A stretch of DNA of 64,000 nt. It comes from Acidobacteriota bacterium. Lineage in GTDB: Bacteria > Acidobacteriota > UBA890 > WLXD01. Numbering within the stretch: the stretch's first letter is position 1; every line of letters begins with the position of its first letter. The translations under genes were made by a program, and so were the position numbers. Location of the stretch: NCBI GenBank assembly GCA_965248695.1, contig CBDFKD010000002.1:5152001-5216000 (forward strand), given 5' to 3'. Of the stretch, positions 1 to 64,000 are shown piece after piece. Under the pieces are notes generated by a model. The model did no database searches. It was not told where the DNA came from and saw nothing but the letters and a program-made list of their open reading frames with translations.

Positions 1-161
1 TCCGCGTTGAGCCGGAAGTGGGTGGTCCCCTCCTCCGGATATCGTTCCATGATCTCGGCATTCAGCGCCGCGAACAGCTCCTGTACTGCCGGTGAGTCGA
101 GGTTCTCCCTGCGGAGATCAATCTCCGCGTCGCTCGAGTCGGTAAGTCGATTCTGTGGCAT
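1..161 (-). CDS. GNAT-family acetyltransferase, N-terminal part (runs off window start)
   Basis: Manual translation from ATG at 161: MPQNRLTDSS...DSPAVQELFAALNAEIMERYPEEGTTHFRLNA; resembles the N-terminus of small GNAT acetyltransferases. Confidence 0.55.
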   Translation of the reverse strand, partial: MPQNRLTDSSDAEIDLRRENLDSPAVQELFAALNAEIMERYPEEGTTHFRLNA

Positions 162-185
162 GTCGAGCTCGAGCAACGGTCCCGT

Positions 186-1835
186 CTACTCCGGGAGCGC
201 GAAGGTAAGCAGCGAGTTATGTACCGCCATGCTGATGAACTGGCGACCGCCGACGCTATAAGTCATGGGCGCCGCGTGCGCGGTTCCACCGGCACTGAGC
301 TGCCACAGCACATCGCCGTTGCGGTCATCAAGCGCGAACAGGTAGCCGTCGACCGTACCGGTGAACAGGAATCCTCCGGCCGTTGTGAGGAGTCCCGCCC
401 CGAAGGCTATCGACGGAGTGATCGGATATTCCCAACGCAGGTCGCCCGTCAGCGGATCGAGGGCACGAATCGCGGCGCTGAAGTTCTCCAGGTGGTCGGC
501 GGGCTCTCCACTGCCGCCGTAGTACAGGTCGCCTTCGGAATACTCCTCGTCGCGCTTGAAATAGATATCCGCACCGTCGAACGCCCGCACATAGAACAAG
601 CCCGACGAGCGGCTATAGCTCGGCGACCACCAGTTGGTGCCGCCATACATCCCCGGGTAGACGACCACCCCTTCCTCACTGGGCTCAAGGCCGGGAATGA
701 CGATCGGACGTCCGTTCTCGGCGATGCCCGATGCCCAAGTCTGCTGAGCGTAGGGCTTGGCTCGCAGGAACTCGCCTGTTTCGCGGTCGAGGACGTAGTA
801 GAAGGTGTTGCGATTGGCCGTCAGGAGCAACTTGCGCTCACGACCGTCGATGGTGATATCCGCTAGCACCATCGTCTGGTTGGCGTCCCAATCATGCGTG
901 TCGTGAGGCGTGAACTGGTAGTGCCATCGGAGCTCGCCGGTGTCCGGATCGAGCGCCACGACACTGTCGGCGTAGAGGTTGTCTCCCGGTCGCACGTCGC
1001 CGTTCCAGTCGGGGCTCGGGTTGCCCGTGCCCCAGTACGTCAGGTCGAGCTCGGGGTCGTATGAGCCGGTCAGCCATGTTGGCGCGCCGCCACGCTTCCA
1101 TGAGTCACCGCCCCAAGAGTCGTTGCCGGGCTCGCCTTCGCCGGGGATGGTGTAGAAGCGCCATAGGCGTTCGCCGGTGGCGGCGTCGTAGGCGTCGAGG
1201 AATCCGCGAATACCGTATTCGCCGCCGGCCACGCCGGTCAGGACCTTGTCTTTGATGATCAGCGGGGCCGCGGTGATGCTGTAGCCGGAGTCAGGACTGG
1301 CGACCTCGGCATTCCAGATCACGCTGCCGGTTCGCAAGTCCAGCGCCAACAGTCGCCCGTCGACGGTGCCGACGTAGACGCGATCACCGAGAATGGCCAC
1401 GCCGCGATTGTTCTCTCCGCAGCAAAGCCTCATCCGCCCGGACACCGGGTGCGTGTACTTCCAGTACTGTCGTCCCGTGGCGGCGTCAAGAGCGATGACG
1501 TTGCTCGGTGATTCGGTGATCACCATGAGTCCGTCGGCGACAACCGGCTGCGTCTCGACGGTCGACAGCGTACGAAACTGATGGATCCACTCGACGCGCA
1601 TGCGGTCGATGTTGTTGCGGTCGATCTGGGCGAGCTCGCTGTACTGGTTGCTCGCATAGGAGCCCGTGTACGTGAGCCAGTTGTGCGGCTCCTCGGCCGC
1701 CCGCATGAGTCTCTCTGCGGTGACCGGGGCGCTTCCCGGTGCCTGGGGTCCGGTCGCCGCCACCTTTTCAGGCAGGGTGGCTCCGAGCGCTGCCACGCCG
1801 AGCAGCAGGAACAGGGCCATGGCTCGGCCTCTCAT
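186..1835 (-). CDS. PQQ-dependent alcohol dehydrogenase-like quinoprotein (exported)
   Basis: Signal peptide after ATG 1835, vicinal CC in LCCGENNRG, GGAPTW..GSYDP, GTGNPSP, HDTHDWDA and beta-propeller W motifs; ATGA overlap with upstream cytochrome. Confidence 0.9.
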   Translation of the reverse strand: MRGRAMALFLLLGVAALGATLPEKVAATGPQAPGSAPVTAERLMRAAEEPHNWLTYTGSYASNQYSELAQIDRNNIDRMRVEWIHQFRTLSTVETQPVVADGLMVITESPSNVIALDAATGRQYWKYTHPVSGRMRLCCGENNRGVAILGDRVYVGTVDGRLLALDLRTGSVIWNAEVASPDSGYSITAAPLIIKDKVLTGVAGGEYGIRGFLDAYDAATGERLWRFYTIPGEGEPGNDSWGGDSWKRGGAPTWLTGSYDPELDLTYWGTGNPSPDWNGDVRPGDNLYADSVVALDPDTGELRWHYQFTPHDTHDWDANQTMVLADITIDGRERKLLLTANRNTFYYVLDRETGEFLRAKPYAQQTWASGIAENGRPIVIPGLEPSEEGVVVYPGMYGGTNWWSPSYSRSSGLFYVRAFDGADIYFKRDEEYSEGDLYYGGSGEPADHLENFSAAIRALDPLTGDLRWEYPITPSIAFGAGLLTTAGGFLFTGTVDGYLFALDDRNGDVLWQLSAGGTAHAAPMTYSVGGRQFISMAVHNSLLTFALPE

Positions 1836-2614
1836 GGCCTGCTCTCCGTTCCGGCGAGTCTGGACAGGTAGGCGATGAGGTCGGTGATCTCGTCTTCGCT
1901 CAAGAGTTCCCCGAAGGCTGGCATCAGCGAGTCGACCCGTCGGTCGATGCGCCGTAGGTTTCGCTTGCGGAAAGCGCGCAGGGCGTCGTCGCGGTCGAGA
2001 AGGCGAATGTTGAATTGATCGTCGTCGACAACGTAGCCTGCGACCTCCTCGCCGGCGTCGGTCAACACCACAGCGGGCCACCAGCGCGGTGCCACCTCGG
2101 CGTTGGGCACGACGATCGCTTCGCGCAGGGCGTCGGGCCCGAGGCGCCACCCGACCCAGCTCAGGTCGGGCCCCTGGCGGCCGCCGGCACCGTTTACCAT
2201 ATGGCAGAGGGCGCAGTCAGCCTTGCCGGAGAATAGCTCCCGGCCTTGCCGAGAGTCGCCGGCGACCGTGGGGGCGCCGCTGCTCAAGGACCGCAGATAG
2301 GCGACGATCTGCCACGCGCCCTTGTCGCTGATGCCGTTGAACGGCATCCCCGGAAGGCCGTACAGGATGATCGAGTGCACCTGGGCGTCGCTGTTTCCGT
2401 TGCGGTAGGGGCGACGGCGGAGGTTGGGTCCTCGACCACCGGTGGCGTTGCCGCCGTGGCAGGAGGAGCAGTTGCGCTGGAACAGCTCTTCGCCGGCCGC
2501 CGCGTCGCTGGCGCTGGCGTAGGGGTTCTGGGCTTCGGCAACGGTGCCCGCCGTGGTCGCGAGCATCAGGGCGGCCGAGAGCACGAGTCGGCGGTGTCGT
2601 GGTATCGGGTTCAT
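1832..2614 (-). CDS. Diheme c-type cytochrome (putative heme-binding CxxCH domain), partner of the quinoprotein
   Basis: Signal peptide; CSSCH and CALCH heme motifs; GPDLS and SLMP..L..L.AYL motifs. Confidence 0.88.
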   Translation of the reverse strand: MNPIPRHRRLVLSAALMLATTAGTVAEAQNPYASASDAAAGEELFQRNCSSCHGGNATGGRGPNLRRRPYRNGNSDAQVHSIILYGLPGMPFNGISDKGAWQIVAYLRSLSSGAPTVAGDSRQGRELFSGKADCALCHMVNGAGGRQGPDLSWVGWRLGPDALREAIVVPNAEVAPRWWPAVVLTDAGEEVAGYVVDDDQFNIRLLDRDDALRAFRKRNLRRIDRRVDSLMPAFGELLSEDEITDLIAYLSRLAGTESRP

Positions 2615-2761
2615 GTCAGCGGCCGGGCAGACTTCTTCATGCCCCGTCTCCTCGAATCGCTAGGTTGACGCGTCGGGTCGATCACGTGATCGTCAAGATC
2701 GACGACTCCGACCGGAGTCTCTCTCGTCGGGTGGCGCCGGCGCAACGGGACGACCGCAACG

Positions 2762-4543
2762 ATGGCATTCAGAGCTGCAGTAGGGACGGCGCTGGCGACT
2801 GGTCTCCTCGGCTGCGCGACGAGTCCGGCACCAAGTCCGGGCGTTGAGATGGGTCTCCGGGTGCCGATGCGGGACGGGGTGACGCTGGCGGCCGACGTGG
2901 CCACGCCCGGTACCCCAGGGCGAGTACCGGCAATCCTGGAGCTGACCCCATATGGCCGAGGCCCGCAGGGAGTCAACTACCGCAACGAAATGGACTACTG
3001 GGTCGAGCAAGGCTATGCCTTCGTGATTGTCGATGCGCGCGGCCAGGGCGATTCCGACGGCACGTTCGAGTTCTTCGCGCGGGAGGGCGAGGACGCGCAC
3101 GACGTGATCGCGTGGATCGGTGAGCAACCGTGGTCGGATGGTCGAGTCGGCATGCGTGGCTCGTCCTATACGGGGGGCAATCAGCTCTACGCGGCGCTGG
3201 AGCAGCCGCCGTACCTGCGGTGCATCACCCCGAGTGCCAGCCCCAAGGGTCCGATGGACGACCTGCCATATCAGAGCGGCGCCTTTCGCTTCGATTGGGC
3301 GCTGAGCTGGCCGACCGCGCTATCGAACTCGGAATTCGAGATGCCTGTCACGCTGGACTGGAACGATCTACTGGATCACCGGCCCCTGAACACCGCCGAC
3401 GAGGCGCTGTTCGGCCGGCCGATGGAGCTGTACAGGCGCTTCCTCGAGCACCCGCAGATGGACGATCACTGGCGGCAGATCCAGATCAGCGACGCCGACT
3501 ATGGCCGCATCGCTGTGCCTTCGCTGTCCTTCACCGGGTGGTTCGATGGCACACTGCCGGGCACGCTGGCCCACTACCGGGGCATGAGAGAGCGCTCGCC
3601 GGCAACCGATGCGCATTTCCTCGTCGTCGGTCCCTGGGAGCACATGACGGCGCCCGACGGCGGCTACTCTTACGTCACCGGTGAGCCGGTCATACAGGTC
3701 GGGGACCTCGAGCTGCCGGCGCACGCATTCCTGCCGGGCCAAGAGATCACGCGACAGTATTTCGATTGGTGCGCCAAGGGCGAAGGTGAGTTCGCAGCGG
3801 CGCCGGTGAAGATCTACCTGACCGGATCACACCGCTGGCTCGAGCTTGCCGACTACCCGCCTCCGGAGATGAGGGTGCAGGCGTTGTACCTGCACAGTGC
3901 CGGGGCCGCCAACGGAATCAACGGGGACGGCGCTCTACGCTGGCACCAGGCCGGCGCGCTCCCGACCGACGAGTTTGTCTACGATCCGCTGCACCCGTTT
4001 CCGTCGAGCATCCGTCGCGAAGATGGCAGCTGGCATAGCCTGGGCTCCCAGCCGGTCGATATCAGCGACCTGCTCGATCGACCCGACGTGCTGACCTACG
4101 CTACCGAGCCGCTGACCGAGCCGCTTTCGATCGCCGGCAACGTGTCGCTGGTGCTCTGGGCGTCATCAGACGCTCCCGACACCGATTTCGTCAGCCTGAT
4201 CGAGGACATCGCCCCGGATGGCAGTGCCGTGAAGCTCGGAGCCAAGTTCGGTGGCCATGTACGCGCGCGGTTTCGAAATGGCTACGAGAAGGCGGAATTC
4301 CTGACGCCGCGCCAGCCCGTGGAGCTCCGCATCGACTATTCGGACATCGGCCATACCTTCTTGAGCGGGCATCGCATCCGCATCACTGTTACCGGCAGCG
4401 CCTACCCGTGGATCTTCCCTAATCCGAACACCGGCAACCCGATCGCCACCGATACCCAACCGCCGCGGCTGGCGCGACAGCGCATCTACCACGACGAGCG
4501 GTATGGATCGCGACTGCTGCTACCGACCATCCCACAGGAGTGA
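2762..4543 (+). CDS. CocE/NonD family serine hydrolase (lipoprotein)
   Basis: Lipobox LLGC; MRDGVTLAAD, TPYG, GSSYTG nucleophile motif, GPWEH, C-terminal jelly-roll domain. Confidence 0.9.
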   Translation: MAFRAAVGTALATGLLGCATSPAPSPGVEMGLRVPMRDGVTLAADVATPGTPGRVPAILELTPYGRGPQGVNYRNEMDYWVEQGYAFVIVDARGQGDSDGTFEFFAREGEDAHDVIAWIGEQPWSDGRVGMRGSSYTGGNQLYAALEQPPYLRCITPSASPKGPMDDLPYQSGAFRFDWALSWPTALSNSEFEMPVTLDWNDLLDHRPLNTADEALFGRPMELYRRFLEHPQMDDHWRQIQISDADYGRIAVPSLSFTGWFDGTLPGTLAHYRGMRERSPATDAHFLVVGPWEHMTAPDGGYSYVTGEPVIQVGDLELPAHAFLPGQEITRQYFDWCAKGEGEFAAAPVKIYLTGSHRWLELADYPPPEMRVQALYLHSAGAANGINGDGALRWHQAGALPTDEFVYDPLHPFPSSIRREDGSWHSLGSQPVDISDLLDRPDVLTYATEPLTEPLSIAGNVSLVLWASSDAPDTDFVSLIEDIAPDGSAVKLGAKFGGHVRARFRNGYEKAEFLTPRQPVELRIDYSDIGHTFLSGHRIRITVTGSAYPWIFPNPNTGNPIATDTQPPRLARQRIYHDERYGSRLLLPTIPQE

Positions 4544-4546
4544 GCG

Positions 4547-6286
4547 TTGGGTACGACATCGACTGGGTCTCCGGCGCTGAGCAGCGTCTTCCTGGCGGCG
4601 GTGAGCTTGCTGGTTGGCGCCATCGGTTGTTCATCCGGCGAACCCGGCAATCCGCCCGCAGACCTCGTGCTCAGGGGCGGCCAGATCTACACCGTTGATG
4701 CACAGCGCTCGTGGGCGCAGGCGGTGGCGGTCAGAGGCGGCGAAATCGCCTACGTCGGCTCGGATGACGGCGCCGACGGACATATTGGCGACGACACGCG
4801 TGTCGTCGAGTTGGGTGGACGCATGGTGCTGCCAGCATTCCAGGATGCCCATATCCACCCGATATACGGTGGACTGGAGGCCCTGGCGGTCAGTCTCAAC
4901 ACGCTGAGCACGATCGAGGGGTACGTAGACGCCATCGCGGAGTATGCGGCGGAGAATCCGGATGAGCCCTGGATTCTGGGCGGCGGCTGGTCGATGGCGG
5001 TGTTTGGCGTCGGTGCCCTGGCCCGCAAGGAGCTGATCGACGCCGTCGTGTCTGATCGGCCCGTCTACTTGGTCTCGGCGGACGGGCACACCGGGTGGGC
5101 CAATTCGAGGGCGCTTGATGTTGCTGGGCTGACGGCCGCGACGCCGGATCCTCCAGGCGGTCGCGTCGATCGCGATCCGAGCACCGGCGAAGCGATCGGC
5201 AGCCTGCAGGAGGGGGCGATGGATCTGGTCACGGAGCACGTGCCCGCGGCATCACTGGAGACTCGGTTGGCCAGCCTCCGCTACGCCGTCGACATGTTAA
5301 ATGGCTACGGCATCACGTCGATCCAAGAAGCAATGGCCAATCGGCCAGATCTCGAGGCCTACCGGGAGCTTGACCAACTAGGCGAGCTGTCCGTGCGGGT
5401 CGTCGCCTCGCTGTGGTGGGATCGCAACAGGGGCCAGGAACAGATCGACGGATTGCGCCGTCTTCGAGAGGAGTTCACCGGCGGGCGCGTGCGCGCAACG
5501 ACGGTCAAGATCATGCAGGACGGCGTCATGGAGAACTTCACCGCTGCACTTCTACAGCCCTATCTGAATGAGGGCGAAACGCGCGGTATGCCGATGGTGG
5601 AGCCGGAGGCCTTGAAGCTTGCCGTTGCGGCGCTCGACGCCGAGGGATTTCAGGTGCACTTCCACGCTATCGGTGACGCCGCCGTCAGGCATTGCCTCGA
5701 CGCCGTTGAGGCGGCGCGCCTGCAAAACGGCGATCTCGGACATCGGCACCACATCTCGCACCTACAGCTCATTGATCCGGCCGACATTCCGCGGTTCCGG
5801 GAGCTCGATGTCGTCGCCAACTTCCAGCCACTGTGGGCGTCTGCCGGTACCTACATCGATGACCTGACGATCCCGTATCTGGGACCAGAGCGCAGCCAGT
5901 GGCTTTATCCCCTGCGCAGCATTCAAGACGCCGGCGCGATGCTCGCGTTCGGCAGCGACTGGTCCGTGTCGACGGCCAACCCCTTGCCGCAGATCGAAAC
6001 GGCGATCACGCGCATAAGTGCGGTGGGAGGAGCCCACGAGGCGTTCCTGCCTGAGCAGCGGATCGACTTGGCGAGCGCGGTGGCGGCGTTCACCATGGGG
6101 GCCGCCTTCGTGAACCGCATCGAGAGCGAGACCGGCTCGATCGAGCCCGGCAAGCTCGCCGACCTTATCGTGCTCGACCGCAACCTGTTCGAGATCGAGC
6201 CGGCCGAGATTTCGGATGCACGCGTGCTGCTGACCTTGATGGAGGGCGAGCCGGTACACGGCGACCTGTCGGACATCTCGCCATGA
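4547..6286 (+). CDS. Amidohydrolase 3 (YtcJ-like) lipoprotein
   Basis: DAHIH metal motif, HAIGD, FGSDW, GKLADLIVLD; lipobox AIGC. Confidence 0.9.
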   Translation: MGTTSTGSPALSSVFLAAVSLLVGAIGCSSGEPGNPPADLVLRGGQIYTVDAQRSWAQAVAVRGGEIAYVGSDDGADGHIGDDTRVVELGGRMVLPAFQDAHIHPIYGGLEALAVSLNTLSTIEGYVDAIAEYAAENPDEPWILGGGWSMAVFGVGALARKELIDAVVSDRPVYLVSADGHTGWANSRALDVAGLTAATPDPPGGRVDRDPSTGEAIGSLQEGAMDLVTEHVPAASLETRLASLRYAVDMLNGYGITSIQEAMANRPDLEAYRELDQLGELSVRVVASLWWDRNRGQEQIDGLRRLREEFTGGRVRATTVKIMQDGVMENFTAALLQPYLNEGETRGMPMVEPEALKLAVAALDAEGFQVHFHAIGDAAVRHCLDAVEAARLQNGDLGHRHHISHLQLIDPADIPRFRELDVVANFQPLWASAGTYIDDLTIPYLGPERSQWLYPLRSIQDAGAMLAFGSDWSVSTANPLPQIETAITRISAVGGAHEAFLPEQRIDLASAVAAFTMGAAFVNRIESETGSIEPGKLADLIVLDRNLFEIEPAEISDARVLLTLMEGEPVHGDLSDISP

Positions 6287-6289
6287 GAA

Positions 6290-6326
6290 GCGCCCCACCG
6301 ACCCGATGTTAGTGGCGGTGGGGCGC
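6290..6326. terminator. Hairpin between convergent genes (possible bidirectional terminator)
   Basis: 11-bp inverted repeat GCGCCCCACCG / CGGTGGGGCGC; no U-tract. Confidence 0.4.
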
Positions 6327-6389
6327 GATGCTGTCTCTGCTGCTCGTGCGACTGCCGGTGTTCTGGCAGGCTGCTGGTGCTGCGAGGCG

Positions 6390-6770
6390 TCAGTCGCTCG
6401 GCGGCCACTCTCCGTGCTGCGGTAGACCATCGGTGATCTCGAACCACGATGCCTTGTGGTCGACCATGATGTGCGCCGACGGGCGCATGCCGGGATCGTC
6501 GGTCAGCGTGCCGGCCTCGATGAAGTGCTCGCCGTGATAGAGGTTGCCGCCGCAGTTCGAGCAGGAAACACGCGCCGTGAAGGGCTCTTCCTCGTACTTG
6601 TGCACGAGCTCCGCACCCTGTGTGATGCGGAAGTTCTCCGGGGAGACCATCACCACCGTGCCATGCGCGGTGCCGCTGCTGTGCTGGCATCGCGAGCAGT
6701 GGCAATGGACCATCAACTGCGGATCGCTGGCTTCGTACTGCACGCCCCCACAAAGGCACTTACCTTGCAT
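6390..6770 (-). CDS. GFA (glutathione-dependent formaldehyde-activating / CENP-V) family Zn protein
   Basis: GKCLCG, CHCSRCQ and CSNCG motifs. Confidence 0.88.
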   Translation of the reverse strand: MQGKCLCGGVQYEASDPQLMVHCHCSRCQHSSGTAHGTVVMVSPENFRITQGAELVHKYEEEPFTARVSCSNCGGNLYHGEHFIEAGTLTDDPGMRPSAHIMVDHKASWFEITDGLPQHGEWPPSD

Positions 6771-7002
6771 CGTGATGCTCCTCCCTTCGCCGGAGCCGGG
6801 CCGTTACCGGAGGTTGGACTACCGTAGTCAACGGCCCATGCCCACTGGCAGGTATCCATGACGGGCGGACTTTACTGACGGCAATCGGCAAAGACAACCG
6901 AATCCCTGCAGATCCGGGGGAGCCTGACCTGGATCGCCGCCAGGAGCAGCGGCGGTTGACAGCGATCGTAAGGACCGATTGGATCTACGGTTGGAGGCTT
7001 CA

Positions 7003-8904
7003 ATGGTGGATCGCGTCAAGGCGCGCCAGCTCGGTATGGACCGCCCGGTCACGCGGCGCGATTTCGTCAACGGCTTCGCAGTGGGCAGCGCCGGCGCATG
7101 GGCGGCGACGCGCAGCGCTCTGGCAGGGCTCGAACGGTCGGAGCTCCTGGCCGCCAGTGTCGCTAGCGATTACCCGCCCGCGCTCACCGGGCTGCGCGGC
7201 AGCCATGAGGGGTCGCTCGAGGTGGGGCATCAGCTCCGCGACGGCGCCTACGCGAGCGCGTCTGGTGCCGAGGACTCCGGCGAAGTCTACGACCTGGTGG
7301 TCGTCGGTGGCGGGCTCTCCGGGCTATCCGGGGCCCACTTCTTCTGCCAGGCGCTCGGCGACGATCAGACCGTCCTGATCCTCGACAACCACGACGACTT
7401 CGGTGGACACGCCAAGCGCAACGAGTTCACCCACGGGGGCCGGACCTGGATCGGCTACGGCGGCACTATGAGCATCGTCTCGCCGTTCCCGTACAGCTAC
7501 GCCGCCAAAGCACTGGTGCGGGATCTGGGCATCGAGGTGGAACGCGCCAGCGAGTTTGTCGACAACGATGTCTACGCCGGGCTGGGCTCGGCGACCTTTT
7601 TCGATCGCGAGACCTTCGGCGACGACAAGCTCGTGGTCGGTCGCGGGGACGGCTCCTGGGAGAGCTTCTTCGGTAATGCGCCCTTCTCGGAGCGAGCGCG
7701 CCAGGATTTGATTCGTATCCACACCGCGAATCGCGACTACATGTCCGGTCTGAGCCGCGCCGAGAAGCGTGCGCGGCTCGCCAGAACGAGCTACCAGGAC
7801 TACCTGCTCGAGGTGGCACAGGTGGCTCCGGAGGCAATCAAGTTCTTCCTCGGCCGCGGCTACCGGAACAACAAGCGGGTCGATACGCTGCCGGCGCTGG
7901 AGGCGGCCCAGGGGGGAGCCCCCGGATTCGACGGCCTCGATCTCGCGCTCGAGGCCCGCTGGGCAGGCAGCGCCGACTACCGCTTCCATTTCCCTGACGG
8001 CAACGCCACGATCGCCCGCCTGCTCATCAACCGGCTGGTTCCCGCGGCGCTGCCCGGCGATCACGACATGCAATCGGTGCTGCAAGCCCCGTTGAGCTAC
8101 GACCGCCTGGATGAGGATGGAGCCAAGGTGCGGATGCGCCTCGACAGCACCGTCGTGCGGGTGGAGCACGAAGGCGTCGCCGGAAGCGCCGACTGGGTGA
8201 GTGTTGCCTACGTGCGCGACGGCAAGCTGTCGCGGGTACGAGCCCGCAGCTGTTTGCTCGCCTGCTGGAACCACGTCGTGCCGTACCTGGTCCCCGATCT
8301 GCCGCAGGAGCAGAAGGACGCGCTCGGCTACGCCGTGAAGGTACCGATGATGTACACCAACGTGTTCATCAGGAACTGGCGAGCGTTCAAGGAGTTGGGA
8401 GTGTCCCGCCTCAGCTATCCGGCGATGTACCACAGCTCGTGCAGACTGGATTATCCGGTGTCGATGGGAGGCTATGAATGCACCCAGTCGCCGGATGACC
8501 CCATCGTGCTGCACATGGTGCGCAACCCCAACAAACCCGGACTACCGCGCAAGGACCAGCAGCGCGCCGGCATGCTCGACATGCTGATGACCTCGTTCGA
8601 GACCATCGAGCTGGAGACTCGCGACCAGCTGACGCGCGCCCTCGAGGGCGGCGGCTTCGATCCCGCCGAGGACATCCTGGCGATTACCGCCAACCGTTGG
8701 CCGCACGGCTATGCCTATACCTACGACACGCTCGCCGATCCGGACGTTCCCGCCGCCGAGCGCCCGCACGTGGTCGGCCGCAAGCCCTTCGGGAAGATCG
8801 CGATCGCCAACGCCGACGCCGGAGCGGCGGCTTATACCAACGTCGCCATTGATCAGGCGCATCGCGCCGTTCAGGAGCTCATGCTGGCTAACGGGCTGAA
8901 GTAG
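7003..8904 (+). CDS. Tat-exported FAD-dependent oxidoreductase, spermidine dehydrogenase (SpdH)-like
   Basis: TRRDFVNG Tat motif, YPP.LTGLRGSH, GGGLSGL, DNHDDFGGHAKRNEF, HFPDGNA, NRWPHGY. Confidence 0.85.
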   Translation: MVDRVKARQLGMDRPVTRRDFVNGFAVGSAGAWAATRSALAGLERSELLAASVASDYPPALTGLRGSHEGSLEVGHQLRDGAYASASGAEDSGEVYDLVVVGGGLSGLSGAHFFCQALGDDQTVLILDNHDDFGGHAKRNEFTHGGRTWIGYGGTMSIVSPFPYSYAAKALVRDLGIEVERASEFVDNDVYAGLGSATFFDRETFGDDKLVVGRGDGSWESFFGNAPFSERARQDLIRIHTANRDYMSGLSRAEKRARLARTSYQDYLLEVAQVAPEAIKFFLGRGYRNNKRVDTLPALEAAQGGAPGFDGLDLALEARWAGSADYRFHFPDGNATIARLLINRLVPAALPGDHDMQSVLQAPLSYDRLDEDGAKVRMRLDSTVVRVEHEGVAGSADWVSVAYVRDGKLSRVRARSCLLACWNHVVPYLVPDLPQEQKDALGYAVKVPMMYTNVFIRNWRAFKELGVSRLSYPAMYHSSCRLDYPVSMGGYECTQSPDDPIVLHMVRNPNKPGLPRKDQQRAGMLDMLMTSFETIELETRDQLTRALEGGGFDPAEDILAITANRWPHGYAYTYDTLADPDVPAAERPHVVGRKPFGKIAIANADAGAAAYTNVAIDQAHRAVQELMLANGLK

Positions 8905-8939
8905 ACGGAGCGAGGCTAGCCAGCCAGGGGAGGACGAAG

Positions 8940-11066
8940 ATGCGCTACATCCTTGCGTCGGGCGCGGCCACGACCCTGGTGATCCTGGCGGGCGCCTGCA
9001 CCGATGGTGGACCCGCGCCGCCGCAGCAGTCGGCGTTGCCAGAGCGTCGCGAAGCGCGCTACATAGAGCCGGTTCCCTGGGACAAGGAGCACATTACCAA
9101 GGTCATCGGTCTAGGCTATCCGGAGCTCGGCATGGAAATGGATGTCGCTCATTCCGAGATGCGGACGATCGATGGTCGGAGCTGCGTCGTGGGCAACATG
9201 ACGTCATTCGATGTCGACGACGACTACGCCTTCGATATCGACGAGCCGGTCAGGGTCACTCTGACCTACGCTCCCGGGCACACCACCGCCACCGCGTTCC
9301 AGGTAATCTGGGATCGCAACGGCGGTGACGGTCATGGCCGACAAGAGGTTCTGGTCGAGCCAGGCGCGACCTTCCGGGAGACCACGGTTACGCTGGACCG
9401 GGCGCGGCTAGCGGGGCTCGGGGCGCAGCAGACAGACTTCGCCATCGGCGTGTCCCGCGCCGCGGTGGCTCTGTGTGACGTATCGATCGAACGCAGCGGG
9501 ACCACATCGGCGGCGACGCGATTCGGCGTCGTGCGGCTCGCGGTGGAAGATGGCGCTACGGGCACCACGATGCCCGCCAGGGTAGGCATCTACGACGAGA
9601 CCGGTCGTGCGCCCCTCCCGTCCGAGAGCGCCATTCCTGTGTGGAGGTTCACCGACCAGGTAAGGCGTCACTGGTTGAACCGCCGCACCATGTGGCCCTC
9701 CGACAACCGCCAGGCGTTCTACATGAATGGCTCCTATGAGGCGCGCATACCTGTCGGAATTTACGAGCTCGCCGCAACCCACGGGGTCGAGTACCACGCG
9801 TACCATGGCGCCTTCGAGGTCAGGGAAGGGGAGACCACAGAGGTAACGGCGTCGCTGCAGCGCTACGACGATCTGCCGAGCCGCGGATGGTTCTCGGGCG
9901 AATCGCATGTCCACCTGCAACGCGATCAGGTCGAGGATCTCGACGTCTGGACGCAGATCGCTGCCGAGGACGTTCACGTTGCCAACCTAGTGGAGATGGG
10001 CAACATCGGCGGCACGTACTTCACCCAGCCGACATGGGGCACTGACGGCCGATTCGCGCGCCATGGAACCGTGCTCGTGTCCGGCCAGGAAGACCCGAGA
10101 ACCGGACATCGCGGCCACACCTTGCACTGGGATATCGAGCGCCCGACCCACGCCGAGTCGACCACGTTCTACGACTACCGCGACGTCTTCGAGCAGACCC
10201 GCGCAAACGGCGGCATCACCGGCTACGCCCACCTGGGCTCGTTGTTCAACGGCGAGCGCGGGCTCGCCCTCGACATCCCGTATGGCCTCATCGACTTCAT
10301 CGAAGTTCTACAGGGCGGCAACCTGCATACCGACCTCTGGTACGACTTCCTCAACCTCGGGTACCGAATCTTGCCGGCCGCCGGCGCCGACTACCCGTAT
10401 TTCGGCCCCACGCTTCCTGGCGTGGAGCGCACCTACGTGCAGTTGGACGGCCCGTTCAGCGCCGATGCCTGGTTCGAGGGTTTTCGCCAAGGGCGCACCT
10501 ACGTCACCAACGGACCATTTCTCGAAGCGACGGTAAACGGCCAGCCCATGGGCGCCGAGCTGCGCGTCGAGCCTGGGGCGCTGCTCAACATCGTCGCCAG
10601 CACGCGCATGAATCCCGAGATCGAACCGCTCGTGCGGCTCGAGCTAGTTGTCCTCGGTGACGTGGCGCACACGGTGCCGGTGCCCACCGGCGAGGATCAC
10701 GTGAGCCTCGAGACGACGCTGGTGGCGGATCGGAGCATGTGGCTCGCCGTGCGTGCCTACGGTGTCAACGACGAACGCTGGTACACGACGGTGGCGCACA
10801 GCGCCCCCTTCTACGTCGTGGTCGACGATCAGCCGACCTGGAAGACCGAGGCCGTTCCGGATCTCATTGACGAGCGCCTGCAACACCTGGAGGAACTGCT
10901 CGCCACGCCAATAGACCCGATCGAGGATCTCGAAGCGTTCGAGACCGGGGACCTGCTCATCGAGCAGTGGGACTTGCAGCTACCGCACCTGACGGAGCGG
11001 GTCGAGGAGACTCGAGCGCTCTACGAGGATCTACGGCAACGGCACGGGGAGATCTCGGGGCGGTAG
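8940..11066 (+). CDS. CehA/McbA-type (PHP-like) metallohydrolase, lipoprotein
   Basis: Lipobox LAGAC; GWFSGESHVH, GQED..GH, YAH, GADY, YVTNGP, AHSAPFYV motifs. Confidence 0.75.
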   Translation: MRYILASGAATTLVILAGACTDGGPAPPQQSALPERREARYIEPVPWDKEHITKVIGLGYPELGMEMDVAHSEMRTIDGRSCVVGNMTSFDVDDDYAFDIDEPVRVTLTYAPGHTTATAFQVIWDRNGGDGHGRQEVLVEPGATFRETTVTLDRARLAGLGAQQTDFAIGVSRAAVALCDVSIERSGTTSAATRFGVVRLAVEDGATGTTMPARVGIYDETGRAPLPSESAIPVWRFTDQVRRHWLNRRTMWPSDNRQAFYMNGSYEARIPVGIYELAATHGVEYHAYHGAFEVREGETTEVTASLQRYDDLPSRGWFSGESHVHLQRDQVEDLDVWTQIAAEDVHVANLVEMGNIGGTYFTQPTWGTDGRFARHGTVLVSGQEDPRTGHRGHTLHWDIERPTHAESTTFYDYRDVFEQTRANGGITGYAHLGSLFNGERGLALDIPYGLIDFIEVLQGGNLHTDLWYDFLNLGYRILPAAGADYPYFGPTLPGVERTYVQLDGPFSADAWFEGFRQGRTYVTNGPFLEATVNGQPMGAELRVEPGALLNIVASTRMNPEIEPLVRLELVVLGDVAHTVPVPTGEDHVSLETTLVADRSMWLAVRAYGVNDERWYTTVAHSAPFYVVVDDQPTWKTEAVPDLIDERLQHLEELLATPIDPIEDLEAFETGDLLIEQWDLQLPHLTERVEETRALYEDLRQRHGEISGR

Positions 11067-11214
11067 GGCGGCGACGGTTGAGGGGCATGCACCTCGGCCA
11101 GGGACCTGCTCTGGAGCTCGACGACCGGTGTAGTCAACGGCCTGCGGCTAAGAGGTTTCTGACCGCCGTGCACGCGAGCCTGGCTACGGTGCATACCCCT
11201 CAACCGCCGCCGCC
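11067..11214 (-). repeat. Structured repeat module A1
   Basis: 36-nt arms 11067-11102 and 11179-11214 (31/36 complementary) enclosing conserved GCCGTGCACGCGA at 11165-11177; homologous to 18666-18807. Confidence 0.8.
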
Positions 11215-11393
11215 GCGATCGTCGGAGGACCCCCAGTCTGGGGGGACGGCAATGCCGCAGTCACGACGGAGTCCGCAGGCGGAGGGGCAAAGTCCTTCGG
11301 GAGGTCTCGAGTGCCCGGGGCTCGGCCTGCAGGAGCGTGCTGGACACGGTGCTTCCGGCAACAGAGGACCGCGCGGACTCGAGGCGTTGCCGG

Positions 11394-11524
11394 GGAGGGA
11401 GTCGACACACTCGCTTCAGCCAGCATCGCGTGCACGGCGCTCAGAACCTATCGGCTTAGACGCGCAAGCAGAAGAGCTCCCTCAACGCCAGGCAGTGACG
11501 TTGGCAGAAGTGAGTGTGTCGACT
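11394..11524 (+). repeat. Structured repeat module B1 (inverted relative of A); right arm interrupted by IS256 and completed at 12938-12943
   Basis: GGAGGGAGTCGACACACTCGCTTC pairs with GAAGTGAGTGTGTCGACT[IS]CCCTCC; TCGCGTGCACGGC at 11426-11438; homologous to 18936-19072. Confidence 0.8.
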
Positions 11525-12928
11525 GAGATATAACCGGAAGTTGTGGATGGGAGGAAAAAGAAAGGCGGCGTAACCTTCGCTGGGATCATCAACAACCAGC
11601 AGCCGGCTGTGGAGGCCGGGAAGGAGACGCCACTCGTGCTCAAGATTATCGGTGGATCGGACGCGGAGGAAGGACAGCTGACACTGGACGTCGATGAGCT
11701 CGCCCGGCAGGGCGCGCTGCAGATGCTGGCAACAGCACTGGAGTGGGAGGTTCAGGAGTATATCCAGAGCCACGCCGGGCAACTGGATGAAGCCGGCCGT
11801 CGGCAAGTGGTACGCAACGGTCGGGCTCGCGCACGCAAGATCACGTTGGGGTGCGGGACGGTGCAAGTAGCCGCGCCACGGGTCAACGACAAGCGGCTCG
11901 ACGAGCAGGGACTGAGGCAGCGGTTCAGCAGTCGGATCCTGCCGCCCTACATGCGGCGCTCGCCGAAGGTGGCGGAGGTGCTGCCGGTGCTGTACCTGCG
12001 GGGCCTGTCGACGGGCGACTTCAAGGAGGCGCTGCCGATCTTACTGGGACAGGAAGCCAGCGGGCTGTCGGCATCGGCGATCTGCCGGCTGACGAACGCC
12101 TGGAGCACGGAGTACGAGGCATTCCGGAAGCTGGATCTGTCCACCAAGCAGTACGTATACGTGTGGGCGGACGGTGTGCACTTCAACATTCGACTCGAGG
12201 ATGATCGGCTGTGCACGCTGGTGATCCTGGGCGTTTTGCCGGACGGAACCAAGGAGCTCATCGCGGTCGAGGACGGGTATCGAGAGAGCACCGAGAGCTG
12301 GGCGTTCGTGCTCCGGGAGCTGAAGCGTCGAGGCATGCGGGCGCCGCTCGTGGCAGTGGGTGATGGGGCGCTGGGGTTCTGGGCGGCGGTGCGGGATGTA
12401 TGGCCCCAGACTCGAGAGCAACGATGCTGGGTGCATCGGCTTGGCAACGTGCTCGACAAGCTACCGAGGCGGCTGCAGGCCAAAGCCAAGCGCGCGCTGC
12501 ACGAGATCATCGGTGCGCCAACGCGCGAGGATGCTCAGGAGGGCATGGCGCGGTTCGCAGCCGACTACGGCGCCAAGTACTCCAAGGCCGTGGCGTCGTT
12601 GCAACGCGACTCCGACAAGCTGCTGACGTTCTACGACTTCCCCGCCGACCACTGGGTTCATCTGCGCACGGCCAACCCGATCGAGTCGGCGTTCGCCACC
12701 GTACGCCTGAGACAACGCGTCACCAAGGGCGCCGGCTCACGCACCAAGGCGCTGACGATGGCATTCAAGCTCCTGGAGATGGCACAGCAACGATGGCGCC
12801 GCATCAACGCTCCTCACCTCACTGCCCTCGTACTCGAGGGCGCCACATTCGTCGATGGAGTTCACCTGATCGCTAGCGAAGACGCCGCCTGAACAAATCC
12901 ACCGATCCACAACATTTGCAAATAACTC
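11525..12928 (+). mobile_element. IS256-family insertion sequence (1404 bp)
   Basis: 24-bp imperfect terminal IRs (17/24; GAG.TAT...GTTGTGGAT) and 9-bp target duplication GTGTCGACT at 11516-11524 and 12929-12937. Confidence 0.92.
11636..12892 (+). CDS. IS256/Mutator-family DDE transposase
   Basis: LYLRGLSTGDF, WADG, GDGALGFW, QRCWVH, TANPIES motifs; GTG start after AAGGAG. Confidence 0.93.
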   Translation: MLKIIGGSDAEEGQLTLDVDELARQGALQMLATALEWEVQEYIQSHAGQLDEAGRRQVVRNGRARARKITLGCGTVQVAAPRVNDKRLDEQGLRQRFSSRILPPYMRRSPKVAEVLPVLYLRGLSTGDFKEALPILLGQEASGLSASAICRLTNAWSTEYEAFRKLDLSTKQYVYVWADGVHFNIRLEDDRLCTLVILGVLPDGTKELIAVEDGYRESTESWAFVLRELKRRGMRAPLVAVGDGALGFWAAVRDVWPQTREQRCWVHRLGNVLDKLPRRLQAKAKRALHEIIGAPTREDAQEGMARFAADYGAKYSKAVASLQRDSDKLLTFYDFPADHWVHLRTANPIESAFATVRLRQRVTKGAGSRTKALTMAFKLLEMAQQRWRRINAPHLTALVLEGATFVDGVHLIASEDAA

Positions 12929-12956
12929 GTGTCGACTCCCTCCGCTCACCGACCCC

Positions 12957-14951
12957 TCAGGTCCGCTCCGCCCACGGATACTGGAACTCCGGCCTGATCA
13001 CGTCACCGATGAGGTCCTGAACGGCGCGATGCGCTTGATCCATCGCCGCATGCGTCAGGCTGGTGGCAGCGGCATCCGAGTTGGCCACGGCAATGCGACC
13101 AAATCGCTTCCGGCCGACCACCCAGGGGACCTCGTCGTAGCCCCATTCCGGGTCGTAGAGATCGTTGGCGCCGCCGGCATAGCCATGAGGCCATCGGTTG
13201 ACGGTGATCGCGCTGATCTCCTCGGCGGGGTCGAAGCCGCCGCCTGCGAGGGCGCGCCCAAGCTCGTCGCGGATGCGGTACTCGAAGTAATCGAACGATG
13301 TGGCGAGCAGCTCCTCGCGGCCGGCCCGGAACTGTTCCCTGGCAGAGAGACCAGGCTTGTGCGCGGGCATGCGCTGCAAGTGAAGCGGCTGAGGATCATC
13401 GGGGGTCCGGGCGCAGGTGTAGTCGCCGAGACTCCGATTCATGTCCAGCATCGCCGACCCGTGGTAGCAGCCGGGACCGTAGAAGCTGTTGATCCCGAGT
13501 GCCTCAAACGCCCTCCAGTTGCGCACCACGACGTTCGTGTAGACGAGCGGCTGGCGCACGGCCATCTTCAGCGCCGCCTTCTGCTCGTCGGGAAAGTCGG
13601 GACAGAGGTAGGGGATCATGGAGTTGTAGCAGGCCATGACGCAGGTGGCGCCGCGGGCCCGGTAGGCCTTGCCGTCACGCACGTAGGTGACCTCGACCTC
13701 GCTGGCAGTGCGGCGCTCGCCGACGTGGCGGACGTTGACCACGGTGCTGTTGAGGCGGACGCGCGCGGCGCTGCCGTCTTCATCGATGGCGGCGTAGTCG
13801 ACCGGCGTCGCCACCGAGTCTTCCATCGTCGTTCCCGGGAGAGCCTTCGGAATCAGCCATCTGACGATCAGTCGAGCGATCGCGGCATTGCCGTCGGGGA
13901 AGTGCACTCCCTCGCCGAAGTCGTTACCCTCGCCAAGCCAGCTCTCGGGCGGTCGCTCGAGACGCAGGCCGTCGAAGCCGGGCAGGGAGCCGGTGCGAAA
14001 CGCTCCCCAGGCGCTATAGGAGTCGATCCTGGCCGCACCGTTGGAGCCGCCTTCAGCACGGCGCATGAAGAAGGGCATGACACCGGGATCGGCTTTGACG
14101 ATCTTCAGAAGATAATCCTGGTAGCTCATCTTCCGCAGACGCGAGACCTTCTCATCGGAGGTCAATCCGGTTAGATAGTCGGTGTTGTCGTCGTAGGCGC
14201 GGGCGATATCGTGTTTGACGACATCAGTTAGCGGCGCATCGGCCAGGAACTGCGTCCATGTGAGCGTGCTACGAACCGAGCCCCAGCCGGCGGGATCTCC
14301 CACCGACAGGTGGTCGGCGCCGAACGTTTCCTGATCAAAGAAGACACCGGCCTGTAGGCCCATCTCGCGGTAAATGCTGCGATCGGCCGCCGTCGTCCGC
14401 AGGAAGCGTTGCTTGTCGATCCCGATGTCCTCCAGCAGCGCCTTTGCCTCGTGCGGGTAGCTGTTAGCGCCGTGGATCATCATCGTGCCGCCGTAGCCGA
14501 TGACCAGCTTGCCATCGACCTCGAACTCGTTGCGCTTGGCGTGCCCGCCGAAGTCATCGTGATTGTCGAGAATCAGAATTCGCGCCTCCGGCAACGCCTT
14601 GCGGAAGAAGTACGCCGCCGACAACCCGCTCAGCCCACCACCGACGACGATGAGGTCGTAGCTCTCGCCGGTGTCCTCGGCGTTGTCCCAGGTCTTCCCA
14701 TAGCGCATCTCGTGCGCTACTTCGTAGGAGCCCTCGTGACTGCCCCGCATGCCGGTGAGCCGCGGCGGGTAGTACTCGCCCGGCTGCGCTGCGGAAACGC
14801 CTGACCCGTTTGTCGAGCCCTTCGAGCCTGCGGGAGCCCCCGGCCTCCCGGCACCGACCAGGCCGCCGCCAATTGCGACGCTGGCCCCGTTGAGAAAATC
14901 CCGGCGGCTGATGTCACGGTCCATCCCGAGCTCTCGGTCAGTCTTGGTCAC
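12957..14951 (-). CDS. Tat-exported SpdH-like FAD oxidoreductase (paralog 2)
   Basis: SRRDFLNG and the same motif set as 7003-8904. Confidence 0.85.
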   Translation of the reverse strand: MTKTDRELGMDRDISRRDFLNGASVAIGGGLVGAGRPGAPAGSKGSTNGSGVSAAQPGEYYPPRLTGMRGSHEGSYEVAHEMRYGKTWDNAEDTGESYDLIVVGGGLSGLSAAYFFRKALPEARILILDNHDDFGGHAKRNEFEVDGKLVIGYGGTMMIHGANSYPHEAKALLEDIGIDKQRFLRTTAADRSIYREMGLQAGVFFDQETFGADHLSVGDPAGWGSVRSTLTWTQFLADAPLTDVVKHDIARAYDDNTDYLTGLTSDEKVSRLRKMSYQDYLLKIVKADPGVMPFFMRRAEGGSNGAARIDSYSAWGAFRTGSLPGFDGLRLERPPESWLGEGNDFGEGVHFPDGNAAIARLIVRWLIPKALPGTTMEDSVATPVDYAAIDEDGSAARVRLNSTVVNVRHVGERRTASEVEVTYVRDGKAYRARGATCVMACYNSMIPYLCPDFPDEQKAALKMAVRQPLVYTNVVVRNWRAFEALGINSFYGPGCYHGSAMLDMNRSLGDYTCARTPDDPQPLHLQRMPAHKPGLSAREQFRAGREELLATSFDYFEYRIRDELGRALAGGGFDPAEEISAITVNRWPHGYAGGANDLYDPEWGYDEVPWVVGRKRFGRIAVANSDAAATSLTHAAMDQAHRAVQDLIGDVIRPEFQYPWAERT

Positions 14952-15043
14952 GGCATCCTCGGTCCGAGAAGTAAAATCGTGCGCTAGCGTTACAGAGACC
15001 TTACGTCAGCGCCAGAGGCGGCGATTGCGAGCGCCATATAGCA

Positions 15044-15742
15044 ATGAATGAAGTCATCGGTGCTGTTCATGAATTCCATGACGAAGAGTTCGCTGCAGGA
15101 TGGGCTGACCGCTTCGTGCCGACACTCGAACGCCTGGAGTTGTTCGATGTCATGCTCGCCGAGCTGACGTCACGTGTGCCGCCGAGTGGCTGCGTGGTCG
15201 AGCTTGGAATTGGTCCAGGGTACTTGGCAGATCATCTGCTGAGAGCGATGTCCTCGGTTCGCTACTATGGCATCGATTCGTCCGATCCGATGCTCGTCAT
15301 CGCGCGGCAAAGGCTCGGGTCGCACTCAGCCCGAGTCACCTACATACAGGCTGATCTCCTAGCGGCCCATTGGTGGAGGGACATCCGCACCCCGGTCGAT
15401 GCCATCGTTTCAACCTGGGCGTTGCACGATCTGGGCTGCCAGGAGAGCGTCGAGGCAGTCTACGCTCGCTGCGCTCGCATGCTCCAGGATGGGGGGATTC
15501 TGCTGAACGGAGACTTCATCAAGCCTGACAAGACCATGTACGAATATGAACCGGGTAGATTCGAGATAGCGCGACATCTCGCGATTCTGCGCCGTGTCGG
15601 GTTCACCAAGGCAGACTGCTTGGTCGTGCTCGAAGAGGAAACCGAATCGCCTACGGCGGCGCAGAACTACGCGTGCTTCAGGGCGGTAGTAGCCCGGACA
15701 CATCAGAGCCCGGAGCCCGGCAGACGGAAAGGCTGCATATGA
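15044..15742 (+). CDS. Class I SAM-dependent methyltransferase
   Basis: VVELGIGPG, GIDSS..ML, DAIVSTWALH motifs. Confidence 0.85.
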   Translation: MNEVIGAVHEFHDEEFAAGWADRFVPTLERLELFDVMLAELTSRVPPSGCVVELGIGPGYLADHLLRAMSSVRYYGIDSSDPMLVIARQRLGSHSARVTYIQADLLAAHWWRDIRTPVDAIVSTWALHDLGCQESVEAVYARCARMLQDGGILLNGDFIKPDKTMYEYEPGRFEIARHLAILRRVGFTKADCLVVLEEETESPTAAQNYACFRAVVARTHQSPEPGRRKGCI

Positions 15743-18661
15743 AGCGTCTCTTGTCGACCGCACCCGCACTGGCCAGTGCGATCATCCTCTCGCTCACCGC
15801 AGGCGCCTGTTCCAGTCCCGACCCTGCTGACCAGACGCCGTCCGGCTCGGCCGTCGATCGGCCGCTGATGCCGGACTGGGACGCGGAGCGCAGCGAACGA
15901 CTGGCGTTTTCCGGCGAGCCGTTTCGCACACCGGAGGGCTTTCGCGTCGAGGAAGTTGCCGGCGACGATCTCATCGGATCGGCCGTGAATCTCACGTTCG
16001 CGTGGGATGGCCGCCCCATCGTGGCGCTCGAGCAACGGGGACTCGTAATTCTCGACGACGGCGACGGAGACGGTCGCTACGATCGAATGACACGGCTCTC
16101 AGAAGAGATCAGCACCGCTCACGGCCTTTATGTGCTCGGCCCGGACGATCTGCTCGTGCATGCCGACGGGCCGAGTGATGGCCCCGGCCTCTATCGTGTG
16201 AGCGGCTGGCAGGAGGGTCCCTCGGAGAGCACGGTCGAGCTGCTTCGACGGTCGCGCGGAGGGATCCAGGAGCACGGTCCCCACACGATCACCCGAGGCC
16301 CCGACGGAGCAATTTACCTGCTCTTCGGCAATCATGCCGTTCCCGACATCGAGCCCTCACAGCGCTCACCACTTCGCGCGCTCCAAGAGGATCAGCTACT
16401 ACCCGTCATTCTGGATCCACGCGGTCATGCAAACACCATTCGTGCCCCGGGCGGAACCATCTGGAGAGTCGACCTCGAGGCCGACTCCTGGGAGCTGTTC
16501 GCCGGCGGGCTGCGCAATCCATTCGACATGGCCTTTTCTCCTGCCGGCGGCCTCTTTGTCTACGAGGCGGACATGGAGTGGGATCGCAGTCTCCCGTGGT
16601 ACCGACCCACGCGGGTCCTGCACGCGATCCCGGCCGGCGACTACGGGTGGCGAACCGGCTCCGGCAAAGTAGCGTTCGATAACATCGATACGCTCCCCAG
16701 CGTCGCCGACGTCGGCCGCGGCTCGCCGGTGGGCGTGGCCTTCTACCGCCATCACGCCTACCCCGCGGCGTTCGACGGCGCGTTATTCCTAGGCGATTGG
16801 GCACGTGGCCGCATACGCGTTCTCTTTCCGCAGGAGCACGGCGCTAGCTGGCAGGGGGAGGCCGTCGACTTCGTTCTTCGAGAGCCTCTCAATGTGACCG
16901 ACCTCGCGGTGGGTCCTGACGGCCATCTGTATTTCACCATCGGCGGTCGCCAGACCACTGGTGGGCTGTTCCGAGTGGTCTACGACGGATCCGACGGTGG
17001 CGCCCGAGGGAGCATGCAAGGCGGTCAGGGGAGCGCTGTCGAGAGGGCCTTGCACCAGCCAATGCCGCGATCCGCCTGGGGCCGCGCGGCCATCGCACAG
17101 CAGCGAGCTGCGGCCGGGGCAAGCTGGGGAGAAGGCCTGCGCGACGCTGTCGAGGACACCGATCGATCGAGGTTGGAGAGACAGAGCGCGCTGGAGATCC
17201 TGCAGCTCTATGGCCCGCAACCGTCTGTTGACGATTTGCGGAGATTCCTGGCGGCAGATGATGCCGGCGTACGAGCTACCGTCGTGACCCACCTGGGAAC
17301 CCGAACCGGCCCTAGCGTCTACCGCGCACTGGCAGTCGCACTGGAAGACCCGGATGCGCGCGTTCGGCGCCGGGCGGCAGAGGCGCTGGCGCGCTCCGGG
17401 AGCGCTGGAGAGGGCGCAACCTGCGGACATCGAAGCTATCCTCGCCGGCCTGGTCGGCCTTCTCGACGACGAGGATCGGTTCGTTCGGTACGCTGTCCGC
17501 GAGACGCTCGCTCGAGTGGACCCGGATCGCTGGATCTCCAAAGTGGATCTCGCCGGGCCACCTTCGAACGCCGCGTTCGAGGCGATGCTTGCCTTGGTTC
17601 TCCGTCCGGGCTTTCCCGATGCCGAGCTCGTCTTCGAACATCTGCGCCTTCACGTCCAATCACAACCCGGCGAAGTACTGCTGGGCTCCTATTTACGCGT
17701 GCTCGAGCTCGCCCTGGTGCGCTCCAGGGACGCTGGGGTCGACAGCGTGGAGCTCGAGGGACTGGGCCAGTCCATGTTGGATTGGTTCCCCACGCAACGC
17801 CGCGAGCACAACCGCAAGCTCGAGCGCATCCTCGCCTACCTGGCTCCGCCGGGGGCGGTGGACGCGCTGACGGCAAGGTTGGCGCTCGGCCGGAACCAGG
17901 AGGACGAGATCCACACCCTCTACGCCTTGCGAGCGATCGAAGGCGACTGGAGCGAGGCCCAGCGACAGAGCGTCGTCACCTGGTTCGATCGTGCTCGAGC
18001 GTTCACCGGCGCAGCCAGCATGGTGGGCTATATCGACGCCCTCTGGCAGCGGTGGCTAGCGAACCTCTCCGACGCCGAGCGCGTGGCGGCGGTCGAACGC
18101 CGGCAGGTCTGGTTGAGCGCCGAGCGGGACAGGATCGCGGCACTGGTGGCCGACGAAGACCTGCCGAGCGAGGATGAGCGCCGCATGCTGCGTCAGATGA
18201 GCTTCGATGAGCTGGCAGAGTACGTCGAATACGACGTCATGGCCTACGAGCGCTTCGACCCTGCGCACGGCGAACGCGTCTTCCAGCGTGCCCGTTGTGC
18301 CGACTGCCACGTTTTCGGCGATGTCGGTCGCGGTGGCGGACCCGACCTCTCGACCGTCGTCAGTCGCTTCAGGCGGCGCGAGATCCTGGAGTCGATCGTC
18401 TACCCGTCACGGGTGATCTCCGACCAGTACAGTGCCCTTCGCGTCCGCCTCCGTGACGGACGGAGATACGTCGGCATGCACGCCGCCGAGAGCGAAGAGG
18501 ACCTCGTCCTGATCACCGCTACGGGCGAACGGGTCGTCCTGGACAAACAGCTGGTCAGCGAGCGCGAGCCGGCCGACGTATCCCTGATGCCGGAGGGTCT
18601 ACTCGAGGCCATGAGCTTCGACGACTTGATGAGCCTGATGCGATACCTGGAAGAAGGGTAG
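15739..18661 (+). CDS. PVC-type membrane-bound dehydrogenase-like protein (beta-propeller, HEAT repeats, C-terminal CxxCH heme); apparent +1 frameshift at ~17399
   Basis: Lipobox, GLRNPFD propeller motif and HEAT repeats in ORF 15673; continuation in ORF 17354 with CADCH, GPDLS and SLMP; removing one G from 17398-17400 joins the frames. Confidence 0.75.
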
Positions 18662-18665
18662 GGCG

Positions 18666-18807
18666 GGCGGGTTCGAGCCCCAATGCGCCGTAACCAGGGA
18701 CATGCCCTGGTGCTGGGTGAGCGGCGTAGTCTACGGCCTGGGGCACTGAGGTTTCCGGCCGCCGTGCACGCGAGCCTGGCTACGGCGCACTGGGGCTCGA
18801 ACCCGCC
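18666..18807 (-). repeat. Structured repeat module A2
   Basis: 33-nt arms 18666-18698 and 18775-18807 (31/33 complementary); GCCGTGCACGCGA at 18761-18773. Confidence 0.8.
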
Positions 18808-18935
18808 GCCGCGACCGAAGACACTTCTTGCCGGGCGGGCCGGTCGTGCCGCGAACTGAGACGCCGCGGCCCAGCGGTTCCGACGATCGCCCTCTTCCGT
18901 ATTCCGGAGGCTGCCGCGACCTCAGGCGCTGCCGG

Positions 18936-19072
18936 GGAGGAAGTCGACACACCTCCTTCAACCAGCATCGCGTGCACGGCACACACCACCTAAAGGCGAT
19001 GACGCGCGAGCAAAGGAGTTCCCCTAGCGCCAGGCGATGACGCTGGTAGAAGGAGGTGTGTCGACTTGCTCC
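18936..19072 (+). repeat. Structured repeat module B2
   Basis: AAGTCGACACACCTCCTTC pairs with GAAGGAGGTGTGTCGACTT, with compensatory changes versus B1. Confidence 0.8.
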
Positions 19073-19109
19073 GCCCTCGTCTCAATCCCGCTCGCCTGAT
19101 ACCGAAAGA

Positions 19110-20591
19110 TCAATCGCCCGTTTGGCCGAACGTCTCCATGTACCACTTCACGAACCGAGCCGGGCTCCCCTCGTGAGTGGCGTAGCGGCCAGCGCTGTAG
19201 CCGCCCGACTGGATACCGAGGTGGTTGTTGCCGGTAAGCCAGATGTCTTCCATCGTCGTGACGTGCCACAGCGCCTTGAGCTCGTCCGGATCGTAGTCGC
19301 GCCCCTCGACCGCATCCGGATGCACGAGCCAGATGACCTCGTTGTCGGTTCGGTCGTGCGCACGCGGTGTGTATCGGGCGATCATGACGTGGTCGTCGTA
19401 GCCCTGCCAGTAACCGGTTTGCCAGCGGGTCGTGGCGATATCGGTCTCATGGGTCCACGCGATCCTGGTTGGCAGGAGAGGAGCGACGGGGTTGCCATCC
19501 ATGGACCCAGTGACGAACCCCGGGTTGAGCTCGCCGTCAACGTCGCCATAGCCGCCCATGCCTGACGCCCGTCGTTCGGCCGCTGCCGGGACCCACTCGT
19601 CGACCGCCGTCGCGTGGGCGGCCTTCTGTTCGTCGGTGCGCTCTTCGTCGTAGTTGTGCGCTTTCACCAAGGACCCGTGCGCTGGTCCGCAGTGGTAGCA
19701 CTCGATGAAGTTCTCCGTCGCGAGCTTCCAGTTCGACTTCAGCGGGTAGTACTCGCGGGCCGCGACCTTGAGCTTGTCGAAGCGGTAAATTTCGTTCAGC
19801 GCTCGCACACGAGTCACGGTCGATTCGAACTCGGGGGGCGAATCCGATCGAGATAGATTGATGAAGATCTGGCCAGCGGCGACGCGCACATGGCAGGGGA
19901 GAAGTCCGTTGTCCGCCGGGTCGAAATCGTCCTGCATGCCATAGGCGTAGATCAGACTTCCTTCGGTGTCATACGTCCAGGCGTGGTACGGACAGCGGAA
20001 CACCGGCGAGTTGCCGTTCTGGCCAAGCTGCTTCACTGACAAGCGTGGATCCTGCGGCCTCGTATCCGCGTCGTGGCGGCACACCCGTGAGCCGCGGTGC
20101 CGGCAGACATTGTGGAAGGCGCCGACACTTCCGGTCTGGCTACGAACGAGCAGGATGCTCTCCGAGCGCCCGAACTCGAAAACGAAGAAATCGCCCGGGC
20201 TCGGAATGCGGCTCGCCTGGTCGACGTACTGCCAGAGATTCTCCGCCAGGAAAGCCTCCTCCACCGCATAGTGCTTCGGGTCCAGGTAGTACTCGGCCGG
20301 AATCGTGGTGCCTTCTTTCCAGCCGTTGATGCCGGCGTTCTCGGGCACGGTTACTGCGAACCGTGGCGCACCCTTGCCACCGTAGCCCGGTGCTTCCGCC
20401 GGCAAGTCTTTGCGGGCAACCGCAACCGGCGAGCCGATCGCATTCGCTGTTGATGGCCCCTGTGGTGGCGCACCGAACAGGGAGTTGGGCAAAGCGATTG
20501 CCGCGGTCCCAGCGGCTACCGAGGACTTGGCGAACGTGCGGCGGCTTACGCGCTGTCCGCCGTTGACGTCGTGACTGTCCTCGTTGCTCAT
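19110..20591 (-). CDS. Rieske non-heme iron oxygenase alpha subunit (GbcA/choline monooxygenase-like) with Tat-like signal
   Basis: CRH...CPYH Rieske ligands, NWK..ENF.ECYHC..AH and distal ED iron ligands; N-terminal SRRTFAK. Confidence 0.88.
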   Translation of the reverse strand: MSNEDSHDVNGGQRVSRRTFAKSSVAAGTAAIALPNSLFGAPPQGPSTANAIGSPVAVARKDLPAEAPGYGGKGAPRFAVTVPENAGINGWKEGTTIPAEYYLDPKHYAVEEAFLAENLWQYVDQASRIPSPGDFFVFEFGRSESILLVRSQTGSVGAFHNVCRHRGSRVCRHDADTRPQDPRLSVKQLGQNGNSPVFRCPYHAWTYDTEGSLIYAYGMQDDFDPADNGLLPCHVRVAAGQIFINLSRSDSPPEFESTVTRVRALNEIYRFDKLKVAAREYYPLKSNWKLATENFIECYHCGPAHGSLVKAHNYDEERTDEQKAAHATAVDEWVPAAAERRASGMGGYGDVDGELNPGFVTGSMDGNPVAPLLPTRIAWTHETDIATTRWQTGYWQGYDDHVMIARYTPRAHDRTDNEVIWLVHPDAVEGRDYDPDELKALWHVTTMEDIWLTGNNHLGIQSGGYSAGRYATHEGSPARFVKWYMETFGQTGD

Positions 20592-20663
20592 CTACTTCGC
20601 CTCTCGACTATTCGAACGTTGGTCGACTCGCGCTTTCGCGAACTCGCCGAGCTTCAACGAACG

Positions 20664-20701
20664 AAAACCGCGGGAGCCGACGAGCAGATCGGCTCCCGCG
20701 G
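20664..20701 (-). terminator. Intrinsic terminator after Rieske paralog
   Basis: 13-bp stem CCGCGGGAGCCGA / TCGGCTCCCGCGG followed by TTTT on the minus strand. Confidence 0.7.
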
Positions 20702-20726
20702 ATTCACTAGCCAACTGACAGAAAGC

Positions 20727-22247
20727 TCAATCGCCGGCCTGGACAATCTCCTTCATGTACCAGTTGATGAAGCTCGACGGCCCGCCCTCGCGCGTTCCAT
20801 ACCGGCCGCCGCTGTATGCGCCGGACTCGACGCCGTCGTGGTTGTTGTCGGTGATCCAGATATCCTCCTGGATCGTGACGTGCCACAGCCCCTTGACGTG
20901 TTCCGGGTCGTAGTCACGGCCCTCGACTGCGTCGGGGTGCACCAGCCAGACGATCTCGGCGTCAGTGAACTTCTCGTTGCGCGGCGTGAACCGAACCACC
21001 ATGACGTGATCGTCGTAGAACTGCCAGTATCCGGTCGACTCTCCGGTGGTCGCGATGATCGTACGGTGGTCGCCTTCCTTTCTGCCGGGCAGCCAAGGTG
21101 CAGCCTGCTTGCCGTCGATCGTGCCAGTGACAAACCCCGGGTTGAGCAGACCAGTGAGGTTCTCATACTGGGGCTCGCCGCCCATACCTCCTCCGCCCAT
21201 GCCGGCATCTTCATCGTCGCGACGACGACGGCTGTCCTCCGGAACCCAGTCCGCCACGGCAGCAGCCTTTTCGTTCATCTGCTGGTCGCTGAGGTCGTGG
21301 TCCCAATTGTGCGTCGTCACCAGGGGTCGGTGGGCCGGGCCGCAGTGGTAGCACTCCTTGAAGTTCTCGAGCGCCAGCTTCCAGTTGGCGTTGATTGGGT
21401 AGGACTCGCGCGCCGCGACCTTGAGGTCTTTCAAGCTGTACTCGGGGGCCAGCCGCCTGAGGGCGGTAACTGCCGAATCGAAATCCGGCGGCGTGTCTGA
21501 CTTCGACAGGTTGACGAAGATCTGGCCTTCGGTAACCCGCGTGTGGCACGGGAGCAAACCGTTGTCGGCCGGGTCGAAGTCGTCCTGCATGCCGTAGGCG
21601 TAGATAAGGCTGCCCTCGGTGTCGTATGTCCAGGCGTGGTACGGGCAGCGGAACACGGGTGAGCTGCCGCTCTGGCCGAGCTGCTTGACCGACAGACGCG
21701 GATCGCTCGGCTTCGAGTCGGAGTCGTGACGGCACAATCGCGATCCGCGGTGACGACAGACGTTGTAGAACCCGCGCACCTCGTTGTCCTGGCCTCGAAC
21801 GATCAGAATGCTCTCGGAGCGACCGAACTCGAAGACGTAGAAGTCGCCCGGGTTCGGAATGCGGCTCTCCTGGTCGGTGTACTGCCAGAAGTTCTCCCCG
21901 ACGAATTTCTCGTCGGCTTCGAAATGCTTCGCCTCGATGTAGTACTCGGCGGGAATCGTCAGGCCCTCTTTCCAGCCGTTGACGCTCGCCTTCTTGGCCA
22001 CCGGGCCGGTGAGCGGGGCTGCGCCCCGGCCGCCGTAGCCAATGTTCTCGTTGCGCGCTTCGACGCGCGCGGCGCGGCCATAGGTGGCCGTGGTTGCGGT
22101 CGTCGTTGCGGCCGTTGCCGGGGTAGCGCCGAAAAGCGATTTCGGGAGAGCGACGGCGGCGGTGCCCGCGGCAACCGAGGACTTGGCGAACGTGCGGCGG
22201 CTTACGCGCGGCCCGCCGTTCTTGTCGTGGTCGTCCTTCTTGCTCAT
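20727..22247 (-). CDS. Rieske oxygenase alpha subunit, tandem paralog, with Tat-like signal
   Basis: Same motifs as 19110-20591; ATG 22247 preceded by AGGAG; SRRTFAK. Confidence 0.88.
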   Translation of the reverse strand: MSKKDDHDKNGGPRVSRRTFAKSSVAAGTAAVALPKSLFGATPATAATTTATTATYGRAARVEARNENIGYGGRGAAPLTGPVAKKASVNGWKEGLTIPAEYYIEAKHFEADEKFVGENFWQYTDQESRIPNPGDFYVFEFGRSESILIVRGQDNEVRGFYNVCRHRGSRLCRHDSDSKPSDPRLSVKQLGQSGSSPVFRCPYHAWTYDTEGSLIYAYGMQDDFDPADNGLLPCHTRVTEGQIFVNLSKSDTPPDFDSAVTALRRLAPEYSLKDLKVAARESYPINANWKLALENFKECYHCGPAHRPLVTTHNWDHDLSDQQMNEKAAAVADWVPEDSRRRRDDEDAGMGGGGMGGEPQYENLTGLLNPGFVTGTIDGKQAAPWLPGRKEGDHRTIIATTGESTGYWQFYDDHVMVVRFTPRNEKFTDAEIVWLVHPDAVEGRDYDPEHVKGLWHVTIQEDIWITDNNHDGVESGAYSGGRYGTREGGPSSFINWYMKEIVQAGD

Positions 22248-22506
22248 TTGCGTTCTCCTGGGCCGCGGCAGCGGTGATCGGTCTGGAAGTCCAGAAGTTC
22301 TCCCTCGGCGCCTGGTGCCCGGAAGCGGCACTCACCCCACTTACGCACGCGCAGAGAACCTACTTTCACTTGTCTAGGTACTACGGTTGCGGCCGCACTA
22401 CAACTGGCCGGGCGCCGACCTCCGTATCTTTATCCGGAGCCGGAGCCGCAGCACCTCCTGCTGCATCTATCATCCTTCCATGCCGGTGAACGGTCGACCG
22501 TACCCC

Positions 22507-24320
22507 TCAGGTACGTTCCGCCCAGGGGTATTGGAACTCGGGACGAATCACGTCGGTCAGCAGCTCCTGCACGGCGCGGTGTGCCTGCTCGAAGGCCGCC
22601 TGGGTTAGCGAGATGGCTGCGGCGTCCGAGTTGGCGATCGTGATGCGCCCGAAACGCTGTCGCCCAACGACCCATGGCGCCTCGTCATAACCCCAGTCGG
22701 GGTCATACAGGTCATTGGCGCCGCCCGCATAGCCATGCGGCCAGCGGTTGACGGTGATCCCGGCAATGTCGCGCGCCGGGTCGAACCCGCCGTCGCCGAG
22801 CGCCCGGCCGAGCTGGTCGCGGATGCTGCGCTCGAAGGTCTCGAAGCTTGTCGCCTGAAGCTCCTCGCGTCCAGCGCGAAACTGATCTCGCGCCGACAGT
22901 CCGGGCCGAATGGGAAGGCGCTGCAGCCACAACAGGATGGGCTCGTCGGGAGAGGCGGAATGGCGGTAGTCCCCGACGTTGACGCCCCAGTCCAGATCGA
23001 TGAACTCGTGGAACCCACCCGGGCTGTGGATGGCACCGACACCCAGGTTGGCAAACGCCGTCCAGTTCTCGATCGCAACCTGCGTGTAGACGTACGGCTT
23101 CCGTACCGCCAGCTTCAGGGCCTCCTTCTGTGCCTCCGGAACCTCCGGACACAGGTACGGAATCATTGCGTTGTAGCAGGCCATTACGCAGCTGCCGCCG
23201 CCGACGCGGACCGCCCGCCCGTTCTGCACGTAGGTCACCGCGACCTCGTTGGCTGCGCGTCGCTCGCCCGCGTGGCGCGCACTCACCACCGTGCTGTTGA
23301 GACGGATGCGTACCGGATTGCCGGCCTTGTCCAGCTGCGAGTAACGGATCGGCGTGGTTACCGAATCCTCCATCGTCGTCCCCGGCAGCGCCGCCGGAAT
23401 GAGCCAACGGACCATTAGCCGCGCGATGCTGGCATTGCCGTCCGGGAAGTGAATTCCCTGGAATGGGTTGTCGCCCGGGGCAGCGTTGCGCGCCGGACGT
23501 TCGAGACCCTCATCTTTCGCAGTCGGGCGATCTTCTCCTCGTCGCTCAACTCCGGTAAATAGTCGCGGTTCTCGGTATAGAGCTGCAGGATGCCCGCCTT
23601 GGCGGCTTCCGATAGGGGTGTTTGGGCAAGGAAGTCGGTCCAGCGACGGCGCGCCTGGGCACCGCGTGCCCGCCTTGGCTCGCCGACGACCAGGCGGTCT
23701 GTGCCGAAGGTCTCGCGGTCGAAGAACACGCCGCCGCGCAGACCCATCTCACTGTAGAGGTCGTTCGCCGAGCCGCCAGGGAAGCGCTCCGCGCTCACGC
23801 CGATATCCTCGAGGAGATCCTTGGCCTCCGCCGGATAGTACCCGGTGATGAATTGGGTGCCGCCGTAGCCGATCAACTGCCGGTCGCCGACGGTGAACTC
23901 GACGCGTTTGGCATGCCCACCGAAGTCGTCATGATTGTCGAGAACGAGCACCCGGGCTTCGGGGAGCGCCTTGCGAAAGTAGTAGGCGGCGGCAAGGCCA
24001 CTGAGCCCGGCGCCGACCACCACCAGGTCGTACTGCTCGCCCGATTCCTCTGCCTCGTTCCAGGTCTTGCCGTAGCGCATCTCGTGCGCCACCTCGAAGG
24101 AACCGTCGTGGCTGCCGCGCATGCCGGTGAGCCTCGGCGGGTAGTAGCTTTCCGGGTCCTGTGTGGGCGTCGCATGGCTGCCTGGGGGCTGGCCGGTAGG
24201 CACGGTGGCGGAGGCTCCAATCGCTGCTGCCGAGCCTCCAACGGCGACGCTGCTGCCGTTAAGGAAATCCCTTCGAGTGATTCGGCGGTCCATACCAAGC
24301 TGCTTGTCAGTCCTTTTCAC
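22507..24320 (-). pseudogene. SpdH-like FAD oxidoreductase paralog 3 with internal deletion and frameshift
   Basis: N-part (TRRDFLNG...RLRKM) jumps at 23509/23508 to GLERP...HFPDGNA in another frame; about 54 codons present in paralog 2 are missing. Confidence 0.8.
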
Positions 24321-24468
24321 GGTCGAGTCCCCTTCTCCAGTTTTCGATCGGATACGGCTCGGTATGGACTTCCTGCGCCGGGATACTGGACTTCTTGCGC
24401 CAGATTGGAAACCCTGTACGGCACTCAGCGAGTTTCTTTGCGCGGTCCCACCGGTGAGGAGGTACGAG

Positions 24469-24978
24469 ATGCGGCAGGTTCAAGGAATGGGGAAGCTCAT
24501 AGTGGTCATGGTCGCGGCGGTGTTTGTCGTTGCTTGCGGCGACAGCGAGCCAGCACCGGAGCCGGAGCCAGAGCCCGAAGCGGCAATGCCGACCGCTGAG
24601 GACGAAGTGCGTGAACGGATGATGGAGTTTGTCGGCGCGTATGGCTCCAACGATGTGGAGGGCTACATCGGCTCGTTCGCGGCCGATGGGACGCAGTGGT
24701 GGCCGGGTCGACGGGTGACGCGCGCCGAGTACCACGATCTGTGGAGCGGCGTTGTCGGCGGCGGCGGTGGTCTGACGGAAGCCAACATAAGCGATCTACA
24801 GATCCACACATCGCCCGGCGGCGACGGCGCGGTGGCATCGTACCTGCTGAAGGTGAAGCGCATCTCGGACGATCCCGAAAGCGTGGATGCCACTTACCAG
24901 ATGTCGGCGACTTGGTTTAAGCGCGACGGAAAGTGGGAGATCATTCATTTCCACTGGAACCCTGTTACCAGCGGCTAG
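24469..24978 (+). CDS. NTF2-like/SnoaL (DUF4440-type) lipoprotein
   Basis: GAGGAGG RBS, lipobox VVAC, PE-rich linker, KRDGKWEIIHFHW end. Confidence 0.75.
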   Translation: MRQVQGMGKLIVVMVAAVFVVACGDSEPAPEPEPEPEAAMPTAEDEVRERMMEFVGAYGSNDVEGYIGSFAADGTQWWPGRRVTRAEYHDLWSGVVGGGGGLTEANISDLQIHTSPGGDGAVASYLLKVKRISDDPESVDATYQMSATWFKRDGKWEIIHFHWNPVTSG

Positions 24979-24993
24979 CAGCTCAGGGAGACG

Positions 24994-25485
24994 TTGATCG
25001 AGATGCGACAAGCAATCGGACGATCTTTGCTGGTAGCGGTCGGCGCGATGGCCATGTTTGCTGCTTCCGCAGCGACCGCGCAGGAGCCTGAGGTTCTCGA
25101 GCAGGAAGTGCGCGATGCTGTCGAGCAGCTCACCGCCACCTACGCTGCGAACGACATCGACGGCTACTTCGCGCTCTACGCACCCGAGCTCACCTGGTGG
25201 GGGCCGAACGGCAGGTGGGACAAGGGGTCCTATCTGGCGTACTGGACCGAGTACATCGAATCTACCGGCGGCCTTGCCTCGGCAGAGAACACCGATGTAC
25301 AGGTCGCGGTGTCGCCGAGCGGGGATCTGGCGTCAGCGTCGTACCTGCTATCGGTCACACGGGCCAACCCCGGGGATGCGCCCCCGGCGGTGACCTACCA
25401 GATGTCGCCGACCCTGGTGAAACGCAGTGGCAGCTGGACGATCGTCCATCTCCACTTCCAGGTGGTGCCGGAGCCTGAGGAGTAG
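24994..25485 (+). CDS. NTF2-like/SnoaL exported protein, tandem paralog
   Basis: Signal peptide; ASYLL, YQMS and KRSGSWTIVHLHF shared with the upstream gene. Confidence 0.75.
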   Translation: MIEMRQAIGRSLLVAVGAMAMFAASAATAQEPEVLEQEVRDAVEQLTATYAANDIDGYFALYAPELTWWGPNGRWDKGSYLAYWTEYIESTGGLASAENTDVQVAVSPSGDLASASYLLSVTRANPGDAPPAVTYQMSPTLVKRSGSWTIVHLHFQVVPEPEE

Positions 25486-25535
25486 ACAGACAGGTCGCGC
25501 CGGCGGTCCGGTGGCGCAAGGGGGAAAGGCAGGCA

Positions 25536-27491
25536 GTGTCCAATCTGCAGCGGCTCATCGGCTGTGGTGTCGTGCTGGCGATGGTCGGCGGAGGGCCAAT
25601 CGCCCTGCACGCCGAAGACGATCGTCCTCCCGGCGAATGGCCGTACTTCGGCGGCGACAAGGCGTTCACGCGCTACTCGGCCCTGGCGCAGATAAACAGC
25701 GACAATGTCGCCGACCTGCAGGTGGTCTGGCGTCGCCCGGCGGTCGACCAGGCGTTTCGGGATGCCTACTCGGAGGTACGCATCCCGGGCTACTTCCGGT
25801 CGACGCCGATCATGCTGGAGGGACTGCTGTTCGCACCCAACGGCGTCGGTCTACTGCGGGCGCTGAACCCGGCGACCGGCGAGACGGTCTGGGAGCAGGA
25901 GCCGTTCGCGCCGACGGTCGGTGAGGCGCGCGGCCGAAGCCCGCGCGGCATCGACACCTGGACCGACGGGACGGATCGGCGGCTGTTCTTGGTACGCAAC
26001 GGCCATCTGTACGCCCTCAACGCGCGTACCGGAGAGCCGTACGCCGACTTCGGTGTTCGGGGACGTCTCGATCTGAGCTTCGCTGAGCAGCGCGCCGGCA
26101 GTTTCCGCTGGTCCGCCGGTCCCATCGTCGTGGGCGACGTCATCGTCATTGCCGGAATCACCGGCGGCGCTGGGGACGGCGGCAACCGCAAGGAGGCCGT
26201 GCCGGAGGACGTGCGCGGTTACTCGGTTCGCACGGGCGAGCTGCTGTGGACGTTCAACGTGGTTCCGAAGCCCGGTCAATTCGGCAACGACACCTGGGGC
26301 GAGGATTCCTGGAAGTCATCCGGCGATCTGGGCTCGTGGTGCTGCGTGACCGCCGACGAGGATCTGGGCTACGTGTATATCCCGCTGACGGCGCCAACCG
26401 CGGCGTACTACGGGGGGCACCGGCCGGGCGACAACCTGTACTCCAATTCATTGGTCGTACTCGACGCCAAGACCGGCAAGCGGGCGTGGCATTTCCAGAT
26501 GGTGCATCACGATGTGTGGGAGTACGACACGGTAGGCCCGGCGACGCTGGGCGAGATCACCGTTGATGGCCGGCGGATCAAAGCCGTGATGCAGCCCAGC
26601 AAGACGGGTTTTCTGTATGTTTTCGACCGTGCGACAGGGGAGCCTGTGTGGCCGATCGAGGAGCGCCCGGTGCCGCAGTCGAACGTCCCTGGCGAGCGCC
26701 TGTCGCCGACGCAGCCGTTCCCGACCAAGCCCCCGCCGTTCGACATGCAGGGCTTCTCCGAGGACGACCTGATCGACTTCACGCCGGAGCTCCGGGCGCG
26801 AGCGCTCGAGCTCGTGGAGCCGTTCCTGCTGGGCCCGATGTTTACCCCGCCATCTGCGACTGCGGACGATTCGGATGGCAAGCAGGGCACGCTGATCAGT
26901 CCGGGGGCCTGGGGTTCGGGCAACTGGAATACCGGGGCCTTCGATCCCGAGACCGGGTTCTACTACGCCGTTTCGCACACGATGCCAAACGTCTATCCGC
27001 TGTCCAGCCCCGACGATCCGGAGGCCACGATCGATTACGAGTGGGGTGATGGGCCCGGCGTCCCGACCATCGATGGGTTGCCGATCTTCAAGCCCCCGTA
27101 TGGCCGCATCACGGCCTACGACATGAATCGCGGCGAGCAGGTCTGGATGGTGGCCAACGGTGATGGTCCGCGTGACCATCCACTGCTCGAGGGGCTCGAC
27201 GTTCCGCCGCTCGGCATGCTCGGCCGGCCGGCGCCGTTACTTACCAAGAGCTTGCTGTTCCTCGGTGAGAGCAGCGATGCCATCCTCGGTATCAGCGTCA
27301 ACGGCAACAAGTTCCGCGCCTACGACAAGGCCGACGGCAACGTCCTGTGGGAGACGGAGTTGCCCGCCGGCGTCACCGGCGCCCCGATCACGTATCTGTA
27401 CGAGGGCCGGCAGTACATCGTCGTCGCCGTCGGCGGCAACGACGATCCGGCCGAGTGGGTGGCCTTCGCGCTGGACGGGACGACGGATTGA
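25536..27491 (+). CDS. PQQ-dependent dehydrogenase, glucose/quinate-type (exported)
   Basis: YYGGHRPGDNL, HFQMVHHDVW, WPIEERPVP, SPTQPFP, KPPYG motifs. Confidence 0.9.
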   Translation: MSNLQRLIGCGVVLAMVGGGPIALHAEDDRPPGEWPYFGGDKAFTRYSALAQINSDNVADLQVVWRRPAVDQAFRDAYSEVRIPGYFRSTPIMLEGLLFAPNGVGLLRALNPATGETVWEQEPFAPTVGEARGRSPRGIDTWTDGTDRRLFLVRNGHLYALNARTGEPYADFGVRGRLDLSFAEQRAGSFRWSAGPIVVGDVIVIAGITGGAGDGGNRKEAVPEDVRGYSVRTGELLWTFNVVPKPGQFGNDTWGEDSWKSSGDLGSWCCVTADEDLGYVYIPLTAPTAAYYGGHRPGDNLYSNSLVVLDAKTGKRAWHFQMVHHDVWEYDTVGPATLGEITVDGRRIKAVMQPSKTGFLYVFDRATGEPVWPIEERPVPQSNVPGERLSPTQPFPTKPPPFDMQGFSEDDLIDFTPELRARALELVEPFLLGPMFTPPSATADDSDGKQGTLISPGAWGSGNWNTGAFDPETGFYYAVSHTMPNVYPLSSPDDPEATIDYEWGDGPGVPTIDGLPIFKPPYGRITAYDMNRGEQVWMVANGDGPRDHPLLEGLDVPPLGMLGRPAPLLTKSLLFLGESSDAILGISVNGNKFRAYDKADGNVLWETELPAGVTGAPITYLYEGRQYIVVAVGGNDDPAEWVAFALDGTTD

Positions 27492-28501
27492 CCGCGACAA
27501 TCGAGCCCCTCCGCATCGGCTTCATCGGTGCCGGCGCAATGGCCACCTGGCAGGTGTACCCGTCGCTACACTTCGCGCCCATTCACCTGCAGGCGGTTTG
27601 CGATCGCGACGAGGCATTGGCCCGTGACACGGCCGGCAAGTTCGGACCGGGGCGCTGGTACACCGACTACCGGGAGATGTGGGCGAGCGAGGATCTCGAG
27701 GCGGTGATCGTTCAGATGCACCCGAAGCCGCGCCAGAAGATCGTGCTGGAGGCTCTCGAGGCCGGCTATCACGTCTTCATTCCGAAGCCGCCGGCCGCTT
27801 CATTGGTGGCAACGGAAGAGCTGGCCGCGGCGGCGCGCCAGGCGCGGCGGACGCTGATGGTCAACTTCCAGCGACGCTTCTGCTTCGGGGTTCGAAAGGC
27901 GCGAGAGATCATGGCGACCGAGTCGTTCGGTGCGATGAGCCAGTTCTTCGGCTCCTTTTGCTGCGGCATCTTCGATCCGGTCCGTGGCCGCGACTACGAA
28001 GACCCGATCCATGCGTACGTGCTCGATTTCGCGCCACACTATCTGGATATAGCCCGGTATATCGGTGGCGAGGTGCAGCAGCTGTCGCTGTTCCATCAGA
28101 CGGCCGGTGAGGGCGTCGCGCTGGCCGTTGCCGTGGAGTTCGCAAGCGGTGCGGTCGGGACGCTGCAGCTCAACAGCCAGCGGCTATGGTGGCGTAACTA
28201 CGACCGCATCGAGATCACCGGGCAGAGCGAGTACCTCGTTCTCGATGACCTGTGGTCGGTGAAGCACTACGGTCAAGAGCAGAATACCTTCACCGAGAAC
28301 TGGAGTGATGAGCGGAGCGGCGAGCTCACCGGCGACGGTCCGTGTCTGAGCGAGTGGGTCAACGCCATCCGCGAGGATCGCGAGCCAGTTGGCAGCATCG
28401 CAGACGCGGTCCGGACCATGCGCTTGTATCAGGCAGTCTGGGACGCGGTCAGAGAAGGACGTTCGGGGGTCGTGTTCGATCGACGGACTGCTGCCGGCTG
28501 A
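27488..28501 (+). CDS. Gfo/Idh/MocA family NAD(P) oxidoreductase
   Basis: RIGFIGAG, HVFIPKP, VNFQRRF, D...H motifs; TTG start overlapping upstream stop. Confidence 0.85.
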   Translation: MTATIEPLRIGFIGAGAMATWQVYPSLHFAPIHLQAVCDRDEALARDTAGKFGPGRWYTDYREMWASEDLEAVIVQMHPKPRQKIVLEALEAGYHVFIPKPPAASLVATEELAAAARQARRTLMVNFQRRFCFGVRKAREIMATESFGAMSQFFGSFCCGIFDPVRGRDYEDPIHAYVLDFAPHYLDIARYIGGEVQQLSLFHQTAGEGVALAVAVEFASGAVGTLQLNSQRLWWRNYDRIEITGQSEYLVLDDLWSVKHYGQEQNTFTENWSDERSGELTGDGPCLSEWVNAIREDREPVGSIADAVRTMRLYQAVWDAVREGRSGVVFDRRTAAG

Positions 28502-28505
28502 GCCT

Positions 28506-29249
28506 ATGATTGCTCTCGATCGGGTGACGAAGCGGTTCGACTCGGTTGTAGCGATCGACGACCTTTCTTGTGAGTTCCGACGAGGTCAGACGCACGTCCT
28601 TCTGGGCTCCAGCGGATGCGGGAAATCGACCATCCTCCGCCTCGTGCTCGGCCTGGTATCGGCCGACAGCGGCTCCGTAATGGTCGATGGACGTCTGATG
28701 GACGCCGCCAGTAGAACCGAGATCCTCGCTGCGATGGGCTACGTCGTACAGGAAGGGGGACTCTACCCACACCTCGATGCCCGCGGCAACGTGTCGTTGG
28801 CCGCCGAGGCTCGTGGTTGGCCGGCCGATCGAATAGCGCAGAGGATCCAGGATCTGGTGGCACTGGTCGGGTTTGACGCGTCGATCATGCGTAAGTATCC
28901 GCATGAGCTCAGCGGTGGTCAGCGGCAGCGGGTGGGCCTCATGCGCGCCCTGATGTTGGATCCACCGATCCTGCTTCTCGACGAGCCGCTGGGGGCACTC
29001 GATCCGCTCGTGCGCGACGGGCTGCAGGTGCAGCTACGAGAGATCTTTCGCGCCCTCGGCAAGACCGTGCTCCTGGTCACTCATGACATTCGCGAGGCGG
29101 CGATGCTGGGCCAAACCGTCAGCCTGATGACCGAGGGTCGCATGGTTCAGCACGGAGCGTTTCTCGATCTCGCAACGAATCCGGCCAACGAATTTGTCCG
29201 TGCGTTCTTTCAGGCTCAGAAGCCACCACCTCAAATGCGGGGGCTCTGA
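28506..29249 (+). CDS. Osmoprotectant-type ABC transporter ATP-binding protein
   Basis: GSSGCGKS, YVVQEGGLYPH, LSGGQRQR, DEP, VTHD. Confidence 0.88.
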   Translation: MIALDRVTKRFDSVVAIDDLSCEFRRGQTHVLLGSSGCGKSTILRLVLGLVSADSGSVMVDGRLMDAASRTEILAAMGYVVQEGGLYPHLDARGNVSLAAEARGWPADRIAQRIQDLVALVGFDASIMRKYPHELSGGQRQRVGLMRALMLDPPILLLDEPLGALDPLVRDGLQVQLREIFRALGKTVLLVTHDIREAAMLGQTVSLMTEGRMVQHGAFLDLATNPANEFVRAFFQAQKPPPQMRGL

Positions 29250-29252
29250 CCG

Positions 29253-30808
29253 ATGCCACGCCGCAAGGGCAGGTGCAACGAGTCGGAGTGCAACAACGCT
29301 TCGCGGACATTCGCCGCTGCCGTGCTCATGGCGCTGCTGTCGACGATTGGCTGCGCTGCCGCCTCCAGTCGCGACTCGCCCGTGGTTCGCGTCGGATCCA
29401 AAGCGTTCACCGAGAGTTTTATCCTCGGCGAGCTCATCGCGCAGATCATCGAGGACGAAGGCGAGGCAGCGGTCGAACGCCAGCTGGGACTGGGTGGTGC
29501 TGCGATTGCGTTCCGGGCTCTGTCGAGCGGCGAGATCGACGTTTATCCCGAGTACACCGGGACACTGACCCACGCAATCCTCCGGGACCCGGCCGTTGTC
29601 GGGGTAACGGAACTTCGCCTGCGTCTGCGAAACATGGGCCTCTCACAGTCAGTGATCCGCTGGGATTCCAGAATACGTATGCGCTGGCGATGCATCGCGA
29701 GGCGGCCGATTCTCTCGGCATCGAGAAGATTTCCGACCTCCAAGGGCATCCCGAGTTCCGGGCGGCGTTCAGCGCCGGGTACATCGATCGCGCCGATGGA
29801 TGGCCGGGCCTACAACGGCGCTACGCACTCGATTTCGCGGACGTCCGAGTGATCGAGCATTCCCTGAGCTACGAAGCGGTGGCTCGCGGAGAGGTCGACC
29901 TGATCGATATCTACTCCACGGACGGCAAGATCGATCGTTACGACCTCCGTATTCTGGCCGACGATCTGGAGTTCTTCCCCGACTACGACGCCGTGATGGT
30001 CGTTCGTGAGGACTTCATCGCTCGGTACCCCCGCAGCTGGGCGCGGCTGGAGGAGCTCCTCGTAGAGGGGTTCGATGACGCCGGGATGGCACGGCTCAAC
30101 GCGCGTTCGGATCTCGACGGAGAGACGCCACGCGCGGTCGCAGCCGCGTTCTTGAACGGTGGACAGCCCGGTCAGCCGAGCACCATCTCGATCAGAGACG
30201 AGATCCTCGGGCTGACGCTGGACCACGCCTATCTGGTGCTGCTTTCGCTGGGCCTGGCCAGCCTCGTTAGCGTCCCGCTCGGCGTCGTCGCCGCACGCTT
30301 CCGTCGCCTCGGGCAAACTGCTCTGGTGTCGGTGGGGGTCCTGCAGACAATTCCGTCGCTGGCGCTGCTGTGCTTCATGATCCCGTTGTTCGGAATCGGG
30401 CAGGCGCCGTCTCTGGTGGCGTTGTTTCTGTACGCCCTGTTGCCGATCGTTCGCAGCACCTATACAGGGCTCATCAGCCTGGATCGCCAGCTACTGGAGA
30501 TCGCGGAGGTGCTGGGGCTCAGCCGCTGGCAACGGCTGGCCCGTGTCGAGTTGCCCCTCGCGTCGGTCCACATCATGGCTGGAATCAAGACGTCGGCGGT
30601 GCTTACGGTCGGAACGGCGACCCTCGCCGCCTTCGTCGGCGGCGGTGGCTACGGCACGTTGATCGTTCGAGGGTTGGCCATCAATCACATCCCGACGATC
30701 CTTGCCGGCGCCGTCCCCGCAGCTGCTATGGCGCTGGTAATCCACGCCGGCTTCGAGCTGCTCGACCGGGTCGTGATCCCGGAGGGTTTGCGGCGAGCCC
30801 ACCGCTAG
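29253..30808 (+). CDS. Fused substrate-binding protein/permease of glycine betaine/choline-type ABC transporter; apparent frameshift at ~29642
   Basis: VGSKAFTE and IDVYPEYTGT in one frame, LGFQNTYAL, FFPDY and QTIPSLAL in another; an extra TC in CTCTC separates them. Confidence 0.78.
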
Positions 30809-30811
30809 GCC

Positions 30812-31624
30812 TCAAGGACGCTCGGCGGGACCACCACCGCGAGTCTGGGATCGCGGCGTCCGGAACATCATGCCAGGGATTGTTTGCTGGTCGTCGGCAT
30901 CGAAATCGTCGAGTCCGATCCGTACTGCATCGACGTCCTCACGCAGACGGAGGCTCCCGAGCACGAAGTCCCAGTAGGGAAACAGCGACCCGTAGTTGGA
31001 GTCCGTCTCGGACCGCTCTCGGCTGTGATGAACGCGATGCATCGCCGGGGTAACGACGAGGAGCAGAAACCCGCGGTCGATCCATCTGGGCAGCGCGACG
31101 TTGGAGTGGTGAACGAGCACCACCGGCAGGACGATCGCTTCGTAGAGCGCCAGATGCCAGATTGACATGCCGATGAGCTGCATCGCGACGATCTTGGTAA
31201 AGAACGACAGGACTACTTCGACGGTGTGAAAGCGCACGCCGGTGCTGGCGTCCATGAACGGATCAGCGTGGTGCATGCGGTGGAAGCGCCACAGAAACGG
31301 GATGGCGTGGTTGCCGCGGTGCCACAAGTACATCCAGAAATCGAACAGCACGATGGCCACCAGCGCGCCCAGCCATGCCGGGAGGTCGTAGGCGCGCAAG
31401 AGGCCATAGCCGTTCGCTGCCCCCCAGCTGTTACCGACAATCGCGAGCCCGGAGAAAACAACTGACACGATGACGGAGTTCAGCACGCCCATGAAGAGGT
31501 TGCGTGCGTCGTGGCGGATGCGCGCGCCGCGGCGGTCGCCGAACTGCGCATAGAACGGTACCCAGGCCTCGCCGAGCCAGAGCGCGATCAGAACGAGACC
31601 GCCGACCAGGGTCTTGGGCTCCAA
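30812..31624 (-). CDS. Sterol desaturase / fatty acid hydroxylase family membrane protein
   Basis: His boxes HRGNH, HRMHH, HH and HRVHH, plus SNYG. Confidence 0.85.
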   Translation of the reverse strand: MEPKTLVGGLVLIALWLGEAWVPFYAQFGDRRGARIRHDARNLFMGVLNSVIVSVVFSGLAIVGNSWGAANGYGLLRAYDLPAWLGALVAIVLFDFWMYLWHRGNHAIPFLWRFHRMHHADPFMDASTGVRFHTVEVVLSFFTKIVAMQLIGMSIWHLALYEAIVLPVVLVHHSNVALPRWIDRGFLLLVVTPAMHRVHHSRERSETDSNYGSLFPYWDFVLGSLRLREDVDAVRIGLDDFDADDQQTIPGMMFRTPRSQTRGGGPAERP

Positions 31625-31823
31625 GACCTATACCCAGGCGCAGATGGTCGTCCCGGAGCCGAGAGTCGCGCCGTCAGGTAGTGACGCCATTGTGTTTCCG
31701 AGTAGAAGGGACCGGTACGGGGCGATGGTATCCTGCGCCAACTTGAGCCGCACTGGCCGACTTGGCGAGGGGACGACGACGAAGGCGCCTCTGGAACAGC
31801 GAGGTCGATGACCACGCGCGGCG

Positions 31824-33266
31824 ATGCGAAGCCCAGGAACGGAGGCGTCGATGCTCTTGAGTGGCGAGATTGCTGAGGTCGGGCAGCGCGGCCCCGTCCG
31901 GCCCCGCCTGCGGCGTGCCTGGGTGGCGACGCTGGTGCTCCCCGTGTTGCTCGGAACCGCGCAGACGCCGTACCGCGCCGCGGAAGGCAATATCGAGTTC
32001 GCCCTGACCGGTGATTCGATCATCAGTCGACCGTTGTCGGCCTACGTCGAGCCCGAATTCACGGCGATGGTCGAAGCCATACGCGCCGCTGACCTGGCGT
32101 TTACCAACCTGGAGATCGCGCTCCAGACGGTCGACAAGCTGACGCCGATGGTTTCGGATCGGGAAAGCTACATGTTCGCCGACCCGATCATCGCCCAGGA
32201 GCTCGCATGGGCCGGCTTCGATGCTGTCAGCCGGGCAAACAACCATGCGCTCGACTACGGCTGGGACGGAATGCGCGCTACCAGCCGTGCTTTGGACGCC
32301 GCCGGGGTGGCGCACGCCGGGGTGGGGGAGAACCTCGCACTCGCCGACGAGGCCACCTACGTGCAGACGGCGAACGGCCGTGTGGCGTTGATCTCGACCG
32401 CGTCGAGCTTCGATACCTTCCATCCGGCGCGGCCCCAGCGCCCCGATATTCGAGCCACCCCGGGACTCAACCCGATCCGCTACCAGCGCACGACCACGCT
32501 GCCAGCGGACGAGTTCGCGGCCCTCAAGCAGATTGTACGTAGCCTCGGTCAGGGGGTTGACGAGGCGAGCGCAGAGCTTGTTTTCGCCGGGGAGACGTTC
32601 GCCCTCGGCGACGAAGCCGGTGTGAGAACCACCGCCGACCCGACTGATCTTCAACGTATCCTCTCGAGCGTAGATGCCGCTCGGCGCCAGTCCGACTGGG
32701 TGGTCGTCGCTACCCACACGCACGAGAGCGCCGGACGGCGGGAGCTACCGGCTGATTTTCTGGTGCAGTACGCGCGCGCCGCGATCGACGCTGGGGCGGA
32801 CGTGTTCGTGGGCACCGGACCGCATGTGCTGCGCGGCATCGAGATCTACAAGGGGCGCCCTATCTTCTACAGCCTGGGCAACTTCTTCTTCGAGAACGAG
32901 ACGGTGCGATACCGCCCGTCGGCTGAGTATCGCGATGTGGATCTGCCGGCTGACAGCCGCACGGTCGACTACTACGACTACCGTCAGCAGACTCAGGCGG
33001 GATATTTCACCCTCGACGCCTGGTTCTGGGAATCGGTCGTGGCGATGCCGAGATTCGAAGCCGGTGCGTTGAAGGAGATCCGCCTCCTACCAGTGACGCT
33101 GGGTTACGACACGCCCCGTTCGCGTCGCGGCCGACCGATGCTCGCCGGGCCCGAGCTGGCTCGGAAGATCATCGATGATCTGGCGCGGCTGTCCGCGCCT
33201 TACGGCACCGCGGTTCGATTCGAGGATGCTGTAGGTGTGATCACGCCGCCCGTGACCGGGTGGTGA
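31824..33266 (+). CDS. CapA/PgsA family metallophosphoesterase-like protein
   Basis: TGD, NLE, ANNHALDYG, GPHVLRGIE.YKG.PIFYSLGNF; start uncertain. Confidence 0.85.
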   Translation: MRSPGTEASMLLSGEIAEVGQRGPVRPRLRRAWVATLVLPVLLGTAQTPYRAAEGNIEFALTGDSIISRPLSAYVEPEFTAMVEAIRAADLAFTNLEIALQTVDKLTPMVSDRESYMFADPIIAQELAWAGFDAVSRANNHALDYGWDGMRATSRALDAAGVAHAGVGENLALADEATYVQTANGRVALISTASSFDTFHPARPQRPDIRATPGLNPIRYQRTTTLPADEFAALKQIVRSLGQGVDEASAELVFAGETFALGDEAGVRTTADPTDLQRILSSVDAARRQSDWVVVATHTHESAGRRELPADFLVQYARAAIDAGADVFVGTGPHVLRGIEIYKGRPIFYSLGNFFFENETVRYRPSAEYRDVDLPADSRTVDYYDYRQQTQAGYFTLDAWFWESVVAMPRFEAGALKEIRLLPVTLGYDTPRSRRGRPMLAGPELARKIIDDLARLSAPYGTAVRFEDAVGVITPPVTGW

Positions 33267-34255
33267 TGCGCCGGGGCCTCATCCGAGCTCTACCTTGGCT
33301 CGCCGTCGGCATCCTGGTTTGCGCCGCCTGTACGGAACCGGAGACAGTAACGGGCGATCGACGGCTGCAGATCGCCGTCATTCCGAAGGGCTCCACGCAT
33401 CAGTTCTGGAAGAGCATTCACGCCGGCGCCATCAAGGGCGGATTCGAGGCCGACGTGGACGTGCTCTGGCAGGGCCCGGTGCGCGAGGATGACCGCCAAA
33501 TGCAGATCCAGGTGGTGCAGAACTTCATCAGCCGCGCGGTCGACGCCGTTGTTCTGGCGCCGCTCGATTCCCGTAGCCTGGTGGGACCGGTCGAAGCGGC
33601 GGTCGGCCGCGACATCCCGGTGGTCATCATCGACTCGGGATTGGATTCGACCGCCCAGTCAGCGTTCATCGCCACCAACAACTACGAGGGTGGACGCCTT
33701 TGCGGCCTGCGGTTGGCCGAGGTGCTCGGCGGTAGCGGCAAGGTGTTGCTGTTGCGCTTCATGGAGGGTCACGCGAGCACCACGGCTCGGGAAGAGGGCT
33801 TCCTCGACGCCATTGGCGAGTTCCCCGAGATCGAGGTCGTCAGCGACAACCAGCGCGCCGGCGCGACGCTTGAAACGGCCCTGCAGGCCTCGCAGAATCT
33901 GCTCAACAGATTTCCGGAAGTCGACGGGGTCTTCGCCGCCAACGAGACCTCCACACAGGGCATGTTGCGCGCCCTGCAGACTTCTGGCCGGGCCGGGATC
34001 ACGCGTCTCGTCGGCTTCGACGCCAACGCGACGTTGATCGCCGCGCTCGAGGCCGGAACCATCCAAGGGCTGGCGGTGCAGGATCCGTTCGCGATGGGAT
34101 ACCTCGGTGTCAAGACCGCCGCCGCCGCCGCTCGCGGCAACGAGCACGAGGTGTACGTCGAAACCCGCTTGATGATGATTACCGCCGACAACATGGCCGA
34201 GCCGGCAGCGCGCGAGCTGTTGTCGCCGGATCTGGAAACCTGGCTCGACGAGTGA
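33260..34255 (+). CDS. Sugar ABC transporter substrate-binding lipoprotein (RbsB-like)
   Basis: IAVIPKG..HQFW, ATNN, GFD, QDPFAMGY motifs. Confidence 0.88.
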   Translation: MVMRRGLIRALPWLAVGILVCAACTEPETVTGDRRLQIAVIPKGSTHQFWKSIHAGAIKGGFEADVDVLWQGPVREDDRQMQIQVVQNFISRAVDAVVLAPLDSRSLVGPVEAAVGRDIPVVIIDSGLDSTAQSAFIATNNYEGGRLCGLRLAEVLGGSGKVLLLRFMEGHASTTAREEGFLDAIGEFPEIEVVSDNQRAGATLETALQASQNLLNRFPEVDGVFAANETSTQGMLRALQTSGRAGITRLVGFDANATLIAALEAGTIQGLAVQDPFAMGYLGVKTAAAAARGNEHEVYVETRLMMITADNMAEPAARELLSPDLETWLDE

Positions 34256-34294
34256 TCCGGGACACGGGCCGCGAGTCAGCGTCTCGGCCTCACA

Positions 34295-35836
34295 GTGCCT
34301 GAGCCCCTTCTGGAGGTTGACGGCATCGAGAAGGCCTTCGGGCCCGTGCGCGCCTTGCGGGGCGTCTCCGTGCGCCTGGAGCGGGGACAGGTCCTCGGGC
34401 TGATTGGCGAGAACGGCGCCGGTAAGAGCACGCTGATGAATGTCCTTACCGGCGTAGCTCAACCGGACCGAGGCAGCATGCGTCTGGCCGGGGAACGCTA
34501 CGCGCCCACGTCGCCGTTGGAAGGGATGCGGGCGGGTATCGCCGCGATCCATCAGGAGCTGAGCCTGGCGCCCCACCTGAGCGTCGAGGCGAACATCACC
34601 CTTGGGCGGGAGCTGTCCCAGATCGGGATGCTGCGCTCGCAGCGAGCCCGCGTACGCGAGGTCCTGGCGTTGCTCCAGCACGGAGACATCGACCCGGGCG
34701 TCTCAGTAGGTGAGCTCAGCCTGGCTCGACAGCAGATCGTCGAGATCGCCCGCGCCCTGTTCGCCGACGCCCGCATCGTGGTCATGGACGAGCCCACGAG
34801 CGCGCTTTCGTCGGCCGATACCGACACCTTGTTTCAGGTGGTGGACCGACTCCGGCGACGCGGCGTCGCGTGCATTTTCGTGAGGCACTTCCTGGAGGAG
34901 GTGCGCCGTATCTGTGATCGGTTCACGATGCTGCGCGACGGGCAGACGGTCGCCAGCGGCGCGCTCGAGCAGACCACAGACGACGAGCTCATTTGCCATA
35001 TGGTGGGTCGGGAGGTCGGCGAGCTCTACCCGCAATCGCAACGCCGGCTCGGGGAGGTGCTTCTGCGGGTCAGCGATCTATCAGGCTGCGATGGGAAGCC
35101 TTCTGGGGCGGACATTACGATCCGCCGCGGCGAGATTCTGGGCCTCGCCGGGCTCGTCGGTGCCGGGCGAAGCGAAACGTTGCGCTCGCTGTTCGGCCTG
35201 CATCGAGCAGTGACCGGACATCTCGTGGTCAACGGCGGATCCGGGCTGCAAGTTCGCGAGCTGACGCCGGCGCATGCCCTGGATCAGGGCGTCGATCTAC
35301 TCAGCGAGGATCGGCAACTCGAGGGGCTGGCGCTGGGGATGTCGATCTCCGCCAACGTCACGCTCTCGGCACTAGGGCGGTATCGCAAATGGGGACTATT
35401 GGATCGGCGCCGCGAAGATGACGGCGCCGCTGGCTGGGCGCGACGGCTCGGAATCAAGATGCACGACACGGCTTCGCCAGCGGCAACGTTGTCGGGCGGC
35501 AATCAACAGCGAGTGTGTCTCGCGCGCCTCCTGCATCGCGACGCGGATGTGTTGTTGATGGACGAGCCGACCAGAGGCATCGACATCGGCACCAAAGCCC
35601 GTATCTACCGCCTGATGCACGAGCTCGCCGACTCCGGGAAGGGACTCCTGATGACCAGCTCCTACTTGCCCGAGCTGTTCGGAGTCTGTGACACGCTGGC
35701 GGTCGTTCACCGGGGAGCGATCTCGGCCCCGCGACCTGTCGGCGGATGGACAATGGAAGAGGTGATGCGTCTCGCTACCTCTGGCGCACCAGACGCTGGC
35801 CTACAGGTGCGTACCGCAGGATCGGAGCCGGCTTGA
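34295..35836 (+). CDS. Sugar ABC transporter ATP-binding protein (RbsA-like, two ATPase domains)
   Basis: GENGAGKS, DEPT twice, LSGGNQQ. Confidence 0.9.
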   Translation: MPEPLLEVDGIEKAFGPVRALRGVSVRLERGQVLGLIGENGAGKSTLMNVLTGVAQPDRGSMRLAGERYAPTSPLEGMRAGIAAIHQELSLAPHLSVEANITLGRELSQIGMLRSQRARVREVLALLQHGDIDPGVSVGELSLARQQIVEIARALFADARIVVMDEPTSALSSADTDTLFQVVDRLRRRGVACIFVRHFLEEVRRICDRFTMLRDGQTVASGALEQTTDDELICHMVGREVGELYPQSQRRLGEVLLRVSDLSGCDGKPSGADITIRRGEILGLAGLVGAGRSETLRSLFGLHRAVTGHLVVNGGSGLQVRELTPAHALDQGVDLLSEDRQLEGLALGMSISANVTLSALGRYRKWGLLDRRREDDGAAGWARRLGIKMHDTASPAATLSGGNQQRVCLARLLHRDADVLLMDEPTRGIDIGTKARIYRLMHELADSGKGLLMTSSYLPELFGVCDTLAVVHRGAISAPRPVGGWTMEEVMRLATSGAPDAGLQVRTAGSEPA

Positions 35837-36804
35837 TGGAGACTCCGAAGGTCCGCATCGCAGCACTCGGTCCCTTCATAGGTCTTGCGGCCGTGGTGAT
35901 CTTCTTCGCGGCGATAACCCCGCCGGCGTTCCAGTCGCTGTACAACCTCAAGACGATCCTTACGCAGAGCGTCATCGTCGGCATCGCCGCTCTGGGCATG
36001 ACATTCGTCATCGTCTCCAGGGGCATCGACCTGAGCGTAGGCTCGCAGATCGCGCTGGGGACTGTCGTCACCGGGCTGGTGGTGAATTCGGCCGGGCAGG
36101 GATTCGTCGGCCCCCTGCTTGGTGCCGCTGCCGGAGTGGCGGCGTGCGTTGCGGTGGGCGCCCTGAGCGGCGTCCTCATCACGCGGTTCAACGTCATTCC
36201 GTTCATCGTCACGCTCGGGATGATGCAGATCGCGCGCGGCGTCGCCAAATGGCTTGCCCGCGAAGGGACGCTGGCGATCCCGGACAACTGGCTCAACGAT
36301 CTGATGCTGGTCGATCCACGCCCGACGTGGTTGATGTTCGCGCCCGGCGTGTGGATCGCGGTGGCGCTCCTGGCTGCTTCGACGGTCATCCTGATGCACA
36401 CTGCGTTCGGGCGTTATGTGTTCGCCATCGGCTCCAGCGAGCGCACCGCCCGGCTATGCGGCGTGCGGGTCGAACGGATGAAAGTCGGAATCTACGCGCT
36501 GAGCGGCTTCTTCACCGGCGTTGCGGCGGTGATGCAGTGTGCCTACCTCACGGTGGGTGACCCGACATCCGCGGCCGGCTTGGAGCTCGACATCATCGCC
36601 GCAGTCGTGATCGGCGGCGGATCGCTAGGGGGTGGCGAGGGCAGCGCTGTGGGCTCGGTCGCCGGGGCATTGATCATGGCGGTCCTGCGCAACGGCAGCA
36701 ACATGCTCGGAGTGCCGCACTACGTGCAGGAGATCATGATCGGCGCGTTCATGCTCGCCCAAAGCAACGGACATGCAAATGTCACGCAAACCTATTTTTT
36801 GTAG
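35836..36804 (+). CDS. Sugar ABC permease (RbsC-like), C-terminus apparently replaced by foreign sequence
   Basis: GIDLSVGS, FIVTLG and ELDIIAAVVIGG motifs; after QEIMIGA the expected last hydrophobic helix is replaced by a polar tail from AT-rich DNA. Confidence 0.8.
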   Translation: METPKVRIAALGPFIGLAAVVIFFAAITPPAFQSLYNLKTILTQSVIVGIAALGMTFVIVSRGIDLSVGSQIALGTVVTGLVVNSAGQGFVGPLLGAAAGVAACVAVGALSGVLITRFNVIPFIVTLGMMQIARGVAKWLAREGTLAIPDNWLNDLMLVDPRPTWLMFAPGVWIAVALLAASTVILMHTAFGRYVFAIGSSERTARLCGVRVERMKVGIYALSGFFTGVAAVMQCAYLTVGDPTSAAGLELDIIAAVVIGGGSLGGGEGSAVGSVAGALIMAVLRNGSNMLGVPHYVQEIMIGAFMLAQSNGHANVTQTYFL

Positions 36805-36987
36805 CAACTTACAGGCGACCCTCTTGTGGGGCTAATTCTGTTCTTTCCGGTCTATTTCGGGGTGTTTCCCGGGTTTCCTGGTACAAAAGTGGTATCGGGG
36901 TGCCGGCGCTCGCGCAGCACAGGAGGGTAGCGTGCGGGGCGAGGCGATGTGGCGGCTCGAAGAACTGCTGAGGCTCGGGAGAGCGGC

Positions 36988-37992
36988 ATGAGGCACTTCC
37001 GGCTGATCTGTGCCGACGTGCTGGAGGGCCTCGCCCGGTTACCCGACGAATCGGTCCACTGCGTGATAACGAGTCCGCCGTATTGGAGGCTGCGCGACTA
37101 CGGTACCGACGGCCAGCTCGGGCTGGAGGCCACGCCCGAAGAGTACGTGGAGACCATGACGGGCGTGTTCCGCGAGGTGCGCCGTGTGCTGCGCTCTGAC
37201 GGCACGCTGTGGCTGAACATGGGCGACTGCTACGCGAGCGGCGGGTACGGGGCACGAGATCCCGAGAGGTGGCCGGAGCAGAGCCGAAACAACCATATGC
37301 GGCACGCCAGGGCACCAAGCGGCGGCCTCAAGCCCAAGGATCTCGTCGGCATACCTTGGCGGGTCGCCTTAGCGCTACAGGCGGATGGCTGGTGGCTGCG
37401 AAGCGACATCATCTGGGCCAAGTCGCCACCGATGCCGGAATCGGTCAAGGACCGCCCCACGAAAGCGCACGAGTACGTCTTCCTGCTGTCGAAGTCCGCT
37501 CGCTACTGCTACGACGCAGATGCGGTTCGAACGCCCTATCGCCCTGCGACGCGGAGCGATTTGGTTGATGGCAGGTGGCGAAAATCCAACATCTCTGGGT
37601 GGGCAAATTCGCCGAACTTTCACGGGGCCAATCCGACTAGTAGGCCGCAGCGCCCTTGTCACCGCGGCGGCAAAGTCAAGCAAGGTGCGAACCTGCGCTC
37701 GGTCTGGACCATCTCGAATAGCGGCAAAGATGCGTTTCCCGAAGCGCACTTCGCAACCTTCCCGACCAAGCTCGTGGAGCCGTGTGTGCTGGCCGGCTGC
37801 CCCGAAGGCGGTGTCGTGCTTGACCCCTTCTGCGGCTCAGGCACCACGGGCGTCGTCGCACTCCGCGCAGACCGGCGCTTCGTGGGTATCGAGCTCAATG
37901 AGCAGTACGTGGAGATGGCGCGCCGCAGGATCGGAGATGACGCGCCGCTGCTGAACCGCGAGGACCCGATGCTCCTGGATCTAGCGGCATGA
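36988..37992 (+). CDS. Phage N4/N6 DNA methyltransferase (beta class)
   Basis: TSPPY catalytic motif, HFATFP, DPFCGSGTT SAM motif. Confidence 0.92.
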   Translation: MRHFRLICADVLEGLARLPDESVHCVITSPPYWRLRDYGTDGQLGLEATPEEYVETMTGVFREVRRVLRSDGTLWLNMGDCYASGGYGARDPERWPEQSRNNHMRHARAPSGGLKPKDLVGIPWRVALALQADGWWLRSDIIWAKSPPMPESVKDRPTKAHEYVFLLSKSARYCYDADAVRTPYRPATRSDLVDGRWRKSNISGWANSPNFHGANPTSRPQRPCHRGGKVKQGANLRSVWTISNSGKDAFPEAHFATFPTKLVEPCVLAGCPEGGVVLDPFCGSGTTGVVALRADRRFVGIELNEQYVEMARRRIGDDAPLLNREDPMLLDLAA

Positions 37993-38312
37993 TCAGCTTC
38001 GAGTCCCCCGCGATCCCCGACGTTGAAGGCGTGGACATCGCCCCGGAGCGCGCACTTGCCGCTGCGGTGATCCGTCGGGCGATTGTCGACCTGGGCATGG
38101 TGGCAACGTGGCGTGATCGAACCGAGCGGCCCGCTTGCACGTGCAAGAGGCTACGGGAGATCGGCCCCGAATCAGACCTGGTTGCGTGGTTGTCGCACCC
38201 GGAGGAGTTGCGCCCCTGCTCGCTGGGCTGGTGGTGTCAGTACATCGGTGCTGACCCGGTGGCGCTCACCGAACAACTGCGTCATCGAGGGCTCTTGGAG
38301 GCAGCGGCATGA
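37989..38312 (+). CDS. Phage hypothetical protein
   Basis: ATGA-coupled on both sides; ERAL..AVI..AI.D and SL.W.C...G.DP pattern. Confidence 0.6.
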   Translation: MISFESPAIPDVEGVDIAPERALAAAVIRRAIVDLGMVATWRDRTERPACTCKRLREIGPESDLVAWLSHPEELRPCSLGWWCQYIGADPVALTEQLRHRGLLEAAA

Positions 38313-39556
38313 CTCCAACGCCCCGCCGGATCGAGGATCTGCAGCCGGCGCCCTACAACCCGCGCACTATCGATGCCCCCTCGCTGGAGGCGCTGAAGGC
38401 ATCGCTGGGTACCTTCGGCGACCTCTCAGGTATCACCTTCAACGAGCGCACCGGGCACCTCGTTACGGGCCACCAGCGCGTGCGTGTGCTACGCGAACAG
38501 CACGGCGAGTCAGCGCGCATCCGTCACGCCGGCAAGGAAGCGTACCTACACGTGGGCTCCGAGCGGTTCCGGTTGCGCGTCGTGAACTGGGACGAGGAGA
38601 CGGAGCGCGCCGCGAACATCGCCGCCAACTCGCCCCTGCTCGCAGGCATCTTCACGGACGATCTACCCGACCTGGTGGCGCTGGCCCAAGAGGAGTTGCC
38701 GGAGCTGACCGATGCGCTCCGATTCGATGATCTGCTGGAAACGCTCGACATGGGACCGGAGCCCATCGAACTGCAAGATGACGAGGTGCCAGAGCCACCA
38801 GCCAACCCGGTGACCAAGCCCGGGGACGTATGGACACTGGGGGATCACCGGCTTATCTGTGGCGACGCGCAGGATCCTGGTGTCGTCGCCGCGCTGCTCG
38901 GCGATCATGTCCCGTTGCTCATGATCACCGATCCGCCCTACGGCGTGGAGTACGAGCCGGAATGGCGCGAACGTGATTTGGGAGAAAAACATGCGGGCCG
39001 GCGGTCCGGGATTGTACGCAACGACGATTGCGCCGACTGGCGAGAGGCGTTCACCCACTTTACCGGCGATGTCGCCTACGTATGGCACGCATCCTTGTTC
39101 GGTGCGGTCGTGCTCGAAGGGTTAGCGGCGGCGCGGTTGGGGCCTCGTGCCCAGATCATATGGGCCAAGCCGCAGGGCGTGATCTCACGTGGTCACTATC
39201 AATGGGCTCATGAGCCGGCCTGGTACGCGGTGCGCCGCGGCCGGAGCGCGCGCTGGAGCGGAGACCGGTGCCAAAGCACGCTCTGGCGCATCTCCAACCA
39301 GCTACGAGCCTCCGAAGGCAAGACGGACCACTCGACGCAAAAGCCGCTTGAGTGCATGGGCCGTCCGATGCGCAACCACGGCAAGGTCGGCGATGGGGTC
39401 TATGACCCGTTCGTGGGCTCGGGTACCACGCTCATCGCCGCCGAGCAGCTGGAGCGCCGCTGTTTCGCCATCGAGATCGACCCCGGCTACTGCGACGTAA
39501 CCGTCGAGCGCTGGGAAAACCTGACCGGCTCCAAGGCCAACCGGTGCACCCCGTGA
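38309..39556 (+). CDS. ParB-like N-terminal domain fused to DNA methyltransferase
   Basis: L.PAPYNPR and GHQR (ParB-like); TDPPY, HSTQKP, DPFVGSGTT. Confidence 0.88.
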   Translation: MTPTPRRIEDLQPAPYNPRTIDAPSLEALKASLGTFGDLSGITFNERTGHLVTGHQRVRVLREQHGESARIRHAGKEAYLHVGSERFRLRVVNWDEETERAANIAANSPLLAGIFTDDLPDLVALAQEELPELTDALRFDDLLETLDMGPEPIELQDDEVPEPPANPVTKPGDVWTLGDHRLICGDAQDPGVVAALLGDHVPLLMITDPPYGVEYEPEWRERDLGEKHAGRRSGIVRNDDCADWREAFTHFTGDVAYVWHASLFGAVVLEGLAAARLGPRAQIIWAKPQGVISRGHYQWAHEPAWYAVRRGRSARWSGDRCQSTLWRISNQLRASEGKTDHSTQKPLECMGRPMRNHGKVGDGVYDPFVGSGTTLIAAEQLERRCFAIEIDPGYCDVTVERWENLTGSKANRCTP

Positions 39557-39575
39557 TCATCCCAGGCACACACCC

Positions 39576-40133
39576 ATGAACAACCGCTGCACGGCGATTA
39601 CCACGAGCACCGGAAAACGCTGCAAACGCAAGGCGTTACCCGGATCGGATCGGTGTGCCATCCCCTCGCATGCCGAAGATGTTGTCCAGGAATGTCCAGG
39701 AGCCAACGTGCGCGCGCGCGCGAGGGATTGGGAATCGGTCTACTTCAAAGCGTTAGAGCGTGGACACACCAAGGAGTCTGCTGCCGGTGTCGCTGGCGTC
39801 AGCGCGGCAACGCCCTACAAGCGCGTGCAGCGGGGAGACACGGCGTTCGCCGAGCAGGAGGACATTCACTACAACCGGGGCTTGGGGATGCTCATGGAGG
39901 TGGCGCGGCGACGCATCCTGGATCCCAAGCGCCCTGGAGATCTCGTGCTCAAGCATCTGCTATCGGTTCGTGGCGTCAGCGAGCGCGTGCAAGTGACGGG
40001 TGCCGACGATGGCCCGGTCATCACCAGGATCGAGCGGGTCATCGTGTATCCCGAGAATCGGAATGACGATGCAGACGCTGACCCTAAGGCTGATGCAGCC
40101 GCCGGCCCCGAGGCTCAGGACGATGCGGCATGA
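39576..40133 (+). CDS. Putative terminase small subunit
   Basis: Directly upstream of TerL; N-terminal Cys/His motif, HTH-like SAAGVAGVS, VTGADDGP tail. Confidence 0.6.
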   Translation: MNNRCTAITTSTGKRCKRKALPGSDRCAIPSHAEDVVQECPGANVRARARDWESVYFKALERGHTKESAAGVAGVSAATPYKRVQRGDTAFAEQEDIHYNRGLGMLMEVARRRILDPKRPGDLVLKHLLSVRGVSERVQVTGADDGPVITRIERVIVYPENRNDDADADPKADAAAGPEAQDDAA

Positions 40134-41355
40134 CGGGCAGCATGAAGGCACGCTTCAGATCGACACGCCGCACGGGTTTGAGCCGCTGCTCAAGGAGCGC
40201 GCACGGTACCGGGGTGCGTACGGTGGGCGAGGATCAGGCAAGTCATGGTTTTTCGCCTCGCTGCTGGTGCAACGATGCCTAGAGGATCCCAACACCCGAG
40301 CCCTGTGCGTGCGCGAGGTGCAACGGTCGCTGGATCAGTCCGTGAAGCGGCTGCTAGAGGACACCATCGGAAGGCTCGGGGTGTCAGAGCACTTCCGCAT
40401 CCTCAACACGCATATCGAGACCGGCGCCAACGGCCGGATCATCTTTCACGGGATGCAGAACCATACGGCCGAGTCGATCAAGTCGCTGGAGGGGTATGGG
40501 ATCGCGTGGGTGGAGGAGGCGCAGTCGCTATCAGCCAAGTCGCTAGAGCTGTTGCGCCCGACGGTGCGCGCCACCGGCTCGGAGCTGTGGTTTTCGTGGA
40601 ACCCCAACAGTCCCACCGACCCGGTGGATGCGCTGCTCCGCGGCACCAATGCACCGCCCGGCGCGGTGGTGGTGGAGGCCAACTACGCGGACAACCCCTG
40701 GTTCCCAGACGTGTTGGCCCAGGAGATGCAGTGGGACCGGGCGCGCGACCCGGACAAGTACGCCCACGTCTGGCTGGGGGAGTACGTGGGCCGGTCAGAA
40801 GCGCGAGTGTTCGACAACTGGAGCGTCGAGCAGTTCGCCGATCCGCCCGAAGGCACAGCGTTGTACTTCGGAGCCGACTGGGGTTTCTCAGTCGACCCGA
40901 CGGTGCTGGTGCGCTGCTGGATCGATGGGCGGAAGTTGTACGTGGATCGGGAGGCGTACCAAGTGGGCTGCGAGATCGACCGCACGGCGGAGCTATTCGA
41001 CTCCATCGACAACGGCCAGGCACGCGCCTGGCCGATCATCGCCGATTCCGCTCGTCCGGAGACGATCGCGTATCTGCAGCGACACGGGTACCCGCGCATC
41101 GCCAAAGCGCGCAAGGGGCCGGGAAGCGTGGAAGAAGGTATCGAGTTTCTGCGCAGCTACGACATCGTCGTGCATCCCCGCTGCCACCACATGATCCAGG
41201 AGTTGACGTTGTACAGCTACAAGACGGATCGGCGCACGGGACAAGTGATCCCGGTGCTACAGGACACCCACAACCACGTCATCGACGCGCTGCGCTACGC
41301 GGTGGAGCGGGTGCGGAGAGTCGCGGTGAGGCAGCGACAGGTGGCCTGGGGGTGA
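40123..41355 (+). CDS. terL: Terminase large subunit (PBSX family)
   Basis: YGGRGSGKS Walker A, WVEEA Walker B, SWNP, GADWG, ADSA, NHVIDALRY. Confidence 0.93.
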   Translation: MRHDGQHEGTLQIDTPHGFEPLLKERARYRGAYGGRGSGKSWFFASLLVQRCLEDPNTRALCVREVQRSLDQSVKRLLEDTIGRLGVSEHFRILNTHIETGANGRIIFHGMQNHTAESIKSLEGYGIAWVEEAQSLSAKSLELLRPTVRATGSELWFSWNPNSPTDPVDALLRGTNAPPGAVVVEANYADNPWFPDVLAQEMQWDRARDPDKYAHVWLGEYVGRSEARVFDNWSVEQFADPPEGTALYFGADWGFSVDPTVLVRCWIDGRKLYVDREAYQVGCEIDRTAELFDSIDNGQARAWPIIADSARPETIAYLQRHGYPRIAKARKGPGSVEEGIEFLRSYDIVVHPRCHHMIQELTLYSYKTDRRTGQVIPVLQDTHNHVIDALRYAVERVRRVAVRQRQVAWG

Positions 41356-41761
41356 GGAGACGTGAGGAGACGCGCGCGCAGCAGCGAACCGATCTGCATT
41401 CGGTCGTTTCGTTGGTGCGCACGCCACCCCGAACCGGGGCGGCTCCCCGGAGCGATTTCATACAAGCACTCCAACGACCCTTGCATACCTTCCGAAGGGC
41501 AGCGTGGAGCCAACGTGCGGGTGGGACCGTGCAGGGCCACGACTGTCGCAGTAGGGACCGGGGGCGGATTGTTGTCTTCGACCCGAAGCCAGCCATACGG
41601 GGGCGTCCGCAAAAGCCACCTCCCCCACTAAGGACCAGGGGGAGTTGTCGGGTGTGCAAGTAGTAGTTAGAGGAACATATATCAGTAGATCTCGTCCGCT
41701 AGGTCCGGGGGGGGGGGGAAAGGCCCCCGGTATGCGCGAGAGCTGAAAAAGGGGTGGGACG

Positions 41762-43177
41762 ATGCCAGTAGATACCGCTTCCGATACGTATGAGGCGTTC
41801 GTCACCAAGTGGCAGCGGGTGCGTCATTGCTACGAAGGCTCTGACGCAGTCAAGGAGCAGGGGGCTGGATACCTGCCCCCGCTAGCGAGCCACGGACGCG
41901 AGCCAGCCAAGTACGAGGCTTACAAGCAACGAGCGCTGTTTTACAACGCCACCGGACGCACGGTGGATGGTTTGGCGGGACTGATCTTTCAGAAAGAGCC
42001 AACGCTTCTGCTGCCCGCAAGCATCCAGGATCACGATAGGGACGTGACGCTAGGGGGCGAGTCGGCCGAGACGTTCGCACTCCAAGCTACCCGCGAGGTG
42101 CTGCTGACGGGTCGCTACGGAATCCTGGTGGAGATGGGCTCCGAACAGGTAGCGGGTAAGCGACCCTACTGGTGTGGGTATCGGGCCGAGGACATCGTGT
42201 CGTGGCGCACGCAGCGTCTGGGTGGCGATGAGATCACTACACGGGTGGTGCTCAGAGAGGTAGCGCGGGAGCCCGATGAGCGAGACGAGTTCGTCACGCG
42301 GCAAATCGATCAGTACCGGGTGCTGCGGCTACGAGACGGGGCATATACGCAAACGGTGTATCGGAAAGCCTCGAAATCCTCCTCCAAGTACGAACCATGG
42401 ACACCGCCGGGGCAGCAGGAGCCGGAAGTGGTGGCGATACGGCGCGGCGAGGCGCTGCCGTTCATTCCCTTCGTGTTCGTGTCTCCAAACTCCACGTCGG
42501 CTCGGGTGGACAAGCCCCCCCTGCTGGACCTGGTGGATGTGAACCTGTCGCACTACCGGACGATGGCGGACCTAGAGCACGGGCGACACTTCACGGCACT
42601 GCCTACCCCGTGGGTAGCCGGGATCAAGGACGAGGAGTCAGGGCGGTTGGAGATCGGCTCGGGCACAGCGTGGATGCTGGAGCCCACCGGTAAGGCGGGG
42701 ATGCTGGAGTTCACCGGCCAGGGGTTAGGGGCGTTGGACAAGGCATCGGAGGAAAAGCGCCTCATGATGGCGACGCTGGGTGCGCGGTTGTTGGAAGAGC
42801 AGCCGCGAGCGGCGGAGACCGCCACGGCGGTAGGGATGCGTCACGCTGGGGCCCACGCCACGCTGCGAACGGTGGCGCAGGCGATCGAGAGTGCCCTGGG
42901 TCAGGCGTGGCGGTATCACGCCTGGTGGATGGGTACGGAAGCCAAGCCAAGCGACGTGGAGGTTGCCTACGAGCTGAACAAGGACTTCGTGGCGGTGCCG
43001 ATGAGGGCCGACATGTTGCGCTCCTTGGTGTTGGCGTTGCAGGCGGACGCGGTGTCGTTTGAGACCTTCTGGGCGGCGATGCAGAAGGGCGAGCTGGCGC
43101 GGCCGGGGGTGAGTGCGGAGGAGGAACAAGCGGAGATCGGGCGTCAGGGACCGGCGCTCGTGGGAGAGGTGGCGTGA
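41762..43177 (+). CDS. Portal protein (DUF4055-type)
   Basis: Position after TerL; YKQRALFYNATGRT, KPPLLDL, HY...AD.EHG.HFTALP, ETATA. Confidence 0.85.
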   Translation: MPVDTASDTYEAFVTKWQRVRHCYEGSDAVKEQGAGYLPPLASHGREPAKYEAYKQRALFYNATGRTVDGLAGLIFQKEPTLLLPASIQDHDRDVTLGGESAETFALQATREVLLTGRYGILVEMGSEQVAGKRPYWCGYRAEDIVSWRTQRLGGDEITTRVVLREVAREPDERDEFVTRQIDQYRVLRLRDGAYTQTVYRKASKSSSKYEPWTPPGQQEPEVVAIRRGEALPFIPFVFVSPNSTSARVDKPPLLDLVDVNLSHYRTMADLEHGRHFTALPTPWVAGIKDEESGRLEIGSGTAWMLEPTGKAGMLEFTGQGLGALDKASEEKRLMMATLGARLLEEQPRAAETATAVGMRHAGAHATLRTVAQAIESALGQAWRYHAWWMGTEAKPSDVEVAYELNKDFVAVPMRADMLRSLVLALQADAVSFETFWAAMQKGELARPGVSAEEEQAEIGRQGPALVGEVA

Positions 43178-43476
43178 GCAGGGTTCTAAGAGTTGACGGG
43201 ATATCGGTAGCCGTTGAGGAGGTGCCTCGTATCCATATAACCGAGGAGGCTCACGGCGAGTTTATTAGCCAGCCGACGCCGCACATTCGGCTAGCAGAGG
43301 ACTTGCCGGACGGTGAATGGAAGCACTATGTGCTGCTGCATGAGTGGGTGCATGCGGTGTTATTCGTGCGGGGGCTGAGCTCGGTTCTCGAAGAGCATCA
43401 AGAACTCGAAGAGTTGGTATGCAACGCCATTGCATCCGAGATGGTCAAGGGGGGGTTATTTCCCGATGCCACGTAG
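43174..43476 (+). CDS. Small HExxH metallopeptidase-like phage protein
   Basis: VLLHEWVHA with downstream EE. Confidence 0.6.
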   Translation: MSRVLRVDGISVAVEEVPRIHITEEAHGEFISQPTPHIRLAEDLPDGEWKHYVLLHEWVHAVLFVRGLSSVLEEHQELEELVCNAIASEMVKGGLFPDAT

Positions 43477-43744
43477 AGAGCCTGCGTATCGGGAGCTTCA
43501 TGCGGCCGCCGACAGGATCGAGCCGCGCCTGGAGCGGGCGTTCGTACGGGCCATGGAGCGCTTGCGGGATCAGGTGTCGATCAACGAGCTAGCGCTAGCG
43601 CTGTCGGCCGGCGATGCGAAGGGGGCGCTGCGGCGGGTGCCGGTGGGTGAGGTTCGGGAGGCGTTGGAGGGAGTGGGAGACAGCGTGCAGGAGGCGTTCA
43701 TGCGCGGTGGAAGACTCGGGGCGAAGCGAATCAATGAGCTCTAG
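43466..43744 (+). CDS. Probable N-terminal part of head morphogenesis (minor head) protein
   Basis: Helical protein after portal; first copy of a 40-bp duplication inside. Confidence 0.5.
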   Translation: MPRREPAYRELHAAADRIEPRLERAFVRAMERLRDQVSINELALALSAGDAKGALRRVPVGEVREALEGVGDSVQEAFMRGGRLGAKRINEL

Positions 43745-43786
43745 GATGGAGCGGGCGTTCGTACGGGCCATGGAGCGCTTGCGGGA
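43530..43786 (+). repeat. 40-bp perfect direct repeat (43530-43569 and 43747-43786)
   Basis: TGGAGCGGGCGTTCGTACGGGCCATGGAGCGCTTGCGGGA twice. Confidence 0.95.
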
Positions 43787-44060
43787 GGGTCTGTACGACG
43801 AGGCTGGTGCCGAGAGCTTGATGGCGCCTGTTCTGGTGGAGTGGCACGACTCGTACGGCTGTTCTGCCAGTTGGCAGCCATTGGATATGATCGAGCCTGC
43901 GGCTCTCGTGTACCGGTCTGTAGGGTGGTTGGTACACGAAGACGATCAGTGTCTCGTGGTTGTGCCCCACCTGACGGACCAGACTGAGGGAGTTGCCCGC
44001 CAGGGGTGCGGCGACATGACGATTCCACGCTGCGCGGTGCTACGCGCGTCCAACGCCTAA
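43746..44060 (+). CDS. Small phage hypothetical protein (VxWxD-type)
   Basis: VLVEWHDS...W...SVGWL...IP pattern common in small phage proteins; start uncertain. Confidence 0.55.
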   Translation: MERAFVRAMERLREGLYDEAGAESLMAPVLVEWHDSYGCSASWQPLDMIEPAALVYRSVGWLVHEDDQCLVVVPHLTDQTEGVARQGCGDMTIPRCAVLRASNA

Positions 44061-44074
44061 CGAGCCGGTAAGCG

Positions 44075-44656
44075 ATGGCCACGACCAGCACTTCCTTCCG
44101 GTTCGACGCCACGCTCCCGGCAGCACAGCGCGCCGCTGCCCGCCATGCGGCACGGCTCGTCAAGGGAGTCTCAGAGGAGACCCGTCGGGGTATTCGTGCA
44201 GCCATCGTGCGCGCCATCCGCGAGGGGCAGCCTCCGTTCGAGGCGGCACGCGCGATCCAACCGATGATCGGACTGAACGCGCAACAGGTCCAAGCGGCGC
44301 TGAATTACCGCGCCGAGCTGATCGACCAGGGGCTGACGCTGCAGTTTGTCGACCGCAAGGTGGACCGCTACGTGCAGAAGAAGCTTCGGGAGCGAGCCCG
44401 AACGATCGCCCGCACCGAGATCATGAACGCGCTCAATGCGGGGCAGGAAGAATCCTGGCGTCAGGCGCAGCGGGCGGGGCTGTTGCCCAAGGGGCAGAAG
44501 AAAGTATGGATCGTCACGCCGGATGATCGGCTCTGCCCGATTTGTGAGCCGATGCGTGACGCCGTGGCGGAGGTTGGTAAGCCGTTTCCGATTCCGGGGC
44601 CACCGGCGCATCCTCGGTGCCGGTGCGCGGTGGGGATCGCTACAGACGGCCGCTAG
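44075..44656 (+). CDS. Head morphogenesis protein (SPP1 gp7 / Mu F-like), C-terminal part
   Basis: RARTIARTE, KKVW, CPIC and PPAHPRCRC motifs. Confidence 0.8.
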   Translation: MATTSTSFRFDATLPAAQRAAARHAARLVKGVSEETRRGIRAAIVRAIREGQPPFEAARAIQPMIGLNAQQVQAALNYRAELIDQGLTLQFVDRKVDRYVQKKLRERARTIARTEIMNALNAGQEESWRQAQRAGLLPKGQKKVWIVTPDDRLCPICEPMRDAVAEVGKPFPIPGPPAHPRCRCAVGIATDGR

Positions 44657-44800
44657 AGCACGTTAATCGCGTGTAGCACGCAGTCTCCCCTGATACCACC
44701 AGATCGGGGAGGAGAAACGATCTTCGCCACAGCAGCAATCTCCATAGCGAAGACATAGCTATAGAAGAACAAAGTTAGTCACTTTTGCGCAAGGGGGGTG

Positions 44801-44831
44801 TTGACACCGCAACCAGGATCGTCGTATTGAT
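44801..44831 (+). promoter_or_regulatory. Putative sigma70-type promoter for scaffold/capsid operon
   Basis: Perfect TTGACA at 44801-44806 after an AT-rich tract; weak -10 (TATTGA). Confidence 0.4.
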
Positions 44832-44904
44832 TCAAGGAGACGGATTCAGACGCAACGGACCGTAGCCGGGGGGCCACGGTCGGTCGCGCTGACAGGGTGG
44901 GAGC

Positions 44905-45666
44905 ATGCAAGTCGTCGTTGAAGATCTGGGTGCCGTTGCCGAAGCACTTCGCGACGAGTACGTGGAGCGTGACGGTAAGTACGTACTGAAGCTCGAAGGC
45001 GATGTGCCGGGGATGGTGGTGGCCTCGGAGCTGGAGGAGCAGAAGAAGGCCACGGCGCATTTCCGGGATAGCAACGTTGGTCTGAACAGCAAGATCGGTG
45101 ATTTGACCACGAGGCTCGATGAGATCTCCGGTCTTGAGGACAAGTACACGAGCGCCGTCACGGAGCTTGAGACGTTGAAGAAGACGGCGCCCAAGAAGGA
45201 CGCGGAGATGCAAGCGATCCAGGCGCAGCTAGAGTCATTGGCAAAAAAGCTCGATGAGTCCAATGCGCGCGAGGTGGCGGCACGGCAGCAAGCGGCACGG
45301 AAGGATCTTGAGTCGCAGCTGCGAACCGTGGGATCCAAGCTCGGAGTACGTGACGAGGCGTGGGAAGACTTTTTGTCTCGTGGAACAGCGGTCTTCCAGC
45401 TGACCGAAGAGGACGGCAAGGTCGTTGCCAAGCGTGGCGAGGAGCCGTTGTTTTCCGAAATCAACCCGGCGCTGCCGCTCACGATGCAAGAGTGGGGCGA
45501 GAGGCTACAGCGACAAGCGGCGCATCTGTTCAAGGAATCCACCGGAGGTGGAGCACGCCCGAGCGATACGAGCGGTTCCACAACGGGCATGGCACGTATG
45601 GTTTCGGAAGATCAGTTCGGGGGGAGCTTGGAGGACATTGCGGCCGGCAAGGCCGTAGTACAGTAG
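44905..45666 (+). CDS. Head scaffolding protein
   Basis: Before capsid; Y.E.DGKYVL, long coiled coil, HLFKESTGGGA tail. Confidence 0.78.
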   Translation: MQVVVEDLGAVAEALRDEYVERDGKYVLKLEGDVPGMVVASELEEQKKATAHFRDSNVGLNSKIGDLTTRLDEISGLEDKYTSAVTELETLKKTAPKKDAEMQAIQAQLESLAKKLDESNAREVAARQQAARKDLESQLRTVGSKLGVRDEAWEDFLSRGTAVFQLTEEDGKVVAKRGEEPLFSEINPALPLTMQEWGERLQRQAAHLFKESTGGGARPSDTSGSTTGMARMVSEDQFGGSLEDIAAGKAVVQ

Positions 45667-45680
45667 AGGACAGCAGTACC

Positions 45681-45967
45681 GAGCGTGACGTAGCACGCCA
45701 TTAGGCTACGGCGGCTAACAGGGTCTCTTTAGATCCAGGGGGCCGCGCCCCGGTGGGGACGAATCGGAAGTAACCGAGCGTGACGCGGTGCGGTACGAAG
45801 CCGCGGCGGCTGGTGGATCTTGAAGGATCCAAGGGCCGTGCCCCGGTGGGGACGAATTCGGTAGTACTAAGACATATTCTGAGAGCGTGACGTGGCACGC
45901 CATTAGGTCACGGCGGCTAACAGGGTCTCTTCAGATCCAGGGGGCCGCGCCCCGGTGGGGACGAATC
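45681..45967 (+). ncRNA. Three tandem ~85-nt structured units in the capsid gene leader (candidate cis-regulatory RNA)
   Basis: Units 45681-45765, 45776-45857 and 45883-45967 share GAGCGTGACG...CGGCGGCT...GATCCA.GGGCCG.GCCCCGGTGGGGACGAAT with pairing-preserving substitutions. Confidence 0.7.
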
Positions 45968-45999
45968 CGCAACTTCTTTTGTGGAGGAGTGCCCCGACA

Positions 46000-47115
46000 G
46001 TGGCCAATACCAACACCACCACGCATATCGTTGACCGTCTGTTGGCACAGGGTCTGTTGGCTCTGCGCGAGATGGTGGTCATGCCGCGGTTCGTCAACCG
46101 CGCCTACGAAAACGTTCCGGGCGATCAGTACTCGACGATCGATGTACCGATCCCCTCGGCGATCGCCGCAACCGCGGTAACGCCTTCCAACACGCCGCCC
46201 GACGATGCCGGGATCGCGCCGACGAAGGTGTCGCTCGTACTGGATCAGTGGTACGAGGCGCCGTTTTTCCTCAACGACAAGGAAATGCTGGAGGTGCAGT
46301 CGGGAACGATCCCGATGCAAGCCTCCGAGGCGATCAAGGCGCTGGCGAACAACATCGACAACGCCATCCTTGCCAAGTACAAGGACATCTACGGGTACGC
46401 CGGCACGGCGGGCACCACGCCGTTTACGAGCGACCTGTCGGCGTTCGTGAACGCCCGCAAGGTGCTCAACGAACAGCTCGCGCCACTGGATCCACGCTTT
46501 TGCGTGATCGATCCGGATGCAGAGGCGAACGCGCTGAACCTGCGCGCCTTCCAGGACGCCAGTTACCGGGGTGACCGTCAGGGTATCTTGCGTGGTGAGA
46601 TCGGCGAGAAGCTCGGCTCCATGTGGGCGATGGACCAGAACGTTCCAACGCATACCACGGGCGGCGGCTCAGGCTGGCTGGTGAACCAGTCGGACCATGT
46701 GGTGGGCAACGGAACCGTGACGATCGATACCGGCTCGGGCGATCCCGCCGAGGGCGACATCTTCACGGTGGCCGGTGACACGCAGACCTACGTCGTGGAG
46801 GCCTACGGGAGCAACGTCATCACCTACGCACCGGCGTCGAAGGTTGCCTGGGCCGACGATGCGGCGCTGACGTTCAAGGGCAGCCACACGGTGAACCTGG
46901 CGTTTCACCGTGACGCCTTCGCGTTGGCCATGCGGCCGTTCCAGGGAGCCGACCCGATGGGAGTCGGGACGTTCCGCGCGGCGGTCGACCCGGTATCGGG
47001 CTTGGCGCTGCGACTGGAAGTGTCGCGTCAGCACAAGAGGACTCGCTTCTCCTACGACTCCCTCTACGGTGTGCAGACGGTTCGCCCGGAGCTGGCGGTG
47101 CGCGTCGCAGGCTAA
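46000..47115 (+). CDS. Major capsid protein (P22 coat-like, HK97 fold)
   Basis: GTG start after GGAGGA; ALANNID, NLAFHRDAFALA.RP, D.LYG...RPELAVR. Confidence 0.88.
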   Translation: MANTNTTTHIVDRLLAQGLLALREMVVMPRFVNRAYENVPGDQYSTIDVPIPSAIAATAVTPSNTPPDDAGIAPTKVSLVLDQWYEAPFFLNDKEMLEVQSGTIPMQASEAIKALANNIDNAILAKYKDIYGYAGTAGTTPFTSDLSAFVNARKVLNEQLAPLDPRFCVIDPDAEANALNLRAFQDASYRGDRQGILRGEIGEKLGSMWAMDQNVPTHTTGGGSGWLVNQSDHVVGNGTVTIDTGSGDPAEGDIFTVAGDTQTYVVEAYGSNVITYAPASKVAWADDAALTFKGSHTVNLAFHRDAFALAMRPFQGADPMGVGTFRAAVDPVSGLALRLEVSRQHKRTRFSYDSLYGVQTVRPELAVRVAG

Positions 47116-47137
47116 TCGGCTGGGTCCACAATGATGA

Positions 47138-47174
47138 GGCTCGGTCGCGCTGGCTGCGTGCTCGCGACCGAGCC
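47138..47174 (+). terminator. Hairpin after capsid gene (stabiliser or weak terminator)
   Basis: 12-bp perfect stem GGCTCGGTCGCG / CGCGACCGAGCC; no U-tract. Confidence 0.45.
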
Positions 47175-47197
47175 CACACCCCCTAGGTGACAAAGCG

Positions 47198-47371
47198 ATG
47201 GCTGCAATACCGACTCAGAAAGTCCGTCGCAAAAGCGATGGGGCGGAGTGCGTGATCAATCGAGAAGAGTTCAACGAACACGACTACGAGGAGATAGCCA
47301 AGCCGAAGGCTAGAGGCGGTGGCAAGCCGAAGTCCAAGGCGCAGCCTACGAAAAGGCGCAAGGGGAACTGA
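47198..47371 (+). CDS. 57-aa basic phage protein (absent from ORF track)
   Basis: MAAIPTQKVRRKSDGAECVINREEF...KRRKGN; TGATG overlap with next gene. Confidence 0.7.
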   Translation: MAAIPTQKVRRKSDGAECVINREEFNEHDYEEIAKPKARGGGKPKSKAQPTKRRKGN

Positions 47372-47910
47372 TGGCGACCTCGGTACTGAATGCGACCGTC
47401 GGCGGGGCTTGGAGCAACACCTACGCCACGCTGGGGGAGGCCGAGCAGTACCACGAGGACCGGGTCGCGTCCGGTACGGCGTGGACAGCCACGAGCACCG
47501 AGGAGGATGCCAAGACCAAGGCGCTGTTGATGGCGACGCTGCTGCTGGACCGAGCCTTTGAGTGGAGCGGGCACGCGGTGGATCGGAACCAGGCGCTGCA
47601 ATGGCCCCGCACGGGGATGCTCAAGCCGACCGGGTTTGAGCACGTCGCCTCCACCGAGATCCCGGTGCAGATCAAGAACGCGCAGGCGGAATACGCCCGG
47701 CAACTGCTGGCCGATCTCGGCCGCACGGATGATTCCGATATCGAGACCAAAGGCATCACCAGGATCAAGGCAGGGCCGGTGGAGTTGGAGTTCAAAGACT
47801 CCGTGTTTGCCAAGGCGGTGCCGGACCTGGTGGTGCTGCTGCTCCCGGAGCACTGGTACTACGCGGTACGGGGCCGTGCCTCCGGTACGCGACAGCTGGT
47901 GAGGGCGTAG
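47371..47910 (+). CDS. Head-tail adaptor (DnaT-like annotated family)
   Basis: NTYAT..EA..Y, AL..AT..LD, QALQWPR, IP..IK.AQAE. Confidence 0.75.
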   Translation: MATSVLNATVGGAWSNTYATLGEAEQYHEDRVASGTAWTATSTEEDAKTKALLMATLLLDRAFEWSGHAVDRNQALQWPRTGMLKPTGFEHVASTEIPVQIKNAQAEYARQLLADLGRTDDSDIETKGITRIKAGPVELEFKDSVFAKAVPDLVVLLLPEHWYYAVRGRASGTRQLVRA

Positions 47911-47914
47911 CGAT

Positions 47915-48271
47915 ATGGGCTTGGAGAGTCTCGTTGCCTCCGGTGTGGCGCTGGCCAACAGCCTCACGAGCGACCTGCAGCACGACGTGGTCCACGAAGC
48001 GTATGAAGGCCCCAATGACCAGGGGGCACCGACGTATGGCTCAGCGGTACAGCGGCCAGCGCTCGTGGAGCACAGGCAGCGACAGGTGCGCGGCGACGAG
48101 GGCAACGTGGTGATGGCGCGGGCCAAGGTGAGCTTTCTGCACCCGGTGCGGATCGGTCCGTTGGATCGGATCACGCTACCGGACGGCACGACGGGGCCGA
48201 TCCTGGATATCGAGGGGATGGTGAATGGCTCCACCGGGGCACCCTACATGCTCGAGGTGTGGCTGGGATGA
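47915..48271 (+). CDS. Putative head closure protein
   Basis: Synteny and size; G.PTYG and DRITLPDG. Confidence 0.6.
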   Translation: MGLESLVASGVALANSLTSDLQHDVVHEAYEGPNDQGAPTYGSAVQRPALVEHRQRQVRGDEGNVVMARAKVSFLHPVRIGPLDRITLPDGTTGPILDIEGMVNGSTGAPYMLEVWLG

Positions 48272-48639
48272 GCGTACGGATCGAGGGGTTGTCTGAGCTG
48301 AGGCGCAAGCTGGGGGCCGTAACGGCTCGCATGCCGAGCAAGATCGAGGCGGCGTTGCACCGGGAGGCTCAAAAGATCGCCACCAAGAGCCGTCGGCGAA
48401 CCCCGGTGGATACCGGCGCACTACGTGCCAGCCACAACGTGGAGGCGCCCAGGCGGTCGGGTCGGGATGTATCGGTGCGGATCGGTGTTGGGGGGCCGGC
48501 GGTGAGCTACGCACACCGCGTACACGAGGACCTAGAGGCGCGCCACACGGTGGGCGAGGCGAAGTTTCTGGAGAACTCCGTGACCGAGGCGATTCCAGGG
48601 ATGGCGGCGCGGATCGGCAAGGGGTTGTTGGAGCGCTGA
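48268..48639 (+). CDS. HK97 gp10-like neck protein
   Basis: PVDTGALRAS, YAHRVHE, AKFLE motifs. Confidence 0.8.
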   Translation: MSVRIEGLSELRRKLGAVTARMPSKIEAALHREAQKIATKSRRRTPVDTGALRASHNVEAPRRSGRDVSVRIGVGGPAVSYAHRVHEDLEARHTVGEAKFLENSVTEAIPGMAARIGKGLLER

Positions 48640-49031
48640 TGGCCTTTCTGCAGGAGGTGAAGAGCTACTTGGTCACCGAGAGCATCACGGATCCGATCTA
48701 TAGGGGAACGATGCCGGCGACGCCGGATACGGCGGTGGCGCTGTACCAGTACCCCGGGGAGGCGCCGTCGCGGGGGTTCGGGGTCACCGGCGGGGTGGCC
48801 TACGAGCGGCCGCGGCTGCAAGTCGTGGTGCGCGGTGCACCGCACGACCACGACACGCCGCTGGCCACCGCCACGAGTATCCGTGACGCGCTGGTGAAGG
48901 TTCAGGGCACCGAGCTGTCCGGAACGCTGTACCACTGGATCAGCCCTCTACAAGACCCGGGACTGTTCAAGCGCGACGAAAAAGAGCGCGTCTTGATCGT
49001 CTTTAACTGCCGCACGGAGAAGCACCGATGA
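48639..49031 (+). CDS. Tail terminator / minor capsid-type protein
   Basis: MP.TPD.AV, P.LQV.VRG, DEKER..FN. Confidence 0.7.
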   Translation: MAFLQEVKSYLVTESITDPIYRGTMPATPDTAVALYQYPGEAPSRGFGVTGGVAYERPRLQVVVRGAPHDHDTPLATATSIRDALVKVQGTELSGTLYHWISPLQDPGLFKRDEKERVLIVFNCRTEKHR

Positions 49032-49216
49032 CCGAAGCGGGGCCTGAAACAGATGCTCACAGCAGTCGGCTCGTGGATGCTCGCGGCAACGCGATCCCCA
49101 CTCATTTAGATGATGGATCGTGCCCGCAATGCGGGGCCTCGGAGGACAGGCAGCAGAAAGCCTTCGGAGGTACGAGCTGGTGTTTGAAGTGCGGGCATAA
49201 CTACAGGAGCGACTGA
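49028..49216 (+). CDS. Small zinc-ribbon protein
   Basis: CPQCG and CLKCG; ATGA-coupled. Confidence 0.55.
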   Translation: MTEAGPETDAHSSRLVDARGNAIPTHLDDGSCPQCGASEDRQQKAFGGTSWCLKCGHNYRSD

Positions 49217-49220
49217 TCTC

Positions 49221-49487
49221 ATGGCTACCCAAAAGCTGCGCGTGACGAACCGTCGCGGCGCCATCACGTATCCCATCGATCCGAAGGCCGTGCAGGCGAT
49301 CGCTAAGGCGGGTGGGCTATCGCGCATGGGCGCCAAACAGCGCGCCGGGATCGAGCTTAGGACCGTCGAGGCTGGGGGCGACTGCTCCGATATGCCCAAG
49401 AAGCTGCAACAGGTTCAGATCCAGTCCGGCAACGTCGAGATCGTCACGCCGCGCTTCAAGGCGAAGTCTCAACGGGGAGGTAAGTAA
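49221..49487 (+). CDS. Phage hypothetical protein
   Basis: AGGAG RBS; TAATG overlap with next gene. Confidence 0.6.
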   Translation: MATQKLRVTNRRGAITYPIDPKAVQAIAKAGGLSRMGAKQRAGIELRTVEAGGDCSDMPKKLQQVQIQSGNVEIVTPRFKAKSQRGGK

Positions 49488-50224
49488 TGGCACGCCACGG
49501 TCCCGCCGATGTGTTCCTTACGGTGGATGGCTACGACCTGACGGCCGCGAGTCCACAGCAGCTATCCGAAACGGTCACCGTCCCCACCGTGCGTACCGAT
49601 GGGCTGGGAGATGGGTGGCAAAAGCACACGCCCATCGGTGTGCGCCAAGTGGAGCTGAGCATTGAGGGAGCGTTCTTTGATACCGGAGCCAACAACAGCC
49701 ACGCGGCGCTAGGGGGCTCGGTGCCGAGCTCGGTGCAGGCGGTACCGCGCCTGCTCGTGTACGGCCCCTCCAGGGGCGTGGGGGATGCGTGCGTGGGTCT
49801 GTCGGGTCTGTATCAGCAGAGTTACCAGGTAATGATGTCGCAAGGCGATCTACACCGAGCCAACGCCACATACCTGGTGACCGGGCAGCGCGACGAGTGT
49901 GTGCTTTTGCAGCCGCTGGAAGCCAAAACGGCCGACTGGAATACCGAGAGCCAGACGCTGGACAACGGTGCCAGTTCGGCCAACGGCGCTGTGGGGTACC
50001 TCGTCGTGAACGCCGCTGCGGGCATCACGGGCTTGTCGGTCAAGATCCGCGACTCGGCCGATAACACAGTGTTCGCAGATCTCATTACGTTCACCAACAA
50101 CGTCTCGGCTCCGTTCGCCGAACGCCTCGGTGCAACCGGCACGGTGGATCGCTACATCGCCGTGAGTGGCGCGCTGACGGGTACCGGCTCGATCACCTCA
50201 CTGATCGCAATGTCTCGTTTGTAA
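49487..50224 (+). CDS. Tail tube-like protein with C-terminal extra beta domain
   Basis: Shares GD.W..HTP.G.R.V and DT..N..H with the next gene. Confidence 0.6.
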   Translation: MARHGPADVFLTVDGYDLTAASPQQLSETVTVPTVRTDGLGDGWQKHTPIGVRQVELSIEGAFFDTGANNSHAALGGSVPSSVQAVPRLLVYGPSRGVGDACVGLSGLYQQSYQVMMSQGDLHRANATYLVTGQRDECVLLQPLEAKTADWNTESQTLDNGASSANGAVGYLVVNAAAGITGLSVKIRDSADNTVFADLITFTNNVSAPFAERLGATGTVDRYIAVSGALTGTGSITSLIAMSRL

Positions 50225-50266
50225 TCGACAACAACGGCCCGCAATGCGGGCGGGAGAAAGACAACG

Positions 50267-50689
50267 ATGCCTGGAAAGTACGGCTCCTCATCGGTATCGG
50301 TGACCATCGAGGATGCTCCCGGTGGGACGGCCCGCGACATCTCCAACTACTTGCTCGAAGGGGTCGATCCACAGATCGAGGCGGCGTTTGTGGAGACCAC
50401 CACCTACGGGGATGCCTGGGGAGAGCACACGCCCACGGGCATGAGGATGGTGAACCAGCTCACCTTCAATCTGATCTGGGACACGAGCACGAACGGCCCG
50501 CACGACATCTTCAAGGATGTCGATGATGGTCCCCAGGATGACGGCCGCGAGGTTGTCATTACGGCCGGTGACGGTAAGACCCTCACGGGCGATGTGCGGG
50601 TGGTGAGCTTCCAGGTGGTGATGAGTGCCGAGGACATCCACAAGGCGGTCGTGGTGCTGCAGCCGACCGGCGCGTGGACCTGGGCGTAA
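50267..50689 (+). CDS. Tail tube (major tail) protein
   Basis: 140 aa, ETTTYGD motif, directly before chaperone and tape measure genes. Confidence 0.7.
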   Translation: MPGKYGSSSVSVTIEDAPGGTARDISNYLLEGVDPQIEAAFVETTTYGDAWGEHTPTGMRMVNQLTFNLIWDTSTNGPHDIFKDVDDGPQDDGREVVITAGDGKTLTGDVRVVSFQVVMSAEDIHKAVVVLQPTGAWTWA

Positions 50690-50718
50690 GAGCAGCCAAA
50701 GACAAAGGAGAAACGTAG

Positions 50719-51126
50719 ATGTTGGTGACAGGAGAGCCCGTACAGCGGGAGATTCCACACGAGCCGGGGCAGCACTTTCTACTCAACCGGCTCTCGTGGA
50801 AGCAGCTGCGCAAAGCGCGCAGCCTGCAGGAGGATTATTCCCGCGAGTCCGCTAAGGCTTGGGGAGCGGAGTTCCTTGAGGTGCTTTCGAAGGGTGGCGA
50901 CAGAGCCGAGGGGGAGATTCGCAAGGTGCTCCAAGAGCAGCGCTATCAGGCGGCCAACTACGACACGGGCTATCTGATCGACATGGGCGTGGCGGCCTGG
51001 TCCTACGATGCCTCCTGCGACTCCGAGAACAAGGCGGCGCTGGATGAGCGCACCACACAGTGGGCCGCTCAGGAAATCATCGATCTGACCATGCCTCCGT
51101 CAGAGGCTCAGGAGGGGGAAGCCTAG
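50719..51126 (+). CDS. Tail assembly chaperone (gpG-like)
   Basis: AAGGAG RBS; between tube and tape measure; ends at slippery GGGGGAA. Confidence 0.72.
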   Translation: MLVTGEPVQREIPHEPGQHFLLNRLSWKQLRKARSLQEDYSRESAKAWGAEFLEVLSKGGDRAEGEIRKVLQEQRYQAANYDTGYLIDMGVAAWSYDASCDSENKAALDERTTQWAAQEIIDLTMPPSEAQEGEA

Positions 51127-51491
51127 TCCGGCTGTATCGCCACTTCGAGGGTATTGGTGATGAGCCGGTGCCCGAGGCGTGGTTCATCAGTCGGCTATGT
51201 GAGGAGTTTGGATGCACGCCACTGCAGGTGGTGGAGGATCTCGAAAACGACCCGGAGCGCTGGATGCTGCGCATCCTGCCGCTGCGGGCTTTGGCGCGCG
51301 CGTACCAAAGCTACAAGGCGGCTCAATCCAAGAAAGAACTTGGCAAGGCCATCCATCAAGACCCGTGGGTGCGGCGGGTCGTCGAGATCGACTTTGCCGA
51401 GAAGCGACGGCAGATAGAAGCCAACAAGCAAGGCGGCGACGAGGATGATTCCGATCGGGGTGCTCGAGGCGATCCTGCGGCTGCGGGATGA
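51114..51491 (+). CDS. gpT-like extension made by -1 programmed frameshift
   Basis: -1 frame open after G GGG GAA (51114-51120): SLVRLYRHF...RLCEEFGCTP. Confidence 0.68.
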   Translation, partial: GGSLVRLYRHFEGIGDEPVPEAWFISRLCEEFGCTPLQVVEDLENDPERWMLRILPLRALARAYQSYKAAQSKKELGKAIHQDPWVRRVVEIDFAEKRRQIEANKQGGDEDDSDRGARGDPAAAG

Positions 51492-54400
51492 GATGAGCCC
51501 GAAGCTGCAGGTCGCCGGCGAGCAGCTGCAGCAGACGGGCCGGTCCATGACCAGAGTCGGTGCCGGGCTGACGGCGGGGCTGACGTTGCCCATCGCTGGG
51601 GTTGGCATCGCGGCGATTAAGGCGGCGACCGACTTCAACAAGGGAATGGCCAACGTCGCCACGCTGATCCCCGGCAACACCGAGCGTGTCAAGGAGCTGA
51701 AGCGCTCGGTGCAGGACATGGCTGTAGCCACCGGCAAGAGCACGACCGACATCTCAGAAGGTCTGTATCAGGTCGTTTCCGCCTTCGGCGATACCGCCGA
51801 CACGGCGAAGATTCTCCAGACGAACGTCGAAGCCGCAGCAGCTGGCTTGGCCACCACGAGCGAGGCAATTGCGCTTACATCGGCCGTCACCAAAGCCTAC
51901 GGGGACACAAGCGCGGAGGCCGTACAGGCTGCTGCCGACATGGCGTTCGTGACCGTCAAGCTTGGCCAAACATCGTTTCCTGAGCTGGCTGCGTCTATCG
52001 GCAAGGTCGCGATCGGCGCCGCCGGCTTGAAGATCAGCCAGCAAGAACTGAACGCCGTGTTTGCCACGATGACAGGCGTAACCGGCGGCGCTGCGGAGGT
52101 GGCCACGCAGTTCCGCGGCGCGATGACCGGCCTGAAGAAACCGAGCGACGACATGATCGTCGCGCTCGACGAGATCGGTTTCTCAACAGAGGTGTACGGC
52201 GCTCGAGCAGGAGAGGCCGCAGTCGAGAGTCTCGGCTTTCAAGGCACGCTGGCAGCTCTAACGGAGGCCTCGGGCGGCAACGCAGCCGCGATGGCGAAGC
52301 TGTTCGGGTCAACCGAGAGCTGGGACTTCATCGCCGGCCTCGCAGGCTCGCAGGCCGAGACGTTCGGCAGCAAGTTGGGCGAGTTGGCCGAGTTCTCTGG
52401 TGCGGCAACCGAAGCGCTCAACGAGCAACAACGCGGCGTCAACGAGGCCGGCTTCCATTGGGAGGTGCTGAAGCAGAAGGTGGTCGTGGCTGCGCAGAAG
52501 TTCGGAGACGAGCTCTTGCCGATCGTGATGCGCGTCGGGGAGAGTTTGCGACCGTTGTTGGACATGGTGCTCCGGGGCGCGGAATGGTTCGGCAAGCTGC
52601 CGGTGCCGGTGCAGACGGCAGGGGTGATGTTAGCGGGGCTGGCGGCGGCGGCGGGGCCGGTGCTGATCGTGCTCGGAACGATGGCCTCCTCGATTGGAAC
52701 GCTACTGCCGCTGCTTACAGGAGCAGGTTTGGCGGGAGCGGCAAGCAGCGTCATTGCTGTCCTTACTGGCCCGGTGGGGTGGGTTCTGGCGATCGGCGCC
52801 GTGGTCAGTGCCCTCGGTTTTCTCGTGCTCAAGGTACAGGAATCGAATCGGATTCTCGAAGAACACAAGCGTCGGGCCGAAGAGATTTCGGAGGCGGCGC
52901 GCGACTACGAACGCGAGGCGCAGCTGCTTGCCGGCACCTTTCGCGGTGCTCTGAGTCAGGGGCTGGATGCGGCGCGTCAGGCGACCGATGAATATCTCGA
53001 CTCGCTGGAACTTGGCGCCGAAGGTGTCGTGGAGCTTTCCAGTGGCCTGCGGCTGCTGCTGAACGACAACAAGCTAACGAGAGAGCAGTTCAATGAGCTG
53101 TCCGGTGCGCTCGCCGAGTACCGGCAGCGGTCCAAGGATGCTGCTTTACAGCTACCAATTTTGAGTGCGGAACAGGATCGAGCTAGGGAGGCGGCAAGGC
53201 TTCTCGCAGAGGCGCTGGAGGGCTTCACGCTTGCCGAAGATGTTGCCAAGGATATCGACAAGCTGCGCCTAGCGGTCGAGTCCGCTGAAGCGCCGACCGT
53301 GCAGTTGGAGGCCGCTTGGAAGGACCTGGTAGCAAAGATGCAAGAGGCCGGATTGGAGATACCGGTCTCCATGAGCGCCATCGCCGACAGCCTCAATATC
53401 GTCGAGCGGAGCTTCGAGCGCGCCCGCGAGGAACAGGAAAAGCGATGGGACACAGCCAACCTCAAAGCGCTGAATGATGGATTCGACCAGCTCCAAACCG
53501 AGCTGCTTGAAGCCGAAAAAGCTGCGCTCCAAGCCGGGGAAGCGCTGAAGAATTTTGTTATCCAGCCGCCGGACCCGAGCACCATCCCACAAATCGATGC
53601 TGTCACCCTGGCGGCCGAGAGGCTCGGGCTTAAGGCGGTCAACGTCGAGGAGCTGAATAAGAGCTTTGCTGACCTGCAAGCCGTCGTTGCAGCTGGGGGC
53701 TTCGCCCCATCGGATCTGAAGCGCATCTACGACGATCTGTACCGGACGTTCCAACAGCTGGGGCCATTGACCGACGAGCAGGCCGCTGCATTTGAACGGC
53801 TCCGCGGGCAGATCGAGCAACAACCAAACCTGTCGTTTTTCGGCAAGATCGGCGATTCGCTCAAGTCCGTCTTTGGCAAGCTGGCAGAGCTGGGCTCGGT
53901 GTTCACCAACGCACTCGGGACGCTGTTCACGGATGGCTTAAGCGGCGCTCTAGGAGCTCTCCAAACCGGCCTGTCGCAGCTGCTGTCCAAGGCGTTCAAC
54001 AGCGTCATTCCGGGGTTGGGTACCTTGGCGGCACCGCTGATCTCGGCGATCGAGAACCTGCTCTCCGGCATGTTCGGCAAGGCCCACGCGGCCGATCACG
54101 TAGCCGAGCAGTTTGGCATCGCCCTGTCCGACGGGCTCGCCAAGGCCATCGACGACCTCGCCGCCAGTCAGTTCCAAGGCAACTTCGATGCGGCTTTCCG
54201 CTCGATGATGGCGCAGGCGATCCAAGAGGCTTCGATCACCACAGAGGCGGAGCTATCCAAGTGGGTCACGCTGACCCATCAGATCCTCTCGTCTGTGGAC
54301 GAGGGGTTCATGAGCCTGCAGCAGGCCGTCGAGTCGATGTCGGACTCCTGGTTGGCTCTGGTGCCCGCGATGGAGGCGACGGGAGCGTCGGCGATGGGCC

Positions 54401-56301
54401 TGCAGGCGCAGATATCGGATCTGATATCTCGGGGCGTTGACCTGGACACGCTCGCCACACAGCTGCAGCCTGTGATCTCGGCGATGTTCGATTCCGGCAT
54501 CTCCGGAGCGCAAGAGCTCGTGGACTGGCTCAACACCATGGGTGTGGAGATCGACGGCGTTGCCACGAGCGCCGAGGCCGCCGTCGCCGCCATCGAGGCC
54601 GCGTTCGGTGCCGGTGACTTCAGCGCCATGAGTACCGCGATCCGCGACGCGATCGCGGCGGGTGTTGATCTGTCGAGTCTACAAGGGCTGCTGACGGACG
54701 TGATGGCCCAGTACAAGGACCTGGTACTGGGAGCCTCCCAGGAAGTTGTCGCCGGGGTGGAGGCGCTGTTTGCCACCGTACGGCGAGAAGTCGAGGTGCT
54801 GGCCGAGGACGGCTCTACCCAGACCATCGAGCAGCTGCGGCTCACCAAGCGGGAGGCGGAGTTTGCCGCCTCGGCCCTGCTGGTCACCTTCGAGCAGATG
54901 CGTGCCGCTGGCGTGCCGCTCACAGAGATCTTCGAGGCCATGGGAGATCAGATCACCCAGTTGGCTGACAACTTCAAAGGCGCACTGCCCCCGGTGCTCG
55001 CCGAGGTGGACGCGCTGTTTTCGGCCATGCAGGGGAGCGCCGCCAAGGCGATCGAGAAGGTTGACGCCATCGGCGGCTCTATCGGCGCGCTGGGGGAAAT
55101 GGGCCTGCTGAGCGCCGGGCAGCTGGATTTCTTTGGCGACAAGATCGACCGCGCCTACGCCAAGCTCATCGAAGGCGGTGCGGGCTCGGAGCAAGCGATG
55201 GCGCTGCTTGGGCCGCAGCTGCGGCAGCTGATTGACCTGTCCGAGCAATACGGTTTCAAGATCGACCGCAACACCCGGGCGCTGATCGATCAGGCTGATG
55301 CGTCGGGTCTGCTTCCGCCAGCGATCGAGCCGGTCGAGGATATCTTCGGCGACATCCGCTCGGTGATCATCCTGTTGGCTGAGTCGCTCGGTGTGCAGGT
55401 ACCGGCAGCGATCAAGCAGGCAGCAGATGCGGCGCAAGAGGCTGAGAACCGGATCAAGAGCCCCTTCAAGCGCGCCTTCATGGAGATGGCCGCGGATGCC
55501 GGCTGGGCAGCGCGAGAGACGCGCGGGGTATGGAGACAGCTGTCGCCGGATCTGCGGCGCGTGTTCGAGGAGGGTGGTGAAGTTGGCCGCGCCCAGTTCA
55601 AACAAATCGCCATGGCCGCCGGGCTGAGCGCGGCACAGGTGCGGCAGCTGTGGGGCTCGGACATGCGCACCGTCGAAGACATCTTCGGCCACGCCGGAAC
55701 GACCGGCGAGGAGGAAAACGTCAAGGTGGGCGAGGCGGCCGAGCGCGAGGCGAAGCGGTCGGCGCGCGAGATGCGCATCGCATTCATCGACCGGGTCATC
55801 CCGGCGCTGCGCCGCATCGGACAGGTCGGTGAGATTGAGGCGAAGCGGCTGGGGGACGCGTTCGTGGGGGCGGCAAAGGACTCTGCGGCCGAGTGGGAAG
55901 CGACGCAGCGAGCCACCGTCGGTAACTCTTCGATTCTGGATATCTCACGACGCGGCATCGAAGCGGCCGAGGTGCTCGGTGGTAGTCAGGTCGAAGCGGC
56001 CATGCGTGCCGCGCACACCTGGAGCCTCGCCTCGGACACGATTGCCCGGTCGATGAACCGTACGGAATCAGCGGTTTCCGCGATTCCCTCGTCGGTGTCC
56101 GTGTCGGTGGGCACGGGGCCAAGGGATTCGATTCCCGCACCGGTCGCGGCTGCATCGGCCCCCGCACCATCCAGGCGCCCCGACGAGACGTTATTGCGCG
56201 AACTGCTCCATGAGCTCCGTGCGCTCCGGCAGGACCAGCGCACCTACTTGCCGGACGCGCTGCGCACCGCTGCCCGGCACGGGAAGCAGACGAGCAGCTG
56301 A
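51445..56301 (+). CDS. Tape measure protein (1618 aa)
   Basis: TP901-type N-terminal core (LTAGLTLPI..F...MA.V, GLYQVVSA), hydrophobic segment, long Ala-rich helical body. Confidence 0.92.
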   Translation: MIPIGVLEAILRLRDEMSPKLQVAGEQLQQTGRSMTRVGAGLTAGLTLPIAGVGIAAIKAATDFNKGMANVATLIPGNTERVKELKRSVQDMAVATGKSTTDISEGLYQVVSAFGDTADTAKILQTNVEAAAAGLATTSEAIALTSAVTKAYGDTSAEAVQAAADMAFVTVKLGQTSFPELAASIGKVAIGAAGLKISQQELNAVFATMTGVTGGAAEVATQFRGAMTGLKKPSDDMIVALDEIGFSTEVYGARAGEAAVESLGFQGTLAALTEASGGNAAAMAKLFGSTESWDFIAGLAGSQAETFGSKLGELAEFSGAATEALNEQQRGVNEAGFHWEVLKQKVVVAAQKFGDELLPIVMRVGESLRPLLDMVLRGAEWFGKLPVPVQTAGVMLAGLAAAAGPVLIVLGTMASSIGTLLPLLTGAGLAGAASSVIAVLTGPVGWVLAIGAVVSALGFLVLKVQESNRILEEHKRRAEEISEAARDYEREAQLLAGTFRGALSQGLDAARQATDEYLDSLELGAEGVVELSSGLRLLLNDNKLTREQFNELSGALAEYRQRSKDAALQLPILSAEQDRAREAARLLAEALEGFTLAEDVAKDIDKLRLAVESAEAPTVQLEAAWKDLVAKMQEAGLEIPVSMSAIADSLNIVERSFERAREEQEKRWDTANLKALNDGFDQLQTELLEAEKAALQAGEALKNFVIQPPDPSTIPQIDAVTLAAERLGLKAVNVEELNKSFADLQAVVAAGGFAPSDLKRIYDDLYRTFQQLGPLTDEQAAAFERLRGQIEQQPNLSFFGKIGDSLKSVFGKLAELGSVFTNALGTLFTDGLSGALGALQTGLSQLLSKAFNSVIPGLGTLAAPLISAIENLLSGMFGKAHAADHVAEQFGIALSDGLAKAIDDLAASQFQGNFDAAFRSMMAQAIQEASITTEAELSKWVTLTHQILSSVDEGFMSLQQAVESMSDSWLALVPAMEATGASAMGLQAQISDLISRGVDLDTLATQLQPVISAMFDSGISGAQELVDWLNTMGVEIDGVATSAEAAVAAIEAAFGAGDFSAMSTAIRDAIAAGVDLSSLQGLLTDVMAQYKDLVLGASQEVVAGVEALFATVRREVEVLAEDGSTQTIEQLRLTKREAEFAASALLVTFEQMRAAGVPLTEIFEAMGDQITQLADNFKGALPPVLAEVDALFSAMQGSAAKAIEKVDAIGGSIGALGEMGLLSAGQLDFFGDKIDRAYAKLIEGGAGSEQAMALLGPQLRQLIDLSEQYGFKIDRNTRALIDQADASGLLPPAIEPVEDIFGDIRSVIILLAESLGVQVPAAIKQAADAAQEAENRIKSPFKRAFMEMAADAGWAARETRGVWRQLSPDLRRVFEEGGEVGRAQFKQIAMAAGLSAAQVRQLWGSDMRTVEDIFGHAGTTGEEENVKVGEAAEREAKRSAREMRIAFIDRVIPALRRIGQVGEIEAKRLGDAFVGAAKDSAAEWEATQRATVGNSSILDISRRGIEAAEVLGGSQVEAAMRAAHTWSLASDTIARSMNRTESAVSAIPSSVSVSVGTGPRDSIPAPVAAASAPAPSRRPDETLLRELLHELRALRQDQRTYLPDALRTAARHGKQTSS

Positions 56302-57848
56302 TGGCGGAGGTGGCGATGGAGTTTTACCTGTCAGGATCCTGGAGGGACGTGAGCGTCGACGTGCTCGCTGCCCACCCGATCAGCTGGCAGCGCGGCATTC
56401 CCGGCTCCGGGCCGCAAGATCTGATCGGGCAGCCGGGTCGCATGAACTGGGTGATGAACAACGGCAACAACTCCGGCGGTGTTGCCGGCTACTACTCACC
56501 CGGGCACGCCAGCGTGCGGACCGGGTTCAAGCACGGTATGCGTGTACGGCTGACGATCGATGCAGGCAACGACTCCGCCGGCAACAACGTCAGCCGCACC
56601 GTGTTCGCCGGCAAGCTCAAGGAGGCCAACCCGATACCGGGCGCCTACACGGTGCACGAAACACACTGCATCGCCTGTGACTGGCTGGAGGACCTGGCGG
56701 ATCTGAAGGACGTGCGCCTGAGCCTACGGGAAAACGTTCGCTCCGATCAGTTAATCGATGACCTCGTGGCGCTAGTGGCCATGGCGCCGACCAGCAAGAG
56801 CCTCGATGTGGGCATCGACACCTACACGTTCGCCTTTGACGATCTCGGGGACAAAGATCCCAGCCCGATGTCGCTGGCGCACGCCATCTGCATGAGCGAA
56901 CGGGGCTACCTGTATGTGCGGGGTAACACGACCGATGGCGAGACGCTGCGGTTCGAAAACCGTCACGCGCGCGCCACCAAGAGCCTGGATTTGACGCTCA
57001 CCGCCTCGCAGGTGCGCGACATCCGCGTGCCTTCGGCCATGGATCGGATCTACAACCACGTCGAAGCGACGGCCCACCCGCGCAACAAGGGCAGCACCAT
57101 CATCGTGCTCGTGAGCCTGGATGAAGAGATCGAACTCCGATCTGGACAGACCGTTGAACTGTTCGTCGCCTACACCGATCCGAACAACAAGGACGCCCGT
57201 ATAGGTGGCGCCAACATGGTCGCACCGGTATCGGGTACTGATTACACGGCCCGTGACGCCGCCAACGGTGGGGGGAGTCTCATCACCTCCCAGTTTGACC
57301 TATCCGACACGGAGTTTCAGGGCTCCGGGTGCAATATCGTGGCCACCAATAACGCCGACAAAACAGGCTACCTGCGAGGCCCCGGCACCAGCCCAGGCAT
57401 GCAGATACGGGGCAAGCCGCTGTATCGGTACTCGCCCGTATCGCAGCGCGGCAAAGGCTCCACCGACAGCATCACCGACTACGGAGAGCGGTGGTTGCGC
57501 ATCGACATGCCCTACCAGGACAACGTTCTGGTGGCGCAAGACGTAGCGAACTTCACCGCCAACGTCTATGACGGGATCCTCAACACGCCGACCGAAGTGT
57601 CACCAATGACCGAGAGGCCTGCTCTGTTGGTGTCCTGTCTGCCGGTGGATATTGGCTCGCGCATCAAGGTGACCGAGGCGCAGTCCGGGGTGGATGGCGC
57701 GGAGGTGTTCATCAACGGCGTCCGCGGTCGGGTGCTCAACAAGACGGTGAGCTTGGAGTGGATTGTGGCCCCGGCTGATACGACCGCCGTGTTCATTCTG
57801 GATGATCCGGTGGCCGGGATCCTGGACGCCAACGCACTGGGGTACTGA
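56301..57848 (+). CDS. Tail tip / baseplate hub-like protein
   Basis: TGATG-coupled to tape measure gene; beta-rich; SI..YG.R motif. Confidence 0.65.
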   Translation: MAEVAMEFYLSGSWRDVSVDVLAAHPISWQRGIPGSGPQDLIGQPGRMNWVMNNGNNSGGVAGYYSPGHASVRTGFKHGMRVRLTIDAGNDSAGNNVSRTVFAGKLKEANPIPGAYTVHETHCIACDWLEDLADLKDVRLSLRENVRSDQLIDDLVALVAMAPTSKSLDVGIDTYTFAFDDLGDKDPSPMSLAHAICMSERGYLYVRGNTTDGETLRFENRHARATKSLDLTLTASQVRDIRVPSAMDRIYNHVEATAHPRNKGSTIIVLVSLDEEIELRSGQTVELFVAYTDPNNKDARIGGANMVAPVSGTDYTARDAANGGGSLITSQFDLSDTEFQGSGCNIVATNNADKTGYLRGPGTSPGMQIRGKPLYRYSPVSQRGKGSTDSITDYGERWLRIDMPYQDNVLVAQDVANFTANVYDGILNTPTEVSPMTERPALLVSCLPVDIGSRIKVTEAQSGVDGAEVFINGVRGRVLNKTVSLEWIVAPADTTAVFILDDPVAGILDANALGY

Positions 57849-58243
57849 TGATGCACCGCTACATACTGGGCATTCGGGACCAGCACTTGGTCGTTGACGA
57901 GACCAGGTTGCTTGCCAAGCTCGACCAACAGGTCGCCAAGTCACAGCGTCTGGGAGCGCGCATCCAGGTGCACCCGGAGGGCGAGGAGATTGTGGCGTAC
58001 TGCAACCACGGCCGCTGGGTGGCGGACTGCCCGTGCGGCGGGGGCGTGGCGGTGGAGCCGGAGTTTGACAAGGCAGCCTGCTTCGGGTGCGGGGCGGTGT
58101 ACTCGTCAGTCCGGTTCCCTCGGCACCGTGACCAGATCGAGCGACAGCTGCTGAAGCGTCCCCGGATGGACAACCGCAACTGGGAGCCGGGCGAGACGGT
58201 ACGGCAGCTGCGTCGGGACAACCGCAGCCGGGGGATCAGGTAG
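57848..58243 (+). CDS. Cys-rich phage tail-region protein
   Basis: NHGRWVADCPCG, CFGCG, RNWEPGETV..L..N. Confidence 0.6.
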   Translation: MMHRYILGIRDQHLVVDETRLLAKLDQQVAKSQRLGARIQVHPEGEEIVAYCNHGRWVADCPCGGGVAVEPEFDKAACFGCGAVYSSVRFPRHRDQIERQLLKRPRMDNRNWEPGETVRQLRRDNRSRGIR

Positions 58244-59491
58244 ATGGCCTGGACGACTCCCAAGACATTCGTGGCCGGTGCCGTGCTGACGGCGGCGGAG
58301 CTGAACACGCATATGCGTGACAACCTGAACCATCTGTTCGACAGCATCGACGATGTCGGCACGCTCTTCAACATCGCCTCCAAGACGGCTGCCTACACCG
58401 CCACCACCGCCGACACGGTACTGCTGTGCGATGCCTCCTCGGGTGCCTTCACTCTCACGCTGCCGGCAGCCTCGGGCAACGCTGGGCTGTACTACCTGAT
58501 CAAGAAGATCGACTCCTCCGCCAACGCCATCACCATCGATGCCAACGGCTCAGAGACCATCGATGGGGCCACGACCTACGTGTCGGAGATGGAGGATCAA
58601 GCGGTACTGATCGTTTGCGATGGCTCCAACTGGGAGACGCTATCGCACACCGCCAACAGTCTGCTGAACGTGGTCTCCAAGACCAGCGCCTATACGGCCT
58701 CGGCCACCGTAGACCAGGTGATCTTGTGCGATGCTTCTTCGGCAGCTTTCACCCTCACGCTGCCAGCCGCTTCGAGCAACGCCGGGGTGTACCTGTACAT
58801 CAAAAAGATCGACTCCTCCGCCAACGCGGTGACGATCGATGGCAATGCCTCAGAGACCATCGATGGGGCCACCACGTTCGTGGTGAACTACGAGGATCAG
58901 GCCGTTGTCCTCGCGTGCGACGGGACCAACTGGGAGACGCTAGCGCGGACCAGCACGCCGGTCTCCGCAATGGCCTTGATCGCCGCGGCGACGCCAGCCA
59001 GCGGAACGATCTCGATGAGCTCCCTCACCACCACCGACTACGACGCGCTGTGGCTGGTGGTTACGGGTCTGGAGTCCGATACCGATCAGGATGAAGTAGA
59101 GATGCAGCTCAATGCCACCACCGCGGGCTACCACTATGCGGACGAGATCGTCAGCGAGACGACCATCGAGCAATCCTTCGGCGCCGGCAACGCCGGCTCG
59201 ATCAAGCTGCTGTCCAATAGCGTCGGGGCCCGGAGGCTGGGCAATGCCGCCGATGAGGGGGCGTTCTTTTCGGTCTGGATCGACAACGACCACCACGCCA
59301 ACGAGTTTCTGGTGTTTTACCAAGGCTCCTATGTGGACGCTGACGGCAGGCTCTGGTCCTCGCTCGGCGGCAGCGGCTGGGTGGATCTGGGCACCGCCAC
59401 CTCGATCACGCAGATTGACATCAAGGCCACCACGGGCAACCTGGATGCAGGCACAGCACGTTTGTACGGGCTCCGAAAGGCGGCGGCATGA
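58244..59491 (+). CDS. Tail fibre / receptor-binding protein with two internal repeats
   Basis: MAWTTP...LTAAELN..RDNL anchor; ~95-aa repeats at 58364-58645 and 58661-58945. Confidence 0.78.
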   Translation: MAWTTPKTFVAGAVLTAAELNTHMRDNLNHLFDSIDDVGTLFNIASKTAAYTATTADTVLLCDASSGAFTLTLPAASGNAGLYYLIKKIDSSANAITIDANGSETIDGATTYVSEMEDQAVLIVCDGSNWETLSHTANSLLNVVSKTSAYTASATVDQVILCDASSAAFTLTLPAASSNAGVYLYIKKIDSSANAVTIDGNASETIDGATTFVVNYEDQAVVLACDGTNWETLARTSTPVSAMALIAAATPASGTISMSSLTTTDYDALWLVVTGLESDTDQDEVEMQLNATTAGYHYADEIVSETTIEQSFGAGNAGSIKLLSNSVGARRLGNAADEGAFFSVWIDNDHHANEFLVFYQGSYVDADGRLWSSLGGSGWVDLGTATSITQIDIKATTGNLDAGTARLYGLRKAAA

Positions 59492-59916
59492 ACTACAAGC
59501 TCCTGGTGCGGGATGAGGACGGAGAGATCCTGGCCTCAAGGCGCGCACCGAAACAGCCGGATGGCTCCTATGAAGGGCAGCCCCTGGACTACGTCGCGCC
59601 CAACGATCCGAAGGCCGTGCGCTACGGCATCGACGAGGTTGTGGCCACGGACGTGTGGACGGGCTCCGGCGCCCTGCGCTCCGGCTACTCGGTGGTTGTG
59701 ATCGACTCCGCAGTGCACCCGAAGATGACAGCGCACAAGGTGCTGGAGGGGCAGCTGGTGGACAAGAGTGCCTCGGAGCGGGAGGCTTCGGAGCGGGCCT
59801 CCAAGCCGGCCGAGGAGCGCCGGCGCGAGGATGCGCTCGCGTGGCTGGCAGAAAACCCCGATGCGTTGGTGCCCGCCTCACGAGTGTTGCAGTTGATGGG
59901 GCAGGCGGATGCATGA
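59488..59916 (+). CDS. Hypothetical protein (possible tail fibre chaperone)
   Basis: ATGA-coupled to the fibre gene. Confidence 0.5.
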   Translation: MNYKLLVRDEDGEILASRRAPKQPDGSYEGQPLDYVAPNDPKAVRYGIDEVVATDVWTGSGALRSGYSVVVIDSAVHPKMTAHKVLEGQLVDKSASEREASERASKPAEERRREDALAWLAENPDALVPASRVLQLMGQADA

Positions 59917-60130
59917 GGGGGTCGCGCAGCTGGACTACGAGGCTCTGGAGCGGCTGTATTGGCAGCTACCGGAGCCGATGCGGAGCCAGTTTCAGCAGCA
60001 ACCGTGCATCCAGAAGGTACGGTGCCCACAGTGCCAGAGTCGACTGCTTGATCTACGAGGTAGCATCGCGCACATTAAGTGCAGGTGCGGCAAGGTCCAC
60101 AAGCTGGGCCGGCTGAGCCTGACAATCTAA
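59909..60130 (+). CDS. Mu Com-like zinc-finger RNA-binding regulator
   Basis: VRCPQCQSRLL...HIKCRCGK fits the Com pattern RCxxCxxLL...IxCxxC (second pair CxC here). Confidence 0.68.
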   Translation: MHEGVAQLDYEALERLYWQLPEPMRSQFQQQPCIQKVRCPQCQSRLLDLRGSIAHIKCRCGKVHKLGRLSLTI

Positions 60131-60174
60131 GAGCCCCGAGAGGGCCTAAAACCTAACCGAGACCCGAGAGGTCC
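60131..60174 (+). promoter_or_regulatory. Two GAGNNCC-NN-GAGNNCC boxes (putative Com-type RNA sites)
   Basis: GAGCCCCGAGAGGGCC at 60131-60146 and GAGACCCGAGAGGTCC at 60159-60174. Confidence 0.65.
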
Positions 60175-60198
60175 AGGCGTATTCGCCTGGGCCTTTTT
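60170..60198 (+). terminator. Intrinsic terminator upstream of lysis region
   Basis: 10-bp stem GGTCCAGGCG / CGCCTGGGCC (one G-U), TATT loop, then TTTTT. Confidence 0.8.
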
Positions 60199-60214
60199 GT
60201 ATGCAGAGACTCCG

Positions 60215-61249
60215 ATGACGAGCAACATGAATCGCCGGCAGCTGCTCAAGAGGGGCGGCGCCAGCAGCGCGCTGCTGGGCGTGGGCGACCTTTCCCCGCT
60301 GCTGGCCCCACGCATACTCGTGGGTCCCTTCGTACAGGAACTGCTCACGTACCGGCGCGCCACCCAGCTGCGACTCGTGCGTCAGGCCCAAGAGCTCGGT
60401 CTGGATGCCCTCGGCTTTTGCCTGTGGCCCATCGTGCCGGGGGGCGTGGAGATAATCCGCTACCCGGTGCCGTATGCCGGCTACGACCTGTCCCGGCCCA
60501 CGGTGCCGTACCAGCGACGCCTGCACGAGACCGTGAGTGCCTCGGTGGCGGCCGGCATCCGGCCCTACGTCTACGGGCCGATGTTCCCGGACCTACGCCG
60601 TTACCACCCGATGTTCGAGCGCATGAGGTTCGGTGGCCGCGGCATCCGTGCGGCGGACTGGGCCACTTGGAGCCCGCTGGCGCACGATGCCTGGAGCCAT
60701 TTCCTGTTGCGCATCCACGCCGAGTACGGCGACGCGGTGGCCTACGTGGACGGTGTGGAGCCATTCACGCGCTACCTGCCGCCGCCCCCGAACCACTTCA
60801 CGGCTCAGATGAGGCAGGCGCTCCCGGGCATCCTGTCGGCGGGCATCCACGAGCGTCACTTTAACCCCGGCGACTCCGACATCCCGCATGCCCGCGTCGT
60901 GGCTTCCGACGGCTGGGGCCGCAGCACGCGGCGCTGGCACTGGGGCCGCCCGACAACAGGGACGGGTCCCGTCCGCCGGCCCTTGGCGGCGCTGCCCCCG
61001 GGTAAGGCATCCGACCAGCGAACCGCTGAGGGCCAGGTGGCCTCCTACTTTCGTGGCGCTGCCGATACGGCCCAGGCGCAGGGCGCCGAGGCGTTCCTGG
61101 TGCTGCACACCCCTGGCTGGGTGGTGTCCTCGGAAAAGGAGGCCAAGGCGCAGGCCAACGACCCGGACCACTACCAGGGTCACCCGGCGGTGGCGAGTCT
61201 GCATGCACCGCCCTTCGGGGCCATCTATCAACAGCTGGCGGCGGCATGA
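60215..61249 (+). CDS. Phage protein with twin-arginine-like N-terminus, possibly glycoside hydrolase-like TIM barrel
   Basis: MNRRQLLK; GVEPF resembles the clan GH-A NEP motif; start 60215 or 60227. Confidence 0.5.
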   Translation: MTSNMNRRQLLKRGGASSALLGVGDLSPLLAPRILVGPFVQELLTYRRATQLRLVRQAQELGLDALGFCLWPIVPGGVEIIRYPVPYAGYDLSRPTVPYQRRLHETVSASVAAGIRPYVYGPMFPDLRRYHPMFERMRFGGRGIRAADWATWSPLAHDAWSHFLLRIHAEYGDAVAYVDGVEPFTRYLPPPPNHFTAQMRQALPGILSAGIHERHFNPGDSDIPHARVVASDGWGRSTRRWHWGRPTTGTGPVRRPLAALPPGKASDQRTAEGQVASYFRGAADTAQAQGAEAFLVLHTPGWVVSSEKEAKAQANDPDHYQGHPAVASLHAPPFGAIYQQLAAA

Positions 61250-61554
61250 GCGAGGAGCGGCTAGCGCGCATCGAGACGGCCGTGGCGCGCACGGAAGCCA
61301 ACGTGGCTGCCCTCAAAGGGGATGTCGAAACGCTCAATGAACGGCTGTGGAGGGGCAACGGCGGCAAGAGCCTCATGGTTCGCATAGAGCTGCTTGAGCA
61401 AACCCAGGTGACCACGGAGCACATCGAGCAGTTAGAAGCAGATCGAGAGAAACGAGAGGCAGCTCGCCGCTGGCACATCCGACACCTATGGGCCGCCATC
61501 GGAGCCGTGGTGGCCACCATCGTAGCCGGCTGGATCTTCGGAGGAGGGAGTTGA
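61246..61554 (+). CDS. Coiled-coil protein with C-terminal TM helix (lysis accessory / holin-like)
   Basis: Heptad pattern then LWAAIGAVVATIVAGWIF. Confidence 0.6.
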   Translation: MSEERLARIETAVARTEANVAALKGDVETLNERLWRGNGGKSLMVRIELLEQTQVTTEHIEQLEADREKREAARRWHIRHLWAAIGAVVATIVAGWIFGGGS

Positions 61555-61757
61555 TGAGCAAATTTTCGTTGTCTCAACGTGTAATGAAGCATCTGGGCCC
61601 GTGGCAGCGCGCGCAGTCGCTCGCAGTGCGGATCGCTAAGGCGGTGGTGCTGGTGTGCCTAGCGTTCGGCGTGGTGTTCGCCGGGTTTTTCGGCAAGGTG
61701 CTGATCGTCGTCGTGCTGCTCGGCTGGGCGGCGCTGGCGGTGCTGGTGGGGCTATGA
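61554..61757 (+). CDS. Small two-TM membrane protein (holin candidate)
   Basis: TGATG overlap, GGAG RBS, basic N-terminus and two hydrophobic segments. Confidence 0.55.
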   Translation: MSKFSLSQRVMKHLGPWQRAQSLAVRIAKAVVLVCLAFGVVFAGFFGKVLIVVVLLGWAALAVLVGL

Positions 61758-61788
61758 GACTCGCCGGCCTGCTCGCCTGGGGGCTGCC

Positions 61789-62145
61789 ATGAGCGACGAC
61801 AAGCGCCTGATTGCCGTGTTGGGAGGGCTAACAGGCGTCGGTGTCCTGCTGCTACTGCTGGGGCTGGCCTCCGAGGTCCGCACGGCGACCGGTGTCTCAC
61901 CCACGAATCTGGGGCTCGTGCTACAGGCATTCGGCAAACGCCTTCTGGCCGTGACGCTTGGCCTGGGGGTGCACCAGGTGATCGACCGCGCCTTCCTGCC
62001 GTTCCTGCGCATTGAGCAGGCCTTTCGCCGGGAGGGCAAGTTCTCCACCGATGCCATGAGCAATGAGGAGCGCATGGTGTGGGTCGCCGGTTGGTTCTTG
62101 ACCTTGGCGGTCATCGTCCTCGCCTTCGCCTCGGCGGCGAGCTAA
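61789..62145 (+). CDS. Holin candidate (2-3 TM)
   Basis: Hydrophobic helices; TAATG-coupled to endolysin. Confidence 0.6.
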   Translation: MSDDKRLIAVLGGLTGVGVLLLLLGLASEVRTATGVSPTNLGLVLQAFGKRLLAVTLGLGVHQVIDRAFLPFLRIEQAFRREGKFSTDAMSNEERMVWVAGWFLTLAVIVLAFASAAS

Positions 62146-62663
62146 TGGCCGGCGCGATCCAGGTCACAGCCGCGCTGTTGGCGGTGTTCTATGGCGAGCT
62201 CGCCGGCGCGGGGTTGCCACTCGATCCGTTCGAGTCGCGGTTTCGGGCGCAGATCCAAGTGGAGTCGGCTTGGCGGCCCGAGGCGCGCTCCAAGTACGCC
62301 GCCGGACTCGCACAGTTCACCCCTGCCACGTGGAGCGACATCGCGCCGTACACCGAGCCCTCGTGCGCTGGCGCCCCCGAGACTGACCCGGCCTGCTCGA
62401 TCCGCTCGCAGATCGTGTACATGCGCCGACTATTGATCCGATACAGCGACTCGGCGACCCCGGAGGACCAGTGGGCGTTTGCCTCGGCTGCCTACAACGG
62501 CGGTCCTGGATGGATCAGCCGCGAGAAGGCGCGGTGTGCGGCGGCTCCAGACTGCGAGCCGCGCCGCTGGTGGGGCCACGTCGAGCTGCACTGTTTACGC
62601 GCCGCGTGGGCGTGCCGTGAAAACCGCGCCTACCCGCGCAAAATCGTCGCGCGGCTGCCGTAG
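62145..62663 (+). CDS. Endolysin, SLT lytic transglycosylase
   Basis: QIQVES catalytic Glu, AAGLAQFTPAT, AYNGG, ENRAY motifs. Confidence 0.88.
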   Translation: MAGAIQVTAALLAVFYGELAGAGLPLDPFESRFRAQIQVESAWRPEARSKYAAGLAQFTPATWSDIAPYTEPSCAGAPETDPACSIRSQIVYMRRLLIRYSDSATPEDQWAFASAAYNGGPGWISREKARCAAAPDCEPRRWWGHVELHCLRAAWACRENRAYPRKIVARLP

Positions 62664-62670
62664 CGAAAGC

Positions 62671-63360
62671 ATGAGACTCCGCACTGCCATTCTCCTCATC
62701 GCCCTCGCCACCCTCGTGGGCTTCGGTGCCGGATGGTGGCACTTCGCACCCTCGCTGCTGTCGCCTGAGGGGCTGGTCGGGCTGGCCTCGGGGCTGCTGG
62801 ATCAGCAGCGCCGCGAGTCGCTGGCCCAGTACGAGGCGATGCAGGCGACCCACGCGGCCGAGATCGCCGCCTATGAAGCCGACCTCTCCGCTACAGAACG
62901 AGCGCTCGGCCAGCTGGGTCTCCGACTCGCCGAGCGCGATGCAGAGGCGGTCGAGGCGGAGCAGGCCCTTGGCCGCACTCTCCAGCTGGCGGCACAGCGC
63001 GAGGCGCAGCTGCGCGATGAGATCTTGGCGGCCGTCCCCGGGCTCGAGGTGCCCCTGGAGGAGCTACAGGCACAGCACCGCGGCGTGGTGAAGGGGTTCG
63101 AGCTACGGGTCAAGGCGCTGCAGCAGAGCGTCGAGACTCGTGACCAGCTGATCGTGAACCTGCGACAGCAGCTGGGTACCACTCGCCAGCTATACGAGAC
63201 AACGCAAGCGCGGCTCGACCTGGCGGAGGCGCGGCGCAAGAGCCTCGAAGGACGGCGCGTGCGGCTAGCTCCAGCGCTGCTGATCGGCGGGATACGCGAC
63301 CTGAGCGGCACAGACGGCTGGAGGGCTGGCGTCGCCGTCGGGATTGCGATCACCTGGTAG
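62671..63360 (+). CDS. Spanin-like protein (N-terminal TM, coiled coil, C-terminal beta-hairpin ending in Trp)
   Basis: Follows endolysin; ILLIALATLVGFGAGWW, long heptad region, GVAVGIAITW end. Confidence 0.6.
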   Translation: MRLRTAILLIALATLVGFGAGWWHFAPSLLSPEGLVGLASGLLDQQRRESLAQYEAMQATHAAEIAAYEADLSATERALGQLGLRLAERDAEAVEAEQALGRTLQLAAQREAQLRDEILAAVPGLEVPLEELQAQHRGVVKGFELRVKALQQSVETRDQLIVNLRQQLGTTRQLYETTQARLDLAEARRKSLEGRRVRLAPALLIGGIRDLSGTDGWRAGVAVGIAITW

Positions 63361-63412
63361 GAACCTCGAAGCTGCGCCTGACCAATCCGGTGCCGAGACG
63401 GTGAGGATGCAG

Positions 63413-64000
63413 CTAGCTGGAGTTGAACCGAACCTCTAGCTCCTTGACAACATCCAGCAGGGTTGCTGTCGACGCCGGTAACAATACGTAGTACAGCGGC
63501 TCTCCGTCTCCAGCACCGGCCCGCGGTTCGATAACAAAAACCTTTTCGGCGAGAGTTGCCGCAAATGACGTGACGCTGTCTTTGGCCTCGTAGGTCACGC
63601 GGTACCCGATGCGCAACGGGAGCAAATGGTGTTCGTCAGCGTAGGGGCTCACGGTTGCCGGTTCGAGGGTCTGCTCGACGAACTCCTGGAACGCAGAGGA
63701 GAACATCCGTCGAAAGTCGATGTCGAGGGTGCAGATGCAGAAACTGTCCTGTGTCTCTGCGATGGGGACCATCGCGTCAACGTCGCACAGGCCGGACTCG
63801 ACGAAACACTGCATGAGCTGGGCGTGGAACTCGTCCGCGTTTTCCGATGTGCCGAGCACCGTCGAGGAGATCCGCCGGGGCTCTACCCGCGTATGCATGA
63901 TCGGCACCGCCGTGTCTTCGTCCAGCTGGTACGCGCCCCTCTCGAATACCACGGTATCTAGCCCGGCTTCGCCCAGGTTCGGGTTTACGTTGTTGAAACC
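63413..64000 (-). CDS. Hypothetical protein, 5' end outside window (possible prophage cargo)
   Basis: Frame open from the window end to the stop at 63413; convergent with lysis genes; lower GC than neighbours. Confidence 0.55.
   Translation of the reverse strand, partial: GFNNVNPNLGEAGLDTVVFERGAYQLDEDTAVPIMHTRVEPRRISSTVLGTSENADEFHAQLMQCFVESGLCDVDAMVPIAETQDSFCICTLDIDFRRMFSSAFQEFVEQTLEPATVSPYADEHHLLPLRIGYRVTYEAKDSVTSFAATLAEKVFVIEPRAGAGDGEPLYYVLLPASTATLLDVVKELEVRFNSS

Follow-up and report, generated by a model that had tools for sequence, protein, structure and literature searches.

Cistrons that share a transcript are in several known cases separated by RNA elements that direct processing or stabilise one of the products, as at the RNase III sites of phage T7, the REP hairpins between malE and malF of E. 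coli, the hairpins of the puf operon and the processing site of papBA. Here, we describe a three-unit RNA array in the gap between the scaffold and major capsid genes of a prophage, which resembles these elements as a stable coding-strand structure between cistrons needed in different amounts, and whose paralogous copies likewise share sequence within one genome. The T7, malE-malF, puf and papBA elements are single or paired hairpins, whereas the units described here are modelled as three four-helix junctions with an invariant core. To our knowledge, how tailed phages set the scaffold:capsid ratio from a single late transcript is understood mainly in a few model phages.

Several other classes of RNA share part of this design. 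Twister-sister, hammerhead and hatchet are small self-cleaving ribozymes found in prophages and built around multi-helix junctions, and the units are like small ribozymes in length (about 60-90 nt), in having a junction with a conserved core and variable stems, in their prophage context and in the presence of several copies nearby; they differ in that no model of these three classes matches them at E<=10. Tandem riboswitch aptamers of the glycine type are also repeated, homologous aptamer-like domains in a 5' untranslated region, but the array differs in its three copies, in the structural phage gene that follows it and in having neither a recognisable expression platform nor a family match. 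In ToxI-type antitoxins, near-identical repeats of about 35 nt precede a terminator and the gene of an endoribonuclease toxin. These too are direct tandem RNA repeats upstream of a protein gene, but the units here are ~89 nt long and diverged and the next gene encodes the major capsid protein; a type III toxin-antitoxin (ToxIN-like) reading was rejected on this downstream gene, the one terminator-like match after unit 3 being weak. Finally, UG27 reverse-transcriptase-associated ncRNA arrays occur in prophages with conserved structure and diverged sequence, and adjoin a reverse transcriptase and two accessory genes, according to a preprint (bioRxiv 10.64898/2026.09.22.753630). They are like the present array in consisting of prophage ncRNA units that keep structure while sequence diverges; unlike them, the present array sits between head genes. 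A Pfam scan of 39 proteins of the window (the whole 64-kb stretch of DNA that was analysed) found no reverse transcriptase domain, and a retron, DGR or UG27 reading was set aside on this result, on the scaffold and capsid flanks, and on the absence of adenine specificity in the differences between units 1 and 3 (A>G, C>T, T>C and T>C).

The repeat array and its flanking genes

The gap between the scaffold stop codon (TAG, 45664-45666) and the capsid start codon (GTG, 46000) measures 333 nt (45667-45999) and carries three direct units of ~89 nt each, the first of which begins 12 nt after the scaffold stop (Table 1). The scaffolding protein has an exact match in the protein collection, where it is a singleton cluster. 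The capsid protein (Pfam P22_CoatProtein, E 1.9e-19) is present in that collection as the 371-aa form that starts at 46000, and has 2603 relatives at E<=1e-20, with a top identity of 68%.

Table 1. Features of the scaffold-capsid boundary (window coordinates; helices P1-P4 are those of the folding model)
Feature	Position	Strand	Evidence or remark
Head scaffolding protein gene, 253 aa	44905..45666	+	phrog_206, E 3.2e-19
12-nt leader, ends AGTA, just 5' of unit 1	45667..45678	+	sequence
Unit 1, predicted four-way junction	45679..45767	+	MFE = centroid; 29/29 pairs standard
Unit 1, P1 outer	45679-82/45764-67	+	
Unit 1, P1 inner	45684-86/45759-61	+	
Unit 1, P2	45689-94/45705-10	+	
Unit 1, P3 base	45711-16/45741-46	+	
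Unit 1, P3 distal	45721-26/45731-36	+	
Unit 1, P4	45748-51/45755-58	+	
Linker AAGTAA, units 1/2	45768..45773	+	sequence; unpaired in single-unit folds
Unit 2, diverged copy, predicted four-way junction as in unit 1	45774..45861	+	MFE = centroid; 29/29 pairs standard
A+T-rich linker TAGTACTAAGACATATTCT, 19 nt, units 2/3	45862..45880	+	leader alignment; sequence
Unit 3, 95% identical to unit 1	45881..45969	+	27/29 pairs standard
Small hairpin TCCGCAA/TTGTGGA	45966..45985	+	MFE folds
Shine-Dalgarno GGAGGAG, capsid gene	45983..45989	+	sequence; 10 nt before GTG 46000
Major capsid protein gene, 371 aa, P22-coat type	46000..47115	+	phrog_283, E 6.8e-73
Perfect 12-bp G+C-rich hairpin without T-run	47138..47174	+	23 nt past capsid stop

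This arrangement bears out, in sequence and gene calls, an earlier note on this DNA, which had described three tandem units (of ~85 nt) filling the 333-nt gap between scaffold and major capsid genes. Its description of units 1 and 3 as nearly identical and unit 2 as diverged also holds, with 95% identity over 85 nt in the first case and 72% between units 2 and 1 over the first 39 nt in the second, as does its claim of an invariant block at the unit ends: all three units share 5' and 3' blocks, and the 18-nt block GCCCCGGTGGGGACGAAT is exact in 3/3 units and has no further copy in 64 kb at up to 3 mismatches (0.10 expected). The 5' block GAGCGTGACG is unremarkable by itself, with 17 matches at up to 1 mismatch vs 13.4 expected. 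The pentamer CGG(T/C)G does recur seven times, as the note had counted, but this is no enrichment (3.1 copies are expected at the window rate, and 5.7% of 325-nt stretches hold at least seven), and its supposed placement at hairpin tips mostly fails: in the four-way-junction model described below only the three P4 loops and, in part, the P2 arm of unit 2 present it in this way, and three CGGCG copies straddle the P2/P3 junction. With search filters off, the three units are the only copies in 64 kb, none lying in ~36 kb of host DNA, a bound that rules out only very high copy numbers (roughly at least 500 per 5.76 Mb). Tandem Repeats Finder missed the array, none of its 35 rows overlapping it.

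The sequence AGTA(A)C comes before each of the three units, and the linkers are A+T-rich within a region of 62-65% G+C. In an alignment of the three leaders, the linker between units 2 and 3 carries an insert of ~14 nt that those of units 1 and 2 lack, and the AGTAC leader motif reappears 3' of unit 2 together with the last scaffold codons. Unit 3 ends 13 nt before the Shine-Dalgarno sequence of the capsid gene. A small hairpin that reuses the 3' tail of unit 3 masks the first 3 nt of this sequence in 4/4 MFE folds that include the tail (4 of the 5 constructs), and in those four constructs the probability that the Shine-Dalgarno sequence is unpaired is 0.42-0.44. Riboswitch-type sequestration by unit 3, with 3/7 bases covered at this probability, is not convincing. 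Beyond the capsid gene, the gap at 47116-47197 folds at -38.5 kcal/mol (z -2.95), with equally good folds in 2/200 shuffles.

Fold, strand and coding potential of the units

Each unit is best read, from folding models, as a four-way junction (P1-P4) on the plus strand and not as a row of hairpins, a reading which would replace the hairpin-by-hairpin account of the earlier note, with its CGGNG loops as a multivalent epitope. Under this model, 85/87 pair cells over the three units are standard pairs, and RNAalifold independently yields the four-way junction of the MFE folds of units 1 and 2. Unit 1 folds at -41.5 kcal/mol (z -2.65; equally good folds in 2/200 shuffles) and unit 2 at -43.3 kcal/mol (z -2.71; 1/200), with 4 G-U pairs among the 29 standard pairs of the latter. 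Unit 3 retains the core junction (45886-45963) and has lost the outer closing stem, both of its nonstandard pairs being in P1 outer, where 2/4 pairs are broken; its four-way junction, at -33.3 kcal/mol, lies 3.9 kcal/mol above its MFE of -37.2 kcal/mol, so that the MFE fold differs from the junction. The predicted four-way junctions are G+C-rich and compact, at about -39 kcal/mol each. Their helix order and linkers (2, 0, 1 and 0 nt between helices) are cloverleaf-like, with a P4 loop of 3 nt; a tRNA-like cloverleaf was rejected on the shortness of this loop and on an ARAGORN search of the window, which found no tRNA or tmRNA gene. A kissing interaction between the P3 tips of unit 2 and units 1/3, checked by eye, was also rejected, as it needs stem bases of 4-nt loops.

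Conservation of pairing through sequence change, which had been claimed between units, is supported by both-sided changes at two P2 pairs and by the RNAalifold result, and five further pairs show one-sided changes. The segments GGGTCT-CTTT-AGATCC of unit 1 and GGATCT-TGAA-GGATCC of unit 2, cited in the same claim, are both present and both pair. In the P2 arm, the two units differ by five stem substitutions with pairing kept and by a diverged loop. Between units 1 and 3 the cores differ by four substitutions, three of them in P2, all of which keep pairing. In simulations, the chance that all pairs survive and a both-sided change occurs as well ranges from 0.005 under uniform substitutions to 0.023 when only transitions are allowed. 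A second proposed correspondence, TTAG..CTAA in unit 1 with AGCC..GGCT in unit 2, is not upheld: the alignment columns are not homologous, and these pairings clash with P2 and P3, helices supported by RNAalifold and the MFE folds. The proposed closure of units 1 and 2 into multibranch folds by CCGA/TCGG pairing coincides with the MFE and centroid of both, and this closing stem is missing from unit 3. The bases that stay invariant despite the divergence of unit 2 make up the junction core, namely P1 inner, P3 base and P4 with its 3' tail, and the variable bases are the outer parts of P2 and P3. In the MFE fold of the whole gap the units are mixed via self-complementary CCCCGGTGGGG blocks; thus, the modular fold depends on co-transcriptional folding.

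The array is oriented on the plus strand, since 9/87 pair cells are G-U pairs that would become A-C mismatches on the other strand; the plus strand also folds better, at -149.7 kcal/mol vs -124.8 kcal/mol for the minus strand (z -3.3 vs -2.0). The gap is non-coding. Stops are present in all six frames, G+C by codon position is flat (0.62/0.62/0.62, vs 0.63/0.46/0.83 in the capsid gene), the 62-, 65- and 97-aa ORFs are absent from the protein collection, and the 62- and 65-aa minus-strand ORFs have no match at E<=10; a protein-coding gene or small ORF was rejected on these grounds. No promoter-like sites were found in 44500-47500, and the same interval holds three terminator-like matches vs 2.3 by shuffle, one of which, a weak one, follows unit 3 and consists of a stem of 5 pairs (45955-45970) and a T-rich tail. 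These data support a structured, non-coding, plus-strand RNA array inside the head-gene operon.

Homology searches and related capsid loci

No described RNA family matches the fold, which is known from this one genome. The units had been called no named motif, and a search with Rfam 15, a set of 4227 models that includes riboswitches, ribozymes, sRNAs and CRISPR repeats, agrees: none of the families matches anywhere in the window at gathering score, and none matches over 45500-46150 (651 nt) at E<=10 with permissive filters. A CRISPR-like or guide-RNA array was also rejected. Full-text literature searches revealed no earlier account of a structured RNA at the boundary of scaffold and capsid genes; those motifs of PMC5737381 that were deposited in Rfam were covered by the Rfam search. 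By blastn, 45000-47000 has no match in phage records, and the array at E<=10 gives only chance matches in three phage and three plasmid records (26-50 nt, E 0.3 to 4, inside coding genes or unannotated DNA). A pattern scan of genome contigs (10-nt 5' block, gap of 55-80, 9-nt 3' block) proved too permissive: it gave at least 120 matches, of which the 120 listed all look like chance, none of these having the P3 base and P4 blocks together in unit order and spacing. Among the matches listed, loci L001-L080 reach at most 27.4 bits with search model R1, in a match with P2 and P3 unformed and inside ORFs of >1000 aa, and loci L081-L120 at most 23.2 bits with model R2. The real units score 87-119 bits across models (with R2, 111.7, 86.8 and 104.7 bits for units 1, 2 and 3). 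Family evidence so far consists of three paralogous copies with two unambiguous both-sided P2 changes.

Relatives of the capsid protein number 84 in phage records (best 51.9% identical) and 18 in plasmid records (best 38.8%). Model R1, run with filters off on 10 capsid-relative loci, found no homolog, the top hit (13.3 bits) being on the wrong strand within a capsid gene. The scaffold-capsid gap described here is the longest of nine measured, at 333 nt vs 17-206 nt in eight relatives. At the same position, SSP002 has, as read by eye, promoter-like hexamers after a terminator-like hairpin, and R5C has a long hairpin (z -3.2), showing alternative solutions at this boundary. With an extended capsid ORF from 45955 as query for upstream read-through, the window's own protein and the 119 relatives listed all start at MANT or close to it, and not one extends into an element. 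The IS256-family transposase, examined as a guide to the host taxon, matches only distantly (64-66% identity over the long matches listed) and in many phyla, and was uninformative.

Possible roles in the head-gene transcript

We propose, with a probability of roughly one in three, that the array acts between cistrons of the late mRNA as a module for processing and stability. As in described intercistronic elements, a stable coding-strand structure is found between two cistrons of one operon. In the model that we infer, the units would be transcribed within the operon as cis-acting RNA domains of the prophage head-gene (late) transcript, and each would fold autonomously during transcription into a four-way junction. 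A host endoribonuclease would then cleave the short A+U-rich single-stranded linkers, the likeliest candidate target being the 19-nt linker before unit 3. The upstream product would be the scaffold cistron, terminating in units 1 and 2, which would stop 3' exonucleases; the downstream product would be the capsid cistron, with unit 3 at its start and the 12-bp hairpin, a candidate 3' end protector, at its end, and would therefore be protected at both ends. Capsid and scaffold mRNA levels would thereby be uncoupled to give capsid protein in excess, and tight folding may also prevent the 333-nt untranslated stretch from acting as a Rho loading site.

Like phage RNase III sites, the fold may be recognised specifically instead of being merely stable, as its invariant junction core would suggest. 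Several observations speak against the processing and stability model. A generic stabiliser needs no invariant 18-nt block, conserved junction or three copies, and a conserved core with a variable periphery agrees no less well with a structure recognised specifically by a protein, by a ligand or by the tertiary fold of the RNA itself. Unit 3, the supposed 5' protector of the capsid mRNA, lacks the closing stem, and the junction is not its MFE. Units 1 and 3 are 95% identical, and therefore the triple arrangement may be a recent duplication of no significance. In the MFE fold of the whole gap the units mix, and the phage records, plasmid records and 10 capsid-relative loci searched yielded no homolog that would speak for selection on the element across phages. 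A bolder proposal, possible though we hold it only tentatively, is that the units are the first examples seen of a so far undescribed family of autonomous four-way-junction RNAs in tailed-phage head operons, whose core would have a sequence-specific activity (self-cleavage, or binding of a protein or small molecule with high affinity) that sets capsid-to-scaffold dosage.

Rather unlikely, in our judgement, is an operator array, the leading inference of the earlier note, in which the junction cores would be bound by the scaffold or capsid protein of the phage, or by a protein of the host, three sites giving avidity or cooperativity that tunes capsid translation or mRNA fate. The clustering of invariant bases at the junction while outer P2 and P3 vary fits such putative binding, as does the end of the last unit 13 nt before the Shine-Dalgarno sequence, with a 3' tail that can alternatively pair over its first three nucleotides. 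The scaffolding protein of P22 is, moreover, an established case of post-transcriptional autoregulation; there, however, it is the scaffold message itself that is regulated, whereas the present array is downstream of the scaffold gene. PHROGs and Pfam reveal no candidate RNA-binding domain in 12 head and neck proteins, and occlusion of the Shine-Dalgarno sequence is merely partial (unpaired at 0.42-0.44).

The same near-identity of units 1 and 3 is what a selfish or neutral repeat would predict, either a REP/MITE-like host element or a spacer multiplied by local duplication, which would have come to lie in a prophage gap as a harmless cluster of stable hairpins with no further phage-specific role, and we consider this unlikely. 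The reappearance of AGTAC and the last scaffold codons after unit 2 is what a recent unequal crossover that duplicated about 202-206 nt would leave behind, the eight capsid relatives cope with gaps of 17-206 nt, and no homolog was found in phage and plasmid records. Against this, there are three copies in 64 kb and none in ~36 kb of host DNA, although this excludes only roughly at least 500 copies per 5.76 Mb; all copies are direct, unlike REP clusters, in which copies alternate in orientation; P2 pairing is kept through five stem substitutions between units 1 and 2 while the loop diverged; and short conserved blocks are interleaved with diverged ones, unlike gene-conversion tracts.

The compact, autonomous and very stable folds, separated by short single-stranded linkers, could also be cut from the late transcript as stable trans-acting RNAs of ~90 nt, which might, for instance, decoy a host protein involved in RNA binding or defence, and multi-copy arrays are typical of sponge RNAs. 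This is improbable: the units have no promoter or terminator of their own, match no known sRNA family and expose no conserved single-stranded seed, the loops being their variable parts. Very improbable is a new class of self-cleaving ribozyme that would separate the scaffold and capsid cistrons by cutting the late transcript between them. A four-way junction with a conserved core and variable peripheral helices would suit it, and several small ribozyme classes are reported in prophages and in tandem copies, but Rfam, ribozymes included, gives no match at E<=10, new classes are rare and a single locus is known. Tandem ligand-sensing, riboswitch-like aptamers controlling capsid translation are hardly credible in spite of the conserved junction core, the 3' tail that the last unit shares with the hairpin touching the Shine-Dalgarno sequence and the existence of tandem aptamers in other riboswitch classes, since units 1 and 2 have no expression platform, the Shine-Dalgarno sequence is not convincingly sequestered (0.42-0.44 unpaired), capsid genes are atypical riboswitch targets and no Rfam family matches.

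Should relatives turn up among the >2600 related metagenome capsid loci, the units would represent a new family of phage RNAs; an element restricted to this single prophage would be a local curiosity. Modular, repeated and placed exactly at the scaffold/capsid boundary, the RNA fold is a concrete, deletable candidate for control of the ratio between these two proteins.

The repeat and its setting

The gap between the scaffold and capsid genes of the prophage carries a triple repeat that is real, well-folded, non-coding and new to Rfam, a conclusion based on three paralogous copies in one genome. Host chromosome, encoding PQQ dehydrogenases, Rieske oxygenases, ABC transporters and an IS256-family transposase, fills about 36 kb of the window and is followed by the prophage. 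The public protein collection stores the capsid form starting with GTG at 46000, behind the Shine-Dalgarno sequence GGAGGAG (45983-45989), and not the longer ORF from 45955; the gap is therefore 333 nt long, as the earlier note had given it.

Positions of the repeat units, neighboring genes and other gaps
Feature	Positions	Remark
IS256-family (Mutator-type) transposase	11543-12892	host part of window
Two DNA methylases (N6/N4 DNA methyltransferase genes)	36949-37992 and 38309-39556	left side of prophage, directly upstream of terminase
Large terminase	40000-41355	prophage
Terminase-portal gap	41356-41761	406 nt, unusually long
Portal	41762-43177	prophage
Mu-F-like head protein	44075-44656	prophage
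Gap upstream of scaffold gene	44657-44904	248 nt, G+C lower (0.56)
Scaffold protein	44905-45666	phrog_206
Scaffold-capsid gap	45667-45999	333 nt
Unit u1	45679-45767	+ strand
Unit u2	45774-45861	+ strand
Unit u3	45881-45969	+ strand
P22-type major capsid protein	46000-47115	phrog_283, Pfam P22_CoatProtein
Perfect 12-bp G+C-rich hairpin	47138-47174	23 nt past capsid stop
Gap upstream of tape-measure gene	51127-51444	318 nt
Adaptor, neck, tail genes and tape-measure protein		prophage, further gene content

A repeat search recovers u1 and u3 as two 85-nt copies with 95% identity, 202 nt apart, and finds three-copy families in the 5' part of the units (39 nt, where the other copies match u1 at 72% and 85%) and in their 3' part (28 nt; 89-100% identity). 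Covariance models built from the units detect just these three copies in 64 kb, even when run with filters off, at 111.7, 104.7 and 86.8 bits; the next-best match (17.0 bits, E 0.086) lies within the tape-measure gene. The three units with a diverged u2 described in the earlier note are thus confirmed, as is their invariant 3' block: the 18-nt GCCCCGGTGGGGACGAAT is exact in all three and occurs nowhere else in the window at up to three mismatches (0.10 expected). The 5' block GAGCGTGACG alone is unremarkable, with 17 matches at ≤1 mismatch versus 13.4 expected. Tandem Repeats Finder does not report the array, probably because the units are unevenly spaced (95 and 107 nt) and u2 has diverged.

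The gap is non-coding. No open frame runs through it, and stops occur in all six frames; its longest ORFs, whose G+C stays level from one codon position to the next while that of the flanking genes does not, are absent from the protein collection, and its 62- and 65-aa ORFs have no relatives at E≤10. The Rfam search suggested earlier places the array in no described family: Rfam 15 gives no match in the whole window at gathering score, and none in the region of the array even at E≤10. No tRNA or tmRNA was found. Membership in retron, DGR or UG27-type arrays is excluded because there is no reverse transcriptase among 39 proteins scanned, and in ToxI-type arrays because the downstream gene encodes a capsid protein, not a toxin. 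Full-text search, and the retrieved passages of PMC5737381 and bioRxiv 10.64898/2026.09.22.753630, yielded no description of such an element.

Several other stretches of the window have features of their own. The terminase-portal gap (+ strand, -174.9 kcal/mol, z -1.27) holds overlapping, spurious-looking ORFs only, and a CCGGGGG...GGCCCCCGG hairpin that includes 12 consecutive G (41707-41718). The gap upstream of the scaffold gene has a stable fold on both strands (z -3.1 on +, -4.25 on -), its first 144 nt alone being unexceptional (z -0.72); by eye it contains a TCTCCCC...GGGGAGGAGA hairpin and TTGACA, 18 nt, TATTGA, a pair that fails the rule of the promoter scan. The hairpin past the capsid gene lacks a T-run (gap z -2.95), and may protect a 3' end or serve as a weak terminator. 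The gap before the tape-measure gene, the usual place of tail-chaperone frameshift products, has z -3.1 on the + strand. Plasmid relatives of the host transposase come from many phyla and are 64-66% identical across the long matches listed.

Fold of the units

Folded singly, u1 (-41.5 kcal/mol, z -2.65, 2 of 200 shuffles as stable) and u2 (-43.3 kcal/mol, z -2.71, 1 of 200) form an identical four-way junction, both as MFE and as centroid, and RNAalifold returns the same junction as consensus of two alignments. P1 (outer CCGA/TCGG, inner CGT/ACG) is followed by a 2-nt GA linker, P2 has 6 bp and a 10-nt loop, P3 comprises a 6-bp base, internal loop, 6-bp distal stem and tetraloop, and a single unpaired base separates it from P4 (CCCC-GGT-GGGG), which joins the 3' strand of P1 directly. 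The proposed CCGA/TCGG closure into multibranch folds is therefore recovered in u1 and u2; in u3 that outer stem is gone, and the junction is 3.9 kcal/mol less stable than the unit's MFE fold. In the whole-gap MFE the units pair with each other via their self-complementary P4 blocks, so the modular picture assumes co-transcriptional folding.

Across the three units, 85 of 87 cells of a coordinate-based pair table hold standard pairs, the two exceptions being outer P1 pairs of u3. Both sides change, in an ungapped alignment region, at P2 pair 3 (UA/CG/UA in u1/u2/u3) and P2 pair 4 (AU/GC/GC), and one-sided changes affect five further pairs (P2-5, P2-6, P3 base-1, P3 distal-3 and P3 distal-6). 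The count in distal P3 depends on the register chosen for u2: that of MAFFT gives two additional both-sided changes, that of the pair table one-sided changes only. The earlier claim that pairing is kept in u2 stands, but its example of TTAG..CTAA in u1 and AGCC..GGCT in u2 is not covariation, because the two occupy different alignment columns and compete with P2 and P3. Likewise, CGG(T/C)G does recur seven times, against 3.1 expected and with 5.7% of equal-sized windows reaching seven, but not consistently at hairpin tips, since in the junction model all three copies of CGGCG straddle the border between P2 and P3.

The cores of u1 and u3 differ by three pairing-preserving P2 substitutions and one P3 loop base. 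When four random substitutions were simulated, all 25 core pairs were kept together with a both-sided change in 0.5% (uniform) or 2.3% (transitions only) of cases, a result that is suggestive but not conclusive. Nine G-U cells in the pair table and the better folding energy of the + strand of the gap assign the RNA to the same strand as the genes.

Origin and relatives

AGTA(A)C precedes each unit, the u3 leader holds an A+T-rich insert of about 14 nt, and the scaffold gene's last codons, CCGTAGTACAGTAG (45652-45666), resemble the linker after u2, CGGTAGTACTAAG (45858-45872). These resemblances, with the u1/u3 identity, point to a recent duplication of ~202-206 nt on an older pair made of a u1-like unit and u2. 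The likeness of codons and linker also suggests that the duplication that made u3 took in the scaffold gene's end, or that the gene's 3' end lies over a fourth, degenerate unit. The number three may thus be incidental, and the informative comparison is u2 versus u1 and u3.

A shallow search of phages, plasmids and ten capsid-relative loci found no homologs of the element. Blastn against phages and plasmids returned chance-level fragments only; the nearest capsid genes are 51.9% identical in the phage collection and 38.8% in the plasmid collection. At 90% identity the capsid protein clusters with no other; its 2603 relatives at E≤1e-20 lie on metagenome contigs and reach 68% identity. None of the ten loci, fetched from the phage and plasmid collections, carries the element. 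In eight, 17-206 nt separate the upstream head gene from the capsid gene (206, 29, 95, 77, 47, 121, 29, 17); in P106B a small ORF overlaps the capsid gene, and the Gemmatirosa plasmid locus is unannotated. Vibrio phage SSP002, whose capsid (51% identical) is among the closest from cultured phages, has a 206-nt scaffold-capsid gap (L121 1789-1994) with no structured repeat; inspection by eye shows a terminator-like hairpin and its T-run, then promoter-like hexamers TTGACG...TATAAT. In these closest cultured relatives the capsid gene appears to have a promoter to itself. The R5C gap forms a long hairpin (z -3.2) unrelated to the units. A genome-contig scan with an overly loose pattern gave at least 120 matches, those listed being chance matches only, and has no bearing on the element's absence.

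Possible roles of the array

We propose, at a probability of roughly 35%, that the array is an intercistronic processing and stability module. The transcript would be cut within the A+U-rich linkers, u1 and u2 would shield the scaffold message at its 3' end, u3 and the hairpin past the capsid gene would bracket the capsid message, and a dosage effect would follow. Of this model, the analysis shows the position, the strand, the fold and the flanking hairpin. Relevant background includes P22 scaffold autoregulation, T7 RNase III sites, the REP, puf and pap stabilisers, ToxI and the small ribozyme classes.

The conserved core, set within a variable periphery, argues for specific recognition of the fold, and the same pattern keeps other readings alive. 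Foremost is an array of protein operators, which we consider unlikely. A selfish or neutral repeat, a reading assessed on just 64 kb of one genome, is slightly less probable. Of the more exotic functions that the pattern keeps alive, a trans-acting sRNA or decoy is improbable, a ribozyme about equally so, and a riboswitch the least credible. Beside these alternatives, the processing and stability module remains our tentative preference, and the scaffold-capsid boundary is a biologically interesting place for a triple repeat.

Follow-up and report, generated by a model that had tools for sequence, protein, structure and literature searches.

Candidate antitermination switch with Com-type target hairpins before the lysis genes of an acidobacterial prophage

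In a prophage of an Acidobacteriota bacterium, a small zinc-ribbon gene at the end of the tail operon is followed by two hairpins that have the form of the RNA targets of the phage Mu protein Com, and the second hairpin shares four nucleotides with an intrinsic terminator. The arrangement suggests that a Com-type zinc ribbon holds an antiterminator hairpin for a glycoside-hydrolase-like gene and probably for the lysis genes, and maybe also unmasks translation; we rate the chances of this reading as even. The segment of the genome that was analysed (the window) comprises 64,000 nucleotides, and the locus contains the following features:

59488..59916, + strand: upstream gene of 142 aa with no assigned function, next after a 415-aa tail-fibre-like gene
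59909..60130, + strand: zinc-ribbon open reading frame (cassette A protein), 73 aa; the translation contains CPQC...LL...IKCRC
59955..60263, + strand: exchangeable cassette, unalignable with the copy in a second prophage; left flank 99.9% and right flank 90% identical
60023..60088, + strand: zinc-ribbon core, Cys39 to Cys60 of the translation; weak in-register alignment to Mu Com
60131..60146, + strand: box 1, GAGCCCCGAGAGGGCC; Com-type hairpin 60133-60145, stem GCCC/GGGC, loop CGAGA, -5.3 kcal/mol
60159..60174, + strand: box 2, GAGACCCGAGAGGTCC; Com-type hairpin 60161-60173, stem GACC/GGUC, loop CGAGA, -3.2 kcal/mol
60170..60198, + strand: intrinsic terminator; 10-bp stem 60170-60193, loop UAUU, then U5 60194-60198
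60197..61249, + strand: gene of ~344-350 aa; in-frame candidate starts TTG 60197, ATG 60215 and ATG 60227
61246..62145, + strand: three small genes of 102, 89 and 118 aa; the 102-aa product has weak holin/hemolysin PHROG matches
62079..62663, + strand: SLT lytic transglycosylase endolysin (Pfam PF01464, E=4.9e-11; phrog_669, E=5.9e-26); likely start ATG 62145
62671..63360, + strand: spanin-like protein, likely start ATG 62671 inside the open reading frame 62479-63360; weak family matches only

The 73-aa open reading frame, the two boxes and the terminator of the initial annotation were all found where it had placed them. The phage region, with genes for TerL, portal, major head, major tail and a 1618-aa tape measure protein, has the siphovirus-like look that the annotation had ascribed to it.

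The boxes have the form of natural Com targets

Boxes 1 and 2 are 16 nt long each and lie after the stop codon of the zinc-ribbon gene. Both fold into a hairpin with 4 bp in the stem and 5 nt in the loop, and a compensatory change from C-G to A-U distinguishes one stem from the other. Passages of the study of Mu Com give a SELEX motif of NGAGNNCC(N)2-3GAGNNCCNN and a target hairpin whose stem of 3-4 bp is closed by a C-G pair and whose loop contains CC-N2-3-GAG (PMC6483171). The tandem GAGNNCC consensus, which the initial annotation had cited, is therefore in print, and both boxes fit the motif exactly and also have the published hairpin form.

The box pair is more than a chance occurrence. 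The 16-nt box pattern is present twice in the window, where 0.06 occurrences are expected, and these are its sole two occurrences in the 5.89-Mb genome. The looser published motif GAGNNCC-N2-3-GAGNNCC is found 112 times genome-wide (both strands), with 15 sites able to form the hairpin, and boxes 1 and 2 constitute the only non-overlapping tandem pair among the 112. At the background of 0.21 box-type hairpins per kb-strand, a probability of ~1e-4 is predicted for two such hairpins in a 70-nt gap. Scans with the box-pair pattern of viral contigs (7 loci) and genome contigs (at least 118 stretches) were uninformative: among the matches listed, nearly all had 27-, 36- or 45-nt spacing and were coding or simple tandem repeats of GC-rich actinobacteria. 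Eight of the 19 matches with other spacing were inspected, and none has an analogous small gene and terminator.

Hairpins of the same form are present at true Com-family loci. In the reference com loci, they are located just before the regulated gene, one each in Mu and Mcat3 and two in tandem each in JD024, UMP151 and B3; the locus of Chuche contains the linear motif alone. A sample of B3-type com loci from IMG/VR (76 distinct loci of 80 fetched) contains two hairpins in 52 loci, one in 22, three in 2 and none in 0, which corresponds to 4.34 hairpins per kb, compared with a background of 0.106 per kb-strand. The commonest loop of the B3-type hairpins is CGAGA (61/132), and CGCGA accounts for 38/132; the window hairpins have CGAGA twice, and the copies in genome G001 have CGCGA and CGAGA. 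The cognate-hairpin feature of the Com family is thus present in the window as two hairpins after the zinc-ribbon gene and before the next gene.

The second box overlaps an intrinsic terminator

The 60170-60193 stem contains 10 bp, including one G-U, with a folding energy of -19.9 kcal/mol. It is GC-rich, directly followed by the U tract, and intergenic, as is characteristic of intrinsic terminators. Nucleotides 60170-60173 are common to the 3' arm of box 2 and the start of the terminator stem, and because of these 4 nt the box-2 hairpin and the terminator are mutually exclusive, which bears out the overlap proposed by the initial annotation. The folding energy is -32.7 kcal/mol for the free RNA and -22.4 kcal/mol with both boxes held, in which case the terminator shrinks to a 6-bp stem positioned 4 nt off the U tract.

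A genome scan identified 155 canonical terminators, four of them in the window, and that at 60170-60198 is the window's only intergenic one. It is also the only one of the 155 that overlaps a small hairpin with an upstream look-alike. One standard terminator scan missed 60170-60198; the count of 155 comes from a separate scan. An Rfam match of the terminator to an sRNA tail (E=0.96) is at chance level. The distance from the terminator to the ATG candidates of the next gene is merely 17-30 nt, and the TTG candidate begins within the U tract; therefore, transcripts of the tail operon reach the next gene only past the terminator.

In the com loci used for comparison, 76 of the B3 type and six from reference phages (Mu and five others), no terminator coincides with the hairpins; 4 of the 76 have weak terminator-like features, at least 55 nt beyond them. 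On this basis, we interpret the window locus as a variant of the Com system.

The zinc-ribbon protein is possibly a divergent relative of Com

The open reading frame 59909-60130 is coding-like in composition. Its GC content by codon position (0.65/0.39/0.76) is like that of the neighbouring phage genes, the other two frames have no such pattern, and most positions at which it departs from the G001 copies are synonymous. Its start overlaps by 8 nt with the stop of the 142-aa upstream gene, the product of which gave no match in Pfam and PHROG searches, and this overlap leaves no space for a separate promoter of the zinc-ribbon gene.

The 73-aa protein consists of a ~35-aa N-terminal part predicted to be helical, followed by CPQC-x15-CRC. 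The second knuckle, CxC, is one residue short of the CxxC-x(~16)-CxxC of the Com family. A structure model with two helices and four strands is of low confidence (pLDDT 55.6). Searches of Pfam, PHROG, NCBIfam and PDB sequences with the protein gave no match, and a single real homologue was found among 1.84 billion representative proteins. The Com-family profile match on which the initial annotation had staked its proposal did not materialise, which formally counts against the proposal for the 73-aa protein: PF10122 (Zn_ribbon_Com) gave no match even at E ≤ 10, and the 73-aa protein is not among the four places found by a PF10122 scan of the genome.

Because PF10122 does not match, the Com-likeness of the 73-aa protein depends on weaker evidence. 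It includes weak in-register alignments (BLASTP to Mu Com, E=8e-4; hhalign to the Com alignment, 40% probability), a language-model search of the ESM Atlas, in which the nearest clusters are Com clusters (0.92), and Com as the best Pfam match of the protein encoded at the equivalent position in the second prophage. BLASTP between the two prophage proteins gave E=0.35.

A second prophage carries an unalignable cassette of the same layout

The zinc-ribbon core, boxes and terminator of the window belong to an exchangeable cassette (A), the recombination joints of which lie at 59954 and about 60264. Another prophage of this genome (L139) carries cassette B, with a matching layout, at the equivalent place. 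The cassette B zinc ribbon has the form CWKC-x16-CRKC (CxxC-x16-CxxC), and it is followed by the hairpins ggacCCAGCgtcc and ggacCGAGCgtcc and by a terminator with a 10-bp stem and a U-rich tract, which starts at the 3' arm of box 2. Exactly 4 nt are common to box 2 and the terminator arm, as in the window. The gene after the terminator is a paralogue of 60197-61249 with 87% identity. The best Pfam family of the cassette-B protein is PF10122 Com, with 19.1-21.1 bits (E=4e-4 to 1.4e-3), which is below the curated cut-off of 22.9 bits, and hhalign to Com gave 52% probability. A point against the Com reading is that the boxes of cassette B contain GCG at the site where Mu Com needs GAG. Two other matches to PF10122/cassette B are spurious: L009 lies in a host ACT/purC region, and L149 is antisense in an integrase gene.

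The initial annotation had proposed to judge its idea by the conservation of the boxes after homologous genes. The copies available for this comparison were the near-identical ones of G001 and one non-homologous cassette, B, and they retain boxes. Against the proposal, boxes with a terminator are absent after the gene for all three viral proteins related to that of cassette B (62-64% identical), after that for a relative from phage Laroye, and at the single Com-family locus found among 401 genomes of the phylum, which lies between portal and protease genes and has no boxes.

The genes behind the terminator

The product of 60197-61249 has a twin-arginine-like N-terminus, RRQLLK, recognised by eye, and its nearest ESM Atlas clusters are DUF4434 and Tat signal proteins. 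Pfam and NCBIfam searches with it gave no match, and its structure model is unusable (pLDDT 36.2); its glycoside-hydrolase-like character is a lead only. Distant homologues (P0032-34) are 45-48% identical; a scan of viral sequences for distant homologues found none, and a scan of the phylum found none besides those in G000 and G001. Two metagenome loci with homologues include just 55 and 19 nt of upstream sequence. Further downstream, the 118-aa product has no PHROG match and only below-cut-off matches in Pfam and NCBIfam, and the spanin-like protein has, by eye, a hydrophobic N-terminus and a coiled-coil-like body rich in Ala, Glu, Leu and Gln.

The regulated gene of the Com family is a DNA-modification enzyme gene, mom or dam, and 60197-61249 is not of this kind; as the initial annotation had observed, no mom-like gene follows the boxes. 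Com-like genes precede many other cargo genes, and passages of PMC6240691 describe their general role as unexplored. Because other cargo has already been reported, mom or dam may not be defining for Com. According to passages of PMC6240691 and PMC3899960, com-like genes of Pseudomonas precede lectin-like bacteriocins, lytic enzymes of tailocins and prophage glycosyl hydrolases (the PAPE element), and the mobile unit in P. syringae consists of com together with the initial 48 bp of the gene behind it. In the one test reported, a stop mutant of P. syringae com left expression of the adjacent levansucrase gene lscB unchanged (PMC3899960), an observation that speaks against the proposed switch. 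The locus of the window resembles the PAPE genes in its cargo other than mom, which includes glycosyl hydrolases and a lysis-cassette enzyme there, and in its mobile unit. It differs in that the PAPE proteins are bona fide PF10122 members, and the passages of PMC6240691 and PMC3899960 propose neither a mechanism nor a terminator.

Proposed mechanism and alternatives

The anatomy of the locus is compatible with the following mechanism. The 73-aa protein may be a divergent Com-type RNA-binding zinc ribbon, encoded by the final cistron of the tail operon, and boxes 1 and 2 just past its stop codon would be its binding hairpins. While the protein is absent, the much stronger terminator would displace the box-2 hairpin, and most transcripts would stop at 60198. 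Once accumulated, the protein would hold the box hairpins and block the lowest 4 bp of the terminator, which lie beside the U tract. RNA polymerase could then read through into the Tat-signal, glycoside-hydrolase-like gene, and the read-through would probably extend to the holin-like genes, the endolysin and the spanin-like gene, unless there is an internal promoter. Once opened, the terminator hairpin may also leave the ribosome-binding region of the following gene accessible, much as Com acts on mom in Mu. The sequences show the anatomy, the match to Com targets and the conserved architecture; the binding of the protein, the direction of its effect and its role in timing are what we infer from them.

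Translational unmasking as in Mu fits the anatomy as well as antitermination does, and the two are compatible with each other. That translation alone is controlled, with the 60170-60193 hairpin inhibiting the next gene until the protein opens it and with the U tract unused, we consider unlikely. Translational activation is the sole mechanism documented for Com in the passages of PMC6483171. In cassette B, the canonical start codons available in frame ahead of the twin-arginine motif are limited to a GTG inside the stem and a TTG 8 nt past it, a GGGG Shine-Dalgarno-like run is located in the 3' arm of the stem, and in the window an in-frame TTG is positioned at the end of the U tract. However, a GC-rich 10-bp stem with a U-rich tract directly after it is retained in the two cassettes, which are not homologous, the hairpins of the 76 B3-type and six reference Com loci have no such element, and the ATG starts of the window lie 22 and 34 nt beyond the stem.

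The terminator could instead be an ordinary partial one that closes the tail operon or attenuates the lysis genes, while the boxes are stabilising or incidental duplicates and the zinc ribbon has another function. The 73-aa protein has no family match, one duplication could have given rise to the near-duplicate boxes, and genes for relatives of the cassette-B protein lack boxes. Nevertheless, this explanation is quite unlikely, given that the boxes agree with a protein-binding motif published independently and, including the loop, with natural Com hairpins, that the entire layout recurs in the unalignable cassette B, and that two box-type hairpins are so rarely predicted in a gap of this size.

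It is improbable that the protein serves autoregulation, binding the 3' UTR hairpins of its own terminated transcript and altering the stability or translation of the tail-operon mRNA with read-through unaffected. The position of the boxes in the 3' end of the protein's own transcript agrees with this, but the exact sharing of 4 nt between box 2 and the terminator arm in both cassettes would be left unexplained, and the hairpins precede a regulated downstream gene in every Com locus examined. An action at the DNA level, with the boxes as sites of a DNA-binding regulator or as a recombination joint, is suggested by the NCBI family name 'Com family DNA-binding transcriptional regulator' and by the nearby joint at 59954, and is highly improbable, since Com is documented as an RNA binder (PMC6483171, in the passages concerned), the compensatory stem changes and terminator-arm overlap are RNA-level features, and both joints lie away from the boxes.

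Comparison with known systems

The proposed antitermination switch has in common with Com/mom of Mu a small Cys4 zinc protein (putative in the window) whose gene directly precedes the controlled one, a target hairpin with a CC-N2-3-GAG loop and C-G closing pair that adjoins an inhibitory hairpin, and a position after the tail-fibre genes. In contrast to Mu, the role of the inhibitory hairpin would fall to a canonical intrinsic terminator, complete with U tract, which has 4 nt in common with a target hairpin. The target hairpins number two and lie past the stop codon, whereas the Mu target is inside the gene, and the genes under putative control are a glycoside-hydrolase-like gene and a lysis cassette instead of a DNA-modification gene. 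The protein itself differs from Mu Com in failing PF10122, in its CxC second knuckle and in its 35-aa N-terminal extension. The B3-type com-dam loci (B3, UMP151, JD024 and the 76 from IMG/VR) similarly have tandem 4-bp hairpins with CGAGA or CGCGA loops before a downstream gene. Their hairpins are spaced by 20-22 nt, compared with 28 nt in the window, and lie inside the com frame, and the downstream gene encodes a DNA methylase or Mom-like enzyme.

In antiterminators of the BglG/SacY/LicT type, which contain CAT/PRD domains and sense sugars, the bound protein stabilises a weak RAT hairpin that overlaps the 5' arm of a terminator, and the terminator is blocked. The antiterminator hairpin likewise shares bases with the terminator 5' arm in the window (60170-60173) and in cassette B. 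However, the zinc ribbon is an unrelated fold, Pfam searches of the locus gave no match to a CAT/PRD domain, and the likely signal is the accumulation of a late phage protein. Q and N of phage lambda antiterminate the late and lysis genes by processive modification of RNA polymerase. Lysis genes behind a terminator that is overcome by a phage protein would be common to both systems, whereas the anatomy of the window points to local competition between two RNA structures. The literature searched contained no paper describing Com-type antitermination.

Implications

Com has been known for decades solely as the translational activator of mom. The locus offers a concrete design, in which an intrinsic terminator before lysis genes is joined to a target hairpin of the Com type, and cassettes A and B provide two putative natural specificity variants. 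A broader proposal, which we put forward tentatively and with less than even confidence, is that the Com-type zinc finger of this locus acts as a transcription antiterminator, instead of or besides activating translation, and serves as a delay timer, with at least two protein-plus-RNA specificity alleles (GAG and GCG boxes) that recombination exchanges between prophages as a cassette. Under this proposal, the terminator in front of the lysis genes would be opened by the product of the tail operon's last gene. If this is true, the zinc-ribbon class would join the protein-dependent RNA-switch antiterminators, and the phage would have a simple way to delay lysis until its structural genes have been expressed.

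Organization of the zinc-ribbon locus

The siphovirus-like prophage late region spans ~36.9 to 63.4 kb of the window. It encodes two DNA methyltransferases, TerL, portal, head morphogenesis, scaffold, major head and major tail proteins, and a tape measure protein of 1618 aa, followed by tail genes and then an SLT endolysin. Cassette A and the gene behind it comprise:

59909-60130 (+), 73-aa zinc-ribbon ORF, with an 8-nt overlap between its start and the stop of the 142-aa gene before it
60131-60146, box 1, directly 3' of the zinc-ribbon stop
60159-60174, box 2
60170-60193, terminator, a 10-bp hairpin followed by U5
60197..61249 (+), next gene, with a twin-arginine-like N-terminus, ahead of the lysis genes

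The Com-like ORF, the tandem boxes and the overlap of box 2 with the terminator, all described in the initial annotation, were confirmed at the locus. GC content by codon position in the ORF (0.65/0.39/0.76) is as in neighbouring genes and unlike that of the other two frames. Both boxes fold as 4-bp stems with the loop CGAGA, and a compensatory change from C-G to A-U distinguishes one stem from the other. The first four bases of the terminator are the 3' arm of box 2. The computed free fold consists of the box-1 hairpin and the terminator (-32.7 kcal/mol, z=-3.8), and none of 200 shuffles equalled it. Within the window there are two instances of the box pattern, versus 0.06 expected, and the rest of the 5.89-Mb genome has none. 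Our scan identified 155 canonical terminators in the genome, four of them in the window, where 60170-60193 is the sole intergenic one. A small C-G-closed hairpin overlaps the 5' arm in 15 of the 155, and only at 60170-60193 is there also a look-alike hairpin upstream.

The phage region opens with the two methyltransferase genes (36949-39556), directly after host ABC-transporter genes. The second of these genes is fused to a ParB-like N-terminal domain, and no integrase or replication genes were seen upstream of the pair within the window. A 131-aa ORF between tail genes (57848-58243) has the cysteines CPCGGG...CFGCG, which resemble another small zinc-binding motif, and yielded no family matches above threshold. 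The translated 415-aa tail-fibre-like protein (58244-59491) contains two long internal repeats of ~100 aa each, with the pattern ...AYTA..LCDASS.AFTLTLPAAS.NAG.Y..IKKIDSSANA.TID.N.SETIDGATT.V.... A 1.4-kb element at 11525-12928, apparently an insertion sequence, carries a 449-aa ORF and has ~19 near-identical copies (99.7-100%) across the window's contig, C2.

The boxes as Com-type targets

The tandem GAGNNCC consensus given in the initial annotation exists in print as the bipartite SELEX motif of phage Mu Com, NGAGNNCC(N)2-3GAGNNCCNN (PMC6483171, available part). The same part of that paper describes a preference of Com for a monomeric hairpin that has CC-N2-3-GAG in the loop, a stem of 3-4 bp and a C-G closing pair that does not vary, at a site that adjoins the translation-inhibition structure of mom. 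Both boxes agree with every one of these published points. The looser published motif has 112 matches genome-wide on both strands, 15 of them hairpin-capable, and its only non-overlapping tandem is the box pair of the window. By our own definition, the genome background of Com-type hairpins is 0.21 per kb-strand.

A tblastn search with Mu Com returned 31 phage records, and Mu and five others were compared using one fixed hairpin definition.

Com-type hairpins at reference com loci (phage; hairpins; position; downstream gene)
Mu; one (the known site); before the mom start; mom
JD024; two, tandem; 20-45 nt before the start; Mom-like
UMP151; two, tandem; 20-45 nt before the start; Dam
B3; two, tandem; 20-45 nt before the start; Dam
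Mcat3; one; before the next gene; hypothetical protein
Chuche; none at stem ≥4 bp, linear motif present; before the start; DNA methyltransferase

A six-protein Com alignment, used to scan IMG/VR, matched 80 loci of the type seen in Pseudomonas phage B3 (B3-type), of which 76 are distinct. These loci are mutually related, and the counts describe one clade rather than independent events. All 76 contain at least one Com-type hairpin within the first 400 nt counted from the start of com (two in 52, one in 22 and three in 2), at fixed positions and at a density of 4.34 per kb versus a background of 0.106 per kb-strand. The loop is CGAGA in 61 and CGCGA in 38 of 132 hairpins. Both loops of the window are CGAGA, and box 1 of the two copies in a second genome, G001, has CGCGA. 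The match in loop and hairpin to natural Com loci makes the identification of the boxes as Com-type targets, as RNA elements, well supported. In the B3-type com genes (IMG/VR loci L156-L235; B3, UMP151 and JD024), two tandem target-like hairpins lie within the com reading frame itself, at the fixed positions +107 and +127/129 from the start.

The zinc-ribbon protein

The 73-aa protein has the cysteine pattern CPQC-x15-CRC. It has no family match in Pfam, PHROG or NCBIfam, and the Com-family HMM check proposed in the initial annotation was negative, as a six-frame scan of the genome with PF10122 (Zn_ribbon_Com) at E≤10 did not pick it up. HMMER identified one real relative (94% identity) among 1.84 billion representative proteins, and a word-index search returned the same one. 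Six further HMMER matches are long repetitive proteins and were judged spurious. Pairwise BLASTP against Mu Com gave E=8e-4 with 10/27 identities in the correct register, and hhalign against a 15-protein Mu-type alignment gave a probability of 40%. The AlphaFold model is weak (pLDDT 55.6), with two helices followed by four strands. The top ESM Atlas clusters (score 0.92) are Com: one bears the Com family name and another is 100% PF10122. By the figures given for this search, such a score is a lead to Com likeness rather than proof. Because there are no family matches, and the alignments and the model are weak, homology to Com and membership of its family are unproven. Functional likeness to Com rests mainly on the RNA boxes and on a second cassette.

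A second cassette

An 87% paralogue of the next gene is located at 2.74 Mb of C2, and the best sub-threshold PF10122 match in the genome (21.1 bits) lies directly upstream of it. This locus, L139, is 99.9% identical to the window through the tail-fibre end and the 142-aa gene up to 59954 (codon 15 of the small ORF), unalignable from there to ~60264, and ~90% identical beyond. The unalignable part holds cassette B. Its zinc ribbon (...RCWKCDRTLAGHVTRPWSLRCRKCGTLN...) has a likely start preceded by a strong Shine-Dalgarno sequence. The hairpins ggacCCAGCgtcc and ggacCGAGCgtcc are spaced 31 nt, and a 10-bp terminator, GUCCCGUGCG...CGCACGGGGC, is followed by UUUCUUUUU. As in the window, the 3' arm of box 2 doubles as the first part of the terminator's 5' arm. 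The best Pfam family of the cassette-B protein is Com, below cut-off (E=4e-4 to 9e-4), and hhalign gave 52%. That the layout recurs in sequence unrelated to that of the window is the strongest argument for its being functional, and it suggests a specificity cassette in which protein and RNA move as a unit.

Several observations weigh against the generality of the layout. The cassette-B boxes have GCG where Mu Com requires the GA of GAG (PMC6483171, available part). Boxes plus a terminator follow the gene in none of three viral contigs encoding 62-64% relatives of the cassette-B protein, nor do they follow the only Com-family match among 401 genomes of the phylum or an unannotated relative in Arthrobacter phage Laroye. 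The Laroye ORF (79 aa, L150 2986-3225, record 24696-24935) encodes a zinc ribbon that shares ~50% identity with the cassette-B protein across 33 residues, a match present in 14 Arthrobacter phage records. A 62% relative of the cassette-B protein is followed by a 52-aa hydrophobic ORF that contains a pair of similar small hairpins (L236 1690-1739; loops CUGACG and CUGAUC; spacing 36 nt).

The window-type cassette occurs four times: in the window, truncated at the start of C2, and twice in G001. Several mosaic relatives of the prophage (window 37327-60040) are present in the genome, at C2 1-25 kb, 0.70, 2.31, 2.74 and 3.84 Mb. The head genes (40109-51302) match C2:2.306-2.318 Mb at 98-99% identity, and the tail genes (54067-60040) are 98% identical to C2:1-5976, where the contig end cuts the copy inside the zinc-finger gene. 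One G001 copy (L005, C2:3775188-3778388) has a 2-nt insertion just before the zinc-finger stop codon. Its open frame of 111 aa, versus 81 aa in the other copy (L004), probably runs on through the boxes.

Proposed operation of the switch

In computed folds with box 2 alone held, the 3' arm of the terminator pairs with the 3' half of box 1, a similar sequence (-27.0 kcal/mol), which is a possible reason for the presence of two boxes. With both boxes held, a 6-bp upper stem is left 4 nt from the U tract (-22.4 versus -32.7 kcal/mol for the free RNA). A stem that does not abut the U tract is not known to terminate. Between the U tract and the candidate start codons of the next gene lie 0-30 nt, and a scan of 44-64 kb found no sigma-70-like promoter, with a consensus that may not apply to this organism. 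Given this arrangement, RNA polymerase should pass the terminator on its way to the next gene and the lysis genes coupled to it.

The hairpin could also mask translation, by analogy with Mu, judging from the placement of starts and Shine-Dalgarno sequences. In cassette B, canonical in-frame starts before the twin-arginine motif occur only in the stem or 8 nt past it, and the 3' arm of the stem contains a GGGG run. In the window, a TTG at the end of the U tract is followed by two ATGs with poor Shine-Dalgarno sequences. The transcriptional and translational levels may both act. A switch operated by the protein is a well-founded reading, to which we assign an even chance, and we hold antitermination as a timer of the lysis genes more tentatively, as somewhat doubtful.

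Putatively controlled genes and relation to known com loci

The next gene (~344 aa) has few relatives (six were found and aligned). Its closest ESM Atlas clusters are DUF4434/Tat-signal proteins (0.92), with a low shared-feature count. Since it has no family match and its structure model is unusable, a glycoside-hydrolase-like, exported product is only a lead. It is followed by three small genes (one weakly holin-like), the SLT endolysin and a coiled-coil spanin-like gene.

According to the available part of a review, com-like PF10122 genes precede ~90% of L-type bacteriocin genes. They also precede other tailocin cargo, the lytic enzyme within the tailocin lysis cassette of some strains, and glycosyl hydrolase genes in P. 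syringae; their general role remains to be explored (PMC6240691). A mobile element of ~500 bp is made up of a promoter, com and the initial 48 bp of the hydrolase or levansucrase gene that follows, and lscB was unaffected in a com stop mutant (PMC3899960, available part). Hydrolase or lysis cargo behind com-like genes is thus already known from these sources and not new. A terminator overlaps the hairpins in none of the 76 B3-type loci, four of which show a weak terminator-like feature 55 nt or more past the hairpins; the six reference loci lack any such feature. No description of a terminator-coupled Com was found in a limited literature search. The coupling to the terminator is the new part of the locus.
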